From positions 2,166,354-2,230,353 of the forward strand of contig OZ244908.1 of assembly GCA_965221705.1 (NCBI GenBank): a stretch of 64,000 bases of DNA, written 5' to 3'. Made by a program: the position numbers and the translations under genes. Below, one piece after another: positions 1 to 64,000 of this stretch; the first letter of the stretch is position 1, and each line of letters starts with the position of its first letter. The notes under the pieces were generated by a model that did no database searches, was not told where the DNA came from, and saw only the letters and a program-made list of their open reading frames with translations. Source of the DNA: Dehalococcoidia bacterium (lineage in GTDB: Bacteria > Chloroflexota > Dehalococcoidia > Bin125).

Positions 1-48
1 CTAAGGAACGCGCCCTGAGATGGCGTCGCGTCTTGACGCGTCGAGCGG

Positions 49-1179
49 CTAGATCTCAAGCAGCTCGGCGACCTTCTCGCGGTGGTGGTCGGCGTCGCCC
101 CACATCAGCTCTGCCATCTTCTGACGGCGGAAGTAGAGCTGAATGATGTACTCCTTGGTGAAGCCGATGCCACCGTGAATCTGCTGTCCGTGCGCTACGA
201 CGCGTCGCGTCGCGTCGGAGCACCAGGCCTTGGCCATCGCGACCTGCAGGTCGGCGTCCGCCTCGTCCTCGGTCACCGCCCAAGCCGCGCGGTACATGAT
301 GAAGCGCGAGCCATCCACGTCGGTGATCATGTCGGCGGCCTTGTGCTGGATCGCCTGGAACGAGCCGATCGGTCGTCCGAACTGGATGCGCTCTTTGGCG
401 TAGTCGACTGAGATTTCGAAGTCGCGCTGCGCCAGGCCAACCAGGTACGCGCAGTAGGCCACGGTGTAGTAGCGCTTCGCGATCTCGATGATCGGCCACG
501 CGCCGCCGGCCGGGCCGAGCAGCGCGTCTGCGCCAACGCGGACATTCTCCAGCTTGACCTCGCACTGCTTGTCCGCGGCGATCGTCTGCAACACGGTGGT
601 CGATACGCCATCTGTGTTACCGGGCACGAGGAACATGGATACGCCCTCATCGCCTGCGGAACCCTCGTTGCGCGCGACGACCACGATCGTGTCGCTCACG
701 TGCGCGTCGGGGATGAACAGCTTGGTCCCATTGAGCACGTAGCCGTCGCCATCAGGCGCGCAAGTGGCCTCGACGCCCGAGCTGTCGAATCGCGCCGAGG
801 GCTCGGTTAGCGCGAAGGTCATCACGTGTTGGCCAGCCGCGACTGCCGTGCAGTACTGCTGCTTCTGCTCGTCCGTACCGACAGCCTGGACCAGGCCGGC
901 GGTGATCACGGTGTTGATGAACGGTCCCGGCACCAGCGCTCGACCGAACTCTTCAAGCAGCACGCAGAGGTCAAGGAAGGTCAGACCAGCGCCGCCGTAC
1001 TGCTCGTCTGTGATCAGGCCCATCCAACCCTGGTTGGCCATGCCGTTCCAGAGGTCGTCCGTGTAGCCGCGCTCGTCCTCCTCCATGTCGCGGACGAGCT
1101 TCTCCGTGCACTCATTGGTCAGGAAGTCACGTGCGAAATTCTTCAGCAGTTCCTGCTCTTCAGTCAGTCCGAGATCCAT
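49..1179 (-). CDS. acyl-CoA dehydrogenase family protein
   Basis: 376 aa ORF; N-terminal ACAD-type motifs (GGAGLTFLDLCVLLEEFGRAL, catalytic-base region near C-terminus); typical length. Confidence 0.85.
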   Translation of the reverse strand: MDLGLTEEQELLKNFARDFLTNECTEKLVRDMEEDERGYTDDLWNGMANQGWMGLITDEQYGGAGLTFLDLCVLLEEFGRALVPGPFINTVITAGLVQAVGTDEQKQQYCTAVAAGQHVMTFALTEPSARFDSSGVEATCAPDGDGYVLNGTKLFIPDAHVSDTIVVVARNEGSAGDEGVSMFLVPGNTDGVSTTVLQTIAADKQCEVKLENVRVGADALLGPAGGAWPIIEIAKRYYTVAYCAYLVGLAQRDFEISVDYAKERIQFGRPIGSFQAIQHKAADMITDVDGSRFIMYRAAWAVTEDEADADLQVAMAKAWCSDATRRVVAHGQQIHGGIGFTKEYIIQLYFRRQKMAELMWGDADHHREKVAELLEI

Positions 1180-1330
1180 GTCATCCTCCGTCGCGCACCG
1201 GAACTGGGGAGTGGTCCGCGAATGTTCAACTGCCAGGGGCGCGTTGCGACGCGCAGCGAATCTGAGACTATCGGATAGCCGCCATTTGCGCCACAGCCCA
1301 CGTGGACGCCTTGACCGCTAGGGATTGCAA

Positions 1331-1345
1331 CATAGAACATCTATG
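1331..1345. promoter_or_regulatory. 15-bp palindrome cataga-aca-tctatg in divergent intergenic region between acyl-CoA dehydrogenase and VOC genes; possible operator
   Basis: read directly from sequence. Confidence 0.3.
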
Positions 1346-1425
1346 CGCTATCGTGCGGCTCAACCGTTGTTCAGCTCCGCAATCAGACCGAACCGAATGC
1401 GACGAGGCCACGAGAGGACGACGAC

Positions 1426-1884
1426 ATGGTCCAGAATCCACCCGAAGGCAGTCAACGCATCATCCCCTATCTCAACTACGCCGACCCGCGCGCGGCCATC
1501 GAGTTCATCTGCGACGCGTTCGGATTCGAACAGGGGCTGCTGCTCGAAGGCCCCGATGGCTCAGTAATGCACTGCGAGCTGCTCTACGGCGGCGAGATGG
1601 TGATGCTGGCCGGTGAGTTTGTTGAGATCGGACTGAGCAGTCCCCAGTCGCTCGGCGGCGTGCACGCCTCAATCGCGATCTACGTTGATGATCTCGAAGC
1701 GCACTACGAGCGAGCCAAGGCCGCGGGCGCGCGGATCGTCGAGGAGCCGATGGATCAGTTCTACGGCGACCGGACCTATCGCGCTCTCGATGCTGAGGGG
1801 GTCGGCTGGGACTTTCACCAGCACATGCGCGATGTCTCGCCCGAGGAAATGGCCGCCGCCATGTCCGAGCAGCCTCAAGGATAG
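1426..1884 (+). CDS. VOC family protein (glyoxalase/bleomycin-resistance/dioxygenase fold), copy 1 of tandem pair
   Basis: 152 aa; PYLNYADPRAAIEFICDAFGF ... QFYGDRTYRALDAEGVGWDFHQHMRDVSPEEM; near-identical architecture to the next ORF. Confidence 0.75.
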   Translation: MVQNPPEGSQRIIPYLNYADPRAAIEFICDAFGFEQGLLLEGPDGSVMHCELLYGGEMVMLAGEFVEIGLSSPQSLGGVHASIAIYVDDLEAHYERAKAAGARIVEEPMDQFYGDRTYRALDAEGVGWDFHQHMRDVSPEEMAAAMSEQPQG

Positions 1885-1892
1885 GAAAAACG

Positions 1893-2351
1893 ATGGTCGA
1901 GTCCGAAGCCGCGAACTTCAGTTCGCAGATCACGCCGCAGCTTTCCTACGACGACGCGTCCGCCGCAATCGAGTGGCTTTGTCGAGTGTTCGGCTTCGAG
2001 GAGCTCTATCGCCTAGAAATGCCCGACGGTTCGATCGGCCACGCTGAGTTGGTCTACGCCGGGGCCAGAATCGCCCTGGCCTCGGCCTACCCCGAGGGCG
2101 GCCTCGGCGGTCCACGAGCGTTGCCGCACGTACACAGCAGCCTGCAAGTCGATGTCGAGGATGTCGACGCGCACTTCGCCCGAGCCAAGGCCGAAGGCGC
2201 CAACGTCATCCAGGAGCCGGCAGACCAGTTCTACGGCGACCGCACCTATCGCGCGCATGACCTCGAGGGTCACCGCTGGTGGTTCCATCAGCACCTGCGC
2301 GACGTCTCGCCTGAGGAAATGGCGAACGCCGTCGCTGAAATGAGCGAATGA
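1893..2351 (+). CDS. VOC family protein, copy 2 of tandem pair
   Basis: 152 aa paralog of previous ORF (QFYGDRTYRAHDLEGHRWWFHQHLRDVSPEEM); 9 bp spacer. Confidence 0.75.
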   Translation: MVESEAANFSSQITPQLSYDDASAAIEWLCRVFGFEELYRLEMPDGSIGHAELVYAGARIALASAYPEGGLGGPRALPHVHSSLQVDVEDVDAHFARAKAEGANVIQEPADQFYGDRTYRAHDLEGHRWWFHQHLRDVSPEEMANAVAEMSE

Positions 2352-2382
2352 GCCAGTCAGCGGGTGCGTCAGCGACGCGCGA

Positions 2383-3210
2383 CTAGTTGATGCGCCGCTT
2401 CACGCGGACGCGAATCACCACCCCGCTGCGCGGCTCGTCGCCCTCAGCCGGATAGCGGTCGACCTGCCAGTACAACGGCGCCAGCTCATCAAGCAGCCGG
2501 TGGTCTTCGACCGGCGTGATCTCGACCGTCCCACGCAGCTCCGTATAGCGATAACCGTCGGCCTCGTCGTGGATGCTGACCGCGACCGCCGGATTGCGAC
2601 GCAGATGCAGCGTCTTCACCGTCTCTGGACCGGTCCAGAATTCGATGTCGTCCTCGCCGCTATCGGCGACTCGGCGATGCCAGACGACGGATGATCGCGG
2701 CTGCCCGCCCGAGCTCACCGTCGCGACATGCGCAAAGTGCGGCGGACTCAGCAGATCGGTCCCAGGCTCGGGCGTCGGGTGCGACGGCGGCGCTACGAAC
2801 GAACCGCTCGTGACCGCGCGCTCGACCGTCACGCGAACGCGGAACCCCTCGCGATTCTCGGTCTTGAAGGGATAGTCGCGACCCATGTACGTCCGCGACA
2901 TCTCATCGGTGTCGTCCCAAGTCGTGACCGGCGACAGCTGGGCGCTGCCCAGAATCTCCAACGTCCGATACGGATTGTCCGTGTCGTGAACCGACAGCGA
3001 CACCCGCGCATCTCGCTCCATGTTGAGCGACTTGCGATAGCCCTTGCCGGTGCTGAACCAAATCGAGCGGACGCTACCGTCAGCGTCGACCTCGTCGGGC
3101 GCAATCCAGATTGGCGACGACGACGGCGATCCGTCGCGATTGACCGTGACGAGATGCGCGAAATGCGGCGCGCCGCAGAGATCAGCGAACTCGGCCGGGA
3201 CAAATGACAT
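2383..3210 (-). CDS. pyridoxamine 5'-phosphate oxidase-like (PPOX class, probable F420/FMN-binding) protein with two tandem PNPOx-like domains
   Basis: 275 aa; internal repeat PPHFAHLVTVNRDGSPSSSPIW / PPHFAHVATVSSGGQPRSSVVW. Confidence 0.65.
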   Translation of the reverse strand: MSFVPAEFADLCGAPHFAHLVTVNRDGSPSSSPIWIAPDEVDADGSVRSIWFSTGKGYRKSLNMERDARVSLSVHDTDNPYRTLEILGSAQLSPVTTWDDTDEMSRTYMGRDYPFKTENREGFRVRVTVERAVTSGSFVAPPSHPTPEPGTDLLSPPHFAHVATVSSGGQPRSSVVWHRRVADSGEDDIEFWTGPETVKTLHLRRNPAVAVSIHDEADGYRYTELRGTVEITPVEDHRLLDELAPLYWQVDRYPAEGDEPRSGVVIRVRVKRRIN

Positions 3211-3313
3211 CGTGACGTCCTCTCCGACTGACCAGTCCTACGGACTGGCCAGAGGCGAGGCGCGCGCCTCGCCTCTGGCAGTTGTAAGTCGTCTCTGACA
3301 GTTGCGTTCGCCG

Positions 3314-4957
3314 CTAGCGGCTCAGCGTCGCCGAGTAGCCGCCGAATCGCGCCTGTCCTGGCATGGCGTGCTGCTCGACCTCAACGTTGACCACGGCCGC
3401 CTTACCCGAAGCCATCGCGCGCTCGATCGCCGGACCGATGTCCTCTGGCTGGGTCACATGCTCGCCGTGTCCGCCGAGGGCAATGGCGATGTCCTCATAG
3501 CGCTGTCCGAAGCCCAGCGGTCGCCCTGGAGTGTCGTTCGAGCCGGCTGTCCAGCCAGCGTTGTTCGAGATCACGATCGTCGCCGGTAGGTCGTGGCGAA
3601 CCATCGTATCGATCTCCTGCACGTTCATCAGGAACGAACCGTCACCGACAAAGCCAATCACCTGGCGCTCGGGAGCGGCCGCCTTGGCGCCGAGCACGAA
3701 GGGAAGCCCCACGCCCATGCAGCCATTGGGACCAGGATTCAGCCGACCGCCCTCGACGTACGAGGGAATGTACTGACGCGCCCAGGCGAGTGTCGCGTTG
3801 CCGTCAACGCAGACGATTGCGTCACGGTCCATGCGCTGCACAATCTCGTCCGCCAAACGCAATGGGTGAATCGGCACGCTCGACTCTTGCGCCAACTCGA
3901 CGTACTGCTGGCGACGTCCGTCATCTGACTCGCGCAATTCGGCGATCCAGTCGGTCGACGGCTGTAGGTTGGCCTCGCGAGCCGCCGCCGTCAGCGCGAC
4001 CAGCGCCCGCTTGGCGTCGGCGACCATACCGACTGTGGCTTCCTTGTTGTGGCCGATCTCCGTCGGATCGGTGTCCACGTGGATCACCTTGAGGTCTGGC
4101 GACCAGCGAGGCGGCAAACCCGAGCCGACGACAAAGTTCAGCCTGGTGCCGACAACGAGCGCCACGTCGGCCTCGCGGAAGGCCTTGCTGCGCGCCGCCA
4201 GGAAACAGAGGTCGTGATCCTCCGGCACGACGCCGCGACCCTGTGGCGTCGTGTAGAACGGTATCTGCGCTGTATCAATGAACTCCCGCAGCTCGGCCGA
4301 GGCGTCAGACCAGAAGACTCCGGTGCCGGTCAGCACGATCGGTCGCTCGGCGTTGGCCAAGAGCTCGATCGCCTGCTTGACCTGGTCCGGATCGGCGCCG
4401 GGGCGGGAGCGCTCGCCGCCCGTCTTGGGGAACCAGACAGCCTCGTCATCTGACTGTTGATACAGGGTGTCGCCAGGCAGATCGAGATACGTCGGCCCTG
4501 GCTTCGGACCCTGCGACTCCCGATAGGCGAGATTGAAGAACTCTGGCATCCGCGCCGAGTGCGTTACGCGACTGGCCCAGCGAGTGACCGGCGCCGCCAT
4601 GGCGAGTTGGTCGTACTCCTGAAAGTCATCGCGCTCGAACGATGAGAACGCCGCCGCGCCGCCAAGCGCGACCATCGGTACGCCGTCGAGGTACGCATTG
4701 GCGACCCCGGTCAACAGATTGGTTGTCGCCGGGCCAGAAGCGGCCATGCAGACGCCCGGCACGCGCTTGACTCGCGCGTAACCATGCGCCGCCATCGCCG
4801 CGCCTTGCTCATGTCGACAATCGATCGTGCGAATGCCGTGCTCGGCGGCAAAACCGGCCGCCTCGATGATCGGCCCGCCCATGATGTAGAAGAGGTCCTC
4901 GACCCCTTCGTTGACCATCTGCCGCGCAAGCAGCTCAGATCCCATCTGATCAGCCAT
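3314..4957 (-). CDS. thiamine pyrophosphate-dependent enzyme (acetolactate synthase large subunit-like)
   Basis: 547 aa; N-terminal TPP-enzyme Pyr domain (GVEDLFYIMGGPII...CRHEQGAAMAAHGYARV), C-terminal GDGSF TPP-binding motif. Confidence 0.85.
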   Translation of the reverse strand: MADQMGSELLARQMVNEGVEDLFYIMGGPIIEAAGFAAEHGIRTIDCRHEQGAAMAAHGYARVKRVPGVCMAASGPATTNLLTGVANAYLDGVPMVALGGAAAFSSFERDDFQEYDQLAMAAPVTRWASRVTHSARMPEFFNLAYRESQGPKPGPTYLDLPGDTLYQQSDDEAVWFPKTGGERSRPGADPDQVKQAIELLANAERPIVLTGTGVFWSDASAELREFIDTAQIPFYTTPQGRGVVPEDHDLCFLAARSKAFREADVALVVGTRLNFVVGSGLPPRWSPDLKVIHVDTDPTEIGHNKEATVGMVADAKRALVALTAAAREANLQPSTDWIAELRESDDGRRQQYVELAQESSVPIHPLRLADEIVQRMDRDAIVCVDGNATLAWARQYIPSYVEGGRLNPGPNGCMGVGLPFVLGAKAAAPERQVIGFVGDGSFLMNVQEIDTMVRHDLPATIVISNNAGWTAGSNDTPGRPLGFGQRYEDIAIALGGHGEHVTQPEDIGPAIERAMASGKAAVVNVEVEQHAMPGQARFGGYSATLSR

Positions 4958-5011
4958 GTCGCCGTCCTCTCAAGACTCGATCCCGAATGGTTATGCGATC
5001 GATGACACCGC

Positions 5012-5302
5012 TCAGTCAGGTACTTCGTAGCGATGCAGCACTGGTCGCGCTGTGGTGAACTCGCGAATCCCAGCCATGCCCTGCATCGCCTCCGAAGTGC
5101 CGTGCGCCGTCAAGTCTTCTTCAGTGGCCCAGTTCTCGAACAGGATGTACCGAGTCTCGTCGTCAACTGAGCGGAACAGGTCGTAGTTGTTGCAGCCCGC
5201 GTCCTCGGCCTTGACCTTGGCTGTGGCGCCCGCCATGAAGGCTTCGAACGCCTCCGCCTTGCCTTCAGCCACCGTGAATTCCACTGTCAGCCCAATCGCC
5301 AT
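5012..5302 (-). CDS. antibiotic biosynthesis monooxygenase (ABM) family protein, putative quinol monooxygenase
   Basis: 96 aa; ferredoxin-like ABM pattern (TVEFTVAEGKAEAFEAF ... RYILFENWATEEDLTAHGTSEAMQ). Confidence 0.65.
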   Translation of the reverse strand: MAIGLTVEFTVAEGKAEAFEAFMAGATAKVKAEDAGCNNYDLFRSVDDETRYILFENWATEEDLTAHGTSEAMQGMAGIREFTTARPVLHRYEVPD

Positions 5303-5377
5303 ATCTATCTCCAGTCCGTTCCTCGCGGACGCGATCAGTGCCGCATCCGGTGTAGACGTGTTCGGGCAATATGTTAG

Positions 5378-5433
5378 CGCTCGACTGAGCGCGCAATCCG
5401 ACCAGCGCTCGACCGAGCGCGCAATCCGACCAG
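5378..5433. repeat. tandem 28-bp direct repeat (2 units, 1 mismatch) in the divergent promoter region between the ABM and SDR genes; each unit contains a small palindrome cgctc-gact-gagcg
   Basis: cgctcgactgagcgcgcaatccgaccag / cgctcgaccgagcgcgcaatccgaccag read directly from sequence. Confidence 0.8.
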
Positions 5434-5464
5434 CTCATCCGCCGACACGCCGTACACTGCCGAC

Positions 5465-6289
5465 ATGCTTGAGACGCTACGTATGGACGGCAAGCGCGTG
5501 ATCGTCACTGGGGCCGGGCGCGGCCTCGGTCGTCAGATGGCGTTGCACCTCGCCGTCGCAGGCGCGGACATCGTCTGCGCGGCGCGGACCGAGTCGCAGA
5601 TCGCGGCCGTCGCCGAAGAGATTCGCGCCATAGGACGGCGCGCGCTCGTTATCCCAACCGACGTCAGCGTCTCGGCCCAAGTCGACGCGATGGTCGAGCG
5701 GACGATCGACGAGTGGGGCGGATTTGAGGTGATGATCGCCAACGCTGGCGGCGGAGGCGCCGCCTCACTCAAACACGTCACTGAAGTCTCCGACGATGAT
5801 TGGCGCGACACGGTTGATCTCAACTTCTCCAGCGCCTTCTACTGCGCGAGGGCCGCAGCGCGGCACTTTCGCGCCGAGTCCAAGCCCGGCAACATCATCA
5901 CCGTCGCCTCCGGCACCGCACTGCGCGGCGACGCTCGGCTGTTCGTGTACGGCGCATCCAAAGCCGGCGTGATCACGCTGACTCAGGCCCTGGCGACGCA
6001 GCTCGCCCGTGAACAGATTCGCGTCAACTGCATCGTCCCGGGCTTCGTCGCCCAACAAACGCTCGAGACCACCGAGCAAATCGAGCAGGCGCGCAACCAG
6101 GGATCGCGCATACCCGTCGGTCGCATCGGCGAGGCCTGGGAACTCGGCCCGTTGGCCGTCTATCTCGCCTCCGACGCCTCGGCCTATATGACGGGCGAGG
6201 CGATGATCATCGACGGCGGCGGCCTCGCAGGCGGCCTCGCGCCAACGGGCTGGGACGTCCAGGCCGGCATTGGAGGCGTGCCCTCGTGA
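5465..6289 (+). CDS. SDR family oxidoreductase (classical; TGAGRGLGR cofactor motif, YxxxK present)
   Basis: 274 aa; VIVTGAGRGLGRQMA, NAGGGG, FVYGASKAG catalytic motif. Confidence 0.85.
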   Translation: MLETLRMDGKRVIVTGAGRGLGRQMALHLAVAGADIVCAARTESQIAAVAEEIRAIGRRALVIPTDVSVSAQVDAMVERTIDEWGGFEVMIANAGGGGAASLKHVTEVSDDDWRDTVDLNFSSAFYCARAAARHFRAESKPGNIITVASGTALRGDARLFVYGASKAGVITLTQALATQLAREQIRVNCIVPGFVAQQTLETTEQIEQARNQGSRIPVGRIGEAWELGPLAVYLASDASAYMTGEAMIIDGGGLAGGLAPTGWDVQAGIGGVPS

Positions 6290-7080
6290 GCCCGCAGAAC
6301 CCAGTGCCTCCTCCCGACGTTGCCGAGGGCCAGCTGCAAGGCTTCGACCTCAGCGGCAGACGCGTGATCGTCTACGGCGCCGAGAAACCAAGCCTGGCGG
6401 CGATCGTCGACGCGCTGCGCGAAGCCGGGGCAACCGTCGGCGTGACCAGCGCCAACACCGATGGCGCATCCCTGTTCCGACTCAAGAAAGCCGCCGGCAG
6501 CGGGCCCAACGAGGCCGTCGATCTGTCCAACGGTACCAACATCCAGGTCGCGACGCGCAAGATCTCGAAAGAGCTGGGCGGTCTCGACGCGGCCATTGTC
6601 GCGCCGCAGCTCTACCACGCCGCTCCGCTGCGCAAGACACTCGACGCCGATATCCAGCGTGTGCTGATGGCCAATCTCGGCGGCGCCTTCGCCGCCTTTC
6701 GCAGCGCCAATCGAGAGTTCCGCGACCGTCCCGGTCGACTGATCGCCGTGCTCGACGCTTCCGCCGTCCGAGGCCTCACCAATCTCAGCCTGTACAGCGC
6801 CGCGCAATCAGGCGTAATCGGCCTCGTCCGATCGCTGAGTCAAGAGCTGGCGCCGAACGGCACGACAGTCAATGCCATCGTCGTCGGTTGGACCGACGCC
6901 TCGCCCGGTCGCGGGCCGTCAGCGGCGGAAGACAACCTGCTCCTGCGATTCATACCGATGCGTCGCTTCGGCGAGCCCGCCGACCCCGCGCCGCTGGCCG
7001 TCTATCTGGCCTCCGAGGCGAGCGGATACATCACCGGCCAAACGATCCAGGTCGATGGCGGCGTGCTCAAGCACCTGTAA
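6286..7080 (+). CDS. SDR-like protein, atypical (degenerate Gly-rich motif, catalytic Lys replaced: LYSAAQSG); probable non-catalytic partner subunit
   Basis: 264 aa; GTG start overlapping upstream SDR stop by 4 bp (GTGA); SDR fold motifs NAIVVG, IQVDGG. Confidence 0.7.
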   Translation: MSPQNPVPPPDVAEGQLQGFDLSGRRVIVYGAEKPSLAAIVDALREAGATVGVTSANTDGASLFRLKKAAGSGPNEAVDLSNGTNIQVATRKISKELGGLDAAIVAPQLYHAAPLRKTLDADIQRVLMANLGGAFAAFRSANREFRDRPGRLIAVLDASAVRGLTNLSLYSAAQSGVIGLVRSLSQELAPNGTTVNAIVVGWTDASPGRGPSAAEDNLLLRFIPMRRFGEPADPAPLAVYLASEASGYITGQTIQVDGGVLKHL

Positions 7081-7116
7081 GCCCGGTCGTCGGCGAGAGC
7101 CTTCTTCAGCAGTCAG

Positions 7117-7153
7117 CCCTTGTATAAGGATATCCAGCATCCTTATACAAGGG
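7117..7153. promoter_or_regulatory. perfect 14-bp-stem inverted repeat (cccttgtataagga-N9-tccttatacaaggg) in an AT-rich spacer 37 bp after the SDR stop and about 85 bp upstream of the Fic gene; terminator or operator
   Basis: read directly; local GC far below genome average; taaggatat element recurs at about 7216. Confidence 0.4.
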
Positions 7154-7237
7154 CCTGTTTCAAGCCAATGATCCTCAAGACTCCCTGAGAAACCGATCAG
7201 AACACCTTGTCATTAGATAAGGATATGTCCTATCATT

Positions 7238-8482
7238 ATGCAAGAAGACTCAGTTGGAAAAGGAACGTGTGTGCGAGGAAGGCTCGTTCGCCAAAGCTGG
7301 CGGCATGATCCAACCTTCTACGCGCCACCGCGCTACCGGCGCTCGTGCAGCTACGAGTCATTCATTCCCGAACCCCTTGATCTCAGTGGTCACGAATTCG
7401 AGCTCCCGACAGACCTGGCCGCGACCCTGTCCGAAGTCGAAGCCGGCATTACAGCACTCAACAACGACGTGAGACCCGGCCTCTCATCACTGTCCAGACT
7501 GCTCTTGCGAACTGAATCGATTGCATCTTCAAAGGTCGAAGGTATGCAGGCCGACGCCAGAGCGCTGGCCATGGCCGAAGCGAGACTCCGCCTCGGACGC
7601 AGTGTTGGGGCGCAGGCGAGAGAAATCATCGCCAACATCGATGCCATGGAACAGGCCGTCCAGCGCGCCGCCGAAGCGGACATTTTCAGCCTCGACGACC
7701 TGCGCCAGATCCATGCGGCGCTCATGAACCGATTCCCTGCATCAAGACGCGCCGGTCAGCTACGCGACAGCCAGAACTGGATTGGCGGGAACGACTACAA
7801 CCCCTGCGGCGCCGACTACGTTCCGCCGCCGCCTGAGGAGGTAGTCCCGCTCTTGGAGAATCTCTGCGAGTTTGCTGAGTCGGATCTCTTTCCACCCATG
7901 ATGCAGGCCGCGATCGCCCACGCTCAGTTCGAGACCGTCCATCCATTTGATGACGGCAATGGACGCACCGGCCGGGCGTTGGTGCAAGTCGTGCTCCGAC
8001 GACGCGGCGTAGCGCCGCAGGTCGTTCCACCAATCAGCGTCGTGCTGTCGCTCCGACGAGACTCTTACATCAATGGTCTGGTCGCCTATCGCGAAGGCCG
8101 CTGGGTCGAGTGGATCACGACGTTCGCCGCCGCAACCGCGCAAGCGGCATCGTTGGCAATCCAATACGGAGACCTGGTTCAGGACCTGCTGGAGTTTTGG
8201 GCAGCGCGGCTGCGCCACACCTCGAACCCCCGCGCCGACGCTGCAGCCTGGCTCGTGCTGCAAGCGCTGCCGGCCTACCCTGCCATCACGGTCTCCGACG
8301 CGGTCCTCGCCACAGGTCGGAGCCAACCCGCGGTCAACGCAGCGTTCTCACAGCTGGAAGAGGCGGGCATCCTGACTCCGCTGGGACGATCGCGCCGCAA
8401 CCGCGCTTGGGAACCACAAGGTCTCCTGGACCTGATCATCGCCATCGAGTCAGGCGAACCACCTGCGCCTCGGCTAGACTGA
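7238..8482 (+). CDS. Fic family protein (class II, N-terminal inhibitory helix), probable AMPylase
   Basis: canonical Fic motif HPFDDGNGRTGRALV; N-terminal SSKVEG matching [ST]xxxE[GN] inhibitory motif; gene GC visibly lower than flanks; exact start uncertain (7238 or 7304). Confidence 0.85.
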   Translation: MQEDSVGKGTCVRGRLVRQSWRHDPTFYAPPRYRRSCSYESFIPEPLDLSGHEFELPTDLAATLSEVEAGITALNNDVRPGLSSLSRLLLRTESIASSKVEGMQADARALAMAEARLRLGRSVGAQAREIIANIDAMEQAVQRAAEADIFSLDDLRQIHAALMNRFPASRRAGQLRDSQNWIGGNDYNPCGADYVPPPPEEVVPLLENLCEFAESDLFPPMMQAAIAHAQFETVHPFDDGNGRTGRALVQVVLRRRGVAPQVVPPISVVLSLRRDSYINGLVAYREGRWVEWITTFAAATAQAASLAIQYGDLVQDLLEFWAARLRHTSNPRADAAAWLVLQALPAYPAITVSDAVLATGRSQPAVNAAFSQLEEAGILTPLGRSRRNRAWEPQGLLDLIIAIESGEPPAPRLD

Positions 8483-8514
8483 CCTCGCCGAACACTGGAC
8501 TTCTGGAGCGCCCC

Positions 8515-9396
8515 ATGACCGACTTTGAGAACATCATCTACCGCGTCGAAGACCGCAAGGGATACATCACGCTCAACCGCCCCGAGAAACTCAACGCGCT
8601 CTCCATCGCGCTGCAAGACGAACTCTCGCAGGCGATGTGGGAGGCCGATAACGACACTGCAGTGCACGTCGTGATCCTCAGCGGCGCCGGGCGCGCCTTC
8701 TCGGCCGGCTACGATCTGACCGGCTCCACGCGCGATTCGCAGGAGACGTACGACAAGGTCTACCGCGGCCGCGTCACCTTCGACGACGACACCTGGGGCA
8801 TGGAACGCGCCCAACGCGCGCGCATGGCGATCTTCGACATGCACAAGCCCGTGATCGGCAAGGTGCACGGCTACTGCCTCGCCGGCGGCACCGACCTCGT
8901 CCTGCTCTCCGACATCATCATCGCCGCCGACGATGCCGTGATCGGCTTCCCGCCCGTTCGCGCGATGGGTTCGCCGCCGGCTCACATGTGGCTCTATCAC
9001 GGCGGACCGCAGTTCGCCAAGCGGATGCTGCTCACCGGCGACAGCATCTCCGGCGCCGAAGCGGCCAAACGCGGCCTCGTCTACGACGCCGTGCCCGCCG
9101 ATCAACTCAACGACACAGTGGAAGAGCTCGCCGACAAAATGGCGATGATCGACCACGAGCTGCTCTCTGCCAACAAGCGCATCGTTAATCTCGGCCTCGA
9201 AATCATGGGCGCGCGAACGCTGCAGCGTCTGGCGTCCGAGAATGACGCACGAGCGCACCTCGCGCCGGCAGTCATGGAGTTCGGCAAGATGTCGCGCGAG
9301 AAGGGACTCAAGGCCGCGCTCGAGTGGCGCGACAACAAGTTCGGCGACGGCCGCGGTTCCGCCGCCGCTCAGGAACGTAAGGCCGCCACGACCTAA
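8515..9396 (+). CDS. enoyl-CoA hydratase/isomerase (crotonase) family protein
   Basis: 294 aa; YITLNRPEKLNAL ... ILSGAGRAFSAGYDL oxyanion-hole motifs. Confidence 0.85.
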   Translation: MTDFENIIYRVEDRKGYITLNRPEKLNALSIALQDELSQAMWEADNDTAVHVVILSGAGRAFSAGYDLTGSTRDSQETYDKVYRGRVTFDDDTWGMERAQRARMAIFDMHKPVIGKVHGYCLAGGTDLVLLSDIIIAADDAVIGFPPVRAMGSPPAHMWLYHGGPQFAKRMLLTGDSISGAEAAKRGLVYDAVPADQLNDTVEELADKMAMIDHELLSANKRIVNLGLEIMGARTLQRLASENDARAHLAPAVMEFGKMSREKGLKAALEWRDNKFGDGRGSAAAQERKAATT

Positions 9397-9432
9397 CACG
9401 ACCTAACAAGCAGGCAAACGACGACCTCGCTG

Positions 9433-10239
9433 ATGGCGACTCCCGACCGCTTCCGTCTCGATGGACAGGTCGTCCTGCTCACCGGGGCGGGACGCGGTCT
9501 CGGTCGCGCCATGGCCATCTCATTCGCCGATGCCGGCGCCAAAGTCGCCGGCGCAGCGCGCACGATGTCTCAGCTCGACGAGACCACTGAACTGGTCGCC
9601 GAGCGCGGTGGTGAAGCGATCTCGATTCAGACAGACGTCAGTGACTCCAACGCGGTCGACGCCATGGTCGAGCACACGCTCGAACGGTTTGGCCGCGTCG
9701 ATGTGCTGATCAACAACGCCGGCGGCGGAGCAGAAGGCGATGGCGCCCCGCTCGACCAGCTGACCGACGACCAGTGGCGCTCTGGCATCGACCTCAATCT
9801 GACCTCGCAGATGCTCTGCGCTCGCGCAGTGCTGCCGCACATGACCGATCGCGGCTCGGGCGTGATCATCAACGTCGCGAGCGGCTTCGGATTGCGCGGC
9901 GGGCGGGAAAACTGGATGTATGTCTCAGCCAAGGCGGGCGTGGTCAACTTCACCCGCTCCCTGGCAGTCACCTACGGACCCGCCGGCGTCCGCACCAACT
10001 GCATCGCGCCAGGCATCTTTCCCCATACGCCTCAAGCGCTTGAGCGCTGGCGCGGCGGCCGATACATCCCCGTCGGACGCGCCGGCCTGGCTTGGGAGAT
10101 GGGACCGCTGGCCGTCTTCCTCGCCTCCGACGCCGCAGCCGGCATCAGCGGCGAGACGATCGCTCAGGACGGCGGCGGACTCGCCGCGATCGGTCCAACC
10201 GGTTGGGCGCCGCGCGTTCGTCTCACCGAGCCGACCTAG
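9433..10239 (+). CDS. SDR family oxidoreductase (classical), paralog of 5465-6289
   Basis: 268 aa; VLLTGAGRGLGRAMA, NNAGGG, MYVSAKAG. Confidence 0.85.
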   Translation: MATPDRFRLDGQVVLLTGAGRGLGRAMAISFADAGAKVAGAARTMSQLDETTELVAERGGEAISIQTDVSDSNAVDAMVEHTLERFGRVDVLINNAGGGAEGDGAPLDQLTDDQWRSGIDLNLTSQMLCARAVLPHMTDRGSGVIINVASGFGLRGGRENWMYVSAKAGVVNFTRSLAVTYGPAGVRTNCIAPGIFPHTPQALERWRGGRYIPVGRAGLAWEMGPLAVFLASDAAAGISGETIAQDGGGLAAIGPTGWAPRVRLTEPT

Positions 10240-10249
10240 GGAACGACCA

Positions 10250-11056
10250 GTGTCCGACTTCGTACCGTCGCCCAACCCAGAGCCGTCCGATGATCCCTTC
10301 CAGCTCAAGGGCCGCGTCGCGCTCGTCGTTGGCGCGGGCGACCCGCTGGGACGCGCCTCAGCTGTCGCGCTGGCCGAGGCCGGCGCTGATGTCGCCGTGG
10401 CTAGCCTGCGAGCCGGACCGCAAGAGGTCGTGCGCGTCAACTCAGTCGCGAACGAAATCTGGTCTCTGGGACGAGGCAACACGGCGATCACCCTTGACGC
10501 CAGCGACGAACGCAGCGTCGATGCCGCCATCGCTCGGACGACCTCGGAGCTGGAACGACTCGACATCCTCGTCAATGCCGCCGACGTGCCAGCAGCTGCG
10601 CCGCTTGATGAGTTGTCGCCCGACGATTGGCAGGCGATCCTCTCCGTCAACTTGATCGCCCCGGCGCTCACCGCCCGCGCCGCCGCCCGGGTAATGCGCA
10701 TCAACGGCTACGGACGAGTCATCAACCTCGTATCTGTGCTCGCCGCCCGTGGCGTGGCGAACACGACGGCGTACGCCGCCGCTCACGCTGGCGTCCTGGC
10801 AATGACGCGCGCGCTCTCCCAGGAATGGGCGCGCGCCGGCGTCACGGTGAACGCGCTGCAAGTGGGCTTCTATGACGGGCAACCTGGCTTCGGCGACGAC
10901 CCCGAGTCAGCCCAACAACTCGCGCGCATGCTGCCCGCCAAAGCGCTGGTCAACCCCGTTGACGTTGGCGCGGCTGTCGTCGGACTGGCGGCCGATTCCG
11001 GCTTCATCACCGGCGAGACCATCGCCGTCGACGGCGCCGCCACCGCTCGCGTCTGA
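10250..11056 (+). CDS. SDR-like protein, atypical (catalytic Lys replaced: AYAAAHAG), paralog of 6286-7080
   Basis: GTG start 10 bp after upstream SDR; 268 aa; RVALVVGAGDPLGRASA, NALQVG. Confidence 0.7.
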   Translation: MSDFVPSPNPEPSDDPFQLKGRVALVVGAGDPLGRASAVALAEAGADVAVASLRAGPQEVVRVNSVANEIWSLGRGNTAITLDASDERSVDAAIARTTSELERLDILVNAADVPAAAPLDELSPDDWQAILSVNLIAPALTARAAARVMRINGYGRVINLVSVLAARGVANTTAYAAAHAGVLAMTRALSQEWARAGVTVNALQVGFYDGQPGFGDDPESAQQLARMLPAKALVNPVDVGAAVVGLAADSGFITGETIAVDGAATARV

Positions 11057-11061
11057 AGCCG

Positions 11062-12042
11062 TCAGGCCAGGAGCGACTCCGTCACAGCCTCGATCCGCGC
11101 GCGCTGCGGAATGCGCTCAAGCCATCGCAGCGGAATCATCGACGCACCGTACCGCGCCCCCAACACGGTGCCGGCCACTGCCCCGTTCGTGTCAGTGTCG
11201 CCGCCCGCACTGACAATCCGAATCAGCGACTCTTCGAAATTGTCTGGACTGTCCAGGCACCACAGTGCCGCCTGGGCGCAGAGATACGTATGACCGCTGA
11301 CTCGTTCCTCAGCGATTCGATCCTCGATCTGTCTCGGAACTGCCAGCATCCAGGCGACCAGCTCAGCAGGGGCGCCGTCGCTGGCGGCGGCGAAGCTGAG
11401 TTCCTCGCGCTCGGGCGAGGCCCCGCGCAACAGCATGGCGAGCGCGACGTTGACCACAATGCACGACCACTGCGCGCCAGGCGCGTAATGAGTCACGGAG
11501 CAGCTCGCCGCCGACTGCGCAATCAGCGCGCCAGGGTCGTGCGCGAACCTGAGCGCCACCGCAGCGCAGCGCATCAGCGCGCCGTTTGGTTGCGTCAGCG
11601 GACAGCCATGTTCGCGCCAAAACGCGCGCGCCGCATCGGGTACCCCCAAGCCGACCTCGAGGTAATCGATTACGCGTGACGTCATCACGCCAACGCCGCG
11701 GCCATTCGAGCTGCGCCACTCGACCAACCGCCGTGCGAATCCCTCGATTGGGCCAGGATCCACGGCGTATGCCTCGGCCAGCTCGATTGCCTGAGCTAGA
11801 TCGTCATCCATCGGCCGTTCAGACTCCCGTGGATCGATCTCGCGCACGCCATTGGGATAGCGGCCTCGGATCGCGTCGCGCGTCTGACCCTCGACTGGCA
11901 GTCCGAGCAGATTGCCAACCGCCAATCCCAGCAGGACGCCTCGCGCTCGATCATGGTCGACTGGCGCGTCCGCCAGATCGCCCAGCATTCGCGCCAGCCG
12001 CGGCGCGCGCCGCACGACCCCAGGATCGTCACTGTCAGGCAT
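11062..12042 (-). CDS. ADP-ribosylglycohydrolase family protein
   Basis: 326 aa; GVLLGLAVGNLLGLPVEG N-terminal motif and GGDTDTNGAVAG metal-binding motif. Confidence 0.8.
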   Translation of the reverse strand: MPDSDDPGVVRRAPRLARMLGDLADAPVDHDRARGVLLGLAVGNLLGLPVEGQTRDAIRGRYPNGVREIDPRESERPMDDDLAQAIELAEAYAVDPGPIEGFARRLVEWRSSNGRGVGVMTSRVIDYLEVGLGVPDAARAFWREHGCPLTQPNGALMRCAAVALRFAHDPGALIAQSAASCSVTHYAPGAQWSCIVVNVALAMLLRGASPEREELSFAAASDGAPAELVAWMLAVPRQIEDRIAEERVSGHTYLCAQAALWCLDSPDNFEESLIRIVSAGGDTDTNGAVAGTVLGARYGASMIPLRWLERIPQRARIEAVTESLLA

Positions 12043-12117
12043 CGTCGCTCAATCGTATGCGGCGCTGACAGACAGCTACGCTGTTCGATGGACCGCACCA
12101 CTGAGGAGAGCCCGACG

Positions 12118-13548
12118 ATGAGCCTGCCCAATGACGCCTGGGGACTGCCACTGACTACCTCTGAGGAGGCCGCAGCCGCATACCGGCAAGGCGTCGACCG
12201 CATGCTGTCCTACGCCCTCGGCGTCGACGACGCGCTCCAGCGGGCCATCGACCTGGACCCAGACTTCGCCCTGGCGCACTCGCAGCTCGGACTCTTCCAC
12301 CTCTTTCGCGGCGAAGGACAGCGCGCCGCCGAACTCGCCAATCGCGCCCATGCGCTCGCCGAGCGGGCGACTCCGCGCGAGCAGCGTCACGCCGCCATCC
12401 TCGGCGCCAGCGCTCGAGGGCGCGCCGCTGACGCGCCCGCATTGATCGATGATCATCTCGCCGAAACACCGCGCGACGCTCCAATCGTGTTGCAGTGGCT
12501 GGGCGGCAACTTCTACGGCGGCGGCGTCGAAAAGCGCGAGCGCATGCTCGAGCAGTTCGACCGACTCGCCCCCGCGTTCGGCGACGACTGGTGGTTCCTC
12601 AGCTGGCACGCCTTCGCCAATCACGAGATGGATGAGCTCGATACCGCTCGACGTCTGGTCGAACGATCGCTCGAACTGCGCCGCCAGAACGGACAGGCTG
12701 CTCACGCCATGTCGCACGTTTTCTTCGAAGAGCACGACATTGGCGGCGGCGTGGAGTTCCTGGGCGAATGGCTCGCCGACTTCCCTGAACGAGCCGGTTT
12801 CTTCCGCCATCTGACCTGGCATCAAGCGCTGTTTCTGCTCGCGCAGGGACGCCGCGCCGACGCCCTCGAGCTGCACGACGATGCGATCCGACCCGGCGCC
12901 GACGTCCAGGGCGACGCGCTCGGCGCAGTCGCCGACGCGGCCTCGCTGCTCTGGCGCTGTCGGCTACACGACACCGTCGGCGGTGAGTCCGCCGCACAGG
13001 CCGACTGGCAGACGATCGCTGAACTGGCTGCCTCGGCCTTTCCGAAACCCGGCACGGTCTGGGTCGACGTGCACCGTGCCATGGCGCTCGCCGCGCTCGG
13101 AGACGAGATCGGCCTCGGCCAGCTGATCGACGGTCTCCGCGAAGCGGCTGAGCGTGGACACCCCACCGCCGGCGACGTCGTCACGCCCGTCGTCGAGGCG
13201 CTCTCAGCGTTCGGCCAGGGCGACTACGAGGCCGCCGCCGAAAGACTCAGTTCCGTCCGAGATCTACTCGTCACGCTAGGCGGTTCCAACGCCCAACGAG
13301 ACGTCTTCGAAGAGACCCTGGTCGAGGCCCGTCTGCGCGCCGGTCAGACCGAACAGGCGCTGGAACTCTTGCGCGAACGCCTTGACCGCGGCGCGACAGC
13401 GCGTGATCTCTTCCGCCTCGGACGCGCTCAGACCGCCAAAGGCGATATGCAGGAGGCGAAATCAGCGCTTCGACGCGCGGCCGAACTCTGGGCCGACGGC
13501 GACCACGAGGCTCCCGAATGGCGGGCGCTGCGCGAGGCCGCCGCATGA
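12118..13548 (+). CDS. tetratricopeptide repeat (TPR) protein
   Basis: 476 aa; repeated Ala/Leu-rich 34-residue helical repeats (AIDLDPDFALAHSQLGLFHLF...); start chosen at ATG 12118. Confidence 0.65.
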   Translation: MSLPNDAWGLPLTTSEEAAAAYRQGVDRMLSYALGVDDALQRAIDLDPDFALAHSQLGLFHLFRGEGQRAAELANRAHALAERATPREQRHAAILGASARGRAADAPALIDDHLAETPRDAPIVLQWLGGNFYGGGVEKRERMLEQFDRLAPAFGDDWWFLSWHAFANHEMDELDTARRLVERSLELRRQNGQAAHAMSHVFFEEHDIGGGVEFLGEWLADFPERAGFFRHLTWHQALFLLAQGRRADALELHDDAIRPGADVQGDALGAVADAASLLWRCRLHDTVGGESAAQADWQTIAELAASAFPKPGTVWVDVHRAMALAALGDEIGLGQLIDGLREAAERGHPTAGDVVTPVVEALSAFGQGDYEAAAERLSSVRDLLVTLGGSNAQRDVFEETLVEARLRAGQTEQALELLRERLDRGATARDLFRLGRAQTAKGDMQEAKSALRRAAELWADGDHEAPEWRALREAAA

Positions 13549-13889
13549 GTTCGCAACCCGCGCTGCCACGACCGGATGTCGTCGTCGAGGATGACGTCGA
13601 CGCCGAACGCGGCAGCGAGCTGGAGAAGCGATTCCACCTCTTCCTGCATGACTCCGATGACCACTCCTACGAGTACGTCATTGAGATGCTCGGCGCGGTC
13701 TTCGGCTACTCGAAAGAAAAGGCGTTTGCGATCGCCTCAATGATCGACGGTCACGGCCGCGGCATAGTCGAGACCGCCGACTACGAGACGGTCCGTGGTC
13801 ACCAGGATCAGATTCACGGTTGGGGCCCCGATCCACGCATCCCGCATTGCCGCGGCTCGCTGTCGGCCACGATTGAAGAAGCGCCCTAG
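13545..13889 (+). CDS. clpS: ATP-dependent Clp protease adaptor ClpS
   Basis: 114 aa; FHLFLHDSDDHSYEYVIEML...FGYSKEKAFAIASMIDGHGRGIV core; ATGA overlap with the upstream TPR gene stop. Confidence 0.8.
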   Translation: MSSQPALPRPDVVVEDDVDAERGSELEKRFHLFLHDSDDHSYEYVIEMLGAVFGYSKEKAFAIASMIDGHGRGIVETADYETVRGHQDQIHGWGPDPRIPHCRGSLSATIEEAP

Positions 13890-13952
13890 CGTCGGGCCGT
13901 CATCCTCTCGGGCCGGCGCCCAGCTGTCCGTTAGCATCGGCCCGGGAGGCAC

Positions 13953-15071
13953 GTGATGACGTTGCTAGAGCAGATCCGGCTGGCGCGCGAAGAGATTCAT
14001 GACTTCGGCTCAGGTTTGGACACCTTGAGCGAAGCCGACGCCAAACGCGAGTTCATCGACCCGATTCTGAATCAACTCGGCTGGAAGGGTCTCTCAAGAG
14101 TCCGCCAGGAGTACAAGGTCCGTTCCGGCGGACGTATGGACTACGCCCTGCTCGGCGCCAGCGGCAAGGCGATCGGTCTGATCGAAGCCAAAGCCCCGCG
14201 CGAAGATCCAACCCAACACGTCACCCAGCTGTTGGGCTACGCCTTCGAAGAAGGCGTTGACATCTGCGTTTTGACCAGCGGCATCAAGTGGCTGATGTAT
14301 CTCCCCCGCGAGAAGGGTCAGCCCGACGACCGTCTCTTCGCGCGTTTCGATCTCGCCAAGGACAACGGCGAAGCCGTCGCGTCGCTGCTCCAGCAATGTC
14401 TCGAGTATCGCAACGTGACCTCCGGCGCCGCCGAGCGCGCCGCCAAAGCCAGGCTGCAGAGCATCCGCGATGCCAGAGTGGTTCAGCAAGCGATCCCAAG
14501 AGCCGTACGGCGGCTGCTCTCAGGAACTGACGACAGCTTCAATCGACTCGTACAGCGCACCGTCCAACAGGAGGAAGGCGTCCGACCGACTCCAGATCAA
14601 GTGAGAGATTCGCTCAATCAGCTGTCGAGATTGTTGCCGTCGTCCGAGTCGGCCAATGCCGTCCAACCAGATCCTGTCCAGGCAGGCTCGCTCTCTGTTG
14701 AGAGTCCCCAAACGCCCCGCAAGGGCTTGAAGTTCGCACCGAGACCAGCGAGTTACTCATTGTGGAACCGTCGCTATGTGTTCAGAACGTGGAGCGCCAT
14801 GCTGGTCGATGTCGCCTCGGCTGTCCACTCACGGCACGAGCACGAGTTTCTGACACGTGTGTCAACTTCACCGCTCATGCAGGGACGAACGCGTGCGTAC
14901 GTCTCGACATCCGCCGAGCAGATACGCCGTGCCACGCGGATTCCAGGGACTACCTACTTCTTGGACGTCAATTGGAATGCAACCAACATGGAGCGTCGCG
15001 CTCGTGACATGCTGAGGGTCTTTGGATATGACCCCAACGAACTGACCATCGAGTACCCGACCTCTGATTGA
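13953..15071 (+). CDS. hypothetical protein with N-terminal type I restriction enzyme HsdR-N-like (PD-(D/E)xK nuclease fold) domain
   Basis: 372 aa; GRMDYALLGASGKAIGLIEAKAP resembles the HSDR_N D-x(n)-E-x-K core; C-terminal 250 aa not recognisable; lower GC than flanks. Confidence 0.5.
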   Translation: MMTLLEQIRLAREEIHDFGSGLDTLSEADAKREFIDPILNQLGWKGLSRVRQEYKVRSGGRMDYALLGASGKAIGLIEAKAPREDPTQHVTQLLGYAFEEGVDICVLTSGIKWLMYLPREKGQPDDRLFARFDLAKDNGEAVASLLQQCLEYRNVTSGAAERAAKARLQSIRDARVVQQAIPRAVRRLLSGTDDSFNRLVQRTVQQEEGVRPTPDQVRDSLNQLSRLLPSSESANAVQPDPVQAGSLSVESPQTPRKGLKFAPRPASYSLWNRRYVFRTWSAMLVDVASAVHSRHEHEFLTRVSTSPLMQGRTRAYVSTSAEQIRRATRIPGTTYFLDVNWNATNMERRARDMLRVFGYDPNELTIEYPTSD

Positions 15072-15087
15072 AGATCGGACAGCAATC

Positions 15088-16449
15088 ATGGTTCGACTCA
15101 GTGACCTCCACCACCAGGAAGCGCAGATGCTGCGCGCTATGGGTCACCAGCGCTTCGCCAGCTTCGACTCCGAGGCAACTCCTTGGCTGACGCCGCCGCC
15201 GCTCGCCGAGTCGACGGTCGCTCTCATTACCTCGGCCGGCCTGCATCGATCCGACGATCCGCCATTCCGCTTCGGCGATGGCGGCTATCGACTGATCCCC
15301 AACGACGTCGATCGCGCCGACATCACCCAATCGCACGTCAGCGTCAACTTCGACCGCACTCACTATCAGCGTGACATCAACGTCGTACTTCCATTGGATC
15401 GCCTCAGCGAGCTGGCCGAATCGGGAGTCGTCGGCGCAGTGTCGCCCTGGCACATCTCCGTGATGGGGGCCGATCCCAATCTGGCCAAACTCGAGGCGGC
15501 CGCCGCCGACATCGCCCGACAACTGCGAGCCTCCGGCGTCGACGCGGCCATGCTCGCTCCCGTTTGACCGGCCTGCACGGGCGTCGTCGGCGTCCTCTCG
15601 CACTACCTGCAACGGCACGGCATCCCCACGACAAGCATCAGCCTCGTGCGCGAACACAGCGAGCTGATCCGGCCGCCCCGCGCGCTCTGGGTACCATTCC
15701 CGCTCGGTCGACCGTTCGGCGCGGCCGAGCATCCAGACTTCCAGCGCGATGTCTTGCGCCACGCACTCGACCTGCTCGATTCGGCCCGCGAACCAACGCT
15801 CGTCGACTATCCCCGCGATGCGCCCGCCGGCGAGGGCGACGGCGTCTGGGCCTGCGCTATATCCCTGCCCGAGCCCGATGTCAGCGATCTCGAAGCGGCG
15901 CTGCGCTCCGAGGTCGATCTGCTGCGACCCTGGTACGAGGAGGCTCGACGCCGACGCGGGCGCACGACAGTCGGCATGAGCGGCGCGCGGCCCGACGATA
16001 TCGACACACTGGTCACGTTCATCGCCGCCTGCGCCGAAGGCGCAGGCCTCTCTGCCCCGCCGACCGCGGCGAGCGGACCTGCGTGGAGACATCCGATGCC
16101 AATCCTGCTCCGGTTCGTCGTCGAAGATCTGCGCGCCTTCTATCAGGAGGCGGTCACGTCGCGTCCGGGAGCATCCCCACCGACGCAGCACGAGATGCAC
16201 GGCTGGATCTTCGAAGAGACCGCGCTTGGGCGGGCGCTGCTGCAACTGGGTCAGCAGATCGCGGCAGTCAATGAGCCGGCCCTGATGCTGATCCGCGGCT
16301 TCATCATCCCCGAGGGCTTTTGGCCCGATGGTCCAACCTGGGGTACCGCCGGTCGGGCGTTATCGACGCCTGAAGCGCTGCAGCGCACGTTCCGCGTACT
16401 CTCCGGTCAGCTCGAACCAGCCAGCCCCGAGGCAAAAGCTCCTACCTGA
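15088..16449 (+). CDS. GrdB/PrdB-family (glycine/sarcosine/betaine/D-proline reductase selenoprotein B-like) protein with in-frame TGA at 15565-15567 interpreted as selenocysteine (U-P-A-C motif); about 453 aa with C-terminal extension
   Basis: ORFs 15088-15567 and 15646-16449 share one frame with a single TGA and no other stop. The N-terminal part resembles PrdB/GrdB (TVALITSAGLH ... DINVVLPLDRLSELAESGVVG ... GVDAAMLAPV-U-PACTG ... LQRHGIPTTSIS). Alternatives are a nonsense pseudogene or two separate genes. Confidence 0.6.
15579..15595 (+). other. candidate bacterial SECIS-like hairpin (cggcguc-GUC-ggcgucc, 7-bp stem incl. G-U pairs, GU in apical loop) beginning 12 nt downstream of the in-frame UGA
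   Basis: hand-folded from sequence; small and GC-rich, so weak on its own. Confidence 0.25.
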
Positions 16450-16503
16450 GCCGTTCGCGAACGAATCAACAGTCAGTCCGTGTGAAGCTGCGGAGGAACT
16501 GGC

Positions 16504-18732
16504 GTGGCGTCAGCGACCATCGATCCGACAGATCCACTGCTCGCCGCGCTCCGCCAGTACTTTGGTCACGACGCGTTCCGGCCGCAACAGCGAGAGGTGA
16601 TCGAGCACGTTCAGTCTCACGGCGACGCGCTCGTGCTGATGCCGACCGGCGGCGGTAAATCGCTCTGCTACCAGCTGCCCGCAATCCTCTCCGACGGACT
16701 CACCCTCGTTGTCTCGCCGCTGATCGCCCTGATGCACGACCAGGTGCAGGCGCTGCAACGCGCCGGCGCGAACGCCCGAAGCATCAACAGCGCCATGTCG
16801 CCCCATGAACTGTCCGATGTCGAACGTGATGTTGTGAGCGGCGCGGTGCGACTCCTTTACGTCGCGCCCGAGAGGGTCAACACCGAGCGCTTCCGTCGAC
16901 TGCTCGAGCGTCAGCCGCCCAGTCTGATCGCGATCGACGAGGCGCACTGCATCTCTGAGTGGGGACACGAGTTTCGCCCCGACTATCGCGAGCTGCGCAA
17001 GCTGACCGAGCGGTTCGTCGATGTACCCACCGTCGCCTGCACGGCGACAGCCACACCGCAGGTACAGCGCGACATTGTTCAGCAACTCGATCGTCCGCGG
17101 ATGCAGACCTTCAGCACCGGCTTCATGCGCGACAATCTCACCTTGCGCATCCTGCCCAAGCGAAAAGCCATCGATGTATTGGCTGAACGACTGCTGCGAG
17201 TGCGCAACGGCGCGGCGATCGTCTACAGCTTGTCGCGACGCAGCACTGAGAGACACGCCGAACAGCTACGTGACCGAGGCATTTCGGCCGCGCACTATCA
17301 CGCAGGGATGAACGGCGCTGAGCGTCACAGCGTGCAAGACCGTTTTCTCGCCGGCGAGACTGCGGTGGTCTGCGCCACCATCGCGTTCGGAATGGGTATC
17401 GACAAGCCTGATGTCCGACTCGTCGCGCATTTGGACATGCCATCGTCGATCGAGTCGTACTACCAAGAGATCGGCCGTGCCGGTCGAGATGGCGAGCCAT
17501 CGGAGTGTTTGCTCTTCTACACCAAAGGCGTCTGGCATCGGCAAAAGCACTTCATCGACCAACTCACCGACGAGACGGAGCGTCAGGCCCGCATACAACG
17601 CTTACGTACAATGATGAACTTCTGCGAACAGTCATCATGCCGCTGGGCGCGAATTCTGAACTACTTCGGCGACAGTCCCACGTGGGGCACTTGTAGTCAT
17701 TGCGATAACTGCAACGGTGAACAAGGCCTGATCCCGCAAGACATCGCTGCAGTTGTCGTCAATCCCGACGATCCTCCTCAACCGCCTGGACAATCAACGC
17801 CACCAGACTCAGATGGCATCGACAATGAACTGTACGAGGCGCTTCGGGATGCGCGATTCAAGCTCGCTCAGCGCGATGACGTGCCAGCGTTTGTCGTCGC
17901 GAGCAACCGCGAACTCTCCGACATCGCGACGGTGCGACCAGGCACGCCTCAAGAGTTACGCGAGATCAAAGGGTTCCGGGACCGCAAGATCGCGCGCTAC
18001 GGAGCTGAACTGTTAAGCGTCGTCGCGCAGTTCAGCGACGTCTCGCAGGATCGAGCCGCTGCGGAGGAATCGCAACCCATGCCGGTGGCATCACGGAAGG
18101 ACACTGATGAACCATCGGGCGACGCGCCGCTCAGTTGGCAGCAGCGATTCAACGCGCTCGCCGAGTGGCGAACACTGACGAGTAACCAGGAGTCGTGCGA
18201 CCCGTCCGATCTCCTGACCTTCGAAGCGATGCGCGCGCTCGCGCAATCGGTCCCGCCGACGGTCGACGCGCTGGCTCGCGTCGACGGTGTCGGCTCGCTG
18301 GCGGTCGAGCGGTACTGGCGCGAGCTGAGCGCCATCCTCGAGATCTCTGAAGCGCCTGTTGCGCAACCTGTTGAGAAACAGGCCGAACCGAGCCCCAGCA
18401 CGCCAGCGGGAGACACGCAACAGAGCTGGGAGACCACGCTGAACCTGTTTCAGTCGGGACACTCGCTGCTCGCGATCGCCGAGCGGCGGATGCTCTCGCC
18501 CGCCACCGTCGCGTCCCACTTGGTCACCGCGATGCGAAACGGAGTCAGTGTCGACCTCGAGCCGGCCTTGCCGCCCCAACCTCACATCGCGCGAGTGCGT
18601 CGTCTCCTCGACGTCGAGCCTGAGATCACCGTCGGCGACTTGCACGAGCGCATCGGTCTACGCCTGTCGCGGGCCGAACTGCGACTCGTCATCGCCTGGC
18701 TCACCGGTAGTCCCAACTCAACTCACGACTAG
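16504..18732 (+). CDS. recQ: ATP-dependent DNA helicase RecQ
   Basis: 742 aa; GTG start; FRPQQREVIEHV, LVLMPTGGGKSLCYQLPA (motif I), DEAHCISEWGHEFR (DExH), Zn-binding CxxC cluster, HRDC-like C-terminus. Confidence 0.9.
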   Translation: MASATIDPTDPLLAALRQYFGHDAFRPQQREVIEHVQSHGDALVLMPTGGGKSLCYQLPAILSDGLTLVVSPLIALMHDQVQALQRAGANARSINSAMSPHELSDVERDVVSGAVRLLYVAPERVNTERFRRLLERQPPSLIAIDEAHCISEWGHEFRPDYRELRKLTERFVDVPTVACTATATPQVQRDIVQQLDRPRMQTFSTGFMRDNLTLRILPKRKAIDVLAERLLRVRNGAAIVYSLSRRSTERHAEQLRDRGISAAHYHAGMNGAERHSVQDRFLAGETAVVCATIAFGMGIDKPDVRLVAHLDMPSSIESYYQEIGRAGRDGEPSECLLFYTKGVWHRQKHFIDQLTDETERQARIQRLRTMMNFCEQSSCRWARILNYFGDSPTWGTCSHCDNCNGEQGLIPQDIAAVVVNPDDPPQPPGQSTPPDSDGIDNELYEALRDARFKLAQRDDVPAFVVASNRELSDIATVRPGTPQELREIKGFRDRKIARYGAELLSVVAQFSDVSQDRAAAEESQPMPVASRKDTDEPSGDAPLSWQQRFNALAEWRTLTSNQESCDPSDLLTFEAMRALAQSVPPTVDALARVDGVGSLAVERYWRELSAILEISEAPVAQPVEKQAEPSPSTPAGDTQQSWETTLNLFQSGHSLLAIAERRMLSPATVASHLVTAMRNGVSVDLEPALPPQPHIARVRRLLDVEPEITVGDLHERIGLRLSRAELRLVIAWLTGSPNSTHD

Positions 18733-21700
18733 TCGCCTGCGGCCTCCGCGCCGCCGAGCTCCGCTTCAGGAACGCCATCGAGCAGCGTCAACCTCGCGCC
18801 GAGACGCGCGGGCACCTTCTGTCCCGGCAGGAGAATGCCGACCAGGTTGCACGGGTCGCTGGCGGCGATCGTGACGCGCTCGCCGTTTGACTCCGAGCGG
18901 CGCACGGCGCGCAGTTGGTCGAGCGCGGCGGGCAGCGCGAATTGCTCGCCCAACAGTCCCTGGATGAATCGACCTCCGCGAATCTCGCCGCGCGCCTCGA
19001 GGCGACGCAGCGATCGCAGGACGTCGCGCCACTGGATCGTCAGACTCTCGCGCGTCGCCAGCTCGCGCGACACGACGCCGTATCGCTGAAGCAGAATCTG
19101 AGCGATGCGCTCAGCCAGCTCGTCAGCCTCGACCGGGTCGGCGGGACCATCGACCGACGGCGGCAACGAAGCCCAGCGGCCGGCCGGACCCTCGCCGATG
19201 AACACGCCGCCACCGCCATAGCGCGGACGCCGCGACCGTCGAGACGGGCGAATCAGCTGTCGCAGACCTTGAAATCCGTCTGCGTGGGCGAGACCGCAAG
19301 CGACCAGCTCACGCAGGCCGCTCTCGACATCGGTAGCGAGACGACGCGTGCCGTCGACCAACTCGTCAAAGAACAACGCGCCGCGCTCGTCCAGCTGCCG
19401 CAGAATCTGACTCGCCGCGCCGCCCTCAGCGTGCAGCTGATCGGCGACGTCGGGCGTAGGCTCAGGCGCGGAACGTCCGCGAGCTGCCGGCGGCGGCGCC
19501 GGACGGCGCACGGCGCTGAGCAGGGCGCGAAAGTCGCGCCGCAATGCCAGCGCGATCGGCGTCGACTTGGTCGGAGCGCGCCGCGCAGAACGCGGCGTCA
19601 AGCGAGCCCAGGCGATCTCGCCCGCCAGACAGAGCTCGTCCAGCCAAGCTTCGCGATAGTCCGACACGCGCGATGCAATCAGATCCCGCTCCCACGACGC
19701 CGCCGGCGCTTCAAACCCCTGCAGCTGCTCGATCGCCGCGCGCACGCCCGCCTTGCCCGACAAACGTGTGTCAGGCGCCAGATGCTGCCAGCGCAACAGG
19801 AAGCGCAGATAGTGCTGCACGGTGACCGGCTCAATCTCGGCTCGCAGCCGAGCAATCGTGTAGCGATGGATACGCGCCAACAGTCGGCGATCGCAGTACT
19901 CCTCGGCGTCGTCGACTGAGGTCGGCGCCAGCGGCGGCGTGAAACTGCCGCGCATCACCTCGCCGTACGCCTCAAGCTGAGCCAGGCCATAGCCGCAGTC
20001 CTGCGGCGACAGGCCGCAGCGCTCGGCCAGTTGCTCGGCGGTGATCGGTCCCGCGATCTCCATGTGTCCTCGAGCCAGCTTCAGCCGCGCATCCTCGCGA
20101 TCGTCAGGCAGGATCAACGCGGACTCCGGCACTTTGAAACTCGGGTCAACGGCATGATCAGGAAACAACTGACGGATCGACTCCAGCTGCTCAGCCGCAA
20201 ACCAGACGGCGCCATCCGGCCCCTCGGCCCGCGCGGCGCGACCCTGGGACTGGAGCTCAGCGAGCATCTCGCCAATCTCGCGCTTGTCCAAGGTCGGAGC
20301 TACCGCCGCCAACCGACCCTCCGCCGACTCGCGCCACGCGACCACCGAGAGCAAGAGCTCGTGCAGCTCCTCAGCGTCGCGGATCGGCGGGAACGCTTCC
20401 TCGCGAACCCGCTCAATCGCGTCAACATCGAGCTGCCCGAGGTCGCGTTGCTCGTTCGGAAGCGTCCGTCGAGTCATCACCGCGCGCGCTCGGCGTTCCT
20501 CGAGCGGCGCATCGTCGAGAAATCCGAACGGATTGATGTTGATGATGCTCTGCGCCATCGCCGACGGCGTCACGGTGTCGCGAGCATGCAGTCGAACCTC
20601 ACCGCGCTCGATCCGCCGCAGCACGTCGATCAATGCGTCCGTGTCGACCGCTTCGTGCAGACAGTCGTCCATCGTCTGCGCGATCAGCGGATGGTCAGGC
20701 ACCTCGAGCGGTCCAGCCAGATTCTCCTGACAACCGACCTGCGCAGGAAACACGGCTGCCAACAGGTCGTCGGCGATCATCCGTTGCAGATAGGGCGGCA
20801 CTTCTTTGCCCGCTCGACGTCTGGGCACGGCCAGTGCGCGCGTCGCCGCCCAGCGCCAACGCGTGTTCCAGAATGGCGCGTACAGCACGGCTTGGCGCAA
20901 CGACTGCTCCGCATTGTCCGCCTTGAGATATTCAAACGCCTCCTCGAGCGGAAACGACTGCGTCGGCCCGAGCGAGAGCAGAATGCCCTCTTCGTTGGCC
21001 GCAGCCTGCAGCTCAAAGTCGAACCGGACGCAGAACCGCTTGCGCAACGCCAGCCCCCAGGCGCGGTTGACTCCCGATCCGAACGGAGCGTGGACGACCA
21101 GCTGCTGACCGCCCGCCTCGTCGAAAAATCGTTCGAAGACGACATCAGTATCCGACGGCATCACCTGCAGCGCCTCTTGCGTCTCCGCCAGATACTCGAC
21201 CATCTGCTCGGCGGCGATCGCCTGCATGTGGCACTCGCGTTGTAGCCGACGCGCCGCCGACTCCGCGTCGTCGCTCAGCGCCCCAATATCGCGGCGAAGT
21301 TCACCGACCGCGGCCGACAGCTCGACGCTGCGGCCCGGCGCCTCGCCCAACCAGAACGGGATCGTCGGTGGAGCGCCGTGCGCATCCTCGACCCGCACGA
21401 TGCCCTTGTTTTCGACGCGCCGTATTCGCCACGAAGTGCTGCCCAACAGAAAAATGTCGCCGGCTGCGGTCTCTATGGCAAAGTCCTCGTTGACCGTGCC
21501 GATAAACGCTCCTTCGGGCTCCTTGATCACGCGGTAGTCGCCCGTCTCGGGGATCGTCCCGCCATTGAGAATCGCCGTCATCCGCGCCGCCCGACGCGGT
21601 CGCACAACTCCATTGATGCGGTCTCGATGGATCAACGGCTGCGAACGCCCGCCGCCCTCGCCGACGCCCGTCGCAAGCATTTCAACCGTCTCGTCAAATG

Positions 21701-23078
21701 CAGTGCGCGCGAGCTCGCCATACGGCGCCGCGCGACGCATGAGTTGATAGAGCTCGTCCTCCGGCCACTCCTCGTCTGAGGCGGCCTCGGCCACGATCTG
21801 CTGAGCCAGAATCTCGATCGGCGCCGTCGGCTGGCAGATGCGGTCGAGATCGCCGCGTTCAACCGCCCTCACCATCGCCGCGCACTCGACCAGTTCGTCA
21901 AGCGACGTCGGAAACAACGCGCCGTGCGGCACCAGACCAAGCGCATGCCCCGATCGGCCAACGCGCTGTAGAAAGGTCGCAATCCGACGCGGCGAACCGA
22001 TCTGGCAAACCAAATCGACCGATCCGATGTCAATGCCAAGTTCCAGCGACGCCGTCGCCACCACCGCCTTGAGCTCGCCCGACTTGAGCCGCTGCTCCAT
22101 CACGTGCCGACGCTCCTTAGAGAGCGAGCCATGATGTCCGGAGACATGCTCTTTGCCCACGCGAATGCCGAGCTCGTGCGCGACGCGCTCGGCCAACGAT
22201 CGGCGATTGACGAAGATCAGTGTCGTCCGATGCTGAACGATCAGTTCCGCAAGGCGGTCGTAGACCGCGCCCCAGTGCTCATGCGTGGCTAGCGCCTGCA
22301 AAGGCGCATCAGTGGTCTCAATCCACAGCTTCAGCTCACGTCGATGCCCCAGATCGAGAATGCGGCAAGGCAGCGGCCGCGCCTCGTCGTCAAGCCCGGT
22401 CAGAAAGGCCGCGATCTCCGACATCGGCTTCTGCGTCGCCGAGAGCCCAATCCGCGTCGGTCGACGTTCGGCCACATGGTCGAGTCGAGCCAATGTCAGC
22501 GCCAAATGAGAGCCGCGCTTGTCTCTCACGACGGCGTGGATCTCGTCCAAAATCACAGTGCGCACGGTGCGCAATACCTCGCGCGACTGCTTCGCCGTCA
22601 GCATCAGATACAACGACTCCGGTGTCGTGATTAGGATCTGCGGCGGACGCTTGACGATCGCGCGTCGCTCTGCCTGCGTTGTATCGCCAGTCCGCAGACC
22701 CATGCGAATCCGCGGCAGCGCAACGCCACGCTCCTCAGCCAACTGACGGATGCCAGTCAAGGGCTCCTCAAGATTGCGGCGAATGTCGTTCGACAACGCC
22801 TTCAGCGGCGAGACGTACAGTATCCGCACCTCATCGGGCAATTCCTCGCGCTCGCCCTCGCGGATCAGCTCATCGATCCCGGCCAGAAAGGCGGTCAACG
22901 TCTTGCCCGAGCCGGTCGGCGCCGCGATCAGACAGTCCGCGCCCTCGCGGATCGCCGGCCAGCCATCCTGCTGGGCGAACGTCGGGTCGCCGAAGCGCTC
23001 GCGGAACCAATCCCGCACAATCGGATGAAACTGCTCCAGCGCATCCGCCGACCCAGTGGCAGCAACAGTCTGGCTCAT
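18729..23078 (-). CDS. lhr: Lhr-family ATP-dependent DNA helicase (large helicase-related protein)
   Basis: 1449 aa; N-terminal DEAD/DEAH helicase core (LIAAPTGSGKTLTAF, ILDEIH), long Lhr-type C-terminal extension; 4-bp convergent overlap with recQ. Confidence 0.9.
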   Translation of the reverse strand: MSQTVAATGSADALEQFHPIVRDWFRERFGDPTFAQQDGWPAIREGADCLIAAPTGSGKTLTAFLAGIDELIREGEREELPDEVRILYVSPLKALSNDIRRNLEEPLTGIRQLAEERGVALPRIRMGLRTGDTTQAERRAIVKRPPQILITTPESLYLMLTAKQSREVLRTVRTVILDEIHAVVRDKRGSHLALTLARLDHVAERRPTRIGLSATQKPMSEIAAFLTGLDDEARPLPCRILDLGHRRELKLWIETTDAPLQALATHEHWGAVYDRLAELIVQHRTTLIFVNRRSLAERVAHELGIRVGKEHVSGHHGSLSKERRHVMEQRLKSGELKAVVATASLELGIDIGSVDLVCQIGSPRRIATFLQRVGRSGHALGLVPHGALFPTSLDELVECAAMVRAVERGDLDRICQPTAPIEILAQQIVAEAASDEEWPEDELYQLMRRAAPYGELARTAFDETVEMLATGVGEGGGRSQPLIHRDRINGVVRPRRAARMTAILNGGTIPETGDYRVIKEPEGAFIGTVNEDFAIETAAGDIFLLGSTSWRIRRVENKGIVRVEDAHGAPPTIPFWLGEAPGRSVELSAAVGELRRDIGALSDDAESAARRLQRECHMQAIAAEQMVEYLAETQEALQVMPSDTDVVFERFFDEAGGQQLVVHAPFGSGVNRAWGLALRKRFCVRFDFELQAAANEEGILLSLGPTQSFPLEEAFEYLKADNAEQSLRQAVLYAPFWNTRWRWAATRALAVPRRRAGKEVPPYLQRMIADDLLAAVFPAQVGCQENLAGPLEVPDHPLIAQTMDDCLHEAVDTDALIDVLRRIERGEVRLHARDTVTPSAMAQSIININPFGFLDDAPLEERRARAVMTRRTLPNEQRDLGQLDVDAIERVREEAFPPIRDAEELHELLLSVVAWRESAEGRLAAVAPTLDKREIGEMLAELQSQGRAARAEGPDGAVWFAAEQLESIRQLFPDHAVDPSFKVPESALILPDDREDARLKLARGHMEIAGPITAEQLAERCGLSPQDCGYGLAQLEAYGEVMRGSFTPPLAPTSVDDAEEYCDRRLLARIHRYTIARLRAEIEPVTVQHYLRFLLRWQHLAPDTRLSGKAGVRAAIEQLQGFEAPAASWERDLIASRVSDYREAWLDELCLAGEIAWARLTPRSARRAPTKSTPIALALRRDFRALLSAVRRPAPPPAARGRSAPEPTPDVADQLHAEGGAASQILRQLDERGALFFDELVDGTRRLATDVESGLRELVACGLAHADGFQGLRQLIRPSRRSRRPRYGGGGVFIGEGPAGRWASLPPSVDGPADPVEADELAERIAQILLQRYGVVSRELATRESLTIQWRDVLRSLRRLEARGEIRGGRFIQGLLGEQFALPAALDQLRAVRRSESNGERVTIAASDPCNLVGILLPGQKVPARLGARLTLLDGVPEAELGGAEAAGD

Positions 23079-23176
23079 ATGTTCCGCATGGTAGCGCGAG
23101 CCGCCACACTCCGTGGCGACGACTTCGTACTCGTTTACCCTGACCTCAATCTGAAGCTTGGTCTGCGGACGCGCAA

Positions 23177-24505
23177 TTGGAGCGACACATGTCGACTAAT
23201 GGAACCATCAACTGGCAATCCGCTTTTGATGAAGCGCTGGACTACTTCATCAAGTACCTGCAGATCGACACCTCCAACCCTCCAGGCAACGAGAAGCCGG
23301 CCGCTCGCTGGCTCGGCGCCATCCTCGAGGACGCCGGAATGGAGGTCGAGTACGTGGAAATCCAGCCCAACCGCGAAGCCGTTTTCTCCTGGCTGCGCGG
23401 CGACGGCTCTAAGCGCGCCATGATGCTCTGCAATCACACCGACGTCGTGCCGGTCGAGGAGGCGTACTGGACCAAACCCGCCTTCTCGGGCTTGATCGAG
23501 GACGGCAAGGTGTACGGACGCGGCGCGGTCGATATGAAGGGCTGCGGGATCATGCATCTGATGACGATGCTGCTGCTCAAGCGTCACAACGTGCCGCTCA
23601 AGCGCGACCTCGTCTTCTGCGGCGTGCCCGACGAAGAGGCGGGCTCGGTCTGGGGCATGGAGTGGCTCTGCAAGAACCGCCCTGACCTCGTCGATGTGGA
23701 GTTTGAACTCTCCGAAGGCGGCTCGGGCAGCACGCAGCTGATGGGCCAGGACGCGACCATTTTCTCCGTCGCGACCAACGAGAAAGACATCTGCTGGCTC
23801 AAGCTCACCTCCGTCGGCACGCCCGGGCATGGCTCTCGACCGCACTATGACAACTCAGCCGTGCATCTCGTCAATGCGCTCTCCAAGCTCGCCGCCTGGG
23901 AGCGCCCCGTCACGATCACTCCATCGACTCAGGTCTGGCTCGACCGCCTGATCGAGGAAGGGCACATCCCTCCAGTCAAAGACGCCGACGAGTTGGCCGA
24001 GCTGGTCACCGACCATCCCTTCGTCCACGCCATGTTCATCAACACGCTCAACGTCACCATGGTCAACAGCGGCATCAAAGCCAACGTGATCCCCGCCAAG
24101 TCTGAGGCGGTGATCGACTGTCGCTTACTGCCCGGACAGGACCGCGAGGACTGGCGACAACAAGTGATCGGCGTCATCGACGACGACCGGATCGAGGTTG
24201 AGTTCTCAGGATGGGATCAGGACCAACCGGTTGAGGTCGACTGGGACACCGAACTCTACCGCACTATTGAGTCCGTGGTCAACGAAGCGGTCGAGGACGC
24301 CACGGTCGTGCCGTCGACCTGCGTTGGCGGAACGGACAACCGCTTCCTGCGCCAGCAGGGCATTCCCGCCTATGGATTCATCCCGGTGCTGCTCAGCGCC
24401 GATGAGGCGTCAGGCTTCCACGGCAACGACGAGCACATGACGATCGAAAACCTCAACATGGGCGTCGAGCTGACCTACGAGATCGTCCGCCGCATGGTGA
24501 CGTGA
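23177..24505 (+). CDS. M20 family metallopeptidase (ArgE/DapE/CPG2-like dipeptidase)
   Basis: 442 aa; CNHTDVVPV...GRGAVDMKG metal-binding motifs. Confidence 0.8.
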   Translation: MERHMSTNGTINWQSAFDEALDYFIKYLQIDTSNPPGNEKPAARWLGAILEDAGMEVEYVEIQPNREAVFSWLRGDGSKRAMMLCNHTDVVPVEEAYWTKPAFSGLIEDGKVYGRGAVDMKGCGIMHLMTMLLLKRHNVPLKRDLVFCGVPDEEAGSVWGMEWLCKNRPDLVDVEFELSEGGSGSTQLMGQDATIFSVATNEKDICWLKLTSVGTPGHGSRPHYDNSAVHLVNALSKLAAWERPVTITPSTQVWLDRLIEEGHIPPVKDADELAELVTDHPFVHAMFINTLNVTMVNSGIKANVIPAKSEAVIDCRLLPGQDREDWRQQVIGVIDDDRIEVEFSGWDQDQPVEVDWDTELYRTIESVVNEAVEDATVVPSTCVGGTDNRFLRQQGIPAYGFIPVLLSADEASGFHGNDEHMTIENLNMGVELTYEIVRRMVT

Positions 24506-24573
24506 GCGCCGCCGCCGGATCGTCCGCGCCAAGAATCAGTAACCATATCGCCTGATAATCCCCGCAACTCGCT

Positions 24574-24582
24574 TGATAGAAT
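24574..24582 (+). promoter_or_regulatory. putative extended -10 promoter element (tgaTAGAAT) about 40 bp upstream of the small-membrane-protein gene pair
   Basis: matches TGnTATAAT with one mismatch; located in AT-richer leader. Confidence 0.3.
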
Positions 24583-24624
24583 GCGCTGTGCCAGCTCCGT
24601 GCCAGCTCGGAAAGGCGGACTGTT

Positions 24625-24870
24625 GTGGATGTCGTGATTCTGATCTTCTTGGTCGTTTGGCTCGCCTTTGGGTTCTTCGGCTATAGGATTTTGAAGGGAA
24701 AGGGGAGGAGCGGATTTGGCGGTTTCTTGCTCGGAATGGTGCTTGGGATTTTTGGCCTGATTCTTGCCCTTCTAATGCGACCTTCAACAGAAGCAGAAGC
24801 CATGAGGCAGATGGAGATTGAAGTCAAGAAGCGGGAGGCTATGGAGAGGGCAGAGCGAGGCCAATCATGA
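24625..24870 (+). CDS. small membrane protein (2 predicted TM helices, Gly-rich), hypothetical
   Basis: 81 aa; ILIFLVVWLAFGFFGY ... GFLLGMVLGIFGLILALLM; low-GC islet; charged C-terminal tail. Confidence 0.5.
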   Translation: MDVVILIFLVVWLAFGFFGYRILKGKGRSGFGGFLLGMVLGIFGLILALLMRPSTEAEAMRQMEIEVKKREAMERAERGQS

Positions 24871-25283
24871 GCACGATTGGCAACCTCTTCGTCGGCATAC
24901 TCGCGTTGATTGGCGTCGCGATTCTCGCGACCGGAGCAGTCGAAGGCTCCTCAGGGGGCATTATCGCTGGCTGCTTTTGGCTTGGATTCTCCGCCGTCGT
25001 CTGGTTGATCGGATTCAGGAAAGACAAAGCTGACGAAGCCAAAGATGCGATAGCTCGCAGATTCTCGGAGATCCAAGCTGACCGTAGAGGACAACAGAGC
25101 ACTACCTATGAAGTCATTGACGCTATCCCTTCAGACAAAGACCGACGGCAAGAACTGATGGAGAAGAAGAGGGATCTCTTGCTCGAGGAAGAACTTGAGG
25201 ACGAGATTCAAGAGCTCGAAGAGCGTCGGCGCAACCGTAGGCTCAGGCGTGGCGAGGATCGCAGGCGTCTAGGCAGCGGCTAG
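24867..25283 (+). CDS. small membrane protein (2 TM helices plus highly charged coiled-coil-like C-terminal tail), hypothetical
   Basis: 138 aa; ATGA overlap with preceding ORF; LFVGILALIGVAILATGAV ... FWLGFSAVVWLIGF then E/R/K-rich tail. Confidence 0.5.
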   Translation: MSTIGNLFVGILALIGVAILATGAVEGSSGGIIAGCFWLGFSAVVWLIGFRKDKADEAKDAIARRFSEIQADRRGQQSTTYEVIDAIPSDKDRRQELMEKKRDLLLEEELEDEIQELEERRRNRRLRRGEDRRRLGSG

Positions 25284-25306
25284 CGCCGCCGCCGGACCGC
25301 CCGCGC

Positions 25307-25993
25307 CTACTGCATCTTCGAGTAAGGCAGCGGGTTGAGGAAGTAGACCGACTCCTCGGGCGCGTGCTTCCGCAGTGGGCCGATCACGTCAGCGAGCGGA
25401 TCGCCGGCGCGATACGGCAGCATCGGCGCTACGCCGTGCGGCATGATCCACAGATCAGTCAGCTCGCCTGAGCGACCTGTGCTCGACGCATATGCCGTCG
25501 CCAACTGCATCGCGCCTGCGCCGTCGAGCGTGTCGACCAGTTTGCCAATGGTCTCGATTGCGGGCAGGACGCCCCCTGTTGCCGTCTCCAGGACGGCGAG
25601 CAGGTACTGTCGCGGCTCGTCGGGCGATGCGTTCAGCGCCGCCTCAAGGCGTTCCTCGGTCCCATACGAGACGGGCACGGCGAACTTTGTCACCTCTTCA
25701 ATCTCAATCTCACCGCGCAGCTTCTCAACCGCCGACCACAGAGCGCGATCTTTCGCCAATGAGCCCAAAGCCCGCTCGGCGTGCGCCATGTCCTCGTATC
25801 GATGCAGCGAAATGTCCCAGCCCATTTCGCCGCCCGTCATCTTCCAGGCGCCGAACAGATCGATGCCGTGACGTTCAGTCGCCGGGACGACCGTCTCGGC
25901 GTAGAAGTCGACGAACAGGTCGAACGCCGTGTTGGTCAACGGCTTGATGCGGTGGCGAACCTCGAGAAAGACGGTCATGCTGCTTCCATTCAA
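25307..25993 (-). CDS. NIPSNAP family protein (tandem dimeric alpha/beta-barrel domains)
   Basis: 228 aa; two ~100 aa repeats with NIPSNAP-like pattern (FLEVRHRIKP...DLFGAWKMTGGEMG...ISLHRYEDMA). Confidence 0.55.
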   Translation of the reverse strand: MNGSSMTVFLEVRHRIKPLTNTAFDLFVDFYAETVVPATERHGIDLFGAWKMTGGEMGWDISLHRYEDMAHAERALGSLAKDRALWSAVEKLRGEIEIEEVTKFAVPVSYGTEERLEAALNASPDEPRQYLLAVLETATGGVLPAIETIGKLVDTLDGAGAMQLATAYASSTGRSGELTDLWIMPHGVAPMLPYRAGDPLADVIGPLRKHAPEESVYFLNPLPYSKMQ

Positions 25994-26027
25994 CTCGTGA
26001 TCTGGTCGCTCGCAGGCTACCGATTCG

Positions 26028-26942
26028 CTAGATGCTTGGCGCCAGCGAAGACATGAACTCGCGAGTACGCTGACGTTCCTCAGCTGTTGCGCCCTCGAAG
26101 GCGGCGTAGAAATCGGTCACGCCGAGGTCTCGCCAGCGCAGCAATTCGCGCTCGACCTCCTCCTCGCTACCGACAATGGAGACGCCCGACGGATCGCTCG
26201 CGCCGGATCCCTCAATCACCCGTTGATATGAGGGCAACGTGTTGTACATCGCAAACGCGCGGCCGATCCGCTCACGCGTGGCGTCAGGGTCCGCTGTCAC
26301 AGCGATCGGCACGCCGGCGATGATGCGCGGATCGGGCTTGCCCGCTTCTCGCGCCGCGCCGCCCATCTCGGGAATCACGACCTCCTCGATCCACTTCGGC
26401 CCCGCCAGCCAAAGCGCCGTGCCATCTGCCAACCGACCCGTCACGCGCAGCATCTGCGGCCCGAGCGCGGCGACGACCACCGAGGGCGGCTCGCAATCGG
26501 GCAGATCGATCTGCGAGTGCACGCGAAACTCCTCGCCCTCGTAGTCGACCGCCTCTCCGCGCATCAGCGGCTGCAGCACCTCGAGATACTCGCGCATGTG
26601 TCGCACGACGTTGCTGAAGTCGAGCCCCCAGGAGCTCTCGATCACGATCTGGTGCGACAGCCCGAGCCCCAGGGTGAATCGACCGCCTGACGCGGCATTC
26701 GTCGCCAGCGCCTGCTGCGCCATCGCCACGGGATGTCGCGTATAGGTTGGGACGACATAGGTGCCCAGCTCGATCTCCGAGGTCTCGCCCGCCGCCAGCG
26801 CCAAGACGGTCATCGCGTCGTGACCCATCGAGGGCAAGAAGGCGCCGGCGAATCCGTCAGCCTCAAGCTGTCGGATGGCGTCAATCTTGCCCTGCAGCGA
26901 GGCCGCAGTAGGCGGAGTCAGAATGCGCACAGAGAATTCCAA
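26028..26942 (-). CDS. LLM class F420-dependent (luciferase-like) oxidoreductase
   Basis: 304 aa; TIM-barrel LLM signatures (GFAGAFLPSMGHDAMTVLALAAG, FTLGLGLSHQ). Confidence 0.8.
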   Translation of the reverse strand: MEFSVRILTPPTAASLQGKIDAIRQLEADGFAGAFLPSMGHDAMTVLALAAGETSEIELGTYVVPTYTRHPVAMAQQALATNAASGGRFTLGLGLSHQIVIESSWGLDFSNVVRHMREYLEVLQPLMRGEAVDYEGEEFRVHSQIDLPDCEPPSVVVAALGPQMLRVTGRLADGTALWLAGPKWIEEVVIPEMGGAAREAGKPDPRIIAGVPIAVTADPDATRERIGRAFAMYNTLPSYQRVIEGSGASDPSGVSIVGSEEEVERELLRWRDLGVTDFYAAFEGATAEERQRTREFMSSLAPSI

Positions 26943-27033
26943 TCGCTATTGGCCCCAGTATCGCCGATCGACGACAACGGTCCGCGCGAAGATGGCTACC
27001 TTGGCGAGAGATCGTTGAGTGGAGTGTCGCCCC

Positions 27034-27954
27034 ATGCCGTCAGAAGAGTATGCCCAGGTCGTTGCAGCCATGCGCGAGGCCGCCGCCTCGATGATCGGTG
27101 GCGATCCTAGCGTCGAAGAGCAACGCGTGGCGCTTGAAACTGCGTTCGCCTTTCCGCTCGGTGATGACGTCAGCGTGCGGGAGGTCGACGCCAACGGCGT
27201 ACCCGGCGAATGGACGACCTTGCCCGACGCCGATCCGCAACGCCGACTGCTCTATGTGCACGGTGGTGGGTACGTCCTCGGCTCGACGAAGTCGCATCGC
27301 CGTCTGGTCGCCGACATCTGTCGCGCCGCTGGTTGCGTTGCGCTCAGTCTCGACTACCGTCTCGCGCCCGAACATCCCTTTCCCGCCGCGATCGACGATT
27401 CCCTGGCCGGATTGGAGTTCATTTGGAACAGCGGTCCCGACGGACCCGGCGAAGCGCGCTCCGTGTTTGTCGCCGGCGATTCGGCCGGCGGCGGGTTGAC
27501 GCTGTCGACGCTGATCGCAGCCCGTGATCGCGGCGCCCGGATGCCGACGGGCGGTGTCGGCATCTCACCATGGACCGACCTGGCCGCCAGTCCCGAGGAA
27601 CTGGCTCAATTCGGCCGCCAAGATCCCACGCTCCCCGACAACACGGTCGCGATCACTGCGTCACAGGGTTGGGCGGCAATGTACGCCGGCGAGACTCCGC
27701 GTACCGATCCACTCGTGTCGCCGTTGTTCGCTGACTACCGCGATCTTCCGCCCATGCTGCTACAAGCGGGCGCCGTCGAGATGATTTGCCGCGACACGAC
27801 GCGGGTCGCCGACCGTCCTCGTGCAGCAGGCGTCGACGTCGTTGAAGAGGTCTGGGACGACATGTTCCACGTCTGGCACGCGTTCGCGCCGATACTGCCC
27901 GAGGGCCAAGAGGCGATCGACCGCATCGGCGCCTGGATCCGAGAGCATGACTAA
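27034..27954 (+). CDS. alpha/beta hydrolase, hormone-sensitive-lipase-like esterase
   Basis: HGGGY oxyanion motif and GDSAGG nucleophile elbow; C-terminal catalytic D/H region. Confidence 0.8.
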   Translation: MPSEEYAQVVAAMREAAASMIGGDPSVEEQRVALETAFAFPLGDDVSVREVDANGVPGEWTTLPDADPQRRLLYVHGGGYVLGSTKSHRRLVADICRAAGCVALSLDYRLAPEHPFPAAIDDSLAGLEFIWNSGPDGPGEARSVFVAGDSAGGGLTLSTLIAARDRGARMPTGGVGISPWTDLAASPEELAQFGRQDPTLPDNTVAITASQGWAAMYAGETPRTDPLVSPLFADYRDLPPMLLQAGAVEMICRDTTRVADRPRAAGVDVVEEVWDDMFHVWHAFAPILPEGQEAIDRIGAWIREHD

Positions 27955-28400
27955 AGATGGACGATGTCCACGTCGCCCCAATGCTGCTGCAGAAACTCGG
28001 CTGCGAGTCGACGATGGCAATGCTCCGGTGACGCCTCACTGCAAAGCAGGACACCTTCGGCGATGAGCGCGCGGTCGAGCCGCTCGGCGACATGGCGCCG
28101 CTCAATCAGCGCCAGATACCGCTCGCGATACTCCCGCCAATCAATCTCACGAGCGCGCAGGCTGCTCAGCAGCTCGGTGGTCGGCGCCAGTTCAGGGAGG
28201 TGTGCGTAGTCCAGACCGCAAAGTCGATTGAGCAGAAACTGAAAGTCGCCGTCTGACTGCGAAACTTTGGCGAAGCCCGCCAGTTGCGAACTCGGCCGAG
28301 CACGCACATCGAGTACACGCGCCGCGCCTGAATGACCGAGTAAGTCGTCGAAGAATGTGCGCGCCGACTTGCGCGTGAAACCGATCGTGTAGAGCCGCAT
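27951..28400 (-). CDS. DUF488 family protein
   Basis: 149 aa; MRLYTIGFTRKSARTFFDDL ... LLCSEASPEHCHRRLAAEFL, characteristic of DUF488. Confidence 0.6.
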   Translation of the reverse strand: MRLYTIGFTRKSARTFFDDLLGHSGAARVLDVRARPSSQLAGFAKVSQSDGDFQFLLNRLCGLDYAHLPELAPTTELLSSLRAREIDWREYRERYLALIERRHVAERLDRALIAEGVLLCSEASPEHCHRRLAAEFLQQHWGDVDIVHL

Positions 28401-28430
28401 CGATCACACTCGCGTGACTCGCCGCGCCGC

Positions 28431-29795
28431 CTACGGATAGAACAGACGCTGCGCCTCTCGGCGGAGTTCGGCGCGGAAGTCCGGATGCGCGATCGCGATC
28501 AGCTCATCCGCCCGTTGACGCACCGTCTTGCCCAACAGCCGCGCAATCCCGTACTCCGTCACGACCGTGTCGGCGATGTCCCGCGGCACTGTCACGATCT
28601 GGCCAGGATCGAACTGAGCCATAATCGTCGAGATCGTGCCCGAACGATTGGTCGACGGCATCACTGTCACGTAGCGCCCTTTCGGCGCCAGGTATGCGCC
28701 CATCGCGAAGGCCAGATGGCCGCCGACCCCGGCGTACACCCGCGGGCCGATCGTGTGAACGCCGACCTGACCCGAGAGGTCGACGTTAAGCGCGCCATTG
28801 ATCGCGACGATGTTCTCGTTGCGCGCGATCTGTCGCGGATCGAGCAGATACTCGATGCTGTACGTCTCGAACGCGGGATTGCGATGCACGACGGCGTGTT
28901 CCTCCGGCGTGTTGCCGATCACTGTGGCGACGAACTTGTCTGGATGCGTGTCCGAGTACTTGCCCGTGATCACGCCGCGCTCGACCAGCGGCACGAGCCC
29001 CTCGACAGTCAGCTCCGCGAAGTAGGAGAGATTCTCTCGCTCGTCGAACGCCCCCAGTCGCGGCAACGCGCCCGTGTGCGATCCAACGCCGACCTGAATC
29101 GTGTCGCCGTCCCTGACCAGCTGGCTCACATAGTGGGCAATGCCAAGGTCCGTCTCGTTTGGCTCAGGATGCTCAAGGTTGACCACGACCGGCGAGTCGG
29201 CTGGCACGAAGCAATCAATCTCCGACACGTGCAGCCAGGAGTCGCCGAACGTCTCGATCACGTTGTCGTTCACCTCAGCGATCACCTTCGGCGCGCGCTT
29301 GGCCGAACTGACCCCATCCCACACCGACCCGCCCAGCGAGACGAATCCAGCATCGTTGGGCGGCGAGCAACGAATCTGCAACACGTCGACCGGCCACGCC
29401 TCGCCCTCATCGCGACCCGCGTCCCACGCCTTGTGAATTCCAACCAACCAGTACGGGTGATAGTCAGCCACGCGACTGTTGATCGCCTCGCGGTCGAACA
29501 GCGTGCCGAACTGCGGCGCGATGTGGAACGCGCTCATCATGTCCTCAGTAAACCAACCGGCGTCAGGCACGATCACGGCGCGCACCTCGACGCCTTTCAG
29601 CTCCTCCTTGCGCGCGGCCAGCGCCTCGAGGATCGGCAGCGACGCGTGCCCCGGCGGCATCCAGAGATGGTCGCCTGAGTTGAACATCGCCGCCGCCATC
29701 TCAGGCGTCGCCAGACGCTGCGCATAGACATCGCGCCAGTTGATGGTCGGATCGAATCGGGTGGTCCGTCGCCGGTGATACGGGGTCATCGTCAT
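28431..29795 (-). CDS. acetyl-CoA hydrolase/transferase family protein (4-hydroxybutyrate CoA-transferase-like)
   Basis: 454 aa; GIAHYVSQLVRDGDTIQVGVGSHTGAL and C-terminal transferase domain. Confidence 0.8.
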   Translation of the reverse strand: MTMTPYHRRRTTRFDPTINWRDVYAQRLATPEMAAAMFNSGDHLWMPPGHASLPILEALAARKEELKGVEVRAVIVPDAGWFTEDMMSAFHIAPQFGTLFDREAINSRVADYHPYWLVGIHKAWDAGRDEGEAWPVDVLQIRCSPPNDAGFVSLGGSVWDGVSSAKRAPKVIAEVNDNVIETFGDSWLHVSEIDCFVPADSPVVVNLEHPEPNETDLGIAHYVSQLVRDGDTIQVGVGSHTGALPRLGAFDERENLSYFAELTVEGLVPLVERGVITGKYSDTHPDKFVATVIGNTPEEHAVVHRNPAFETYSIEYLLDPRQIARNENIVAINGALNVDLSGQVGVHTIGPRVYAGVGGHLAFAMGAYLAPKGRYVTVMPSTNRSGTISTIMAQFDPGQIVTVPRDIADTVVTEYGIARLLGKTVRQRADELIAIAHPDFRAELRREAQRLFYP

Positions 29796-29897
29796 CGCGT
29801 GGCCTGCAGATTTCGGACAGGTAGACTCGCGATCAAGGTAACGCCGAGGGCCGCGCTACAGAAACACCAGCCCCTCGGCCGGCACAGGGAGACAGAC

Positions 29898-31085
29898 ATG
29901 GCAACCGACGGACGCATGGACTTCGGCATTTTCATGGCGCCATTTCACCGCGTCGGAGAGAATCCGTCGCTGGCGATTCACCGCGACCTCGAGTTAATCG
30001 AGTGGCTCGACCAGCTGGGCTACGACGAGGCCTGGATCGGCGAACATCACTCGGCCGGCTGGGAGCTGATCGCCTCCCCAGAAGTGTTCATCGCCGCTGC
30101 CGCAGAGCGCACAAGCAACATCCGACTCGGCACGGGCGTCGTCTCACTGCCTTATCACCACCCGCTGATGGCCGTTGACCGCATGATCCAGCTCGACCAC
30201 ATGACTCGCGGCCGGGCGATGATGGGCGTTGGCCCGGGCGCGCTCTCGTCTGACGCGCGGATGATGGGCATCGATCCACTTCTCCAGCGTCAGCGCATGG
30301 ACGAGTCGCTGCAGGCGATCTTCGCCCTGCTCAAGCAGGACGGACCGGTCAACATGAAGACTGACTGGTTCGAGCTGACCGACGCGCGACTACAGGTCTC
30401 GCCCTACACCAAGCCGCACTTCGAAATGGCCGTCGCCTCGACCGTCTCGCCCGCCGGACGCGTGGTCGCCGGCAAGTATGGGATGGGACTGCTCAGCATC
30501 GGTGTCTATCTGCCAGGCGGACGCTCCAACCTCGAGGGGCAATGGGTCGAGGTGGAGGAGGTCGCCGAGCGCGAAGGCCAGATCGTCGACCGCAACAAGT
30601 GGCGGCTCGTGATCCCGATGTACATCGCCGAAACGCGCGAGCAGGCCTTTGAGGAGTGCCGAGACGGCTGGCGCGCCTGGCAGCTCGACTACTTCCGCGA
30701 CACCCTGCAGGCGGTTCTGCCCGGCACAGCCGAGACGCCAGAAGGCGCCGTCGCGACCGGTGGCGCGATCATCGGTTCGCCCGACGATGCAATCAACGCG
30801 ATCGAGACGCTGCAGGAGAACTCAGGCGGCTTCGGCGGTCTGATGATGCTCGCTCACGAGTGGGCCAACCGCGACGGCATCCGCCGTTCCTACGAGCTCT
30901 TCGCGCGCTACGTCGCTCCGAAGTTCCAGGGCCAGCTCGCCTCGATCGAAGGCACGCAACAGTGGGTCGCCTCCGGCGGCGGCGCGGTTTCGTTCAGCCG
31001 CAACGACGTTCTCGCCAAGGCATTCCGCGACGCCGGCCAGGACGTCCCCGAGTTCCTCCAGGAACCAGCCGCAGCCTCAGATTAG
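29898..31085 (+). CDS. LLM class flavin-dependent oxidoreductase
   Basis: 395 aa from ATG 29898; MDFGIFMAPFH ... AWIGEHHSAGWELIASPEVFIAAAAERT. Confidence 0.8.
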   Translation: MATDGRMDFGIFMAPFHRVGENPSLAIHRDLELIEWLDQLGYDEAWIGEHHSAGWELIASPEVFIAAAAERTSNIRLGTGVVSLPYHHPLMAVDRMIQLDHMTRGRAMMGVGPGALSSDARMMGIDPLLQRQRMDESLQAIFALLKQDGPVNMKTDWFELTDARLQVSPYTKPHFEMAVASTVSPAGRVVAGKYGMGLLSIGVYLPGGRSNLEGQWVEVEEVAEREGQIVDRNKWRLVIPMYIAETREQAFEECRDGWRAWQLDYFRDTLQAVLPGTAETPEGAVATGGAIIGSPDDAINAIETLQENSGGFGGLMMLAHEWANRDGIRRSYELFARYVAPKFQGQLASIEGTQQWVASGGGAVSFSRNDVLAKAFRDAGQDVPEFLQEPAAASD

Positions 31086-31156
31086 GGCCATCAGCGGCGC
31101 TCAGCCGCTATAGCCACGCCATTGGCGCTCAGCCGCTGACGCCTGGCCAGCGGGGC

Positions 31157-32470
31157 TTAGCTGCTGTCTGCAGCTCGGTGGAAGGCGCGGCCGAGACGCT
31201 CTGCGGCGTCCTCGAGTGTTTGCGTCGGCGGCCAGGAGTATGCCAGTCGCAGCGATTCGCCGTCGTCGCCCGCGTTGCCGCGCGGATAGAAGCGATTGCC
31301 CGAGGCGAAGCTCAGCCCGTCTTCAGCGGCGAGATCGCGAACCGCGTCTCCCTCGAGACCGGCGCGCAGTTTGAGCCAGAGGAAGAATCCGCCCGATGGC
31401 TCAGCCAGCTCGAAGTACGGTTCGCCGTACTGATCAAGCGCTCCAGCGAGTGTTTTCGCCTTCAGCGAGTACAACTGCCGCATGCGCTCGACATGATCGC
31501 GAAAGTCACCGCGCACCATGTACTCGTGCAGCATCCGATGCAACAGCGGACTGTTACCCATGTCGAAACGCGCCGGCACCATCGCCTGAATCCAGTCCGG
31601 ACGCGCCTGCACCCAGCCGACCCGCAACCCCGTCGCTATCACCTTCGAGAACGTGCCCACCGTGAGCACGCCGTAGCCGTCAGCCAACTCCGACAACGTC
31701 GGCGGCGGTGGACCGTCGAAGTACAACTCCGAGTACGCGTGGTCTTCCATCAGCAAAACTTGACGCCGCGCGGCCAACTCGATCAGGTCGAGCCGACGCT
31801 GCAGCGTCATCGTCAAACCGGTGGGATTGTGGAAGCTCGGTTGCGTGTAGATCAGCTTGACCCGTTCACCCTCAGATTCAAGCCGATCGAGCGTGATTTC
31901 CAGTTCGTCCAGTTTGATGCCCTCGTCATCCATCCCGACGCCGAGCACCTTCGCCTGTTTGCCGCGCATCGTGCGAAGCGATCCGGCGAATGTCGGCACC
32001 TCAGTGATCACGATGTCGCCAGGATCGAGGAACGCGGCGCAGATCGACTCGATCGCGCCCGCAGCGCCATTGGTCAGCAGATACCAGTCAGCAGATGGGT
32101 TGGACGGATGATTGCGCGCAAAGAAGCTCGCGATCTCTTCACGCAGCGGCGTGAACCCCTGCGGACCGCCGTAGACCAGCGGCGCGTCGCCCGGATGCTC
32201 AAGCACGCGCCCCATCGCGGCCAAGAGTTCGGCTCGAGGCTGCGTTTCGGCATCGGGAATGCCGCCGCCCAACGAAATCGGCGGCAGTTCACTCGTCGGC
32301 GCCCGCTCCGAGAGTCCCCACGCAGTGGCCGTTCCCGCCGTCATACCCCGCGTTGCGGTGTTGGCCGTGTGCAGTGCGGGAAAGCTGTCCCAGGCGTCGC
32401 GAGCGGCGTCAACGGCGCGACTGGCCTGCGGCGCGAGCGGCTGGTCGGGGGCGACAGAGCGTTCGGTCAT
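31157..32470 (-). CDS. PLP-dependent aminotransferase (class I/II fold, 2-aminoadipate/MocR-catalytic-domain-like)
   Basis: 437 aa; SFHNPTG and TFSKVIATGLRVGW (PLP-Lys region). Confidence 0.8.
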   Translation of the reverse strand: MTERSVAPDQPLAPQASRAVDAARDAWDSFPALHTANTATRGMTAGTATAWGLSERAPTSELPPISLGGGIPDAETQPRAELLAAMGRVLEHPGDAPLVYGGPQGFTPLREEIASFFARNHPSNPSADWYLLTNGAAGAIESICAAFLDPGDIVITEVPTFAGSLRTMRGKQAKVLGVGMDDEGIKLDELEITLDRLESEGERVKLIYTQPSFHNPTGLTMTLQRRLDLIELAARRQVLLMEDHAYSELYFDGPPPPTLSELADGYGVLTVGTFSKVIATGLRVGWVQARPDWIQAMVPARFDMGNSPLLHRMLHEYMVRGDFRDHVERMRQLYSLKAKTLAGALDQYGEPYFELAEPSGGFFLWLKLRAGLEGDAVRDLAAEDGLSFASGNRFYPRGNAGDDGESLRLAYSWPPTQTLEDAAERLGRAFHRAADSS

Positions 32471-32561
32471 CAGGGACTCCGGAAGGTCGACGACGCGGTC
32501 GACGGCGACAATGGTGTGCTCAGCTTAGGCGAGCCTAGAGCTTCAGTTGTAGGCTGCCCGC

Positions 32562-33605
32562 ATGAGCTCGGAGATTCTGCTCGGCGTGCTCGATCAGATT
32601 CCGATTCGCGACGGCGGGTCGGCCGCCACCGCGATCGACGAGACCTTTCAGCTGGCTCAGTTCTGCGACCGACTCGGCTACTCGCGCTACTGGTTGGCCG
32701 AACACCACAATGCCGGGTCGCTCGCCTGCGCGTCGCCCGAGGTGTTGATCCCGCAGGTCGCCTCGCGCACATCGCAAATTCGCGTCGGCTCCGGCGGCAT
32801 CATGCTGCCTCATTACAGCTCGCTCAAAGTGGCCGAGAACTTCCGCACGATGACGACCCAGTTCCCCGGTCGTATTGACTTGGGTGTCGGCCGCGCTCCA
32901 GGTTCCGACGGTCGCACCGCTCGCGCGCTCGTGCACGGACCAGGCGCGCTCGGCATCGACCATTTCCCAGAACAGCTACTCGATCTCTACGGTTGGCTGG
33001 CCGACGATCTGCCGCCCGATCATCAGTATCGCGAGGTGCGCGCTGCGCCGCCGGACGCGCCGATGCCCGAGCTCTGGCTGTTGGGCTCATCGCACTACGG
33101 CGGACACGTCGCCGCCGAGCTCGGTTGGTCGCACTGCTTCGCCCATTTCATCTCGCCCGAAGGCGGTGAGCAGGTGGTGCGCAAGTACCGCGAGCGGTTT
33201 CAACCGTCGCCGGTGAGCGATGAGCCACGCGCCTCGCTAGGCGTTTCAGTCACCGTCGCCGAGACCGACGAAGAGGCCGAGCAGCTGTGTTGGAGCCGCT
33301 GGTGTTGGCGAATCAAGGGCAATCGCGGGGCCCGCGGCGGCATTCCCTCCGTCGAAGAGGCGATGAACTTCCCCTACTCCCAGCCCGAGCTCGACTACAT
33401 CAGCTACATGCAGAACCGCAGCATCCACGGTTCGCCGCAGCGCGTCCGCGAACAGCTTGAACAGCTGGCAACGTCCTACGACGTCGACGAGTTCATCGTG
33501 CTCACGATTACCTACGACTTCGCCGCGCGGCTGCGTTCCTACGAGCTGCTCGCTGATGTGTTCGAGCTCCCTCGGCCGCAGTTCACTGAAGCGGCGGCTG
33601 ATTGA
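32562..33605 (+). CDS. LLM class flavin-dependent oxidoreductase (MsnO8-like)
   Basis: 347 aa; LGVLDQIPIRDG ... YSRYWLAEHHNAGSLACASPEVLI. Confidence 0.8.
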   Translation: MSSEILLGVLDQIPIRDGGSAATAIDETFQLAQFCDRLGYSRYWLAEHHNAGSLACASPEVLIPQVASRTSQIRVGSGGIMLPHYSSLKVAENFRTMTTQFPGRIDLGVGRAPGSDGRTARALVHGPGALGIDHFPEQLLDLYGWLADDLPPDHQYREVRAAPPDAPMPELWLLGSSHYGGHVAAELGWSHCFAHFISPEGGEQVVRKYRERFQPSPVSDEPRASLGVSVTVAETDEEAEQLCWSRWCWRIKGNRGARGGIPSVEEAMNFPYSQPELDYISYMQNRSIHGSPQRVREQLEQLATSYDVDEFIVLTITYDFAARLRSYELLADVFELPRPQFTEAAAD

Positions 33606-35022
33606 TCAACGGCGTCGGATCGAGCCCCTGTTCTGCGAGCAAGTCAGCCGCAATCCTGAGCGCGGCCTCGTAACCGTGTTCGTCACGTCCCTCGACGACG
33701 ACGGTCAGCGCCGGTGTCGTGTTTGACGCGCGGATCAAACACCAGGCGCCGTCGACCTCCGCGTCCAAGTCGATGCGCGCGCCATCGATCTCGTTGACTG
33801 GCCAACGCTCACGGCATCGTCGAACTAACGCCGCCGCAACCTCGTGTTTGCGATCGTCGGCGCAAGCGATCTTCACTTCGGGCGACGTATGGAACCGCGG
33901 AATCTGATCCAGGATCTCTTCAAGCTTCGTCGTCGCCGCGACCTGCGCGATCCGGCAGGCCGTACGCACCGCGTCGTCGCTGATGTGCGGTGGATCGCTC
34001 AAGCGATAGAAGTAGTGCGTTGAGGCCTCGCCGCCAAAGCTGATGCCTCGCTCCTGCATCGCATACTTGCCCAATGAGTGCCCGACCGGACCAAATGCGG
34101 GCCGACCGCCAAGCCGCTCGATGTGTTCACAGACTGCCAGCGATGACTTGACATCCACTTGAATCACCGCGCCTGGATGCTGGGCGAGCCAGTCTTCAGC
34201 CAAGAGCGCCAATACCTGGTCGGGCGGAACGCGCCAACCGCGTCCGTCGACCAACCCCAACCGGTCACCATCGCCGTCAAAGGCGAAACCAAGCTCAGCA
34301 TTCGAGTCACGCACCAGAGCCGCCAACTGCGTCACATTCGAGGCATGCTGCGGATCCGCGGGATGCGGCGGGTTCGGCTCGTCTGGGTCGTCGTTGATCG
34401 CGATGACCTCTGCGCCAATCGCCGTGAGCGCGCCGGGCGCAGTCAACGCGGCGACGCCGTTCCCCGGGTCGATGGCAACAGGAAACGCGCGGGTCAACTG
34501 GTGCGCATCGCCAAGTTCACGCCAGTAGTCAGGCTTGGGATCCCAGAAGGAGCGCTCACCGCTGCCACGGGCTCTCATCTGGCCGCTCTCGATCGCGTCG
34601 GCGACCTCTTGAATCGACTCAGGCCGCAGCGGCATACCGCCCGGTTCGAGCAGCTTGATGCCGTTGTCCTCGGGTGGATTGTGCGATGCCGTGATCACGG
34701 CGCCTGCTGTTGGACGTTCCTGATCCAGGCGCGCCGCCGACCAATAGACGAGCGGCGATGTGGCGCGGCCGATGTCCACGACATCGACGCCTGAATCAAG
34801 AACGCCCTCGATGAGCGATCTCATCAACGACGGCGTCGACGTTCTCTGATCACCGCCAACGACTACTCGGCCCGTCGGACTGGGGCCGCGGCGCAGCCGC
34901 TGCGCATAGGCGCAACCCACTCGGTAAGCCAACTGTGACGTCAGCGGCGCGTCACTGCCCTCTGCGCGACCGCGGATGTCGTACGCGCGGAAGATTGATC
35001 GCGGGATATCGACAGTGGTCAT
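33583..35022 (-). CDS. phosphomannomutase/phosphoglucomutase (alpha-D-phosphohexomutase), copy 1 of tandem pair
   Basis: RAYDIRG N-terminal motif, active-site ITASHNPPEDNGIKL; start placed at MTTVDIP. Confidence 0.8.
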   Translation of the reverse strand: MTTVDIPRSIFRAYDIRGRAEGSDAPLTSQLAYRVGCAYAQRLRRGPSPTGRVVVGGDQRTSTPSLMRSLIEGVLDSGVDVVDIGRATSPLVYWSAARLDQERPTAGAVITASHNPPEDNGIKLLEPGGMPLRPESIQEVADAIESGQMRARGSGERSFWDPKPDYWRELGDAHQLTRAFPVAIDPGNGVAALTAPGALTAIGAEVIAINDDPDEPNPPHPADPQHASNVTQLAALVRDSNAELGFAFDGDGDRLGLVDGRGWRVPPDQVLALLAEDWLAQHPGAVIQVDVKSSLAVCEHIERLGGRPAFGPVGHSLGKYAMQERGISFGGEASTHYFYRLSDPPHISDDAVRTACRIAQVAATTKLEEILDQIPRFHTSPEVKIACADDRKHEVAAALVRRCRERWPVNEIDGARIDLDAEVDGAWCLIRASNTTPALTVVVEGRDEHGYEAALRIAADLLAEQGLDPTPLINQPPLQ

Positions 35023-35076
35023 CAGTCCACAGACTAAGCAGGTGCAAGAACAACGCGAGGGAGTCAAACGCGAGGG

Positions 35077-36516
35077 TCAGGTGAGCAGTTGCGGACCAAT
35101 CGTCGGCGGATCGTCGAGTTGCGCTGTACCGCCGACTTGGGGATGTCTCGCAAGCGCCTCTGCAAGCTGCTCGGCAAGTCGACGGTACGTGTCCTCATTA
35201 CCCGCCTCAAAGCGCACACTCAGCGCCGGGGCCGTGTTCGATCCCCGAGCGTGAATCCATCCAGCTTCGAGCGACACTCGCGCACCGTCGCTACGGTCGA
35301 CACGCGCCTCTGAGTGACGCATTGCGAACCAGTCGCCGATCGCGTCGGCGACCTGGGTCTTGTCAGCATCCGGGCAGGGAAGTCGCAGCTCCGGCGAGAT
35401 CGGTCTTGGCTCAATCTCCGCCATTTCCTCCGACAACGTCCGACCGTTGGCGCTGAGCGACGCCACAAGCGCGCAGGCGGCGAAGACGCCGTCGTCGATC
35501 CAGGGCGCATGCTCGCCATCGCGATAGTCGGGACCGAACATGATGTGACCGCTGGTCTCGCCGCCAAAGGAGATCGCGCGCTCACGCATCAATCGGCGAA
35601 AGAACGAGTAGCCCGTCCGCGCCAACACTGGCTCGCCGCCGCGGAGGCGAACGTCCTCAATCGCGCTCGTGCTCGCCTTCATGTCAAACAGAATCTCGGC
35701 GCCCGAACGACGCTCAAGCAGCGGTCGCGCCAGCACCGCAGTCAGCCAGTCAGCCTCATAGCGTCGTCCGTGTTCGTCAAGCACGCCGATGCGGTCGCCA
35801 TCGCCGTCCCACGAGAGCCCCAACTCGGCGCCAATGGCGCGCGTCACTCGCGCGAGCGACCGCATCGATTCAGGATCCTGTGGATCAGCAGCGCGACCGT
35901 CTGTTGGTCGCGGAACGGTGCGAATGGCATGCAACTCGACGCCCAACGCGAGCAGCGCCCTGGGCGCGGTCAAGCCGGTCGTGCCATTGCCTGCGTCAAT
36001 CGCCACACGCAAGCCTGTGTCGCAGCGGAAACGTCGGCGCAGCAGTTCGAGATATGGTTCGATGACATCGAACTCGACGCAACCGCCGCGCAGTCGGCCT
36101 GAGCGCGGCCTGGTGCGTGCGACTTGCTGAATCTCCTCCGGCAACAGCGGCTGCGATCGCGAGCCGAGCAGCTTGAATCCGTTGAACTGCGGCGGATTGT
36201 GACTCGCCGTCACGATCAGTCCGCCTCCGAGTCTGAGTTGATCGACCATCCAGCCGATCACCGGCGTCGGCGCGAGCCCAGCCGCGTGTACGTCAATGCC
36301 GGCGCGCATAGCGCCATCGATCGCGGCCTCGTACAACTCGGTCGACGTCGCGCGTTGGTCATGACCAATGAGCAGCGAGTCGCCGCCTTGCGCTCGCAGC
36401 CATCGCGCGAAGCCATTGCCGATTCGCCCAGCGACGCCAGGATTAATCTGATCCGGAGTCGTGCCGCGAACATCGTACGCACGGATAATCTCACCAGGCA
36501 GTGCGTCCGACGACAT
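35077..36516 (-). CDS. phosphomannomutase/phosphoglucomutase, copy 2 of tandem pair
   Basis: 479 aa; IIRAYDVRG, VTASHNPPQFNGFKLL. Confidence 0.8.
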   Translation of the reverse strand: MSSDALPGEIIRAYDVRGTTPDQINPGVAGRIGNGFARWLRAQGGDSLLIGHDQRATSTELYEAAIDGAMRAGIDVHAAGLAPTPVIGWMVDQLRLGGGLIVTASHNPPQFNGFKLLGSRSQPLLPEEIQQVARTRPRSGRLRGGCVEFDVIEPYLELLRRRFRCDTGLRVAIDAGNGTTGLTAPRALLALGVELHAIRTVPRPTDGRAADPQDPESMRSLARVTRAIGAELGLSWDGDGDRIGVLDEHGRRYEADWLTAVLARPLLERRSGAEILFDMKASTSAIEDVRLRGGEPVLARTGYSFFRRLMRERAISFGGETSGHIMFGPDYRDGEHAPWIDDGVFAACALVASLSANGRTLSEEMAEIEPRPISPELRLPCPDADKTQVADAIGDWFAMRHSEARVDRSDGARVSLEAGWIHARGSNTAPALSVRFEAGNEDTYRRLAEQLAEALARHPQVGGTAQLDDPPTIGPQLLT

Positions 36517-36560
36517 ACGATCACTGTACGCGCGCTGTTGGACGCACCGTGTAGTCAGAG

Positions 36561-37913
36561 TTGAGGCGAAGTGAACGCTGCATGACGCAGGGGCAACGTC
36601 GCGACGATTGGGAGGCAGCTCTGGCTCGCTGGCGCGCGGCCGGCCTGATCGACGATGACAGCGCCATCGCTATCCGAGCCTGGGAGTCGAACGAGCGCAG
36701 CGGCGGCGCCGAGCGGCGCCGATTAGCGGACGCGCTTTCCTATCTCGGCGTGTCGATCGTGCTCGTCGCGGCTCTGATGTTGGTCGCCTTGACGCTCGAC
36801 GACGGCTCTGCCTGGGTCGCCGCTCCGTTCGCCTTCGCGCTCGTCATGAGCGCTCTCGCCATCTGGACCAGCCGCGCCCAACAGCTCGCCCTGGCCGACG
36901 GCTGCTCCGGCGCTGGCGTCGTGCTCATCGCTGTGGGTCTGTTGCATCTGCTTGACGAAGTCGGCGGCGATGGTCCCGAATCGATCGCTTGGCTCGCGGT
37001 CTGTCTGTCGATCGCGCTCAGCGGCGCGTGGCTCATGCGACTCGTCAGGTCGCCTCTGGCGACGTTCCTGTGCTTTGGCGCGTTGACGATGCTGCCGCTC
37101 GCCGTCGCGGTCGAGGGCAACGCGCTCCACGCAGGCATCTTTGGTGACGGGCTTCGATCGCTGGCCAGCTGGGCGCTGTGGACCGCGATGGCCACTCAAG
37201 CCGTCGTCGCTGTTGCAGCGCTGTACATCGTTGGGCGCACTCGACGTTGGTTGCCCGATGCGCTGCGACCGTACGCCCGACTTGGAGCTTCGCTCGGGGC
37301 AAGCGTTGCGATGTTGGGCCTGGCCGCTGCTTCGACGGCGCCGTATGTCGATTGGCTCGTGATGTTGGTCGGTTGGATCGTCACGGCGTGGGCCCTGCGC
37401 AGCAGTCGACTTGAGCTCCTGCCAGCGTCAGCGCTGCTCTTGCTTGGTTCGCTCGCCGGCGGTCTGTCAGATCTCGGTAACGGCGCGCGAATCGGCCTCA
37501 CAATCGTGGTCATGATCACCGCCCTCGAACTCACTGCGCTCGGCATGACCGGTCCGCGCGCACTTGGCCGACTCAACGATCACTGGCTCACCCCGCTCTG
37601 GAAATCGGCCCTGTTGGCGGGCGGCGTAGTGGCCGCATCGGCGATGGCGGCCAACAGCGTCGAGCTGGCTGCGCTCGGCATCATCTGGGCGGCCGCGCTG
37701 TCGATCGCCGGCATCGTGCGCGAGCGGCGCGCGGAGCTCGTCTTCGGCGTTATCGGCGTCTACGCGTCGGGCTTGACGCTGATCATCGCCCGATTCGATA
37801 CGAGTTTCGGCGCAGTCGTTGGCACGCTCGTCTTTGGCCTCCTCGTCGTTATCGGAGCGATCGTCTGGCGGCGACGCGTCACCGCATTGACATTGACGGA
37901 AGGTCACTCATAG
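36561..37913 (+). CDS. polytopic membrane protein with soluble N-terminal domain (DUF2157-like), hypothetical
   Basis: 450 aa; N-terminal 60 aa hydrophilic, then about 10 hydrophobic helices. Confidence 0.5.
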   Translation: MRRSERCMTQGQRRDDWEAALARWRAAGLIDDDSAIAIRAWESNERSGGAERRRLADALSYLGVSIVLVAALMLVALTLDDGSAWVAAPFAFALVMSALAIWTSRAQQLALADGCSGAGVVLIAVGLLHLLDEVGGDGPESIAWLAVCLSIALSGAWLMRLVRSPLATFLCFGALTMLPLAVAVEGNALHAGIFGDGLRSLASWALWTAMATQAVVAVAALYIVGRTRRWLPDALRPYARLGASLGASVAMLGLAAASTAPYVDWLVMLVGWIVTAWALRSSRLELLPASALLLLGSLAGGLSDLGNGARIGLTIVVMITALELTALGMTGPRALGRLNDHWLTPLWKSALLAGGVVAASAMAANSVELAALGIIWAAALSIAGIVRERRAELVFGVIGVYASGLTLIIARFDTSFGAVVGTLVFGLLVVIGAIVWRRRVTALTLTEGHS

Positions 37914-37980
37914 CCTTTTGGCGTGTGTCCGCGACAGGCGCGATGACGCCTCGAGTGGCGATTGACCGGAGGAATCTCCA

Positions 37981-38766
37981 ATGGAAGACAAGACCATTTC
38001 GCTCGTCAATGGACGCTTCGACGTCGGCTACATGGAGGCCGGCTCAGGACCAGACCTGCTCTTTATCCACGGCGCCGGCGGACTGATGTGGGACCCGTTT
38101 CTCGAGCAGCTCTCGCAGCACTACCACGTGATCGCGCCCAAGCTGCCCGGCACCGCCAACTCCACCGGCGTCGAGTGGCTCATGGACCACCACGACGTCT
38201 TCTACTTCTACTGGGACTTCCTCGACGCTATGGGCGTCGACGATGTAGTCGTTGTCGGGCACTCGATGGGCGGATGGTTCGCCGCCGAAGTTGCGGCGAT
38301 GCAGCCCGGCCGCGTCTCGAAGCTCGTACTGATCGCGCCTGCCGGCCTCTGGAACGACGACTATCCAGTCGCCGACTTCTTCGCCATGATGCCGAACGAG
38401 TTGGTCCCGGCGCTCTTCCACGACACCAACCACCCTGGCGCGCAGATGATGACCGCGCCGCCGCCGACCGATCCCGACGAGCTGCGCACCGTCACGGTTG
38501 AGCGAGCCAAGATGCTCCAGACGGCCGCGCGATTCATGTGGCCGATCCCCGACAAGCGGCTCTCCGAGCGCATCCACCGCGTCACCTCGCCGACGCTGAT
38601 CTGCTGGGGCGCCTCCGACGGCTTGATTCCGCCGCAGTACGCCGACGACTTCAACAAGGCGATTCCGAACTCCCAGGTCGCGATGTTCTCGGCCTCGGGT
38701 CACATGCCGCAGGTCGAGGAGCCCGAAGCGATGCTCGCCGCGCTGAGTGAGTTCCTCAGCAGCTAA
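37981..38766 (+). CDS. alpha/beta hydrolase fold protein
   Basis: 261 aa; LLFIHGAGG, GHSMGG nucleophile elbow, C-terminal His. Confidence 0.8.
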   Translation: MEDKTISLVNGRFDVGYMEAGSGPDLLFIHGAGGLMWDPFLEQLSQHYHVIAPKLPGTANSTGVEWLMDHHDVFYFYWDFLDAMGVDDVVVVGHSMGGWFAAEVAAMQPGRVSKLVLIAPAGLWNDDYPVADFFAMMPNELVPALFHDTNHPGAQMMTAPPPTDPDELRTVTVERAKMLQTAARFMWPIPDKRLSERIHRVTSPTLICWGASDGLIPPQYADDFNKAIPNSQVAMFSASGHMPQVEEPEAMLAALSEFLSS

Positions 38767-38818
38767 CGGCTCACGCCGTACGTTTGCTGCTGCGCACCTG
38801 TCCATGCCCGGTCGAAGC

Positions 38819-39910
38819 ATGCTTGACGCTCCCCTCACGGGTGAGCGTTCGGCGCACTACCGCGATGTGTTTCATCGCTTCGCTCGAGTCGAGGCGCCCG
38901 TCCTGGCCTCGCCGATCTACGCCGAGCTCTCCTACGGCGTGTCGCTCGACTCGGACTTGCTTCAGCTCGCAGCGCAGAAACGCAAGCGCCAGCCGGCGCC
39001 CAACATGCTCTTCGCGGCGGTGCAGTACCTGCTGCTCAGCGGAGGCGAACACGCGCGCCACCCACTCGCGTCGCACTATCCGATCGTCTCCGGGGCAGAA
39101 CGACCGATGCAGCCCGCGTTTCCCGACTTCCGCGACTTCTGTCTCTCGTATCGCGACCAAGTCGCTGATCTGATTCGTACGCGTCGCACTCAGACCAACG
39201 TCGTGCGGCGCTGCACGTGTCTCTTGCCTGCGTTCTCGATGGTTCAGCTCGAATCACAGCAACCACTCGCGTTGGTCGACATTGGCGCCAGCGCCGGACT
39301 CAATCTCAACGTCGATCGTTACCGCTACCGCTATCTCCGCGGCGGACAGCTGGAAGCAAGCTGGGGTCGGCCTGAAGCGACGGTCCTGCTCGAGGCCGAA
39401 CTCCGCGGTGGCGCCATGCCGGCGCTCGCGGAAGAGCTGTCGATTAGCTTTCGCGGCGGCATCGATCTCAACCCCATCGACCTGTCCAACGACGAAGAGC
39501 TGCGTTGGCTCAGAGCCTTGATCTGGCCCGAGCACACTGAACGGCACCAGCGTTTGATCGACGCAGCGGCCGAACTGACTCGCTCACCGGTCGACCTTCG
39601 CGCAGGAGACGCCGCGCAGCTGCTCCCCAACATGATCTCCGACGCGCCGCAAGAGGCGGCGCTGACCGTCTACTCAACGGTCGCGATGTATCAGATCCCT
39701 GAGTCGGGTCGCGAGGAGATCTATCGCATTCTCACAGAGACCAGCCGCGAGCGTCCCGTCTGGCTGGTCACGCTCGAGCTGCACATGGAAGCCATCGACG
39801 ACCCGCAGACGCCAACGCTGTCAATCACACGCTTCGTCAACGGGAGTCATCACCGCCAACTCCTGGCTCAGGCGTCCCCCCACGGCTGGTGGATCGACTG
39901 GGTCGGCTGA
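38819..39910 (+). CDS. DUF2332 family protein
   Basis: SPIYAELSYGV ... TNVVRRCTCLLPAF ... LALVDIGASAGLNLNVDRYRYRY pattern typical of DUF2332; start chosen at internal ATG. Confidence 0.5.
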   Translation: MLDAPLTGERSAHYRDVFHRFARVEAPVLASPIYAELSYGVSLDSDLLQLAAQKRKRQPAPNMLFAAVQYLLLSGGEHARHPLASHYPIVSGAERPMQPAFPDFRDFCLSYRDQVADLIRTRRTQTNVVRRCTCLLPAFSMVQLESQQPLALVDIGASAGLNLNVDRYRYRYLRGGQLEASWGRPEATVLLEAELRGGAMPALAEELSISFRGGIDLNPIDLSNDEELRWLRALIWPEHTERHQRLIDAAAELTRSPVDLRAGDAAQLLPNMISDAPQEAALTVYSTVAMYQIPESGREEIYRILTETSRERPVWLVTLELHMEAIDDPQTPTLSITRFVNGSHHRQLLAQASPHGWWIDWVG

Positions 39911-39965
39911 CTGCTAGGCGCCGTGCTGGCGCCGAGTGGTCAGAGTCGGATGAGAGGAGGGAGCA

Positions 39966-40316
39966 CTAGCCCTTCCTTATGCGTATGCGAGTGGGTGTGA
40001 GCACAATGATGCTTTGTTCATCAATCTCTTCCGCATAGTGCTCCAGCAATTGCTGCATAGCTAGGATCTTGTCGGCAACTGTCATGTTTGTGAGGCGGAT
40101 GGTGCCGCAATGCGGTAGCTGGCGAACGAATACGAGCTCGCCGAAGTCCTAGTCCTCCGTAATGACGATTCGCCGATCTGCCAGGGCTCGACGCAAGAGG
40201 TCTGCATCAGTCGCTCGTGGATCCCAATCAATGACCGACTCAACGTCATGTCACTCGTTGAGCAACAACGCGATCAGGCTTCGTGAAGAAGCACAGACAT
40301 CGAGAAGAAACCTCAC
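39966..40316 (-). pseudogene. degraded DUF5615-family (PIN-like putative toxin) gene: GTG start overlapping the DUF433 stop, with two in-frame stops (TGA at 40251-40253, TAG at 40149-40151)
   Basis: minus-strand single frame translates V-RFLLD...LLLNE*HDVESVIDWDPRATDADLLRRALADRRIVITED*DFGELVFVRQLPHCGTIRL...; matches DUF5615 consensus (RFLLDEN...GHDV...ilrrA..e.RvlvT.DkDFGEL). Confidence 0.6.
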
Positions 40317-40567
40317 TGTCGACTGGTGGATGCTCGGTCGTAGATGTCGGCACCTGCAATAGAGCGTTGCGCGAACAGTAAGCAAGCTTGGATGTCCAAT
40401 GGGTCTAGTATCGGGTATTCCTTCAGAATCGTCTCTGTGGAGTCCCCAGCGGCAAGCATTGCCAGGATATGTTCCACAGCAACACGCATTCCGCGAAGGA
40501 CCGGCTTACCGCCAAACACGCCTGGCCGTACCACGATCCTATCTAGCAGATTGGACTCGTTCATCAC
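40313..40567 (-). CDS. DUF433 domain protein (putative antitoxin of DUF433/DUF5615 pair)
   Basis: 84 aa; PGVFGGKPVLRGMRVAVEHILAMLAAGDSTETILKEYPILDPLDIQACLLFA; low-GC islet. Confidence 0.7.
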   Translation of the reverse strand: MMNESNLLDRIVVRPGVFGGKPVLRGMRVAVEHILAMLAAGDSTETILKEYPILDPLDIQACLLFAQRSIAGADIYDRASTSRQ

Positions 40568-40630
40568 TCTGCCCCCATCGACCTGCCGTCTACTGCGGCA
40601 ATAGTACCGATGGAAGTCTCACAAAGGCCA

Positions 40631-41638
40631 TTAGCCCTTGAGCGCTTCGAGGATGCGGCCGAACTCGGTTGGGTCGCTCTCCATGACCTGGACGCTGTGC
40701 AGCAGCGCGCCGGCTGACTGCTCTTGCTCGAGACGTTCGACGCACTCCTCGGTCGTACCGACGAAGCCGAACTGCATCAGCATGTCCTCGGGAATCGCCT
40801 CGGCCCCGGCGCGACCGCCGCCGTCCTTCCAGGCGACGCGCACCGCGTTGGCCTCGTCCTCGTAGCCCTGACGCGACAGCTGTCGGTAGTAGAACTCGCC
40901 CATCCGCGCGCAGTAGAACGCGAGCGTGCCAGCCTGGCCAGCGCGTGCGCGCGCGTGGTCCTCGGGCGTGTTCGCGACCGTGACGCCGCCAGGCGCGCGC
41001 ACGGTGAAGTCCGCTGGGTCCTTGCCCGCGTCTCGAACCCACTGGTTAACCTGGTCGATTTCCTCGCCCAGACGGTCGATCGGAATCATCACGGGCAGCC
41101 AACCGTCCGAAATCTCCGCCGTCATCTGCACCGAACGCGGGTTCAGCGTCGCCAGATAAATCGGCAGCTGCTTGCGAAACGGCTCGAAGCGCAGCGTGAA
41201 GCCGCGCTGCAGCTTGAACAGATCGCCGTCGTAGTTGAGCGGCTCGTGCGAGAACAGGATCTTCATGATCTCGACGGTCTCGCGCATGCGCTTGAAGGCG
41301 GGTTGAAAGGGCACGCCGTGGAAGTGTTCGATCACCTGCGGACCCGAGTTGCCCAACCCGACGATTACGCGACCCTCAGACAGCTCGTCAATCGTGGCGA
41401 AATGCTGCGCCAGCGCCGCCGGGGTACGCGAGTAGATGTTGACGATGCTGGTGCCGACCTGCACGTTGCTGGTGCGCTCGGCCAATTGGACCAGCGTCGT
41501 GAACGCGTCCTGCCCCCACGCCTCGGCGACCCAGAGCGAGTCGATTCCAACCTCATCAGCGATCTGCGCCCGCTGCAGCGCCGTCTCGCGATTCATCGAG
41601 CCCTGCCAGTCGAAACCCATGCCAATGCGTCGGCTCAT
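40631..41638 (-). CDS. LLM class F420-dependent oxidoreductase
   Basis: 335 aa; GIDSLWVAEAWGQDAFTTLVQLAERT ... IVGLGNSGPQV. Confidence 0.8.
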   Translation of the reverse strand: MSRRIGMGFDWQGSMNRETALQRAQIADEVGIDSLWVAEAWGQDAFTTLVQLAERTSNVQVGTSIVNIYSRTPAALAQHFATIDELSEGRVIVGLGNSGPQVIEHFHGVPFQPAFKRMRETVEIMKILFSHEPLNYDGDLFKLQRGFTLRFEPFRKQLPIYLATLNPRSVQMTAEISDGWLPVMIPIDRLGEEIDQVNQWVRDAGKDPADFTVRAPGGVTVANTPEDHARARAGQAGTLAFYCARMGEFYYRQLSRQGYEDEANAVRVAWKDGGGRAGAEAIPEDMLMQFGFVGTTEECVERLEQEQSAGALLHSVQVMESDPTEFGRILEALKG

Positions 41639-41812
41639 GTCAGACTCCTCGTCTCAATCCTGTGCCTCACCGACAGATCCACCCCGGATCGCCAGTGTTG
41701 ATTCGTGCGTATGCGTCGTAGCGTAGCGTCGCTCTGACCGTTGCGAGACGACCGTGAGATAGCCTGAGCCGACCGCCGATTGCGCGTGCGTTGCAGACAA
41801 TGGAGGGCGTCG

Positions 41813-42586
41813 ATGGCCGTCAACTACGAGGTCTCGGATCGAATCGCGACGATCACGCTCGATCGACCAAAGGCGCTGAACGCGTTTGATCGCGAACAGT
41901 ATGCGGCGTTCGCCGAGTTCTGCGCACGCTTTCGGGATGACGATCAAGCCTGGGTGGCGATCATCACCGGCGCGGGGGACCGCGCGTTCTCGGCCGGCGC
42001 CGACCTGCGCGACATGATCCCCGCGCTGATGGACGAGCCGTCGAAAGAACGCTTCGAGTTGCCGCCCTCCATCATGCGTGGGATGTACATCGCCAAACCG
42101 CTGATCGCCGCGATCAACGGCTACGCCTTTGGCGGCGGTCTCGAGGTCGCCCTGGCCTGCGACCTGCGCATCGCCGCGAGCGGCGCCCAGATGGGCCAGC
42201 CCGAGGTCGGCCTCGGTTTGCTGCCCGGATGGGGCGGCACTCAGCGACTGCCGCGACTCCTCGGCGAGAGCCGCGCGATGGAGATCATGCTCACCGGCGA
42301 CCCGATCACGGCCGAGCGCGCGCTCGAGATCGGACTGGTGCACCGAGTCGTTGACGGCGGAGAACTGCTCAGCGAGGCTCGCGCGATGGCCGAGCGCATC
42401 TGTCGCAACGGACCGCTCGCTGTGCGCGCCTGCAAGTCGGCCGCCGTGCGCGGCATGCAAACATCGCTGGACGAGGGTTTGCGCATCGAACAGCTCTACT
42501 TCGAACGACTCGCCTACACAGATGACATGCGCGAAGGCGTCGCCGCCTTCAACGAGCGGCGCGCGGCTCAGTTCAGCGGCAGTTAG
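41813..42586 (+). CDS. enoyl-CoA hydratase/isomerase family protein
   Basis: IATITLDRPKALNAFD, ITGAGDRAFSAGADL, AAINGYAFGGGLEVALACD. Confidence 0.8.
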   Translation: MAVNYEVSDRIATITLDRPKALNAFDREQYAAFAEFCARFRDDDQAWVAIITGAGDRAFSAGADLRDMIPALMDEPSKERFELPPSIMRGMYIAKPLIAAINGYAFGGGLEVALACDLRIAASGAQMGQPEVGLGLLPGWGGTQRLPRLLGESRAMEIMLTGDPITAERALEIGLVHRVVDGGELLSEARAMAERICRNGPLAVRACKSAAVRGMQTSLDEGLRIEQLYFERLAYTDDMREGVAAFNERRAAQFSGS

Positions 42587-42589
42587 CAG

Positions 42590-43072
42590 TTAGAACCGCC
42601 AACGCGTGGCGCTGTTGGGAAAGTCCTGTTCGCGCCAGGCGATCGCTTTGTCCAACTTGAGCCGATATACGGGCGTCTCATCGTTCACGACGTTCTCATC
42701 GAAGAGGCCGTACTTGTTCTGATAATCCTGCAGCACAGCATCGGTTGAACTGACGATCTCGAACTCGCCGAACAGCAACACCACATCATCGCCGCTCTCC
42801 AGATGCACCTCCGCGTAGGCCTGTTGGGCCAGGTTTCGACCAGTCAGCGACTCGGTCGTCGTGAAGAACCAGAATGCGTCGTCGGTCCAGACTCCCCAGA
42901 CCGGCACCGAGTGCGCCCGCCCCGACGGCCGCGTCGTCGCAATCCAGTAGTTGCGCGATTCCGCGATCTGCTTCGTGACCTCGCTCCAGTCGAGAGGCGT
43001 GAACGGATACTGCGGATCGCCGATGCCGTAGCCGGGGTCGATCGCGGGACGCTCGGGCTGCGGGGAGGCCAC
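42590..43072 (-). CDS. pyridoxamine 5'-phosphate oxidase family (PPOX class, probable F420-dependent) protein
   Basis: 160 aa; split-barrel pattern (NYWIATTRPSGRAHSVPVWGVWTDDAFWFFTTTESLTGRNL). Confidence 0.65.
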   Translation of the reverse strand: MASPQPERPAIDPGYGIGDPQYPFTPLDWSEVTKQIAESRNYWIATTRPSGRAHSVPVWGVWTDDAFWFFTTTESLTGRNLAQQAYAEVHLESGDDVVLLFGEFEIVSSTDAVLQDYQNKYGLFDENVVNDETPVYRLKLDKAIAWREQDFPNSATRWRF

Positions 43073-43076
43073 GAAC

Positions 43077-43478
43077 CTACTCCTCCTGCGCGGTCAGCGG
43101 GTCATACGTGCCTAGATGCCAGTGATTGCCCTCATAGTCCGCGACCGTGAATGCGTGCGACCCGTAGTCGGTGTCTTCGAGCGGCTGGACGACCGTCGCG
43201 CCTGCGGCGACAGCCTGCTTGTAGACCGCGTCGACCTGCTCCGCCGATTCAGCGGTCATGCTGATCGACCCGTGTCGGTGTGACAGATCAAACACATCGC
43301 CGCGCAGGTCACCCAGCATGATCAGCGACCCCAACCAGGCGAGCTGCGCATGTTCGACGGCGCCATCTTCACTTCGTACGACGAAGTGCTCAGTGATGCC
43401 AAAGGCGTCATGCAACCACTCGATGGCCTTGTTGGCGTCCTCATAGCGCAGAACGGGGATGACAGTTTGATGCGGCAT
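43077..43478 (-). CDS. VOC family protein (glyoxalase-like)
   Basis: 133 aa; IPVLRYEDANKAIEWLHDAFGF ... DTDYGSHAFTVADYEGNHWHLGTYDP. Confidence 0.7.
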   Translation of the reverse strand: MPHQTVIPVLRYEDANKAIEWLHDAFGITEHFVVRSEDGAVEHAQLAWLGSLIMLGDLRGDVFDLSHRHGSISMTAESAEQVDAVYKQAVAAGATVVQPLEDTDYGSHAFTVADYEGNHWHLGTYDPLTAQEE

Positions 43479-43511
43479 GTTGGGCTCCTCTCGATTCAGG
43501 CAGTACGTAGC

Positions 43512-45584
43512 TTATACGTTCGGCAACGGCTCGTCGATGACGCGGCTCAGTTCGCCGGCGCTCTGGACGGGCGCCGAACAGGCGAATGCCTGGCACACAT
43601 ACGCAGTCGGCTGGCCTGCCTGCATTGACTTGTCCGCGAGCTGCGGAACGACGCTGTCGCCGTCGCGCTGCATCAACACCATCGGCCGTGGACGGCCAAG
43701 CCACAGATCACGGCGCATCTGCGCCAGCTCGGCATCGCCACGCGGACCGACGAGCGCCACCGAGCGATGCTGCGTTAGCCAGTCCTGCACCGAGACGAAT
43801 AGTCCCAACATCGTCGGCGCCTTGCTCAGGTAGGCCGAGAAGGCGGCGCTCATCGCTTCGAGGATGTCGGCGTAACGACCCTCAGCAGTTAGCGCGTACA
43901 TGCGCGCCAGCGCCCGCGCCGCGAGTGAGTTGCCGCTCGGCGTGGCGCCATCCTGGGTCGGTTTGCGCTGCGCGATCAGCTGCTCGCCATCCCGCGCGAC
44001 CGTGAAAAACCCGCCGCCCTCATGATCCCAGAAGCGCTCGATCATGTCATCGACCAGCGCCCTCGATTCGAGGAACCACGATTCTTCACCAGTCGCCTCA
44101 TACAGCGAGATCATGCCGTCGGCGAGCGCCGCATAGTCCTCGACGAACGCCTCAACTGAGGCGCGACCGGCGGAGTGGATGCGAAGCAGGCCGCCATTAT
44201 CGCTGCGCATGCGCTCGAGGATGAACCGGGCCGCGCGTTCGGCCGCTTCGATGAACCGAGCTCGGTCGAGCACCGCGCCCGCGCGCGCGAGCGCGTCGAT
44301 CGCCATGCCGTTCCAGGCGGCGATCACCTTTGTATCGGTCGCTGGAGGCACGCGCTGCGACCGCCGAGCGAGCAACGACTCACGCGAGCGTTTAAGCGAT
44401 GTCTCAACCTCCGCCAACGGCCGATCCAGCCACTGCGCCACCGCCTCAGGAGTCTGCGCCGCCGTCAGGATCGTGTTGCCTTCCCAGTTGCCGCCGACAT
44501 CGACGCCCCAGCGCCGACAGGCGATCTCGCCATCGTCAGGATCGAGTAGCTCTTGCACCTCGTCACGGGTCCAGACGAAGTACTTGCCCTCTACACCGTC
44601 CGAGTCGGCGTCAGTCGAGGCGTAGAACGCGCCTTCTGGAGTTTGCAGTCCATCGAGCAGATAGTCTGCCGTTTCCTCAGCGATGCGGGCGAAGAACGGG
44701 TCGCCCTCTGGGCGGCCGATGAGTCGGTGCGCGTCCAGGTAGAGCGGAATCAGCAAGGCATTGTCGTAGAGCATCTTCTCGAAGTGCGGTACGAGCCAGA
44801 TTTGGTCGACGGCGTAGCGATGAAAGCCGCCGGCGAGCTGGTCGTAGATGCCGCCCTCAGCCATCTGACGCAGCGTCTGGGCCAGATGTCGAGCGGCGTC
44901 GCCGCGATTGCTGGCGGTGTCGTCCAGCGCCTGTTGGAGCATCAGCTGCAGATAGTACGGCTGGGGAAATTTGGGCGCGCCGCCGAAACCGCCGTGCGTA
45001 CGATCCGCCGCCTGCAACAGAGCCGTGGCTGCGCGCGATCGAATCTGGGACGCCGACTCGGTCAGCTCCTCGCCGGCCAACTCGACGCGCAAATTGAGAT
45101 GCTCCGTCAGCTGCGTCGCCTGCTGCTCGACCTGGTCTCGTTGCTCACGGAAGGCCCGCGACACGCCCTGCAGGACATCGGTCCAGCCAGGCATGCCCGT
45201 GCGCCGCTCGGGCGGAAAGTAGGTCCCGCCGAAAAACGGTCGCCCGTCGGGCGTGCAAAACACGTTCAGCGGCCAGCCGCCGTGACCATGCAACATCTGT
45301 TGCGCGTCCATGTAGATCTCGTCGACATCTGGCCGCTCCTCGCGGTCGACCTTGATGCTGACCACAAGCTCGTTTTGCAGCGCTGCGATCCGTTCGTCCT
45401 CGAACGACTCCCGCTCCATCACGTGACACCAGTGACAGGCCGCATAGCCGATGCTGATCAGCACCGGCTTGTCCTCTGCTCGCGCTCGGGCCCAGGCCTC
45501 CTCGCCCCAGGCGTGCCAATCGACAGGATTGTTGGCATGCTGCAGCAGGTACGGCGATGTCTCAAGCGACAGTCGATTGGCCAT
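43512..45584 (-). CDS. thioredoxin domain-containing protein (DUF255/YyaL-like, thioredoxin plus six-hairpin glycosidase-like domain)
   Basis: 690 aa; [21 protein letters not shown]...[15 protein letters not shown]-terminus. Confidence 0.8.
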
Positions 45585-45814
45585 GGGTCGTCCTTACGTA
45601 GCCCAACCTTAACAGCGTCGATACGACCGACCGCGATGTCGCTGTTAGCGTTTCGCTCGCACCTGAGATACCGCCAGAGTCAAACAGCAACGGTGAGGCA
45701 GTCGTCGTGGCGCCCATTGATCACCTGATGGCTCCTCTGCATCAGCTTCTGAAGCCCCTTACCGCTCATCTGCGACTCGACCGCGCAAACGTCGATGTCG
45801 GCCACCGCGAACTC

Positions 45815-46480
45815 ATGGCTGAAGTCCTGGGCACGTTCGGTCTGGTGCTCTTCTGCGCTGGCTCATCGCATGTCAACTGGTGGTCAGGCGGCGAACTCGG
45901 CGCGCTCGGCGTGGGACTGGTCAATGGTTTCGGCGTCGCGGTGATGATCTTCGCCTTCTGGGCGATTTCCGGCGCGCACCTCAATCCCGCCGTCTCTCTT
46001 GGACTCTGGCTCACCGGACGCTTACCCGGCCGCCGACTCATTCCCTACGTCGCCGCTCAACTCATCGGCGCGCTGATCGCTTCCTCGGTCATGCACGGCC
46101 TGTTTCGCAATCACACCGGCGAGGGCGAGTCCTGGTTGGGCGCCAACTTCAGCGACGGACCAGTGATTCAGGCCTTCGGTACCGAGGTCGTGATCACGTT
46201 CTTTCTCGTCTACGCAATTCTGTTGCTGGCAGAGCGCGGCCGGGGGGCGACCGTCTTCGCGCTCGCGGTCGGACTCTATGTCGCCGCCGCAGTGACGATG
46301 GCCGGCGGCGTTTCAGGAGCGTCGATGAATCCCGCCCGCGCCTTCGGCCCGGCGGCGATCGCCTGGTTCTGGGACAACCACTGGGTCTACTGGGTCGCGC
46401 CTGGGTTAGGCGCGCTGATCGCAGCCATGTTTCACGCAGTCCTGCGCGATCGCGTGAGCGAGTCAGAGCCAGAGGCCTGA
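45815..46480 (+). CDS. MIP/aquaporin family channel
   Basis: two NPA boxes (SGAHLNPAVSLG and GASMNPARAFGPA); start placed at MAEVLGTFGLV. Confidence 0.8.
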   Translation: MAEVLGTFGLVLFCAGSSHVNWWSGGELGALGVGLVNGFGVAVMIFAFWAISGAHLNPAVSLGLWLTGRLPGRRLIPYVAAQLIGALIASSVMHGLFRNHTGEGESWLGANFSDGPVIQAFGTEVVITFFLVYAILLLAERGRGATVFALAVGLYVAAAVTMAGGVSGASMNPARAFGPAAIAWFWDNHWVYWVAPGLGALIAAMFHAVLRDRVSESEPEA

Positions 46481-46501
46481 GCGGCGCATTGGGACCAGCG
46501 C

Positions 46502-47164
46502 TCAGCTATTGATGCCGGCGGCGCGCAACGCGATTCGCAGTGCTCGGTAGTTGTGTCTGGTGAAGTGATATCCGCCCATGCCCACTGCCTGAGCGCCGAG
46601 CACGTTCTCCTCGAGATCGTCGATGAAGAAGCAGTCCTGGGTCGCCACGCCGATCTCGTCAGCGGCATGTTCGAAGATGCGCGGGTCGGGCTTGCGCAAG
46701 CCGATCTCCCCAGAGACGACGATCGCATCCCATCGGACCTCGACCGGCAGGTTGCTGAGAAAACGCTCGCGGAGGTCGTCGGGCGCGTTCGAGAGCACGC
46801 CAATCTTGTGTCCCGCGGCCTGTAAGTCTTGCGCAAGCTCAAAGTTCGGCTCGTGATACCGCCACGGCTGCGCGTACCAGGCGTCGAGCAGATTCTGCAC
46901 TTCGGTCGTCGGGTCGCCAGGGAGATACGGCGCAAGTCGCTGCTCGACCCCGCGCTGCCAGGTGTCCCAGTTGCCGCGACCAGTCTCGATCGCGCGCCAC
47001 TCGGGCGTGCGATAGAACGCGTCGACCAATGCTCCCGGCGGTAGGTTCCAACGCTGTCCGAACTCCTCGTAGCCGTCCCAATCCATCTGAATCAGGACAC
47101 CGCCAAAGTCAAACAGAATCGCCCGCTGCCGAGTCTCGCTGACTGGCCTGATGTTGTCGCTCAT
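46502..47164 (-). CDS. HAD-IA family hydrolase
   Basis: 220 aa; motif I ILFDFGGVLI, motif III/IV region FFIDDLEENV. Confidence 0.75.
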   Translation of the reverse strand: MSDNIRPVSETRQRAILFDFGGVLIQMDWDGYEEFGQRWNLPPGALVDAFYRTPEWRAIETGRGNWDTWQRGVEQRLAPYLPGDPTTEVQNLLDAWYAQPWRYHEPNFELAQDLQAAGHKIGVLSNAPDDLRERFLSNLPVEVRWDAIVVSGEIGLRKPDPRIFEHAADEIGVATQDCFFIDDLEENVLGAQAVGMGGYHFTRHNYRALRIALRAAGINS

Positions 47165-47196
47165 TCGTTGATGTCTCCTCAGGGTTCTGAGCTTCC

Positions 47197-48537
47197 TCAG
47201 GTCACCGCGCCGTCACGCGCCTCGCGACCGTCAGCGAGTGTATGGGCGATCGCGATCAGTCGTTGCGCTGCGACGCGAAACGGTCGTTCTGCGCCCCAGC
47301 GCGCCGCCGCCTCGCGCTTTTCGACGATCTGCCGAGTCTCATCAGCATGCAGCGCTCGACGGATCGCCGCGGCGAACGCCTCAGCCGTTGGCTCAACAGT
47401 CCAGCCGTGCCGTTCGTCGACCGTCGCCCGAGCGCCCGCGTGCGGCGCGGCGATCACCGGCGTCCCGCTGGCCAGCGACTGAGCGATCGTCAGGCCGTAC
47501 GCCTCGTAGAAGCTCGGCGACAGAAACGCGTCAGCCGCCGCGAACAGCCGCCACTTCAGTTCGCCGCTGACGTAGCCCGGGAAGCGCACTTCCGATCGTC
47601 GCAATGACTCAGCCCTGCGTTGTAATCGGCGCTTGTACGTCGCGCCGCCCATGTAAGCCGGCGAGCCCGCGACAATCAGCTGTAGACGCTCGGCCGTAGA
47701 AGGCGACTGCCGCTCAATGACACGCAGCGCGTCAATCGCGAGTTCGATCCGCTTCTCGGGCGAGATGCGACTCAACGTCAGCAGCGTGAACCGATTGGCA
47801 TCCGCGCCGACTGCTCGCAGGGTCTCGCGCCGCAGCTCTCGCAGCGCTGGGTCAGCCTCGCCAATCACGCCCCAAGGCACGATCTCGGTGCGTTGCGCGA
47901 CGCCGCTGTCGGGATAACAGTCGGCTAACGACCGCGCGACGGGCGCCGACGGCGCGATCGGCGCATCGACATAGCGCGCCAACTCACCCTCTGTTGACCA
48001 GATCAGGCGCGCGATGTCGGGCGCTCGCTGCGTCCAACCTTGGCGTTCCGTCCAGCGCCATAGCGCCGATAAGTGACGGCCGCGAATCGGAATGCCAGTC
48101 GGCTGCGAAATGTAGCGCCGCGCGACAAACTCGCTCACGACCACGTGCAACAGCGCCATCTGTCGAAAGCCGTTGCGATGCAGTTGTTCAAACGGCGGAC
48201 CCTCCGATGTGTCATTGGCCAACACGACCGTGTCCTGTGGGTCGATATCGGCGAAGTAGCGACTCAGCGCCGACTTCCACTCCAGCGCAAAGCGGGCGTA
48301 TCCGCGAGCGTCAAGCTCGAGAATCCGGGCGGGGTCAGCGTCGGCCAAGGTCGCAACTGGGAGTGTCTGGCGGATGCCGTCCAAAGACTCCTCCCGCCCC
48401 GGCGTCAGCAGCGTGACATCGAAGTCCGACTCGATGAGATACGGGACCAGGGCCTCGAGCACGGCGACGCCGCCGCCAACAGGCGCGGCATCCGTCGCAA
48501 GCGCGCCAGTCGCACTGCAGAGCATGATTCGCGGCAT
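47197..48537 (-). CDS. glycosyltransferase family 4 (GT-B) protein
   Basis: 446 aa; N-terminal GGGVAVLEALVPYL, C-terminal EAYGLTIAQSLASGTPVIA. Confidence 0.8.
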   Translation of the reverse strand: MPRIMLCSATGALATDAAPVGGGVAVLEALVPYLIESDFDVTLLTPGREESLDGIRQTLPVATLADADPARILELDARGYARFALEWKSALSRYFADIDPQDTVVLANDTSEGPPFEQLHRNGFRQMALLHVVVSEFVARRYISQPTGIPIRGRHLSALWRWTERQGWTQRAPDIARLIWSTEGELARYVDAPIAPSAPVARSLADCYPDSGVAQRTEIVPWGVIGEADPALRELRRETLRAVGADANRFTLLTLSRISPEKRIELAIDALRVIERQSPSTAERLQLIVAGSPAYMGGATYKRRLQRRAESLRRSEVRFPGYVSGELKWRLFAAADAFLSPSFYEAYGLTIAQSLASGTPVIAAPHAGARATVDERHGWTVEPTAEAFAAAIRRALHADETRQIVEKREAAARWGAERPFRVAAQRLIAIAHTLADGREARDGAVT

Positions 48538-48636
48538 GGGTCTGAGACTATTCGCTCGACTCCCTCGGCTCCCACGGCATCGGCCCAGTTAGCCTTGAAG
48601 CGACAGGACAACGGAAGGCGAACGGAAGGCGAGCAG

Positions 48637-49578
48637 ATGCCCCTGACCTACGAGCGCCTGGACGGTCTGATGGCGGCGCAGGTGACGCCCTTCACCGAGG
48701 GCGGACGCGACGTCGACGTCGAGTGGATCGCCGCTCACATCGACTGGATGCGCACGATGGGCGTCACCGGCGTCCTCACGTTGGGCACCAACGGTGAGGG
48801 TCCATCAGTCGGCCTCGACGAGCGCCGCCGCGTCGTCGAAGCGGTGAAGTTGGCTTCCCGCGGCATCGGCGGCGGGTTGGTGGTCGTCGCTGGAGCGACC
48901 TGTCCCGCACTGCCCGACACGATCCGCGCCGCCAACGACGTGCTCGACGCGGGCGCTGACGCCGTTGCGCTGTTGCCGCCATACTTCTTCAAGAACGTCG
49001 ATAGCCAGGGCATGATCGACTGGTACTGCGCCGTGATCGAGTCGCTGCCGGCCGAAGGTCGCGCGCTGCTCTACAACATGCCGGCCCAAGCTGGTATCGA
49101 CATCCCCGATGACGTCCTCGCGACTGTGCTCGAACGACATCCCGAGCAGCTCATGGGGATCAAAGACTCAAGCGGCGACGCCGACCGCACGCGTCGCTAC
49201 ATGGCGCAGGCGCCGACGTCGGGCCCCGGCTCAGAGTTTCGAGTCATGGCTGGCAGCGACGCCGCGCACGCCGCGCTCTATCAGGCAGGTTGCGTCGGAG
49301 GCGTCTCGGGCATGGCCAACGCCGTGCCAGCGCTGGTGAAGACGATTCAGTTCGCTCATCGCGAGGGCGGCGAGCCGCAGCGTCCACAAGATCAGCTCAA
49401 CGAACTGCACGCGATTCTCAACATGTTTCCGCGCGTCGGCGCGCTCAAACAGCTGATCCAGATCACCAGTGGGCTGCCGCTTACTCACACCAGGCCGCCC
49501 TACCGCGATCTGGAGCCCGCCGAGGCGCGAGCGCTCGAAGAGGCCATCGGTCAGTATCTGATCGGTCAGGCGGACTGA
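48637..49578 (+). CDS. dihydrodipicolinate synthase/N-acetylneuraminate lyase (DapA) family protein
   Basis: 313 aa from ATG 48637; GVTGVLTLGTNGEGPSVGLDERRRVVE; preceded by direct repeat aacggaaggcga x2 containing a GGAAGG RBS. Confidence 0.75.
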   Translation: MPLTYERLDGLMAAQVTPFTEGGRDVDVEWIAAHIDWMRTMGVTGVLTLGTNGEGPSVGLDERRRVVEAVKLASRGIGGGLVVVAGATCPALPDTIRAANDVLDAGADAVALLPPYFFKNVDSQGMIDWYCAVIESLPAEGRALLYNMPAQAGIDIPDDVLATVLERHPEQLMGIKDSSGDADRTRRYMAQAPTSGPGSEFRVMAGSDAAHAALYQAGCVGGVSGMANAVPALVKTIQFAHREGGEPQRPQDQLNELHAILNMFPRVGALKQLIQITSGLPLTHTRPPYRDLEPAEARALEEAIGQYLIGQAD

Positions 49579-49623
49579 CCCGCCCTCCGCGGCTTGAGCG
49601 CTGAAGCTTGCGTGTGAGCCATC

Positions 49624-50898
49624 CTAGAAGTGGTTCATGCAGTGCATGGCGTACTCGGTCGCGAATAGATGATCGGCCGTGACCAGATCGCGGCGATGGT
49701 CGGTCTCAATCCGTCCGAGTCGATGCGCATAGCTCGCCGGCAACGCGCCCGTCGCGAGGTGTGAGAGCGTGAACACGTCCAGCGTCAGCTGCGGCGACTC
49801 GTCGACCTGGCGAATGTCGGCGCCCTCGGGTCCGACTGAGAGTTTCCAGGTCCCCTGATTCCACTCGCACAGGTCGTCGATCACGCGAAGCGTGAGCTCC
49901 GACTCGACTGCGTACCGACGGGTCATCAGCGCTCGCGGCAAGTCGACGATGCGCACCAGGATGCCGTCCGCAACCTGCACGCGCAGCGTGCGCGGATCGC
50001 GCGCGAAGTGCTGAATCGGATCGTCGGACGGCGCGTCGTTGACGTAGATACGCCAGGACAGGTCCTGGCTGGCCGCGAACTGCCACATCGCCACATAGGC
50101 CTCAGGCGTCAGCCAGCCGTACTCGCGAATCGTCATCCGATGGTCGCGCTGCCCGGCGCTGAAGTCGTTGAGCCTGCGATCCTCGGTGCTCGTGTAGACC
50201 ATGTAACCCAGCGCTTCGCCTTCTTCCTCGTAGAGCAAGACGCGCACCGGACCCTCGTGGATGTCCTCAGGCTCATCCAGCACCTCGGCCGACCACAGAT
50301 TGAGCCCACGATGCAGCAGTCCGTTTCGAGGCTGCATGTACTGGCGATACAGGTCGCGAATGACCGCGGCGTCGTCGGCGAGATCCTTGGCGTTGCTGAC
50401 GCTCAGCGTCCCAGTCGGCGTCGGCGCGTCGACGAAGTTCAGGTCATACGGGTCAATCTCATAACGGTGTCGTCGCGAACAAATGGCGTAGCCGAACCGC
50501 TGATAGATGCCAGCCTGTGACGCGTACAGCGCCGCCAACGACTGGCCGCGCTCATACTGTTCGTCCAGCGAGTGCTCCATCGCCAGCCGCAGATAGCCGC
50601 GGCGACGCTTGGTCGGGTCCGTGCCGACCGCGGTGACGCCGGCCACGTGGGCGCGTTCGCCGTTGAAGCGCATCGAAAACGGCCAGGCGCCGAACGTCGT
50701 CGCCAGCGCGCCGCGCTCAAAGACGCAGGTCGACCATTCGGGTTGCAGAAACGTGACCGGGTCACGCTTCGGATTGCCATGCTCGGCCAGAGCCAGATTG
50801 GCGATGAAGCGAAAGTCCTCCATCTCCTCTGCGTTGGCGGATCGGACCTCTACTCCGGCGGGAATATCGCGACGCGGCACGGCAATCTCCTCAGACAT
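49624..50898 (-). CDS. Eis-like GNAT family N-acetyltransferase (GNAT plus SCP2-like C-terminal domain)
   Basis: YASQAGIYQRFGYAICSRRHRYEIDPYDL and overall ~420 aa three-domain layout; start placed at MSEEIAV. Confidence 0.6.
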   Translation of the reverse strand: MSEEIAVPRRDIPAGVEVRSANAEEMEDFRFIANLALAEHGNPKRDPVTFLQPEWSTCVFERGALATTFGAWPFSMRFNGERAHVAGVTAVGTDPTKRRRGYLRLAMEHSLDEQYERGQSLAALYASQAGIYQRFGYAICSRRHRYEIDPYDLNFVDAPTPTGTLSVSNAKDLADDAAVIRDLYRQYMQPRNGLLHRGLNLWSAEVLDEPEDIHEGPVRVLLYEEEGEALGYMVYTSTEDRRLNDFSAGQRDHRMTIREYGWLTPEAYVAMWQFAASQDLSWRIYVNDAPSDDPIQHFARDPRTLRVQVADGILVRIVDLPRALMTRRYAVESELTLRVIDDLCEWNQGTWKLSVGPEGADIRQVDESPQLTLDVFTLSHLATGALPASYAHRLGRIETDHRRDLVTADHLFATEYAMHCMNHF

Positions 50899-51048
50899 GC
50901 TGCCCAGCGTGTGACCAACCTGAGCAGTGGCCATGCTGAGCGTAGCAACGAGTCGAAGCGACCGCGATTGCGCCGCCCCGGCTATCTCCCGCCGGATACG
51001 CCCTGACACGTCCTATAGTGAGTTTGGGTGGCTGGCAGGCTGAATGCC

Positions 51049-51762
51049 ATGAAGATACTCATCGCCGATGATGAACCGCACATTCGTGAGTTGGTTCGCG
51101 TCTACCTCTCCAGGGAAGGCTACGAACTCGAGTTTGCGGCCGACGGTCAGGAAGCGCTCGAAAAGGCGGTCACACTACAGCCCGACCTCGTCGTGCTCGA
51201 CCTGATGATGCCCAAGCTGGACGGCTTCGAAGTCACCAAAGGCATCCGTCAGGCTTCGGACGTGCCGATCCTGATGCTCACCGTGCGACGCGAAGACGCC
51301 GTCAAGGTGGCCGGATTCGAACTCGGCGCTGACGATTACCTGACCAAACCGTTCAATCCCAAAGAGCTGGTCGCTCGTGTCAAGGCGATTCTGCGACGCG
51401 CTGACGGCATTGCGCGCTCGGGCGTCGAGGTCGCAGTGGGCAGCTTGGTCCTGAATCGACAGTCACGAGAGGCCACGCTTGGCGACGAGGAGCTCAAGCT
51501 GCGCACCAAGGAGTTCGACCTGCTCTTCGCCCTGGCGCAGAATCTGCAGACCGTCATGTCTCGCGAGCAGCTGCTCTCGCTGGTCTGGGGCTACACCTTC
51601 AGCGGCGAGACGCGCACGGTCGATGTGCACATCAATCATCTGCGCCAGCATCTGCGTGACAGTGACCTGCAAATCGAGACGCTGCGCGGTGTGGGCTACA
51701 AACTCACCCTGCGCGATAGTCCGTCTGGGCTCGCGTTGTCGGCCCATAGCGACGCCGACTAG
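51049..51762 (+). CDS. OmpR-family two-component response regulator
   Basis: MKILIADDEPHIRELV ... LDLMMPKLDG receiver; C-terminal winged-helix (LTKPFNPKELVARVKAILRR; RTVDVHINHLRQ). Confidence 0.85.
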   Translation: MKILIADDEPHIRELVRVYLSREGYELEFAADGQEALEKAVTLQPDLVVLDLMMPKLDGFEVTKGIRQASDVPILMLTVRREDAVKVAGFELGADDYLTKPFNPKELVARVKAILRRADGIARSGVEVAVGSLVLNRQSREATLGDEELKLRTKEFDLLFALAQNLQTVMSREQLLSLVWGYTFSGETRTVDVHINHLRQHLRDSDLQIETLRGVGYKLTLRDSPSGLALSAHSDAD

Positions 51763-51795
51763 TCGCTGTTTGGCTTCCGCGACAACGCGGTCCTG

Positions 51796-53316
51796 ATGTT
51801 CGCGCTTACCCCGTTACGGTCCATCGCCGGCGCTTGGCCAACGCGACAGTTTCAGACGATTCGCTCGCGAATCTACGTCACACTGGTCGCGATCGTCGTG
51901 CTGACGCTCGTCGTCGCCGGTTTGACCAGCTTTCTGTTGCTGGGCGGCTATCAAGACCGCGTCGAGCAATCTCGTCTGCGTGAGCTGTCGACCGCCTGGG
52001 GACCGGAGCTGTTCTCCATCGACGACGAAGGCCGCACGCTCGAAGATGTGCTGGGACGCTTCGAAACAGTCGATCGGTTGGAAGGCTCGATCGTCAGCGA
52101 GCTCGATGTCGCAGTCCTGGGCTTGGACTCGGCGGGCAAGGTCGTCACCGCACTCGAGTCGGGTAATCGCTTTCTCGGTGACAACCTAAATCTCGATCTG
52201 AGCCCGCTCAACGTGAACCAGTTCGCCGAAGGTCAGCTCACGACTGCCGAAGGCGAGCGACTGAGTTACGTCGTCACGAGCCTCCCTCTCGACCAACAGC
52301 TTCGCCAGGGATACTGTTGCCTCGCTGTAGCGTTGGTCGGCGAGCCGCGCAGCGCGCTGTTGGCCGACCTGGGACCGCAGCTGCTGATCGCCGGCGTTGT
52401 CGCTCTGGTCGCCGCTTCTCTGGTCGGCTTTCTCGTCTCACGTTCCATCTATCGACCAATCCAGCGCGTCGCCGCCGCCTCTCGCAGCGTCGCCCGCGGT
52501 CAGCTGCAGCAACGCGTTGACGTAGGCGGCTCGCAGGAGGCCCAAGAGTTGGCGCGCTCGTTCAATCAGATGACCGAGGAAGTCGAACGCCAACAGACTG
52601 CGCTGCGGGACTTCTTGGCCAACGTCTCGCACGACCTGCAGACTCCGCTCACCTCGATCAATGGCTTCTCGCAGGCATTGCTCGATGACGTGGTCAAGGG
52701 CGACGAGCAGGGCAACGCCTACCGCATCATCGAAGACGAATCCCGTCGATTGCTGCGCCTGGTCGAGGGATTGCTCGACCTCTCACGGATTGAAGCGGGC
52801 CAAGTCGAGGTGGAATCGAATCCGGTCGACGTACAGTCGCTGCTCGACCATGTCGGCGACCTGTTCACTCTTCGCGCCGAGGAGCTAGATGTGCGTCTCT
52901 CGGTGCGGATCAGTGACGTGGGCGACGTGCTTGGCGACTGGGACCGACTCGACCAGGTGTTGGGCAATCTGGTCGATAACGCGCTGCGTCATACGCCGCC
53001 TGGCGGGGACGTAGAGTTGAGTGCACGCCGAGAGAGCCTGAGCAGCGTGTCGATCGCGGTCGCCGACACCGGCGTGGGCATTCCCGAAGAAGCGATTCCG
53101 AACCTCTTCGACCGCTACTACAAGTCCGACCGGCCCGGCGCGCAGGGCGGGACAGGACTCGGACTAGCGATCGCTCGCGAGCTGGTGCGCGCGCAGGGAG
53201 GCGAGATCCGCGTGTCAAGTGAGCAAGGCGTCGGAACCACGTTCCACATCGTGTTGCTGGCGGCGCGCGACCAAGAAACGGTCGTCGATGCTGAGGCTGC
53301 AACGAGCTCGACGTAG
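51796..53316 (+). CDS. sensor histidine kinase (2 TM, HAMP, HisKA, HATPase_c)
   Basis: 506 aa; H-box NVSHDLQTPLTSI, N/G boxes (NLVDNALRHTPPGG, GGTGLGLAIAREL). Confidence 0.85.
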   Translation: MFALTPLRSIAGAWPTRQFQTIRSRIYVTLVAIVVLTLVVAGLTSFLLLGGYQDRVEQSRLRELSTAWGPELFSIDDEGRTLEDVLGRFETVDRLEGSIVSELDVAVLGLDSAGKVVTALESGNRFLGDNLNLDLSPLNVNQFAEGQLTTAEGERLSYVVTSLPLDQQLRQGYCCLAVALVGEPRSALLADLGPQLLIAGVVALVAASLVGFLVSRSIYRPIQRVAAASRSVARGQLQQRVDVGGSQEAQELARSFNQMTEEVERQQTALRDFLANVSHDLQTPLTSINGFSQALLDDVVKGDEQGNAYRIIEDESRRLLRLVEGLLDLSRIEAGQVEVESNPVDVQSLLDHVGDLFTLRAEELDVRLSVRISDVGDVLGDWDRLDQVLGNLVDNALRHTPPGGDVELSARRESLSSVSIAVADTGVGIPEEAIPNLFDRYYKSDRPGAQGGTGLGLAIARELVRAQGGEIRVSSEQGVGTTFHIVLLAARDQETVVDAEAATSST

Positions 53317-54082
53317 CGCAACGGCGTTGGCGAGCGAGCGTTCGACCCGTCAATGGTCGCTGATCGGCGTGGCCGCAACGCTGTTGGCAGTCGCGTCAAT
53401 CTTGCTGGCGACGTGCGGCGAACAACCGCCGTCGCCGAGTCCGGATCCTCCCTGCATCAACATCGAAGGGGAGTGCGAGATCATCATTGATCCCGGCGAG
53501 CACCTGGTCGAAACAGATCTGGAAGTTGGCCTCGACTCTTGGCTCGAAATCCTAGACGATCCCATCCTGTCGGACTTGCCTCGGCGCAGCTTTGACGCGA
53601 GCGGCACCTTCTACGATCCGAGCGATGAATCAACGACCGACGAGTCATTCTGGCTGCACGTGTTCGCCGACGAGTCGGCCGAGTCAGGCCTGGCCTGGAT
53701 TAAGCATCTCGCTTCGCAGCCGCCTGAACTGGCCAGCTTCATCGTGCCGAGGCACGATGTCTTTGAGGCCTCGTTCGGACCTACTCCGCCGGTCGGCGCC
53801 GCTTCGGTCTCCCTCGAGCTCCTGCACGGCCACAGCGGCGGATGTTGGCGTTCGGAAGTGGTCATCTTTGTTCAGTTGAACCTGGTGATTTTTCTCAAGT
53901 CCGCGATTGAGATCACACGCGATTCGCCGACAACAACGGCCGATCAGGCAGTTGCAGGCGCGCTTCGGCAATGCGACGCGTCAAAGTCGGCAAGTCAGAT
54001 CACGGACATCGATGCGATCGCGTACAAGATCTTCAGTCAGTTGATTGTCTATGCGGAGTCGTTCAGCAACAGCGAGGACTAG
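53288..54082 (+). CDS. hypothetical acidic secreted protein, possible lipoprotein
   Basis: signal-like WSLIGVAATLLAVASILLATCGEQPP with Cys after hydrophobic stretch; D/E-rich mature region; start uncertain, overlaps kinase 3' end. Confidence 0.4.
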   Translation: MLRLQRARRSATALASERSTRQWSLIGVAATLLAVASILLATCGEQPPSPSPDPPCINIEGECEIIIDPGEHLVETDLEVGLDSWLEILDDPILSDLPRRSFDASGTFYDPSDESTTDESFWLHVFADESAESGLAWIKHLASQPPELASFIVPRHDVFEASFGPTPPVGAASVSLELLHGHSGGCWRSEVVIFVQLNLVIFLKSAIEITRDSPTTTADQAVAGALRQCDASKSASQITDIDAIAYKIFSQLIVYAESFSNSED

Positions 54083-54274
54083 CTGAGGAGTATCCGAGGG
54101 TATCCTGTGACTGTGTCAGACGACTCAGTTGGCTTCGCCGCCCTCGATCTCCCAGGCGCGCGACACTGCGCGCGCGGTTCGTTAACCTTGGGATCCAGAG
54201 TGTCATCGATGAGGATCGTGTGCGACCCGAGTAGCGGGTGGACGGAACGTTAGGGAAAGAGGGCGGAGGGGGTT

Positions 54275-55270
54275 GTGCGTCGGGTGCGAGCATTGAGTCG
54301 TCGCGAAGTGGTCCGCCTCTTGTGCTGGGCGGCGCTCTTTGTCGGTCTGGTCAGCGTGGTGTTGCGGCAAGGCGCCGCGCTCGATCCTGTCGTCTTTGCG
54401 CCGCTCAGCGGGTTGGCGGTCGTCGCTATCTTCACCCTCGCCCGCGGCTGGGGCGATTGGGGCATCCTCGTCGCATATCTGGTGGCGATGTTCTTCTTCA
54501 TTCAGCTGCGCGACGCGGCAGACGAAACCGGCTTGCGCACGCTCACGGTCTATGTGCTCGACTGGGAATTGTGGATGTTCGCCGGCGTTACGCCCTCCGC
54601 CTGGCTGCAGGCGCGGATCGGCGGCGCCGCCGCAGACCCGGGCTGGCCCGCCTACTTCTCGGCCTTCATTCACTGGACGTGGTTCGTCTTCCCTCACGCA
54701 GCCGTGCTCGGCGTCTGGTTGTTCGCTCGCAAGTACGCCTGGCGCGCCACCATCATCGTCGCGCTGACCTTCTATGTGGGCGTGTTGCTCTACTTCACCG
54801 TGCCGACGGCGCCGCCCTGGATGGCCGCCGAACAAGGCCTCGTAGAAGGCGTCGTTCGCGGGATGAACGCCGTCGGTCCAGCGATTCTGGGCGTCGAGTT
54901 CTACAACTGGGCCTTCGCCACCATGGCTGAGCCGAACCCGACGGCGGCGATGCCATCGCTGCATTTCGCCGCCTCATTCGTCGTCGTCGGCGTAGGCATC
55001 GTCCTGCGCTCGCGGCTCCTCGTCGGCGTCGCGGTGATGTACTCGTTGGCGCTGACCTTCTCCCTCGTCTACCTCGGCGAGCACTACATCGCCGACATTC
55101 TCGCCGGCGGCGTCGTGGCGCTGTTCGCCGTCTGCGCCGTTGAGGGCGGACGATTCGCGCAGGCGCAGCTCATACTGCGTCGCGAACAGCTCACCGAGCG
55201 CGGACAGCGAGTCGCGCAGTGGCTGCGCGAAGCGCTGCGTCTGCCGCCGTCGCGGATCGAGGCCGGCTAG
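54275..55270 (+). CDS. PAP2 superfamily membrane protein (inositol-phosphorylceramide-synthase-like phosphatase/phosphotransferase)
   Basis: multi-TM; PSLH and SLVYLGEHYIADIL motifs corresponding to PAP2 C2/C3 (PSGH, SRxxxxxHxxxD). Confidence 0.6.
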   Translation: MRRVRALSRREVVRLLCWAALFVGLVSVVLRQGAALDPVVFAPLSGLAVVAIFTLARGWGDWGILVAYLVAMFFFIQLRDAADETGLRTLTVYVLDWELWMFAGVTPSAWLQARIGGAAADPGWPAYFSAFIHWTWFVFPHAAVLGVWLFARKYAWRATIIVALTFYVGVLLYFTVPTAPPWMAAEQGLVEGVVRGMNAVGPAILGVEFYNWAFATMAEPNPTAAMPSLHFAASFVVVGVGIVLRSRLLVGVAVMYSLALTFSLVYLGEHYIADILAGGVVALFAVCAVEGGRFAQAQLILRREQLTERGQRVAQWLREALRLPPSRIEAG

Positions 55271-55332
55271 CCTCCGCCTGACACTCGCCTCTTACCCGTC
55301 CGACTCATGTCAGACCCACGGCGCTAGGCCAG

Positions 55333-56412
55333 ATGAACCGACGGCGAATGGTCTCGATACCATCCTGGGCCACGGGTCCAGTTGCGCGCCTCGCTCTCGG
55401 CCTGGGCGGTAGCACGCTGTTCCTCGTCCTGTTTCTGCGTAACGCAGATTTCCACGCCGTCGGCCGAGCGTTCACCGAGGTCTCAGCCTGGTGGATCGGC
55501 CCGGCGCTCGTCGTCTACTTCGCCGGTATCGCGGCCCGCGCCTGGCGCTGGCATTGGCTGCTGCTGCACATGCAGTCGATCGCCTGGTGGCGACTCTTCC
55601 CCATCGTCGCGATCGGCTTTGGCGTCAACAACGTGCTGCCCTTGCGCGCCGGCGAGTTTGTGCGTGCGCATGTGCTCTACCAACGACACGGCATCTCTCG
55701 CCTCTCGGGACTCTCCAGCATCTTCATGGCCCGCGTCTACGACGGTCTGATGCTGACCTGCTTTCTCGTGATCGGCGTCACTGCCGGCCTGATCGGTCTG
55801 TCGGGCATGACCGACGCCGGGGCGGAGCTCACGGCGGCGATGGCGTTCCTCATCTTTGGCATCATCGGCGCGTTCCTCGTCTTTGGCGTCATCGCGCGCC
55901 GACCCGCTGATGCCGAGCGCCTCATCGCCAGACTCCTGGCCGCCTTCGCCCGTCGCATCCCCGGACAGTCCGAGCGTGAGTGGGCCTGGCTGCAACCGAT
56001 GATCGAGGGCATGTCGGCCCAGGCCAATCGCCGACAGGTCGCGGGCGCGCTCGTCGCCAGTCTGATCGCTTGGGGACTTGAGGCGCTGATGTACTGGATG
56101 GTGGGCCAGGCCTTCGGTCTCGGTCTGCCGTTTCCCGTCTATCTGCTCGTCGCCGCGGCGGCCAACCTGCTGATCACCGCGCCCTCGACGGCAGGAGGCG
56201 TCGGACCGTTTGAGTGGGCGACCAAGGCGACGCTGCTGATCTGGCTGCCAACCCTGGGAGCGGTCGGCGAGCAAGGCGCCGAAGCGACCGCGGTCGCCTA
56301 CGCCGCCGTGCTGCACGCGCTCGTGATCATCCCCGTCTCGCTGGTCGGGTTGGTCACGCTCTGGATCTTCCAGGTCACTCCCGCGCGATCCGAGCTACAA
56401 CCCGAGTCGTAG
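55333..56412 (+). CDS. lysylphosphatidylglycerol-synthase transmembrane-region-like (UPF0104, flippase-like) membrane protein
   Basis: 359 aa, about 8 TM; WRWHWLL ... FGVNNVLPLRAGEFVRAHVL. Confidence 0.65.
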   Translation: MNRRRMVSIPSWATGPVARLALGLGGSTLFLVLFLRNADFHAVGRAFTEVSAWWIGPALVVYFAGIAARAWRWHWLLLHMQSIAWWRLFPIVAIGFGVNNVLPLRAGEFVRAHVLYQRHGISRLSGLSSIFMARVYDGLMLTCFLVIGVTAGLIGLSGMTDAGAELTAAMAFLIFGIIGAFLVFGVIARRPADAERLIARLLAAFARRIPGQSEREWAWLQPMIEGMSAQANRRQVAGALVASLIAWGLEALMYWMVGQAFGLGLPFPVYLLVAAAANLLITAPSTAGGVGPFEWATKATLLIWLPTLGAVGEQGAEATAVAYAAVLHALVIIPVSLVGLVTLWIFQVTPARSELQPES

Positions 56413-56477
56413 CCTGATCGACCAGCGGCGCAACTGAGACCGTTGCGACGACCGTGGCAGTCGAACAGGAGACGACA

Positions 56478-57686
56478 ATGACCAGTTTGGACGGCCCGCT
56501 GGATGGGATTCGAGTCGTAGATCTCTCCGCGCTCGCTCCCGGTCCGTACTGCTCAATGCTGCTCGCCGACATGGGCGCCGAAGTGATTCTCATCGAACAG
56601 GCCGGCCGACCGCGCGGTCGACGAGATATCGCCGGGGTTGACCCCAACGAGGAGCGTCGACGCTACTCCTCCTACGCCCTGGGCCGAGGCAAGCGCTCGA
56701 TCGGACTCAACCTCAAAGACGATGACGCGCGAGCGATCTTCTACGCGCTCTCCGATGGGGCGGACGTCGTCCTCGAGGGCTTTCGCCCCGGCGTCGTCAA
56801 ACGGCTCGGCGTCGACTGGGAAACGCTGTCAGAGCGCAATCCGAGGCTTGTCTACTGTTCACTGTCCGGCTTCGGTCAGACCGGACCCTACGCATCGCAC
56901 GTCGGTCACGACATCAACTACATCGCGACGGCGGGCGCTCTGGGCATGATCGGCGACTACGCCGCTGGCGGCCGACCATCGATCCCCGTCAACATCATCG
57001 CCGACTTCGCTGGGGGAGGCCTCATGGCGGCATTCGCCATTGTCTGCGCGCTGCAAGCGCGGGAGCGCAGCGGCGCCGGCCAATACATCGACCTCGGCAT
57101 GTCGGATGGGGCGATGTCGCTGATCACCTCCGCGCTCGCCGGATACGAGGGCGCCAGCGCCGACATGAGACCGGCGCGGCACGTCCTCAACGGCGGCGAG
57201 CCGCACTATCAGGTCTACGAAACATCAGACGGCCGCTGGTTCTCGGTTGGCTCGATGGAGCCGTACTTCTACGCCAATCTATGCCGCGCTCTCGACCTGG
57301 AGCGGTTCATCGACGATCAGGGCACTGACGACCTTGACCGTCGCGAGGAGATCCGCGCCGCCTTCGCGGCGGCGTTCAAGACACGCAGCGCCGACGAGTG
57401 GCACGAGCTGCTCAATGATGTCGACGTCTGCGCGAAGCCCGTGCTGTCCTTGGAAGAGGCGCTGCAGGACGAGCACAACATCGCGCGGGACATGGTCGTG
57501 GAAGTGCCAACGCCGGACGGAGGCGTCATGCGTCAGGCGGGCGTTGCGCCCAAACTCTCAGCCACGCCTGGACGAGTCCGCAGCGGCGCTCCAAACCGCG
57601 GCCAGGACACGGACGATCTGCTGACAGCGCTTGGCTACGACGCTGATGTCATCGCATCGTTGCGCGAGCGCGAAGTCATCGCCTGA
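56478..57686 (+). CDS. CaiB/BaiF family CoA-transferase
   Basis: GIRVVDLSALAPGPYCSMLLADMGAEVILIE N-terminus; catalytic Asp region. Confidence 0.8.
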   Translation: MTSLDGPLDGIRVVDLSALAPGPYCSMLLADMGAEVILIEQAGRPRGRRDIAGVDPNEERRRYSSYALGRGKRSIGLNLKDDDARAIFYALSDGADVVLEGFRPGVVKRLGVDWETLSERNPRLVYCSLSGFGQTGPYASHVGHDINYIATAGALGMIGDYAAGGRPSIPVNIIADFAGGGLMAAFAIVCALQARERSGAGQYIDLGMSDGAMSLITSALAGYEGASADMRPARHVLNGGEPHYQVYETSDGRWFSVGSMEPYFYANLCRALDLERFIDDQGTDDLDRREEIRAAFAAAFKTRSADEWHELLNDVDVCAKPVLSLEEALQDEHNIARDMVVEVPTPDGGVMRQAGVAPKLSATPGRVRSGAPNRGQDTDDLLTALGYDADVIASLREREVIA

Positions 57687-59115
57687 TCGTCGACCTGGCG
57701 TCGCTCGATGCCTGGGTTCCGTTTGGGGCGCCGTTGGCCGAACTGTGAGACGCGCCGTTCATTGTGGCGATCAAGGCGATGCCATCCGCCTGCGGCGCGT
57801 GCCGCGTACTGATCCGCCGCACCGCGTCGACCTGCTCGCGTCGATGCGATCTGCGCCACAAGATCCAGAACGTCACCCCGATCGTCAACACCACGCCGAG
57901 CGACAGTCCATAGGCGAAGCGGAAGTCGATCGAGTCAGCCGAGGCCGAGATCAGCGGCACGATCACCGCCATCTGCGCCGCCATCATCAACTCGAAGATC
58001 GAGAGCACGGTCGCCCGTTGGTCCGAGCGAATTCGGCGATTAATGTAGCCGGTCGCAATCGGTCGAATCGCCGCATGCAGTCCGCCCAGAATCGCGATCG
58101 GCGCGAGGATGCTGAGGTGATCGAAGAACAGCAATGGAATGAACAGGAATGAACCGCCGAACATCAGGATCGGCAGCGCGCGGCGCTCGCCGACCCGGGC
58201 GACGAACGGCGCGGCCAAGAGCGATCCAGCCGACATCGCCGCGAAGCCTGGAACAATCAAGCCGCTCCACACCGCTCCATCGAGCAATCCGTCCGACGGA
58301 CTCAGACCATGATGCCTCAGGAACGGCTGAACGAAGAAGTTGGGCATCTCAAACGCGACTGTGACAACCCCGGCGAGGAAGATCACCCAAAACACCGGAC
58401 GCTGCCGATAGACGATCCGAAATCCAGAGAACATGTTGTGCAGCACGCCAGGTGGTGTTCGATCGCCCGCTGCGGCGTCAGATGCTGATGTGGGAGCTCC
58501 GTGCAATCCGTCGGACTCGAACTCATCCTCGGTTCGCGGAGGCTCGCGCAGCATCAGCGCGACGACGCCCGCCAGCGCCATCGTCCCGGCGCCGATCAGG
58601 AATACAGTCTCCAAACCCCAGAGACCCGCCATTGGCCCGCCGAACAACGCCGCGCCCAACAGCGCGCCCGTCATCAACGCCTCCGAGCGACCCATGTGTT
58701 TCTCGTACTCGCGAGTGCGACCCAACGTGCGCAAGGTGTCGAACAACAGCGCGTGTCCCGATCCCGAGTAGAGCGTCATCGAAATCGCCATGATCAGATA
58801 GCTGATCGTCAATCCGACGAATCCCTCGGCCAGCACAAACAGGATCGTCCCACCCGTGAACATGAAGCCGCCCAGGGCCAGCGACACGCGCCGTCCCCAC
58901 CGATCGGCGACGGCGCCCGTGGGCACCTCGAAGAGCATCATCGAAACCCAGAACACGGCCTCCATCATGCCGACCTGCGTCAGCGAGAGCCCGCGCTCAT
59001 CCTGCAGGAAGATGATCCAGACCGGCACCCAGATCAGGAATCCAGTCGCAAACTGGAACAGGTAGTAAATCGGAATATTGCGCGCGAAGCGCTCGCTCTG
59101 GGTGCTTTGAGTCAT
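57676..59115 (-). CDS. MFS transporter, copy 1 of tandem pair
   Basis: 479 aa, 12-TM pattern; ADRWGRRVSLALG motif A. Confidence 0.8.
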   Translation of the reverse strand: MTQSTQSERFARNIPIYYLFQFATGFLIWVPVWIIFLQDERGLSLTQVGMMEAVFWVSMMLFEVPTGAVADRWGRRVSLALGGFMFTGGTILFVLAEGFVGLTISYLIMAISMTLYSGSGHALLFDTLRTLGRTREYEKHMGRSEALMTGALLGAALFGGPMAGLWGLETVFLIGAGTMALAGVVALMLREPPRTEDEFESDGLHGAPTSASDAAAGDRTPPGVLHNMFSGFRIVYRQRPVFWVIFLAGVVTVAFEMPNFFVQPFLRHHGLSPSDGLLDGAVWSGLIVPGFAAMSAGSLLAAPFVARVGERRALPILMFGGSFLFIPLLFFDHLSILAPIAILGGLHAAIRPIATGYINRRIRSDQRATVLSIFELMMAAQMAVIVPLISASADSIDFRFAYGLSLGVVLTIGVTFWILWRRSHRREQVDAVRRISTRHAPQADGIALIATMNGASHSSANGAPNGTQASSDARSTIRR

Positions 59116-59204
59116 ATCGAACGCTGACCGCCCCCTCAGGGGCGCGCACAGAGGTGGGCCAATAGGACGCAGACTAGGCAGAGCGGCTAGGCAAGTGGGA
59201 ACGA

Positions 59205-60686
59205 CTAATCGGCGTTCTGCACATTGCGGTACAGATCGCCGCCATCTCTCCCGAGTCCGTTTGAGCTGACGGCACGATGCGGACGCGTCGCGTCGCGCAG
59301 CGATTGCCGCGCCGCCTGAGGCTTGGCGATCGGAATCGACCAGGCGCGCAATCGTTCAGCTTGATCGCGCAAGTGCGCGCGTCGCCAGAACCACCAGAGC
59401 GCGGCGCCCAGCGTCAACGTCACGATCAGCCCGACCCCGAACGCCGCCGGAAACGACCAGATGTCCGCGACCGGCACGATGCCAATCAGGATCACGCTCA
59501 TCGCCGCGCCGACGATCAATGAGTAGATCGATAACACCGTGGCGCGCTGATCGGACGTGATGCGGCGGTTGATGTAACCGCTGGCGATCGGGCGAATCGT
59601 CGCCTGAGCGATGCTGACCATGAAGATCGCGCCCAACAGTCCGAGGTGATTCCAGATCACGAGCGGCGCCATGAACACCGCGCCCCAGAGCAAAATCACA
59701 ACGAACGACCGTCGCTCTCCCATCTTGCTCAGCAATCGATCAGCGAGCAAGAGTCCGAACACGGTGCCCATGTAGGCCGGAATCAGCAGCGCCGACCAGA
59801 TGAATCCGTCGGTCACGCTGGCCAACGGATCGAGACCATGTGAAGCGACAAAGGGCTGGGTCAGGAAGCGCGGCATGTCAAACAAGGCCAGCAACACCGC
59901 CGCACAGGGAATCACATAGCGCACCGTCCGAATCCGCCAAACGATGCGGAATCCCTCGACCACTTCGTGCAAGATCGGCGGACCCTGACCGTCATCTTGC
60001 GCCGCATGCTGCATCCCCGCAGGCGGAGCGTGCAGCGGATCGTCCGGGAAGTCCGACTCGCGGCGCGGCGGCTCGCGCAACAGCAGCGCCGCGCAGGCTG
60101 CAAGAATCAGACAGATCGCCGATAGACCGATCGCAAGCGAGTAGCCCAACAGGTAGGCGACCGGCCCTCCGACGGCGGTCGAGATCACCATCATGCCCCA
60201 GAACAGGCCATGCGAGCGACCAGCGTGTCGCTCATATTCCCGCGTGCGACCCATGACGCGCAGTGAGTCGTAGAGCATCGCTTCCGAAGCGCCTGAGTAG
60301 AGCGTCATCGCGACGCCCATGACCAGGTACGAGCTCAGCAATATGGCGAAGTTGCTCGCCACCGCGAAAATCAATGTCGAGATCGCAAACAGCGTCGATC
60401 CCAGCGCTAGCGATATCCGCCGTCCGAAGCGGTCGGCGATCGCCCCCGTCGGCACTTCGGCGATGATCACGGTGAGCCAGAAGAACGACTCGAACACTGC
60501 GACCTCGGTCAGCGAGAGCCCGCGTTCATTGATCAAGTAGATGATCCAGATCGGCATGAAGATCATCAGGCCCGTCGCGGCCATGAACAGGTAATAGACG
60601 CGAACATTGCGGCGATACCGCAACGGGTCGACGCGCGGCTGATCGCCGTTGAGCGAGGCTGAAGAGGCAGCGGAGGACATGTCCAC
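59205..60686 (-). CDS. MFS transporter, copy 2 of tandem pair
   Basis: 493 aa; ADRFGRRISLALG; clear paralog of previous ORF. Confidence 0.8.
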   Translation of the reverse strand: MDMSSAASSASLNGDQPRVDPLRYRRNVRVYYLFMAATGLMIFMPIWIIYLINERGLSLTEVAVFESFFWLTVIIAEVPTGAIADRFGRRISLALGSTLFAISTLIFAVASNFAILLSSYLVMGVAMTLYSGASEAMLYDSLRVMGRTREYERHAGRSHGLFWGMMVISTAVGGPVAYLLGYSLAIGLSAICLILAACAALLLREPPRRESDFPDDPLHAPPAGMQHAAQDDGQGPPILHEVVEGFRIVWRIRTVRYVIPCAAVLLALFDMPRFLTQPFVASHGLDPLASVTDGFIWSALLIPAYMGTVFGLLLADRLLSKMGERRSFVVILLWGAVFMAPLVIWNHLGLLGAIFMVSIAQATIRPIASGYINRRITSDQRATVLSIYSLIVGAAMSVILIGIVPVADIWSFPAAFGVGLIVTLTLGAALWWFWRRAHLRDQAERLRAWSIPIAKPQAARQSLRDATRPHRAVSSNGLGRDGGDLYRNVQNAD

Positions 60687-60694
60687 AGGCTATG

Positions 60695-61459
60695 TCAGTC
60701 AGAAGCTGACGTGTCCGCTGGGCGCGATGTCCACGGATCGGCGCCAAGCGGGCGTCGACGGATTCGTTGCCACGAACGGGGATACGTCGATTCGGTAGCG
60801 CGCGCCTTGGTCGCGACCAGAAGGTCTTGCTGGCCGTCGATCGGCGTCAACTCCGCGCCAAGCGCCGCCGCGGTCGTGGCGGCGCGGGCGTGATCGACTT
60901 CCGACAGCTCGCCCGTCCAGGCAACGGAGATTCCTCCGGTCTGCAGAAACGGGATCATCAGCTCTAATGCGATCGTCGGTGGCGCGGCGGCGCGGCTCAG
61001 CGCCAACGCGCACGTCTCGCGCAGCGGTGAACGCGCGGCGGCCTCGGCGCGCGTTCGCAGGACTTCGATCCACGGCGCGTTGATGCGCCGTACTACGCCG
61101 TCGAGGAATTCCCCGGCCCCCGCGCGCGAATCGAGTAACGTCGCCGCCCGACCGGGCTCGCACAGTGCGAACGGCAGGCCAGGCGCGCCGCCGCCGCTGC
61201 CGATGTCGATCAGTCGACCATGAGGCACTGCCAGGTCGGACCCGATCAAGCGGTCGCGTCCGCGCAGCGGCTCGATCACGTGCCTAGCGATGGCTTGTTC
61301 CGGGTCGCGAATCGCCGTCAGATTGCGCGGCGCAGTCAACAGTTCACTGAGCCAGACGCTGAGCTGGACGCAGATGTCGGGATTGCGCTGCTGCACATAA
61401 CGGAGACCAGCCGCGTCGATCGCGTCCTCGATCTGGCGTGCGGCTATCAGGTACGTCAT
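60695..61459 (-). CDS. rsmG: 16S rRNA (guanine527-N7)-methyltransferase RsmG (GidB)
   Basis: 254 aa; SAM motif LIDIGSGGGAPGLPFAL. Confidence 0.75.
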   Translation of the reverse strand: MTYLIAARQIEDAIDAAGLRYVQQRNPDICVQLSVWLSELLTAPRNLTAIRDPEQAIARHVIEPLRGRDRLIGSDLAVPHGRLIDIGSGGGAPGLPFALCEPGRAATLLDSRAGAGEFLDGVVRRINAPWIEVLRTRAEAAARSPLRETCALALSRAAAPPTIALELMIPFLQTGGISVAWTGELSEVDHARAATTAAALGAELTPIDGQQDLLVATKARATESTYPRSWQRIRRRPLGADPWTSRPADTSASD

Positions 61460-61602
61460 CGATCAGGGAGTAGAATAGGGACTTGGGAGCTGGGTGACGC
61501 TTCGTCCGCGTCGTGTGTCATGCGCGCGCAGCGCTCGCATTGACGCTCGTGACGCATCCGACGCAACGTGAGCGCTGACGGCGCGAAAGTTGGAGACAAC
61601 CA

Positions 61603-62646
61603 ATGGCAATTCTGGACGACGAACAAACGACCGGCACGCTCGACGAGCTCGCGGACGACCTGACTGATGACGTCGTGGAGGGCGAGGCGGAGATCTTTGA
61701 CGACTCGCCGGCGCCGGAGTCCGACAACGGCGCCGCCGTCGCCGCCGAGGCCGTCAGCCTGGGTCGCGCCGTGATGGAGTACTTCGCCTGGGAAGAGGAG
61801 CGCGAATCCAAGCGCTCGCGGCGCAAGGCGACTGAGACCGCCAGTTCGCGACGCGCGGCGTTCGTCCTCGACGAGGCCGCCCGCGAAGCCGTGACACGGT
61901 TCCTCTGGCACTTTGGCCCCAGCACGGCGATCGCCGAACTCTCGCCCAAATCGATGGAGGGCTTCCAGGAGACGATCGGCGCCAACACCATGGATCTCGC
62001 CGCCCGCCTGCAGCCAGTCAAGGAGTTTCTGCGCTACTGCTGGAAGCAGGGCTACACCGTCACTGTCGACGCCGAGGGAGAGCCGAACGCCCAAAATCTC
62101 GGCAACTTCCTTCGCATCAAGCGCGCTACGGCAGTCGCGCGCGATACGTCGCAGTTCCAGCACGAACAGGCGCAGACCTTCGAAATGACCGCAGATGGTC
62201 TGCAACTGCTGAACGACGAACTCGGACAACTCCAGGCCGAAATGCCCGAGGCCGTGCAGGCCGTCGCCGCCGCACGAGAAGACAAGGACATTCGCGAAAA
62301 TGCGCCGCTCGAGGCCGCCCGCGAACACCAGGAGCGGCTTAAGTCTCGGATCGACGAACTCGAGTATCAGATCGCACACGCGGTCGTGCGCGAGGAACGG
62401 GCCACCGGTCGCGCGCGATTGGGCAGCCGAGTCGAAGTAGTCGAAGTCGACGACGAGGGCGCATCTCTGGGCGAGGCCAAAGAGTACACTCTCGTTGGCA
62501 CCACCGAAGCCAACGCGGCGGCGCGGCGCATCTCGGTCGAGAGCCCACTGGGGCGCGGCTTACTCGACCAGCCAGCCGACCGACAGATCGAAATCCAAGC
62601 CCCCAGCGGCCGTAAACGGTTCCGCTTGCTCGCGGTCAATGGTTAG
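61603..62646 (+). CDS. GreA/GreB C-terminal-domain protein with long acidic and helical N-terminal extension
   Basis: 347 aa; C-terminal RVEVVEVDDEGASLGEAKEYTLVGTTEANAAARRISVESPLGRGLL is GreA FKBP-like domain; preceded by coiled-coil; N-terminal about 170 aa D/E-rich plus a segment resembling integrase SAM-like core-binding fold. Confidence 0.55.
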   Translation: MAILDDEQTTGTLDELADDLTDDVVEGEAEIFDDSPAPESDNGAAVAAEAVSLGRAVMEYFAWEEERESKRSRRKATETASSRRAAFVLDEAAREAVTRFLWHFGPSTAIAELSPKSMEGFQETIGANTMDLAARLQPVKEFLRYCWKQGYTVTVDAEGEPNAQNLGNFLRIKRATAVARDTSQFQHEQAQTFEMTADGLQLLNDELGQLQAEMPEAVQAVAAAREDKDIRENAPLEAAREHQERLKSRIDELEYQIAHAVVREERATGRARLGSRVEVVEVDDEGASLGEAKEYTLVGTTEANAAARRISVESPLGRGLLDQPADRQIEIQAPSGRKRFRLLAVNG

Positions 62647-62741
62647 GCCGACCACGTGCTCGGCGACCCAAGCGAGCCTTTCCACGAGCGAGACGCCTCG
62701 CGTCCGGCGCGCACCGGGACGCGACGACGATTCAGCAGCCA

Positions 62742-63938
62742 ATGGTGCGCGCGGGGAAAGTGACGCCAGTGTCTGACGTGCCCACGATTGAGTTCACGAT
62801 CACCAACGACCAGCTCGACACCGGTCTGCGCGGGTATCCCGTCGGTACCTGCGAGACCAGCTACGTCGACCCTGAAGCAGGCGTTTCCTACGTTGGCTAC
62901 CCGATCGCCGAACTCGCCTTCCTGCCCGCCGAAGACATCATCCACCTGCTCTTCAATAAGTCCTTGCCGACCGACGTCGAACGCCAGGCCGTCGCCGACG
63001 ACATCGCCGCGCGCTCGGAAGTCTCAGACGACGCGCTGGGCGCGATCTCGTCACTGCCGATGACGGGCCATCCCATGGACCTGTTTTGCGCCGCGATCCA
63101 AATTCTAGGCATGACTGGCAAGACCGACGACTACTACGAAGACGCGCTCAATCTGGTCGCGCGAATTCCCACCGCGCTGGCCGCCATCTTCCGACTGCGC
63201 GAGGGCTGGGGCGACCTGATTCCCTCCGAACCTTCGCGCGGCTACGTGAACAACTTCGTCCACATGCTCGGTATGCCCGGCGGCGACGAGGCGGCCCTGA
63301 CCCGACTGCTCTCCGTCTACTACAACCTCCACGCCGACCACGGCGGCGGCAACCTCTCCACCTTCACCGGGCGCGCGGTCGCCTCGGGACTCGCCGACAT
63401 GTACCGCTCGATGGCCTCGGGCATGAACGCGCTCGCCGGTCCGCGTCACGGCATGGCCAACCAGGACGCGTTCAAGATGGTGCACGAGGTCAACACCACC
63501 GACCCCGAGGAAGCGGCGAACATTCTCCGTCAGCGGCTCGCTGACGGCGGCCTGATCTTCGGCTTCGGCCACGCCGTGCTGCGACAGGAAGACCCGCGCG
63601 CCAAGGTGCAGCTTGGCGTCGGCGAAGAACTCTGCCCAGACGACCACTGGTTCAACGTCGTCAAGGCCGTCCGCGAGGCGGGTATCAAGGTGCTCAGCGA
63701 GAACCCCAAAGTCTCGAACCCCTATCCCAATGTCGACCTCATTTCGGGCAGCCTCGTCAACGCGCTCGGTTTCACCGACCCCGACTACTACACGACGCTC
63801 TTCGGCTGGTCGCGCATCGCCGGCATCGGCGCGCAGATCGTCGACGAGCGCACCCGTGCCCGCGGCGGACGCGGCGTCGCCATCTATCGACCCCGGTACA
63901 TACCGATCAATCAGCCCAAACGCTCCCTCTCAGACTGA
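62742..63938 (+). CDS. citrate synthase family protein
   Basis: 398 aa; LHADHGGGNLSTFTGR ... GPRHGMAN catalytic His motifs. Confidence 0.8.
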   Translation: MVRAGKVTPVSDVPTIEFTITNDQLDTGLRGYPVGTCETSYVDPEAGVSYVGYPIAELAFLPAEDIIHLLFNKSLPTDVERQAVADDIAARSEVSDDALGAISSLPMTGHPMDLFCAAIQILGMTGKTDDYYEDALNLVARIPTALAAIFRLREGWGDLIPSEPSRGYVNNFVHMLGMPGGDEAALTRLLSVYYNLHADHGGGNLSTFTGRAVASGLADMYRSMASGMNALAGPRHGMANQDAFKMVHEVNTTDPEEAANILRQRLADGGLIFGFGHAVLRQEDPRAKVQLGVGEELCPDDHWFNVVKAVREAGIKVLSENPKVSNPYPNVDLISGSLVNALGFTDPDYYTTLFGWSRIAGIGAQIVDERTRARGGRGVAIYRPRYIPINQPKRSLSD

Positions 63939-64000
63939 TCGCTGAGTGCCGAGCGCGGATCACTGCGCGTTCTGCGGGCCGACGCGGCAATGTCGTTTGG

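Follow-up and report, generated by a model that had tools for sequence, protein, structure and literature searches.

The window, a 64 kb stretch of a Dehalococcoidia (Chloroflexota) MAG, contains four SDR genes arranged on the forward strand as two adjacent pairs. The first pair consists of A1 (5465..6289), a canonical classical SDR and the presumed catalytic subunit, and B1 (6286..7080), its putative SDR-fold pseudoenzyme partner; the second comprises A2 (9433..10239), again canonical and presumably catalytic, and its SDR-fold partner B2 (10250..11056). ORFs are present at all these coordinates, and the gene callers on the public contig differ only in the start of A1, which they place at 5483 instead of 5465. 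These four are the sole SDRs in the window; all match Pfam adh_short/adh_short_C2 (E-values from 1e-18 to 1e-53) and lie far above the Pfam cut-offs for the classical SDR profile (PF00106/PF13561). The tight spacing noted in an earlier, sequence-only reading is borne out: the A1 stop overlaps the B1 start by 4 bp (GTGA, 6286..6289), an arrangement indicative of translational coupling, and A2 and B2 are separated by a 10 nt spacer (10240..10249), a region in which orthologues carry a Shine-Dalgarno sequence resembling GGGAG that overlaps the stop of A2.

Between the pairs, Pfam matches and gene calls identify a Fic gene (7238-8482), which is followed by a forward-strand gene of the crotonase family (8515..9396, with 8515 as the true start; NCBIfam PRK08272 subfamily). 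The sequence-only reading had described the pairs as flanking a Fic island and an enoyl-CoA hydratase. Both genes are indeed there, but the crotonase lacks both glutamates of canonical hydratases, having D127 in the motif AGGTD and P147 in GFPPV, and hence does not classify as a canonical enoyl-CoA hydratase. The catalytic glutamates are E144 and E164 of rat ECH, to which the protein was aligned. The two substitute motifs are invariant in 44-47 orthologues. The conserved divergent neighbours on the reverse strand (3314..5302), considered here as context, encode an ABM-domain protein (5012-5302) and a ThDP enzyme (3314-4957) closest to 2-hydroxyacyl-CoA lyase (HACL) and oxalyl-CoA decarboxylase (E = 1e-99). 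A scan of the locus for promoters and terminators yielded a single promoter-like site, that of Fic, and no terminators above shuffle expectation. The gene order A1-B1-[Fic]-crotonase-A2-B2 is found again in ∼50 species-level genomes, Fic being a variable insertion among the syntenic loci.

Alignment to E. coli FabG, from which all SDR motif positions were read, confirms that A1 and A2 are paralogs (47% identity, compared with 32–33% between A and B) with intact TGAGRGLGR and YxxxK motifs. A1 has N120, S149, Y162 and K166, while its NNAG site reads ANAG, retaining only the NAG core; A2 has NNAG, N122, S150, Y163 and K167. Two Arg residues, one within the glycine motif and one following beta-strand B, suggest that the A subunits may prefer NADP(H). 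The C-terminal tail of A1 is conserved (GGLAGGLAPTGWDV), and that of A2 reads GGLAAIGPTGWAPRVRLTEPT. In the AF2 model of A1, the core is well predicted, and the loop 196-225 and the tail have low confidence. In NCBIfam and PDB, A is matched best by enzymes of the sugar-acid and FabG types rather than by acyl-CoA dehydrogenases. Unexpectedly, in ∼40% of A1 orthologues Asp replaces the catalytic Tyr, and therefore a description of A as an ordinary dehydrogenase fails across the orthologous group. The Tyr/Asp switch in A1 is accompanied by no matching burst of change in B1, and no signal of co-evolution was seen between them.

The second genes, 36% identical to each other, have lost much of what defines a catalytically competent SDR. 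B1 has YGAEKPSLA in place of TGxxxGxG and IVAPQLY in place of NNAG; it retains N130 and Y170, with D157 at the Ser position and Q174 (YSAAQ) at the Lys position. In B2, the glycine motif reads VGAGDPLGR, where Pro has taken the place of the central Gly, and NNAG has become VNAADVP; N134, S162 and Y175 are present, and the Lys position is occupied by H179 (YAAAH), this His being kept in 42 of the 43 orthologues. The PG motif is absent from both. The degenerate glycine motifs and the replacement of Lys by Gln and His, as initially described, are thus seen in the alignment, and neither protein combines the cofactor motifs with a complete Asn-Ser-Tyr-Lys set, a pattern conserved over 43–51 orthologues. 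On these grounds, B proteins are predicted not to bind NAD(P).

Both proteins are nevertheless genuine classical SDR folds, as the alignment, Pfam, AF2 and Foldseek together indicate. Neither outcome that would have refuted the sequence-only reading, a complete tetrad in B or membership of an unrelated Rossmann family, was thus observed. The AF2 model of B1 (pLDDT 91.3) is a complete SDR fold, and its top Foldseek matches in PDB are classical tetrameric SDRs with TM 0.8–0.9; this search returned generic classical SDRs only and favoured neither BbsC nor any other inactive subunit, and PDB sequence searches found no solved member of this A/B family. The degeneration of B differs between lineages. 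B1 orthologues have F, V, L, H or M for Tyr, one B2-like protein has Pro for Ser while retaining Lys, and in most B proteins linked to BirA, Ala replaces Tyr and Gln replaces Lys, whereas several distant B types retain the full Asn-Ser-Tyr-Lys set. Such lineage-specific loss implies that these positions are no longer used for catalysis, a signature of pseudoenzymes. Inactivity is less certain for B2 than for B1, because B2 retains Asn-Ser-Tyr and an almost invariant His, and a residual or altered activity of B2 is conceivable.

The B genes are under purifying selection, with dN/dS of 0.21 for B1 and 0.14 for B2, compared with 0.08–0.11 for A. Their ORFs are intact in ∼50 species, and many columns are invariant, as is the C-terminus of B1 (DGGVLKHL); that of B2 (DGAATARV) is almost so. 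The replacement motif YGAE of B1 is itself invariant, and could mark a site that has acquired a new ligand instead of standing empty.

A and B are inherited together. B1 directly follows A1 in all 51 loci and B2 directly follows A2 in all 43. The 4-bp overlap of A1 and B1 is kept in 44 of the 51 syntenic loci, and the spacing between A2 and B2 is 9–12 nt in 36 of 43 loci, the remaining seven having overlaps of -1 or -4. This translational coupling suggests equimolar synthesis of A and B. Moreover, pairing persists in unrelated neighbourhoods: wherever a distant B-like gene had a readable upstream neighbour, an A-like gene with the tail DGGGLAGGxAPxG[W/Y/L/F] was found just upstream in every examined case. 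At one locus (L072), one gene sits between the A-like and B-like genes, and for P0105 the gene upstream, without Pfam annotation, is truncated by the end of the contig and shares 4 bp with B.

In the phylogeny, A and B form clades with bootstrap support of 100% and 94%, respectively. The A and B trees share a deep split and mirror each other (Mantel r = 0.82, matched by none of 5000 permutations), which means that the A-B pair was duplicated as a unit. The two pairs of the window fall on opposite sides of the deepest split of this large module family. The module, called twice-duplicated in the sequence-only reading, is therefore present twice as the result of one ancient duplication; both a recent segmental duplication and an independent recruitment, the two histories that phylogeny was to distinguish, are rejected. 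Given the mirrored trees and the repetition of the gene order in ∼50 genomes, the arrangement is not due to chance.

The surroundings of the pairs suggest what they act on. Pfam and gene calls show no fab genes in the neighbourhood, where the crotonase and the gene for a ThDP lyase-like enzyme are found. Crotonase or CoA-transferase genes adjoin other A-B modules as well, while the neighbourhoods of several modules are devoid of CoA genes. The most likely substrate is a CoA (pantetheine) thioester, in agreement with the divergent enzyme resembling 2-hydroxyacyl-CoA lyase.

Taken together, we consider it probable that each pair forms one heteromeric SDR, likely alpha2beta2, in which A is catalytic, B is a non-catalytic partner, and the substrate is a CoA thioester. 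The conserved adjacency and start/stop coupling, the purifying selection on B, and the lineage-variable loss of its catalytic residues strongly favour a heteromer of A with a B that is non-catalytic. The motif states, the synteny and coupling, the selection on B and the joint duplication of A and B are observed, and we infer the physical A/B complex and its stoichiometry, as well as the inactivity of B, the cofactor, the class of substrate and an obligate scaffold role. A1 and A2 would provide the sole functional NAD(P)(H) site and catalytic tetrad of each heteromer, while B1 and B2 would stabilise the tetramer and take part in forming or closing the site where A binds its substrate, possibly through their invariant basic C-termini (…LKHL, …TARV), the conserved C-terminal tail of A, or both. 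The CoA thioester would probably be processed together with the intervening non-canonical crotonase.

There is a small but appreciable chance that B1, B2, or both are independent enzymes whose non-canonical chemistry serves a separate step of the pathway. B2 could then act via Ser-Tyr-His and B1 via a new site around YGAE, either independently of a cofactor or with one bound differently, as in SDR-fold halohydrin dehalogenases. The near-intact catalytic residues of B2, the highly conserved substitute motifs of B1, the complete Asn-Ser-Tyr-Lys set of some distant B types, and the confident model of B1 as a monomer could all be accommodated in this way. However, a conserved alternative mechanism is hard to reconcile with catalytic positions that vary freely (Tyr to F/V/L/A, Ser to D/A/P, and Lys to Q/H/R/M), and the strict co-inheritance and co-phylogeny with A exceed what two successive pathway enzymes would need. 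It is unlikely that A and B are separate homo-oligomers, adjacent only because they catalyse consecutive steps, or steps of opposite stereochemistry, in one pathway. Catabolic clusters often contain SDR genes in tandem, and SDR paralogues abound in SAR202/Dehalococcoidia genomes; still, B lacks the cofactor-binding motifs, A-B pairing survives in otherwise unrelated neighbourhoods, start/stop coupling is conserved, and the trees are mirrored.

As pseudoenzymes are often regulators, and the constraint on B is relaxed but real, B could instead be a regulatory or sensor pseudoenzyme, such as an NmrA-like protein sensing redox state or a metabolite, that modulates A or the crotonase without being a constitutive subunit. 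We consider this very improbable: nothing specific speaks for it, Pfam detects no DNA-binding or signalling domain in B, and coupled translation suggests equimolar synthesis. Finally, motif loss and a dN/dS above that of A are what decaying, functionless duplicates would show, but this reading is effectively refuted by synteny in ∼50 genomes and by dN/dS of 0.14–0.21; the intact ORFs, dozens of invariant columns, the conserved C-termini and the confidently predicted AF2 fold also oppose it.

For the preferred heteromer of a catalytic A and a non-catalytic B, the sequence-only reading had offered HSD17B8/CBR4 as the model. The heteromeric principle is favoured by synteny, coupling and selection, but HSD17B8 and CBR4 are absent from the best 60 PDB matches of B1, and with no fab genes nearby this identity has to be dropped. 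KAR (HSD17B8/CBR4) is a mitochondrial 3-ketoacyl-ACP reductase, alpha2beta2, in which CBR4 is catalytic and the other subunit serves as a scaffold. In HSD17B8, unlike in B1 and B2, both the cofactor site and the catalytic residues are reportedly intact, and the substrate of KAR is an acyl-ACP. NovJ and NovK are reported to form a heterotetramer with NovK as the dead partner. They are the products of adjacent FabG-like genes that, in novobiocin synthesis, jointly oxidise a beta-hydroxyl on a pantetheine-bound substrate (Pacholec et al. 2005, as cited in PMC12284476), and resemble A-B in gene arrangement and probably in acting on a pantetheine-bound substrate, although they belong to the secondary metabolism of Streptomyces.

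BbsCD, petunia benzaldehyde synthase (PhBS) and the SDR1-4 domains of malonyl-CoA reductase (MCR) are closer analogues than HSD17B8/CBR4. BbsCD, according to von Horsten 2022 as cited in PMC13418739 and PMC10818641, is an alpha2beta2 enzyme of a catalytic and an inactive pseudoenzyme subunit encoded by adjacent, co-expressed SDR genes beside the crotonase gene bbsH, and acts on a CoA ester in a beta-oxidation-like route. The likeness lies in the paired genes, of which one is canonical and the other has lost catalytic or cofactor residues. By contrast, the inactive bbsC comes first in bbsCD, whereas the catalytic gene comes first in the A-B pairs, and the present locus has two pairs per operon and a non-canonical crotonase. 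Orthology to BbsC or BbsD is rejected, as neither is closer than generic SDRs: BbsC matches B1 with 78 bits, ∼32nd among PDB matches, against 102 bits for generic SDRs, and BbsD matches B2 with 115 bits, equal to generic FabG matches. The lack of a specific sequence relationship points to an independent origin of A-B.

PhBS is an alpha2beta2 plant peroxisomal enzyme that forms an aldehyde by reducing a thioester (PMC13418739). Its beta subunit keeps Asn-Ser-Tyr, with Lys replaced by Leu (Ala or Ser in orthologues) and Tyr lost in one orthologue, and basic residues of its C-terminus contribute to CoA binding in the alpha subunit lying diagonally opposite (PMC13418739). This lineage-variable degeneration recalls B2 and B1, a likeness compared at the level of the SDR superfamily, although PhBS is peroxisomal and its genes are unlinked. 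The MCR of Chloroflexaceae, from the same phylum as our locus, is a fused 1,200-residue polypeptide (SDR1-SDR2-SDR3-ED-SDR4) with two catalytic and two non-catalytic (SDR2/SDR4) units, whose modules catalyse consecutive steps and in which an Arg of the inactive SDR4 binds malonyl-CoA (PMC10470521). A catalytic plus inactive module likewise occurs twice here, but in four separate genes rather than one chain, and consecutive action of A1B1 and A2B2 is a conjecture. MCR is absent from the best 60 PDB matches of B1 and from the A1 and B2 matches listed at stricter E-value cut-offs. BbsCD, PhBS, KAR and MCR SDR1-4 are precedents for catalytic and inactive SDR partners acting on pantetheine thioesters.

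A broader reading, speculative and improbable as a whole, would take the A-B pair as the standard build of SDRs for CoA- or pantetheine-bound substrates in Chloroflexota (Dehalococcoidia/SAR202). The operon of A1B1, the Glu-less crotonase and A2B2 would then correspond to an unfused version of the four-SDR malonyl-CoA reductase, with two successive redox steps on one CoA ester, on either side of a C-C or C-O step of the crotonase, for example with an alicyclic acyl-CoA being opened or trimmed. In sister lineages, the replacement of the A1 proton donor Tyr by Asp might represent a new SDR chemistry, and the widely conserved BirA-linked pair might act as a core heteromeric reductase, perhaps similar to FabG.

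Heteromeric SDRs with a dead partner are known from a handful of cases, namely BbsCD, KAR, NovJK, the MCR domains and, since 2026, petunia benzaldehyde synthase. The kind of enzyme is familiar, and the two pairs of the window belong to a large, uncharacterised family of Chloroflexota SDRs that are probably built of two subunits. Among the best 150 50%-identity representatives found with a B profile, 117 were single-domain, and 52 of these had a degenerate glycine motif; this, the same signatures in every checked pair, and the co-diversification of A and B point to a large, independently evolved family in Dehalococcoidia/SAR202. The degradation of recalcitrant marine organic matter has been credited to these bacteria partly because SDR paralogues are so numerous in them (PMC5395668). 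Should a substantial fraction of these be non-catalytic partners, dehydrogenase counts and automatic annotations such as 'SDR family oxidoreductase' or '2-deoxy-D-gluconate 3-dehydrogenase' would be misleading. In addition, partners within the family range from nearly intact to fully degenerate, a natural gradation usable for studying the evolution of pseudoenzyme subunits. The profile search, which covered 1.84 billion representatives, also returned 23 two-SDR-domain proteins of 450–625 residues. As Rosetta-stone fusions of A and B these are rejected, most of the six inspected consisting of two canonical SDRs in tandem, as in PRK06484; a single one of them, P0252, has a partly degenerate first domain.

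In the window, we found two pairs of adjacent SDR genes, each consisting of a canonical gene, A1 (5465–6289) or A2 (9433–10239), and a degenerate partner downstream, B1 (6286–7080) or B2 (10250–11056), all on the plus strand; no other SDRs were found within the 64 kb. The gene calls on the identical public contig match all four ORFs, except that A1 is called from 5483. The G+C content of the region is 64–69%. All four proteins match Pfam adh_short/adh_short_C2; none reaches an NCBIfam equivalog cut-off, which leaves them as unassigned "SDR family oxidoreductases". The A proteins have their best family matches in sugar-acid and FabG-like enzymes. Pairwise identity is 47% between A1 and A2, 32–33% between A and B, and 36% between B1 and B2, the latter two having a Pro-rich N-terminal extension in common.

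The sequence-only reading had described intact motifs in the A proteins and, in the B proteins, a degenerate glycine motif and a replaced catalytic Lys. This was confirmed by alignment to what we take to be the E. coli FabG sequence, in which the motif positions behave as expected. A1 and A2 carry TGAGRGLGR, Arg after β-strand B, (N)NAG, and Asn-Ser-Tyr-Lys. The respective motifs are YGAEKPSLA, IVAPQLY, N130, D157 (at the Ser position), Y170, and Q174 in B1, and VGAGDPLGR, VNAADVP, N134, S162, Y175, and H179 in B2; both have VG(W/F) in place of the PG motif. The alignment revealed no complete tetrad elsewhere in the B proteins. Neither do they belong to an unrelated Rossmann family, given the Pfam match and the AF2 model of B1, which has a complete SDR fold (pLDDT 91.3, pTM 0.89) and is closest in the PDB to ordinary tetrameric classical SDRs. 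B1 is modelled confidently throughout, whereas in A1 the substrate loop (196–225) and the tail (250–274) are modelled with low confidence; this is compatible with segments that become ordered only in a complex, though no evidence of such a complex.

A scan with one genome per species identified B1 at 57–87% identity in ∼50 Dehalococcoidia/Chloroflexota MAGs; homologues are named Chloroflexi, Dehalococcoidia, or SAR202. These genomes retain the gene order: a ThDP enzyme (3314–4957 in the window) and an ABM-domain protein (5012–5302), both on the minus strand, then A1, B1, in some cases a Fic gene, a crotonase, A2, and B2, followed by ADP-ribosylglycohydrolase on the minus strand, TPR, and ClpS. 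The overlap of the A1 stop and the B1 start (ATGA or GTGA) is conserved in 44 of 51 loci. A2 and B2 are separated by 9–12 nt, with a GGGAG-like sequence across the A2 stop, and in the remaining loci have a −1/−4 overlap. In B1 orthologues, the Lys position is always occupied by Gln, rarely His, the Ser position by D, E, A, or S, and several lineages have F, V, L, H, or M instead of Tyr. B2 orthologues retain Asn, Ser, and Tyr, with His at the Lys position in 42 of 43. Nearly invariant are the C-termini of B1 (DGGVLKHL) and B2 (DGAATARV), as well as the A tails (GGLAGGLAPTGWDV, PTGWAPRVRLTEPT). The dN/dS values (Nei-Gojobori, 14 close genomes) are 0.08 for A1, 0.11 for A2, 0.21 for B1, 0.14 for B2, 0.08 for the crotonase, and 0.07 for the ThDP enzyme; hence selection on the B genes is somewhat relaxed, yet clearly purifying.

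The pairing extends far beyond this locus. Distant B-like proteins form several subtypes, all of which lack NNAG as well as the glycine motif's central Gly, and differ in the surviving catalytic residues (YxxxK, YxxxR, LxxxH/Q, YCAAQ, ACASQ). Directly upstream of every looked-up distant B gene with a readable upstream neighbour there is a canonical SDR with the tail DGGGLAGGxAPxG[W/Y/L/F], often overlapping B. In L072, one gene intervenes between the A-like and B-like genes; upstream of the gene for the B-like protein P0105, a gene cut by the contig end overlaps it by 4 bp and has no Pfam annotation. These modules sit among otherwise unrelated genes (BacA/ABM, esterase, biotin-protein ligase, and others). 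Among the best-scoring 150 representatives of the B profile (clustered at 50% identity), 52 of 117 single-domain proteins have a degenerate glycine motif. The B-profile search also yielded 23 two-SDR-domain proteins of 450–625 residues (P0242, P0251–P0257, and others), mostly tandem canonical SDRs, as judged from the six inspected; in P0252, the first domain is partly degenerate (TGASQEFG, NASE).

Neighbour-joining placed every A protein in one clade (100% bootstrap) and every B protein in a second (94%). The A and B trees of 17 modules share the deep split {type 1, i, ii, iv} vs. {type 2, 2-like, v, BirA-linked} and are strongly correlated (Mantel r = 0.82, reached in none of 5000 permutations), and therefore A and B have duplicated together, as one module, on many occasions. 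The window's pairs stand on the two deepest branches of the family and do not stem from a recent segmental duplication. One locus of another Dehalococcoidia MAG (L071, 3633–5218 and 6431–8009) likewise combines a type-1-like with a type-2-like pair, separated by DUF1232 and methyltransferase genes, with no crotonase between them; its B2-like protein has Ser replaced by Pro and retains Lys. In the widely conserved BirA-linked subfamily, the pair immediately follows the gene of a BirA-type biotin-protein ligase (L076, 3078–4843; L078/L079, 2979–4759). Its B partner has TADRRGWTP, mostly Ala in place of Tyr, and Gln in place of Lys; the annotation in some sources is 2-deoxy-D-gluconate 3-dehydrogenase, and the subfamily may have a core function.

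The best-supported explanation, well founded on comparative evidence though unproven, is that A and B form a heteromer, in which A alone would bind NAD(P)(H) and perform catalysis, while B would be a partner contributing to structure and to the substrate site. Following the usual SDR coenzyme rules, NADP(H) is the probable cofactor. Such arrangements have direct precedents. In petunia benzaldehyde synthase, the β subunit retains Asn-Ser-Tyr, has Lys replaced by Leu, Ala, or Ser and, in one species, Tyr by Asn; its basic C-terminus binds CoA diphosphate in the diagonal α subunit, and restoring Lys disrupts the assembly (PMC13418739). Malonyl-CoA reductase of Chloroflexaceae has two catalytic SDR domains alternating with two non-catalytic ones, and malonyl-CoA is bound by an Arg of the inactive SDR4 (PMC10470521). 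KAR is an α2β2 tetramer with one subunit serving as a scaffold. All these precedents use pantetheine-thioester substrates. Of the sequence-only proposal, the heteromer with a non-catalytic partner is well supported by the comparisons. BbsCD, PhBS, and MCR are better models for it than the HSD17B8/CBR4 type that had been invoked.

Alternatively, B may work on its own as an enzyme of non-canonical chemistry, most plausibly in the case of B2; A and B may be separate homo-oligomers working in sequence; or B may be a regulator. The variation of the catalytic positions by lineage and the A/B co-phylogeny argue against all three. A decaying duplicate is ruled out by the conserved synteny and dN/dS. 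With the heteromer as the preferred reading, the A–B pairs would constitute a new, large, and apparently independent family within a known enzyme architecture.

The Fic gene (7238–8482, plus strand; Fic_N and Fic domains, 414 aa) is absent from ∼11 of 50 syntenic loci, and its score ranges from 395 to 918 bits. Its region (7081–8482) has a G+C content of 0.59, below the surroundings, and the gene has its own sigma-70-like promoter-like site at 7207–7236. Together, this indicates a variable insertion; the underlying unit is A1-B1-crotonase-A2-B2. Upstream of Fic there are also an AT-rich perfect hairpin at ∼7117–7155 (TTGTATAAGGAT…ATCCTTATACAA) and a repeat of ATAAGGATAT at 7217. The ADP-ribosylglycohydrolase gene (11062–12042, minus strand) abuts B2 and is missing from some syntenic loci; Fic and this gene both encode protein-modification enzymes within a single metabolic locus.

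The gene between the pairs (8515–9396), previously read as an enoyl-CoA hydratase, indeed belongs to the crotonases (subfamily PRK08272), its closest structure being an uncharacterised mycobacterial protein. However, the two hydratase glutamate positions, assigned by comparison with what we take to be rat ECH, are occupied by D127 (AGGTD) and P147 (GFPPV), both invariant in orthologues. With both catalytic glutamates missing, a simple hydratase is unlikely; an isomerase, a hydrolase, or a retro-Claisen enzyme is possible. The ThDP enzyme is nearest to 2-hydroxyacyl-CoA lyase/synthase and oxalyl-CoA decarboxylase (E = 1e-99), and crotonase or CoA-transferase genes adjoin other A–B modules as well. 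These neighbours favour, without proving, CoA-thioester substrates for the pairs. Upstream of the ThDP gene (1426–3210 in the window; L003–L052), otherwise syntenic genomes differ in gene copy number, carrying two to six glyoxalase/VOC-family genes and one or two F420-type PPOX genes.

While A1 of the window is of the Tyr type, in ∼40% of A1 orthologues (21 of 51 syntenic loci, e.g., L003, L004, L006, L007, L009, and L012; 46 of 120 protein clusters, e.g., P0133–P0139) the catalytic Tyr is replaced by Asp (…FFVDGAAK). These proteins have a one-residue insertion and ANAGAS instead of NNAG, and retain the glycine motif, Ser, Asn, and Lys. To our knowledge, no classical SDR shows such a replacement; in imine reductases, Tyr and Asp alternate as proton donors. 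The Asp-type genomes form a tighter subgroup. The A1 identity is 80% between the types vs. 89% within them, and this additional jump in divergence is seen in A1 alone, not in the crotonase or the ThDP enzyme.

Follow-up and report, generated by a model that had tools for sequence, protein, structure and literature searches.

Two open reading frames on the forward strand of the analysed window, i.e. the whole stretch of 64,000 nucleotides, were found by frame analysis to make up a single gene. ORFs 15088-15567 and 15646-16449 lie in one frame of 453 codons (15088..16449, +), the sole internal stop of which is the TGA at 15565-15567. The preliminary description of this DNA had already claimed that nothing but this triplet parts the two ORFs and that the joined product is 453 aa long, and the frame check agrees. 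The features discussed below are the following:

15088..16449, + strand: complete selenoprotein coding sequence (predicted), with ATG at 15088, selenocysteine (Sec) at codon 160 and an ordinary stop, TGA, at 16447-16449
15199..15783, + strand: PrdB/GrdB-like catalytic domain with a Rossmann-like alpha/beta fold (aa 38-232), from TIGR04483 and PF07355 matches
15565..15567, + strand: UGA predicted to be read as selenocysteine, U160; Sec column of PrdB, TGA in all homologous copies
15574..15576, + strand: codon (TGC) of Cys163, the Sec partner in U-P-A-C; invariant in Sec forms, Cys forms and genuine PrdB
15579..15595, + strand: SECIS-like hairpin GGGCGUC-GUC-GGCGUCC, with a 7-bp stem and a 3-nt, G-first loop at 15586-15588; supported by covariation
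15805..16446, + strand: family-specific, mostly helical C-terminal domain (aa ~240-453), conserved in the family and absent from PrdB
15853..15855, + strand: codon of Cys256 in a W-x-C-P motif; conserved to 98% or more among 88 Sec forms, either Cys or Ser in the Cys forms

The N-terminus of the product, MVRLSDL, agrees with that of its homologues, which span the full length of the protein. GC content by codon position is 0.72/0.47/0.76 upstream of the internal TGA and 0.73/0.55/0.77 downstream, a coding-like pattern on both sides. All the 75 columns conserved in at least 90% of 88 family members are retained in the window protein, on either side of the TGA, which argues against decay of the gene. 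The opposite-strand ORF at 14968-16245, described earlier as a shadow, indeed has no support of its own, and the antisense ORFs at homologous loci only shadow the sense gene. Within the 64 kb window, neither paralogues of the gene nor other read-through TGA candidates coding-like on both sides were found, and a promoter and terminator scan of 13400-17000 gave nothing informative.

In public annotation the window gene is reported as two genes, of 159 and 267 aa, and the identical split is found in an independent assembly. Among the best 150 cluster representatives, about 125 are fragments that begin directly behind the Sec column. In public records, hundreds of relatives appear as two entries, a stub of about 155 aa named 'GRDB' and a hypothetical protein with a length of about 250-280 aa.

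Around the internal TGA the product reads MLAPV-U-PACTGVVGVLSHYLQR, with the motif V-U-P-A-C163. In a MAFFT alignment, the TGA falls in the column of the annotated Sec of the P. acidaminophilum and Terrisporobacter PrdB proteins, and Cys stands opposite to it in 19 of 22 full-length database homologues; the placement in a Sec/Cys column within a U-x-x-C motif, as first proposed, is thus borne out. The PrdB motif quoted on that occasion was essentially right, the actual one being GVDAAVFTAG-U-GTCHRS. TGA is kept at the Sec codon in 91 of 91 homologous gene copies (79 other genomes plus the window), which stem from Chloroflexota, Proteobacteria, Actinomycetota and other groups. The sequence on either side of the TGA is conserved in one frame throughout these copies, and a check for homologues ending here as two real genes revealed none. 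TGA also terminates 20 of the 48 coding-like ORFs of the window, the 15088-16449 gene included, and is therefore not reassigned genome-wide. Together, these comparisons support the assignment of 15088-16449 to the PrdB/GrdB superfamily (PF07355), as a gene encoding a selenoprotein.

The hairpin predicted downstream of the Sec codon is 17 nt long and is separated from the UGA by an 11-nt spacer (15568-15578). Its covariation was evaluated on a gapless alignment of 86 distinct sequences, by using shuffled and slid sequences as controls. The score of 0.258 compares with 0.143 for the shuffles, none of 500 reaching the observed value, and with 0.097 or less for the slid controls. The loop is GUN in all 86 sequences. 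Pair 25-33, which joins the synonymous third position of a Gly codon with the first position of an Ala/Thr codon, occurs as GC in 70 sequences, AU in 12, GU in 3 and UA in 1, and is never broken. RNAalifold recovered 4 of the 7 stem pairs, because a G·G mismatch is frequent at pair 23-35. The hairpin of the window itself contains two G-U pairs and has a predicted energy of -8.3 kcal/mol; since the region around the TGA is no more stably folded than its shuffled versions (z +0.8 to +0.9), the SECIS call is based on comparative evidence. Rfam searches, carried out on the whole window at gathering thresholds and on 15400-15800 at E values up to 10, returned no match and no bacterial SECIS model. 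V167 and G168, encoded by the hairpin, are nearly invariant in Sec forms and variable in Cys forms, a difference attributable to the constraint imposed by the hairpin at the RNA level. As judged from the alignment, the geometry, with a G-first apical loop 11 nt past the UGA, is that of a bacterial SECIS element.

The TIGR04483 (PrdB) profile matches aa 38-232 with an E value of 1.6e-30 and runs uninterrupted across the TGA. PF07355, the Pfam GRDB domain, aligns aa 39-157 with positions 223-345 of its 347 (36.8 bits, E 3.7e-9), above the gathering threshold of 22 bits; the match stops two residues before Sec, where the Pfam model itself ends (345-347 of 347). The resemblance to selenoprotein B noted at the outset is therefore real, but covers the N-terminal half (about aa 38-235) rather than the N-terminal two thirds. 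A search for solved structures of the PF07355 superfamily found none. An AlphaFold2 model of the Cys homologue P0056 (pLDDT 87.4), which is a model of that protein and not of the window protein, places its two Cys at the junction of a strand with the N-terminal end of a helix.

The extra C-terminal region was also correctly noticed, its size being about 215 aa instead of the 150 aa first estimated. It is characterized by the motifs W-x-C256-P, RRGRTTVG and DLRAFYxEA, has no Pfam match, and occurs also in 'proline reductase' reads of the available part of the GOS data. Its tail, aa ~400-453, is common only to the window protein and its closest relatives. In the P0056 model, the position of Cys256 directly follows a linker predicted with low confidence. 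A relationship of the domain to PrdA was considered but found no support, the hhalign probability being 0.15; the PrdA processing site (ALT-C-IGP) has no motif resemblance to W-x-C-P.

Scores against curated models place the window protein outside the described subfamilies. It reaches 106.3 bits with TIGR04483, below the equivalog cut-off of 300 bits, and 49.2 bits with TIGR01918 (various_sel_PB), matching profile positions 222-422 only, while membership in the latter calls for 65.45 bits or more and for a match over the full length, about 430 aa. Against the GrdB, GrdF and GrdH models it scores 44-56 bits, compared with cut-offs of 602-800. The model search suggested in the preliminary description thus gave a divided answer, the PF07355 cut-off being passed and those of TIGR04483 and TIGR01918 missed.

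PrdB and the window protein share a homologous alpha/beta domain (aa 38-232), with 29-39% identity (39% for P. acidaminophilum PrdB), Sec in the same column of a U-x-x-C motif, and the residues R68, D89, D96, N98, H122, U160, C163, R198 and Q219. PrdB, however, is a single-domain protein of about 240 aa, whereas the window protein, with its 453 aa, carries the added domain of about 215 aa; the motif is AG-U-G-T-C-H in PrdB and PV-U-P-x-C-T in the family of the window protein. PrdB is encoded beside prdA, the gene of the pyruvoyl proprotein, as in L084, the one completely annotated locus of a real prdB, which holds a prdA-CBO2463-prdB cluster; prdA is missing from 80 loci of the family. With GrdB, GrdF and GrdH (PF07355, TIGR01918) the window protein has the Pfam GRDB domain in common, but only the C-terminal half of GrdB (profile 222-422) is matched, its N-terminal 220 aa being missing, and none of grdA, grdC, grdD and grdE is found near the window gene. 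The Cys homologues (P0056, P0060, P0080 and the TauD-fused P0057) show the same two-domain architecture, 35-43% identity and the same position of C-x-x-C; they have Cys (TGC/TGT) at the Sec codon of the window and do not conserve V167-G168 at the protein level. By these comparisons, the window protein is neither PrdB nor GrdB proper.

The absence of a PrdA, GrdA or GrdE partner, first stated for the surroundings of the gene, extends to all of 80 homologous loci. By tblastn, PrdA gave no match in the window or in the 79 other loci, and Pfam scans of the genes of the window revealed no Grd or Prd partner. When all ORFs of the 80 loci were clustered, no conserved neighbour emerged; synteny was confined to particular lineages (RecQ, Lhr), and metabolic genes, such as CoA-transferase III, ECH and amidase, appeared sporadically. 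Genes for luciferase-like monooxygenases, SDR and ECH abound in the window itself, and the hosts of the stand-alone gene appear to be aerobic marine heterotrophs. None of selA, selB, selD and tRNA-Sec was found in the 64 kb window. In five other genomes (L026, L027, L032, L040 and L072) the homologue has selA/selB/selD no more than 6 kb away, joined in L027, L032 and L072 by tRNA-Sec. Of the refuting conditions listed at the outset, none refutes the assignment in these data.

The gene had been presented as an orphan, unusual for its family, and this view was not sustained. The stand-alone form is widespread, with at least 599 genomic hits in Chloroflexota, Alpha-, Gamma- and Deltaproteobacteria and Actinomycetota, and is mostly Sec-containing; it has been listed from marine samples since 2005. 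Zhang, Fomenko & Gladyshev (2005) and Zhang & Gladyshev (2008) named the family 'proline reductase PrdB' (PMC1088965, PMC2398784). Their entry (pfam07355, UxxC) comprises 42 Sargasso Sea and 235 GOS sequences, with 110 Cys homologues, and ranks with the most abundant families of marine selenoproteins (PMC1088965, PMC2398784). In the available part of GOS Dataset S1, the reads headed '#Proline reductase' contain PV-U-PxCT, PPRALWVPF, W-x-C-P, RGRTTVG and DLKAFY, and the PPRALW motif occurs at least 41 times; one of these reads, JCVI_READ_802599, shows 47% identity to the window protein over 281 aa (BLASTP, E 6e-86). The two surveys pooled the sub-families PV-U-PxCT, PN-U-PVCHQ and PS-U-GLCNQ as PrdB, and do not describe the C-terminal domain or the absence of PrdA. 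The window copy differs from the survey families by its 64% GC, Dehalococcoidia-type genome and by the longer C-terminal tail (aa ~400-453). On sequence grounds, the window gene belongs to this marine UxxC family catalogued since 2005, and does not represent a new kind of system. A literature search found no biochemical characterisation of the stand-alone PrdB-like family.

It is highly probable, in our judgement, that 15088-16449 encodes a selenoprotein of 453 aa which belongs to the marine, stand-alone 'PrdB-like' branch within the GRDB superfamily, acts by UxxC redox chemistry and has no pyruvoyl partner. Binding of SelB and Sec-tRNA(Sec) to the hairpin would lead to the insertion of selenocysteine, and U160-x-x-C163, at the N-terminus of a helix in the Rossmann-like domain, would form a selenol/thiol redox centre. 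By the mechanism suggested for PrdB, from which by homology the whole of this chemistry is derived, the selenolate may attack a bound substrate, or take up and donate two electrons. C163 would resolve the adduct to a selenenylsulfide, to be re-reduced by a dithiol reductant, e.g. thioredoxin. Unlike PrdB and GrdB, the protein would need no pyruvoyl partner, and its private, helical C-terminal domain probably serves in substrate binding or in the function of the partner. D-proline is very unlikely as a substrate.

An absence of recoding, with the TGA as a true stop (due to a pseudogene, a nonsense mutation, an assembly error or a boundary between two genes) or as a codon reassigned throughout the genome, would agree with the two-gene public annotation and with the failure to find Sec machinery in the 64 kb window. 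It is hardly compatible with a TGA found at the identical codon in every one of the 91 copies, over many phyla and with conserved flanks, nor with the recurrence of the same split in an independent assembly, a catalytic domain that runs over the TGA and a hairpin that covaries, and genome-wide reassignment clashes with the 20 window ORFs that stop at TGA. Its probability is minimal, and it can be regarded as effectively refuted. It is also very improbable that the protein is a genuine PrdB of D-proline reductase, or a GrdB-type subunit of a glycine/betaine reductase, with PrdA/GrdE and the other subunits encoded elsewhere. PrdB is indeed the best NCBIfam match, identity to the P. acidaminophilum protein reaches 39% with key residues conserved, and the literature calls the family 'proline reductase'; yet the scores fall well below the cut-offs (106 versus 300 bits for the equivalog, 49 versus 65 for various_sel_PB), PrdB is without the conserved 215-aa domain, and the window protein lacks the first 220 aa of GrdB. 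Moreover, no PrdA is detected by tblastn in the window and 79 loci, while the prdB of L084 clusters with prdA, and the seemingly aerobic marine hosts, like the monooxygenase-, SDR- and ECH-rich window, speak against this reading.

A generic selenol/thiol oxidoreductase (a disulfide, peroxide or sulfoxide reductase), in which UxxC only shuttles electrons and no C-N/C-X bond is cleaved, is an unlikely candidate, but one that several observations would suit: the gene is monocistronic, in variable, housekeeping-like contexts, the placement of UxxC at the N-terminus of a helix is classic for redox centres, and marine UxxC selenoproteins are mostly thiol oxidoreductase-like (PMC1088965). Less likely still is the further proposal that the stand-alone family is a self-sufficient reductase of undescribed chemistry, in which the C-terminal domain replaces PrdA/GrdE and a marine N/S osmolyte is cleaved. 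In such an enzyme Cys256, on the flexible linker, could be a self-processing site giving rise to an in-cis pyruvoyl group, or else a third redox residue, and in aerobic heterotrophs the reaction could be the reductive cleavage of an abundant marine osmolyte, e.g. of the betaine type. Such osmolyte catabolism would agree with the fusion to TauD and with the occasional neighbours of CoA-transferase III, ECH and amidase type.

For the stand-alone, PrdB-like selenoprotein proposed here, the value of the finding lies chiefly in annotation, the gene and hundreds of its relatives being split in public entries. Curated models offer no correct name for the family, and 'proline reductase' is very probably a misnomer. 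The family is among the most abundant selenoprotein families of the ocean, and in several genomes it adjoins the whole set of genes for Sec insertion. The window contributes a clean and intact member of it, from a SAR202-like Dehalococcoidia genome, and with it a defined, minimal hairpin of predicted SECIS function.

The two ORFs at window 15088-15567 and 15646-16449 form a single frame of 453 codons on the + strand. As the preliminary description had proposed, they are one gene split by a TGA, its only internal stop, found at codon 160 within the motif APV-U-PAC163-TG. The features of the gene are listed here.

15088 (ATG) to 16447-16449 (TGA), + strand: selenoprotein gene in one frame, sole internal stop TGA 15565-15567
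15579-15595, + strand: SECIS hairpin GGGCGUC GUC GGCGUCC, 11 nt past the UGA, 7-bp stem, loop GUN
15853-15855, + strand: codon of Cys256, W-x-C-P motif, in the flexible linker preceding the C-terminal domain

Codon-position GC is coding-like both before (0.72/0.47/0.76) and after (0.73/0.55/0.77) the TGA, a signature that none of the other TGAs of the window shows on its two sides together. TGA terminates 20 of the 48 coding-like ORFs of the window, the selenoprotein gene among them, and the codon is therefore not reassigned genome-wide. All 75 family columns conserved at 90% or more are kept by the window protein, on either side of the TGA, so the gene is not decaying. The opposite-strand ORF 14968-16245, already taken for a shadow, has no independent support, and antisense ORFs in homologous loci are likewise only shadows of the sense gene.

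Family membership was evaluated by Pfam and NCBIfam profile matching, with U written as C. Pfam GRDB (PF07355) scored 36.8 bits (cut-off 22), with aa 39-157 on profile positions 223-345 of 347; it breaks off two residues short of the TGA, where the Pfam model itself ends, and does the same in Cys homologues. NCBIfam PrdB (TIGR04483) crosses the TGA (aa 38-232, E 1.6e-30), with 106 bits against an equivalog cut-off of 300. TIGR01918 gave 49 bits for a cut-off of 65.45, and the GrdB, GrdF and GrdH models stayed far under theirs. Annotated prdB genes were retrieved from plasmid records by tblastn; those of P. acidaminophilum and Terrisporobacter each contain an in-frame TGA, and alignment places the window TGA exactly in their Sec column (GVDAAVFTAG-U-GTCHRS vs GVDAAMLAPV-U-PACTGV in the window). 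Residues R68, D89, D96, N98, H122, C163, R198 and Q219, invariant in the family, are common to the window protein and PrdB. The alignment bears out the assignment to PrdB/GrdB-type selenoproteins, with the TGA at the Sec position of U-x-x-C: 15088-16449 does encode a selenoprotein of the PrdB/GrdB superfamily, whose catalytic U-x-x-C contains the Sec.

The window protein fails the cut-off, partner and architecture tests, and for this reason is outside PrdB and GrdB proper. PrdA was not found by tblastn anywhere in 80 loci, in agreement with the description of the gene as stand-alone, without PrdA nearby. The extra C-terminal region also reported there comprises about 215 aa, conserved across the family (W-x-C256-P, RRGRTTVG, DLRAFYxEA, W373) and without a Pfam match. 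A PrdA-like C-terminal domain is not supported, as no similarity to PrdA was seen. Among Sec forms, conservation of Cys256 reaches at least 98%; Cys forms carry either Cys or Ser at that site.

A protein search gave 304 matches, mostly fragments of about 250-280 aa spanning the post-TGA part only; in the 11 full-length proteins among them the TGA column holds Cys (10) or Gly (1), and C163 is invariant. When 1.84 billion cluster representatives were searched exhaustively with a profile (E <= 1e-30), 608 proteins were recovered; about 125 of the best 150 are fragments of about 245 aa, starting at the profile position right after the Sec column. Full-length database proteins show 19 Cys and 2 Gly in this column, one more being mis-anchored by the motif search. 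Scanning one genome per species revealed at least 599 relatives; the 79 loci with the best matches belong to Dehalococcoidia and other Chloroflexota, Azotimanducaceae and other Gammaproteobacteria, Alphaproteobacteria, Acidimicrobiales, Desulfobacterales and others. In these 79 loci plus the window, TGA occupies the codon 160 position in 91 of 91 gene copies; homologues carry this TGA or, in 19 full-length database proteins, Cys at the position, which answers a check proposed beforehand. The window has a single copy. Within the 13-kb stretches fetched, several loci contain two or three paralogues of the selenoprotein gene a few kb apart, each with its own TGA and hairpin: two in L004, L006, L007 and L012, three in L008 (TGA at 4285, about 6475 and 7871), and two or three in L055, L064 and L073.

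The SECIS hairpin was analyzed in 86 distinct sequences aligned without gaps, in all of which its position is fixed. Covariation was 0.258, compared with 0.143 ± 0.009 for shuffles, none of 500 reaching the observed score; sliding the partners by 1-3 columns gave at most 0.097. Over the alignment, 82% of cells are paired. Pair 22-36 occurs as CG49/GC24/UA3/AU2, and pair 25-33 as GC70/AU12/GU3/UA1, with zero broken; the latter links position 1 of an Ala/Thr codon with the synonymous position 3 of a Gly codon, a coupling that protein selection cannot explain. G is the first loop base in every one of the 86 sequences. As independent evidence, V167 and G168, encoded by loop and 3' arm, are near-invariant in Sec forms, whereas Cys forms vary freely (RGAAAL, RATCAI, RTVCVL and others). 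The geometry is that of the minimal SECIS of E. coli fdhF, a 17-nt upper stem-loop at a distance of 11 nt from the UGA. At -8.3 kcal/mol and with two G-U pairs, the hairpin of the window itself ranks 70th of 86 from the most stable, in the weaker quarter; the local region folds no better than shuffled sequence, and no Rfam family was matched.

The 64-kb window contains no tRNA genes, no homologue of SelA, SelB or SelD (tblastn with E. coli proteins) and, by Pfam scans of about 50 ORFs, no Sec-machinery domains. In five of 79 loci, from unrelated genomes, selD, selA and selB lie within 6 kb of the homologue, far above chance expectation. This suggests that, in these five organisms, the PrdB-like protein is a main client of the Sec machinery.

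Sel genes near the homologue, by fetched locus
L026:7363-10299, Chloroflexota: selA/selB/selD
L027:1300-5860, Chloroflexota: selA/selB/selD and tRNA-Sec 2654-2750
L032:14-3800, Alphaproteobacteria: selA/selB/selD and tRNA-Sec 3704-3797
L040:716-4355, Gammaproteobacteria: selA/selB/selD
L072:205-4035, Alphaproteobacteria: selA/selB/selD and tRNA-Sec

The window gene has an HSDR_N-like gene on one side (17-nt gap) and recQ on the other (54-nt gap), all on the same strand, with no promoter or terminator signal found around it. Clustering all ORFs of the 80 loci revealed no conserved partner beyond close Dehalococcoidia synteny (RecQ, Lhr); ABC ATPase, CoA-transferase III, 2-hydroxyacid dehydrogenase and amidase are no more than sporadic neighbours. 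Another public assembly of the region (L080, ENA ERZ26695499 contig_57) breaks recQ into two gene calls (L080:10859-12980 vs intact window 16504-18732) and lhr into three (L080:13123-17439 vs intact window 18729-23078), likely through frameshift errors of that assembly. Four luciferase-like flavin monooxygenases (26028-26942 (-), 29775-31085 (+), 32562-33605 (+), 40631-41638 (-)) are found in the window, also rich in short-chain dehydrogenases, enoyl-CoA hydratases, CoA-transferases and glyoxalase-fold proteins (5465-7080, 9433-11056, 8110-9396, 41780-42586), a gene content characteristic of SAR202-type marine Chloroflexota. A few kb upstream of the selenoprotein gene are a Fic/DOC-domain protein (7238-8482 (+)) and an ADP-ribosylglycohydrolase (11062-12042 (-)), with metabolic genes between. 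ORFs 36561-37913 (+), 450 aa, and 53219-54082 (+), 287 aa, are coding-like, with no Pfam match at E <= 1e-5.

'Proline reductase PrdB' (pfam07355, UxxC) was among the most abundant marine selenoprotein families in the 2005 Sargasso Sea survey (42 sequences; PMC1088965), and again in the 2008 GOS survey, with 235 sequences plus 110 Cys homologues (PMC2398784). The portion of GOS Dataset S1 compared includes reads with every hallmark of the window protein's family, C-terminal domain included, one being 47% identical over 281 aa (E 6e-86); the family is therefore an already catalogued predicted selenoprotein. In that portion the '#Proline reductase' bin is mixed, holding PV-U-PxCT (the window protein's family), PN-U-PVCHQ and PS-U-GLCNQ. 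A Cys version of the PN-C-PVCHQ type adjoins selO on a Roseomonas plasmid (L085:4929-5837). The surveys lumped the stand-alone family with PrdA-dependent PrdB and at least two other motif sub-families, and later reviews carried on the PrdB label; in public gene calls the gene appears as two, a GRDB stub and a hypothetical protein. The literature yielded no biochemical work on the stand-alone form. With at least 599 relatives and the 2005 and 2008 listings, the gene is neither an orphan nor unusual within its sub-family, contrary to the preliminary description; of the stand-alone reductase proposed there, the stand-alone state with an extra domain holds.

One Cys-form homologue (P0057, L088:5107-7233) carries a C-terminally fused dioxygenase domain of the TauD/TfdA type, Fe(II)/2-oxoglutarate-dependent, and its flanking genes encode FMN_dh and two enoyl-CoA hydratases; fusion and neighbours may be a hint about function. 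A self-sufficient reductase, in which the C-terminal domain or Cys256 would replace the pyruvoyl partner on a marine osmolyte substrate, has circumstantial support and appears improbable. By analogy with PrdB and GrdB, the protein probably shares their selenol/thiol chemistry.
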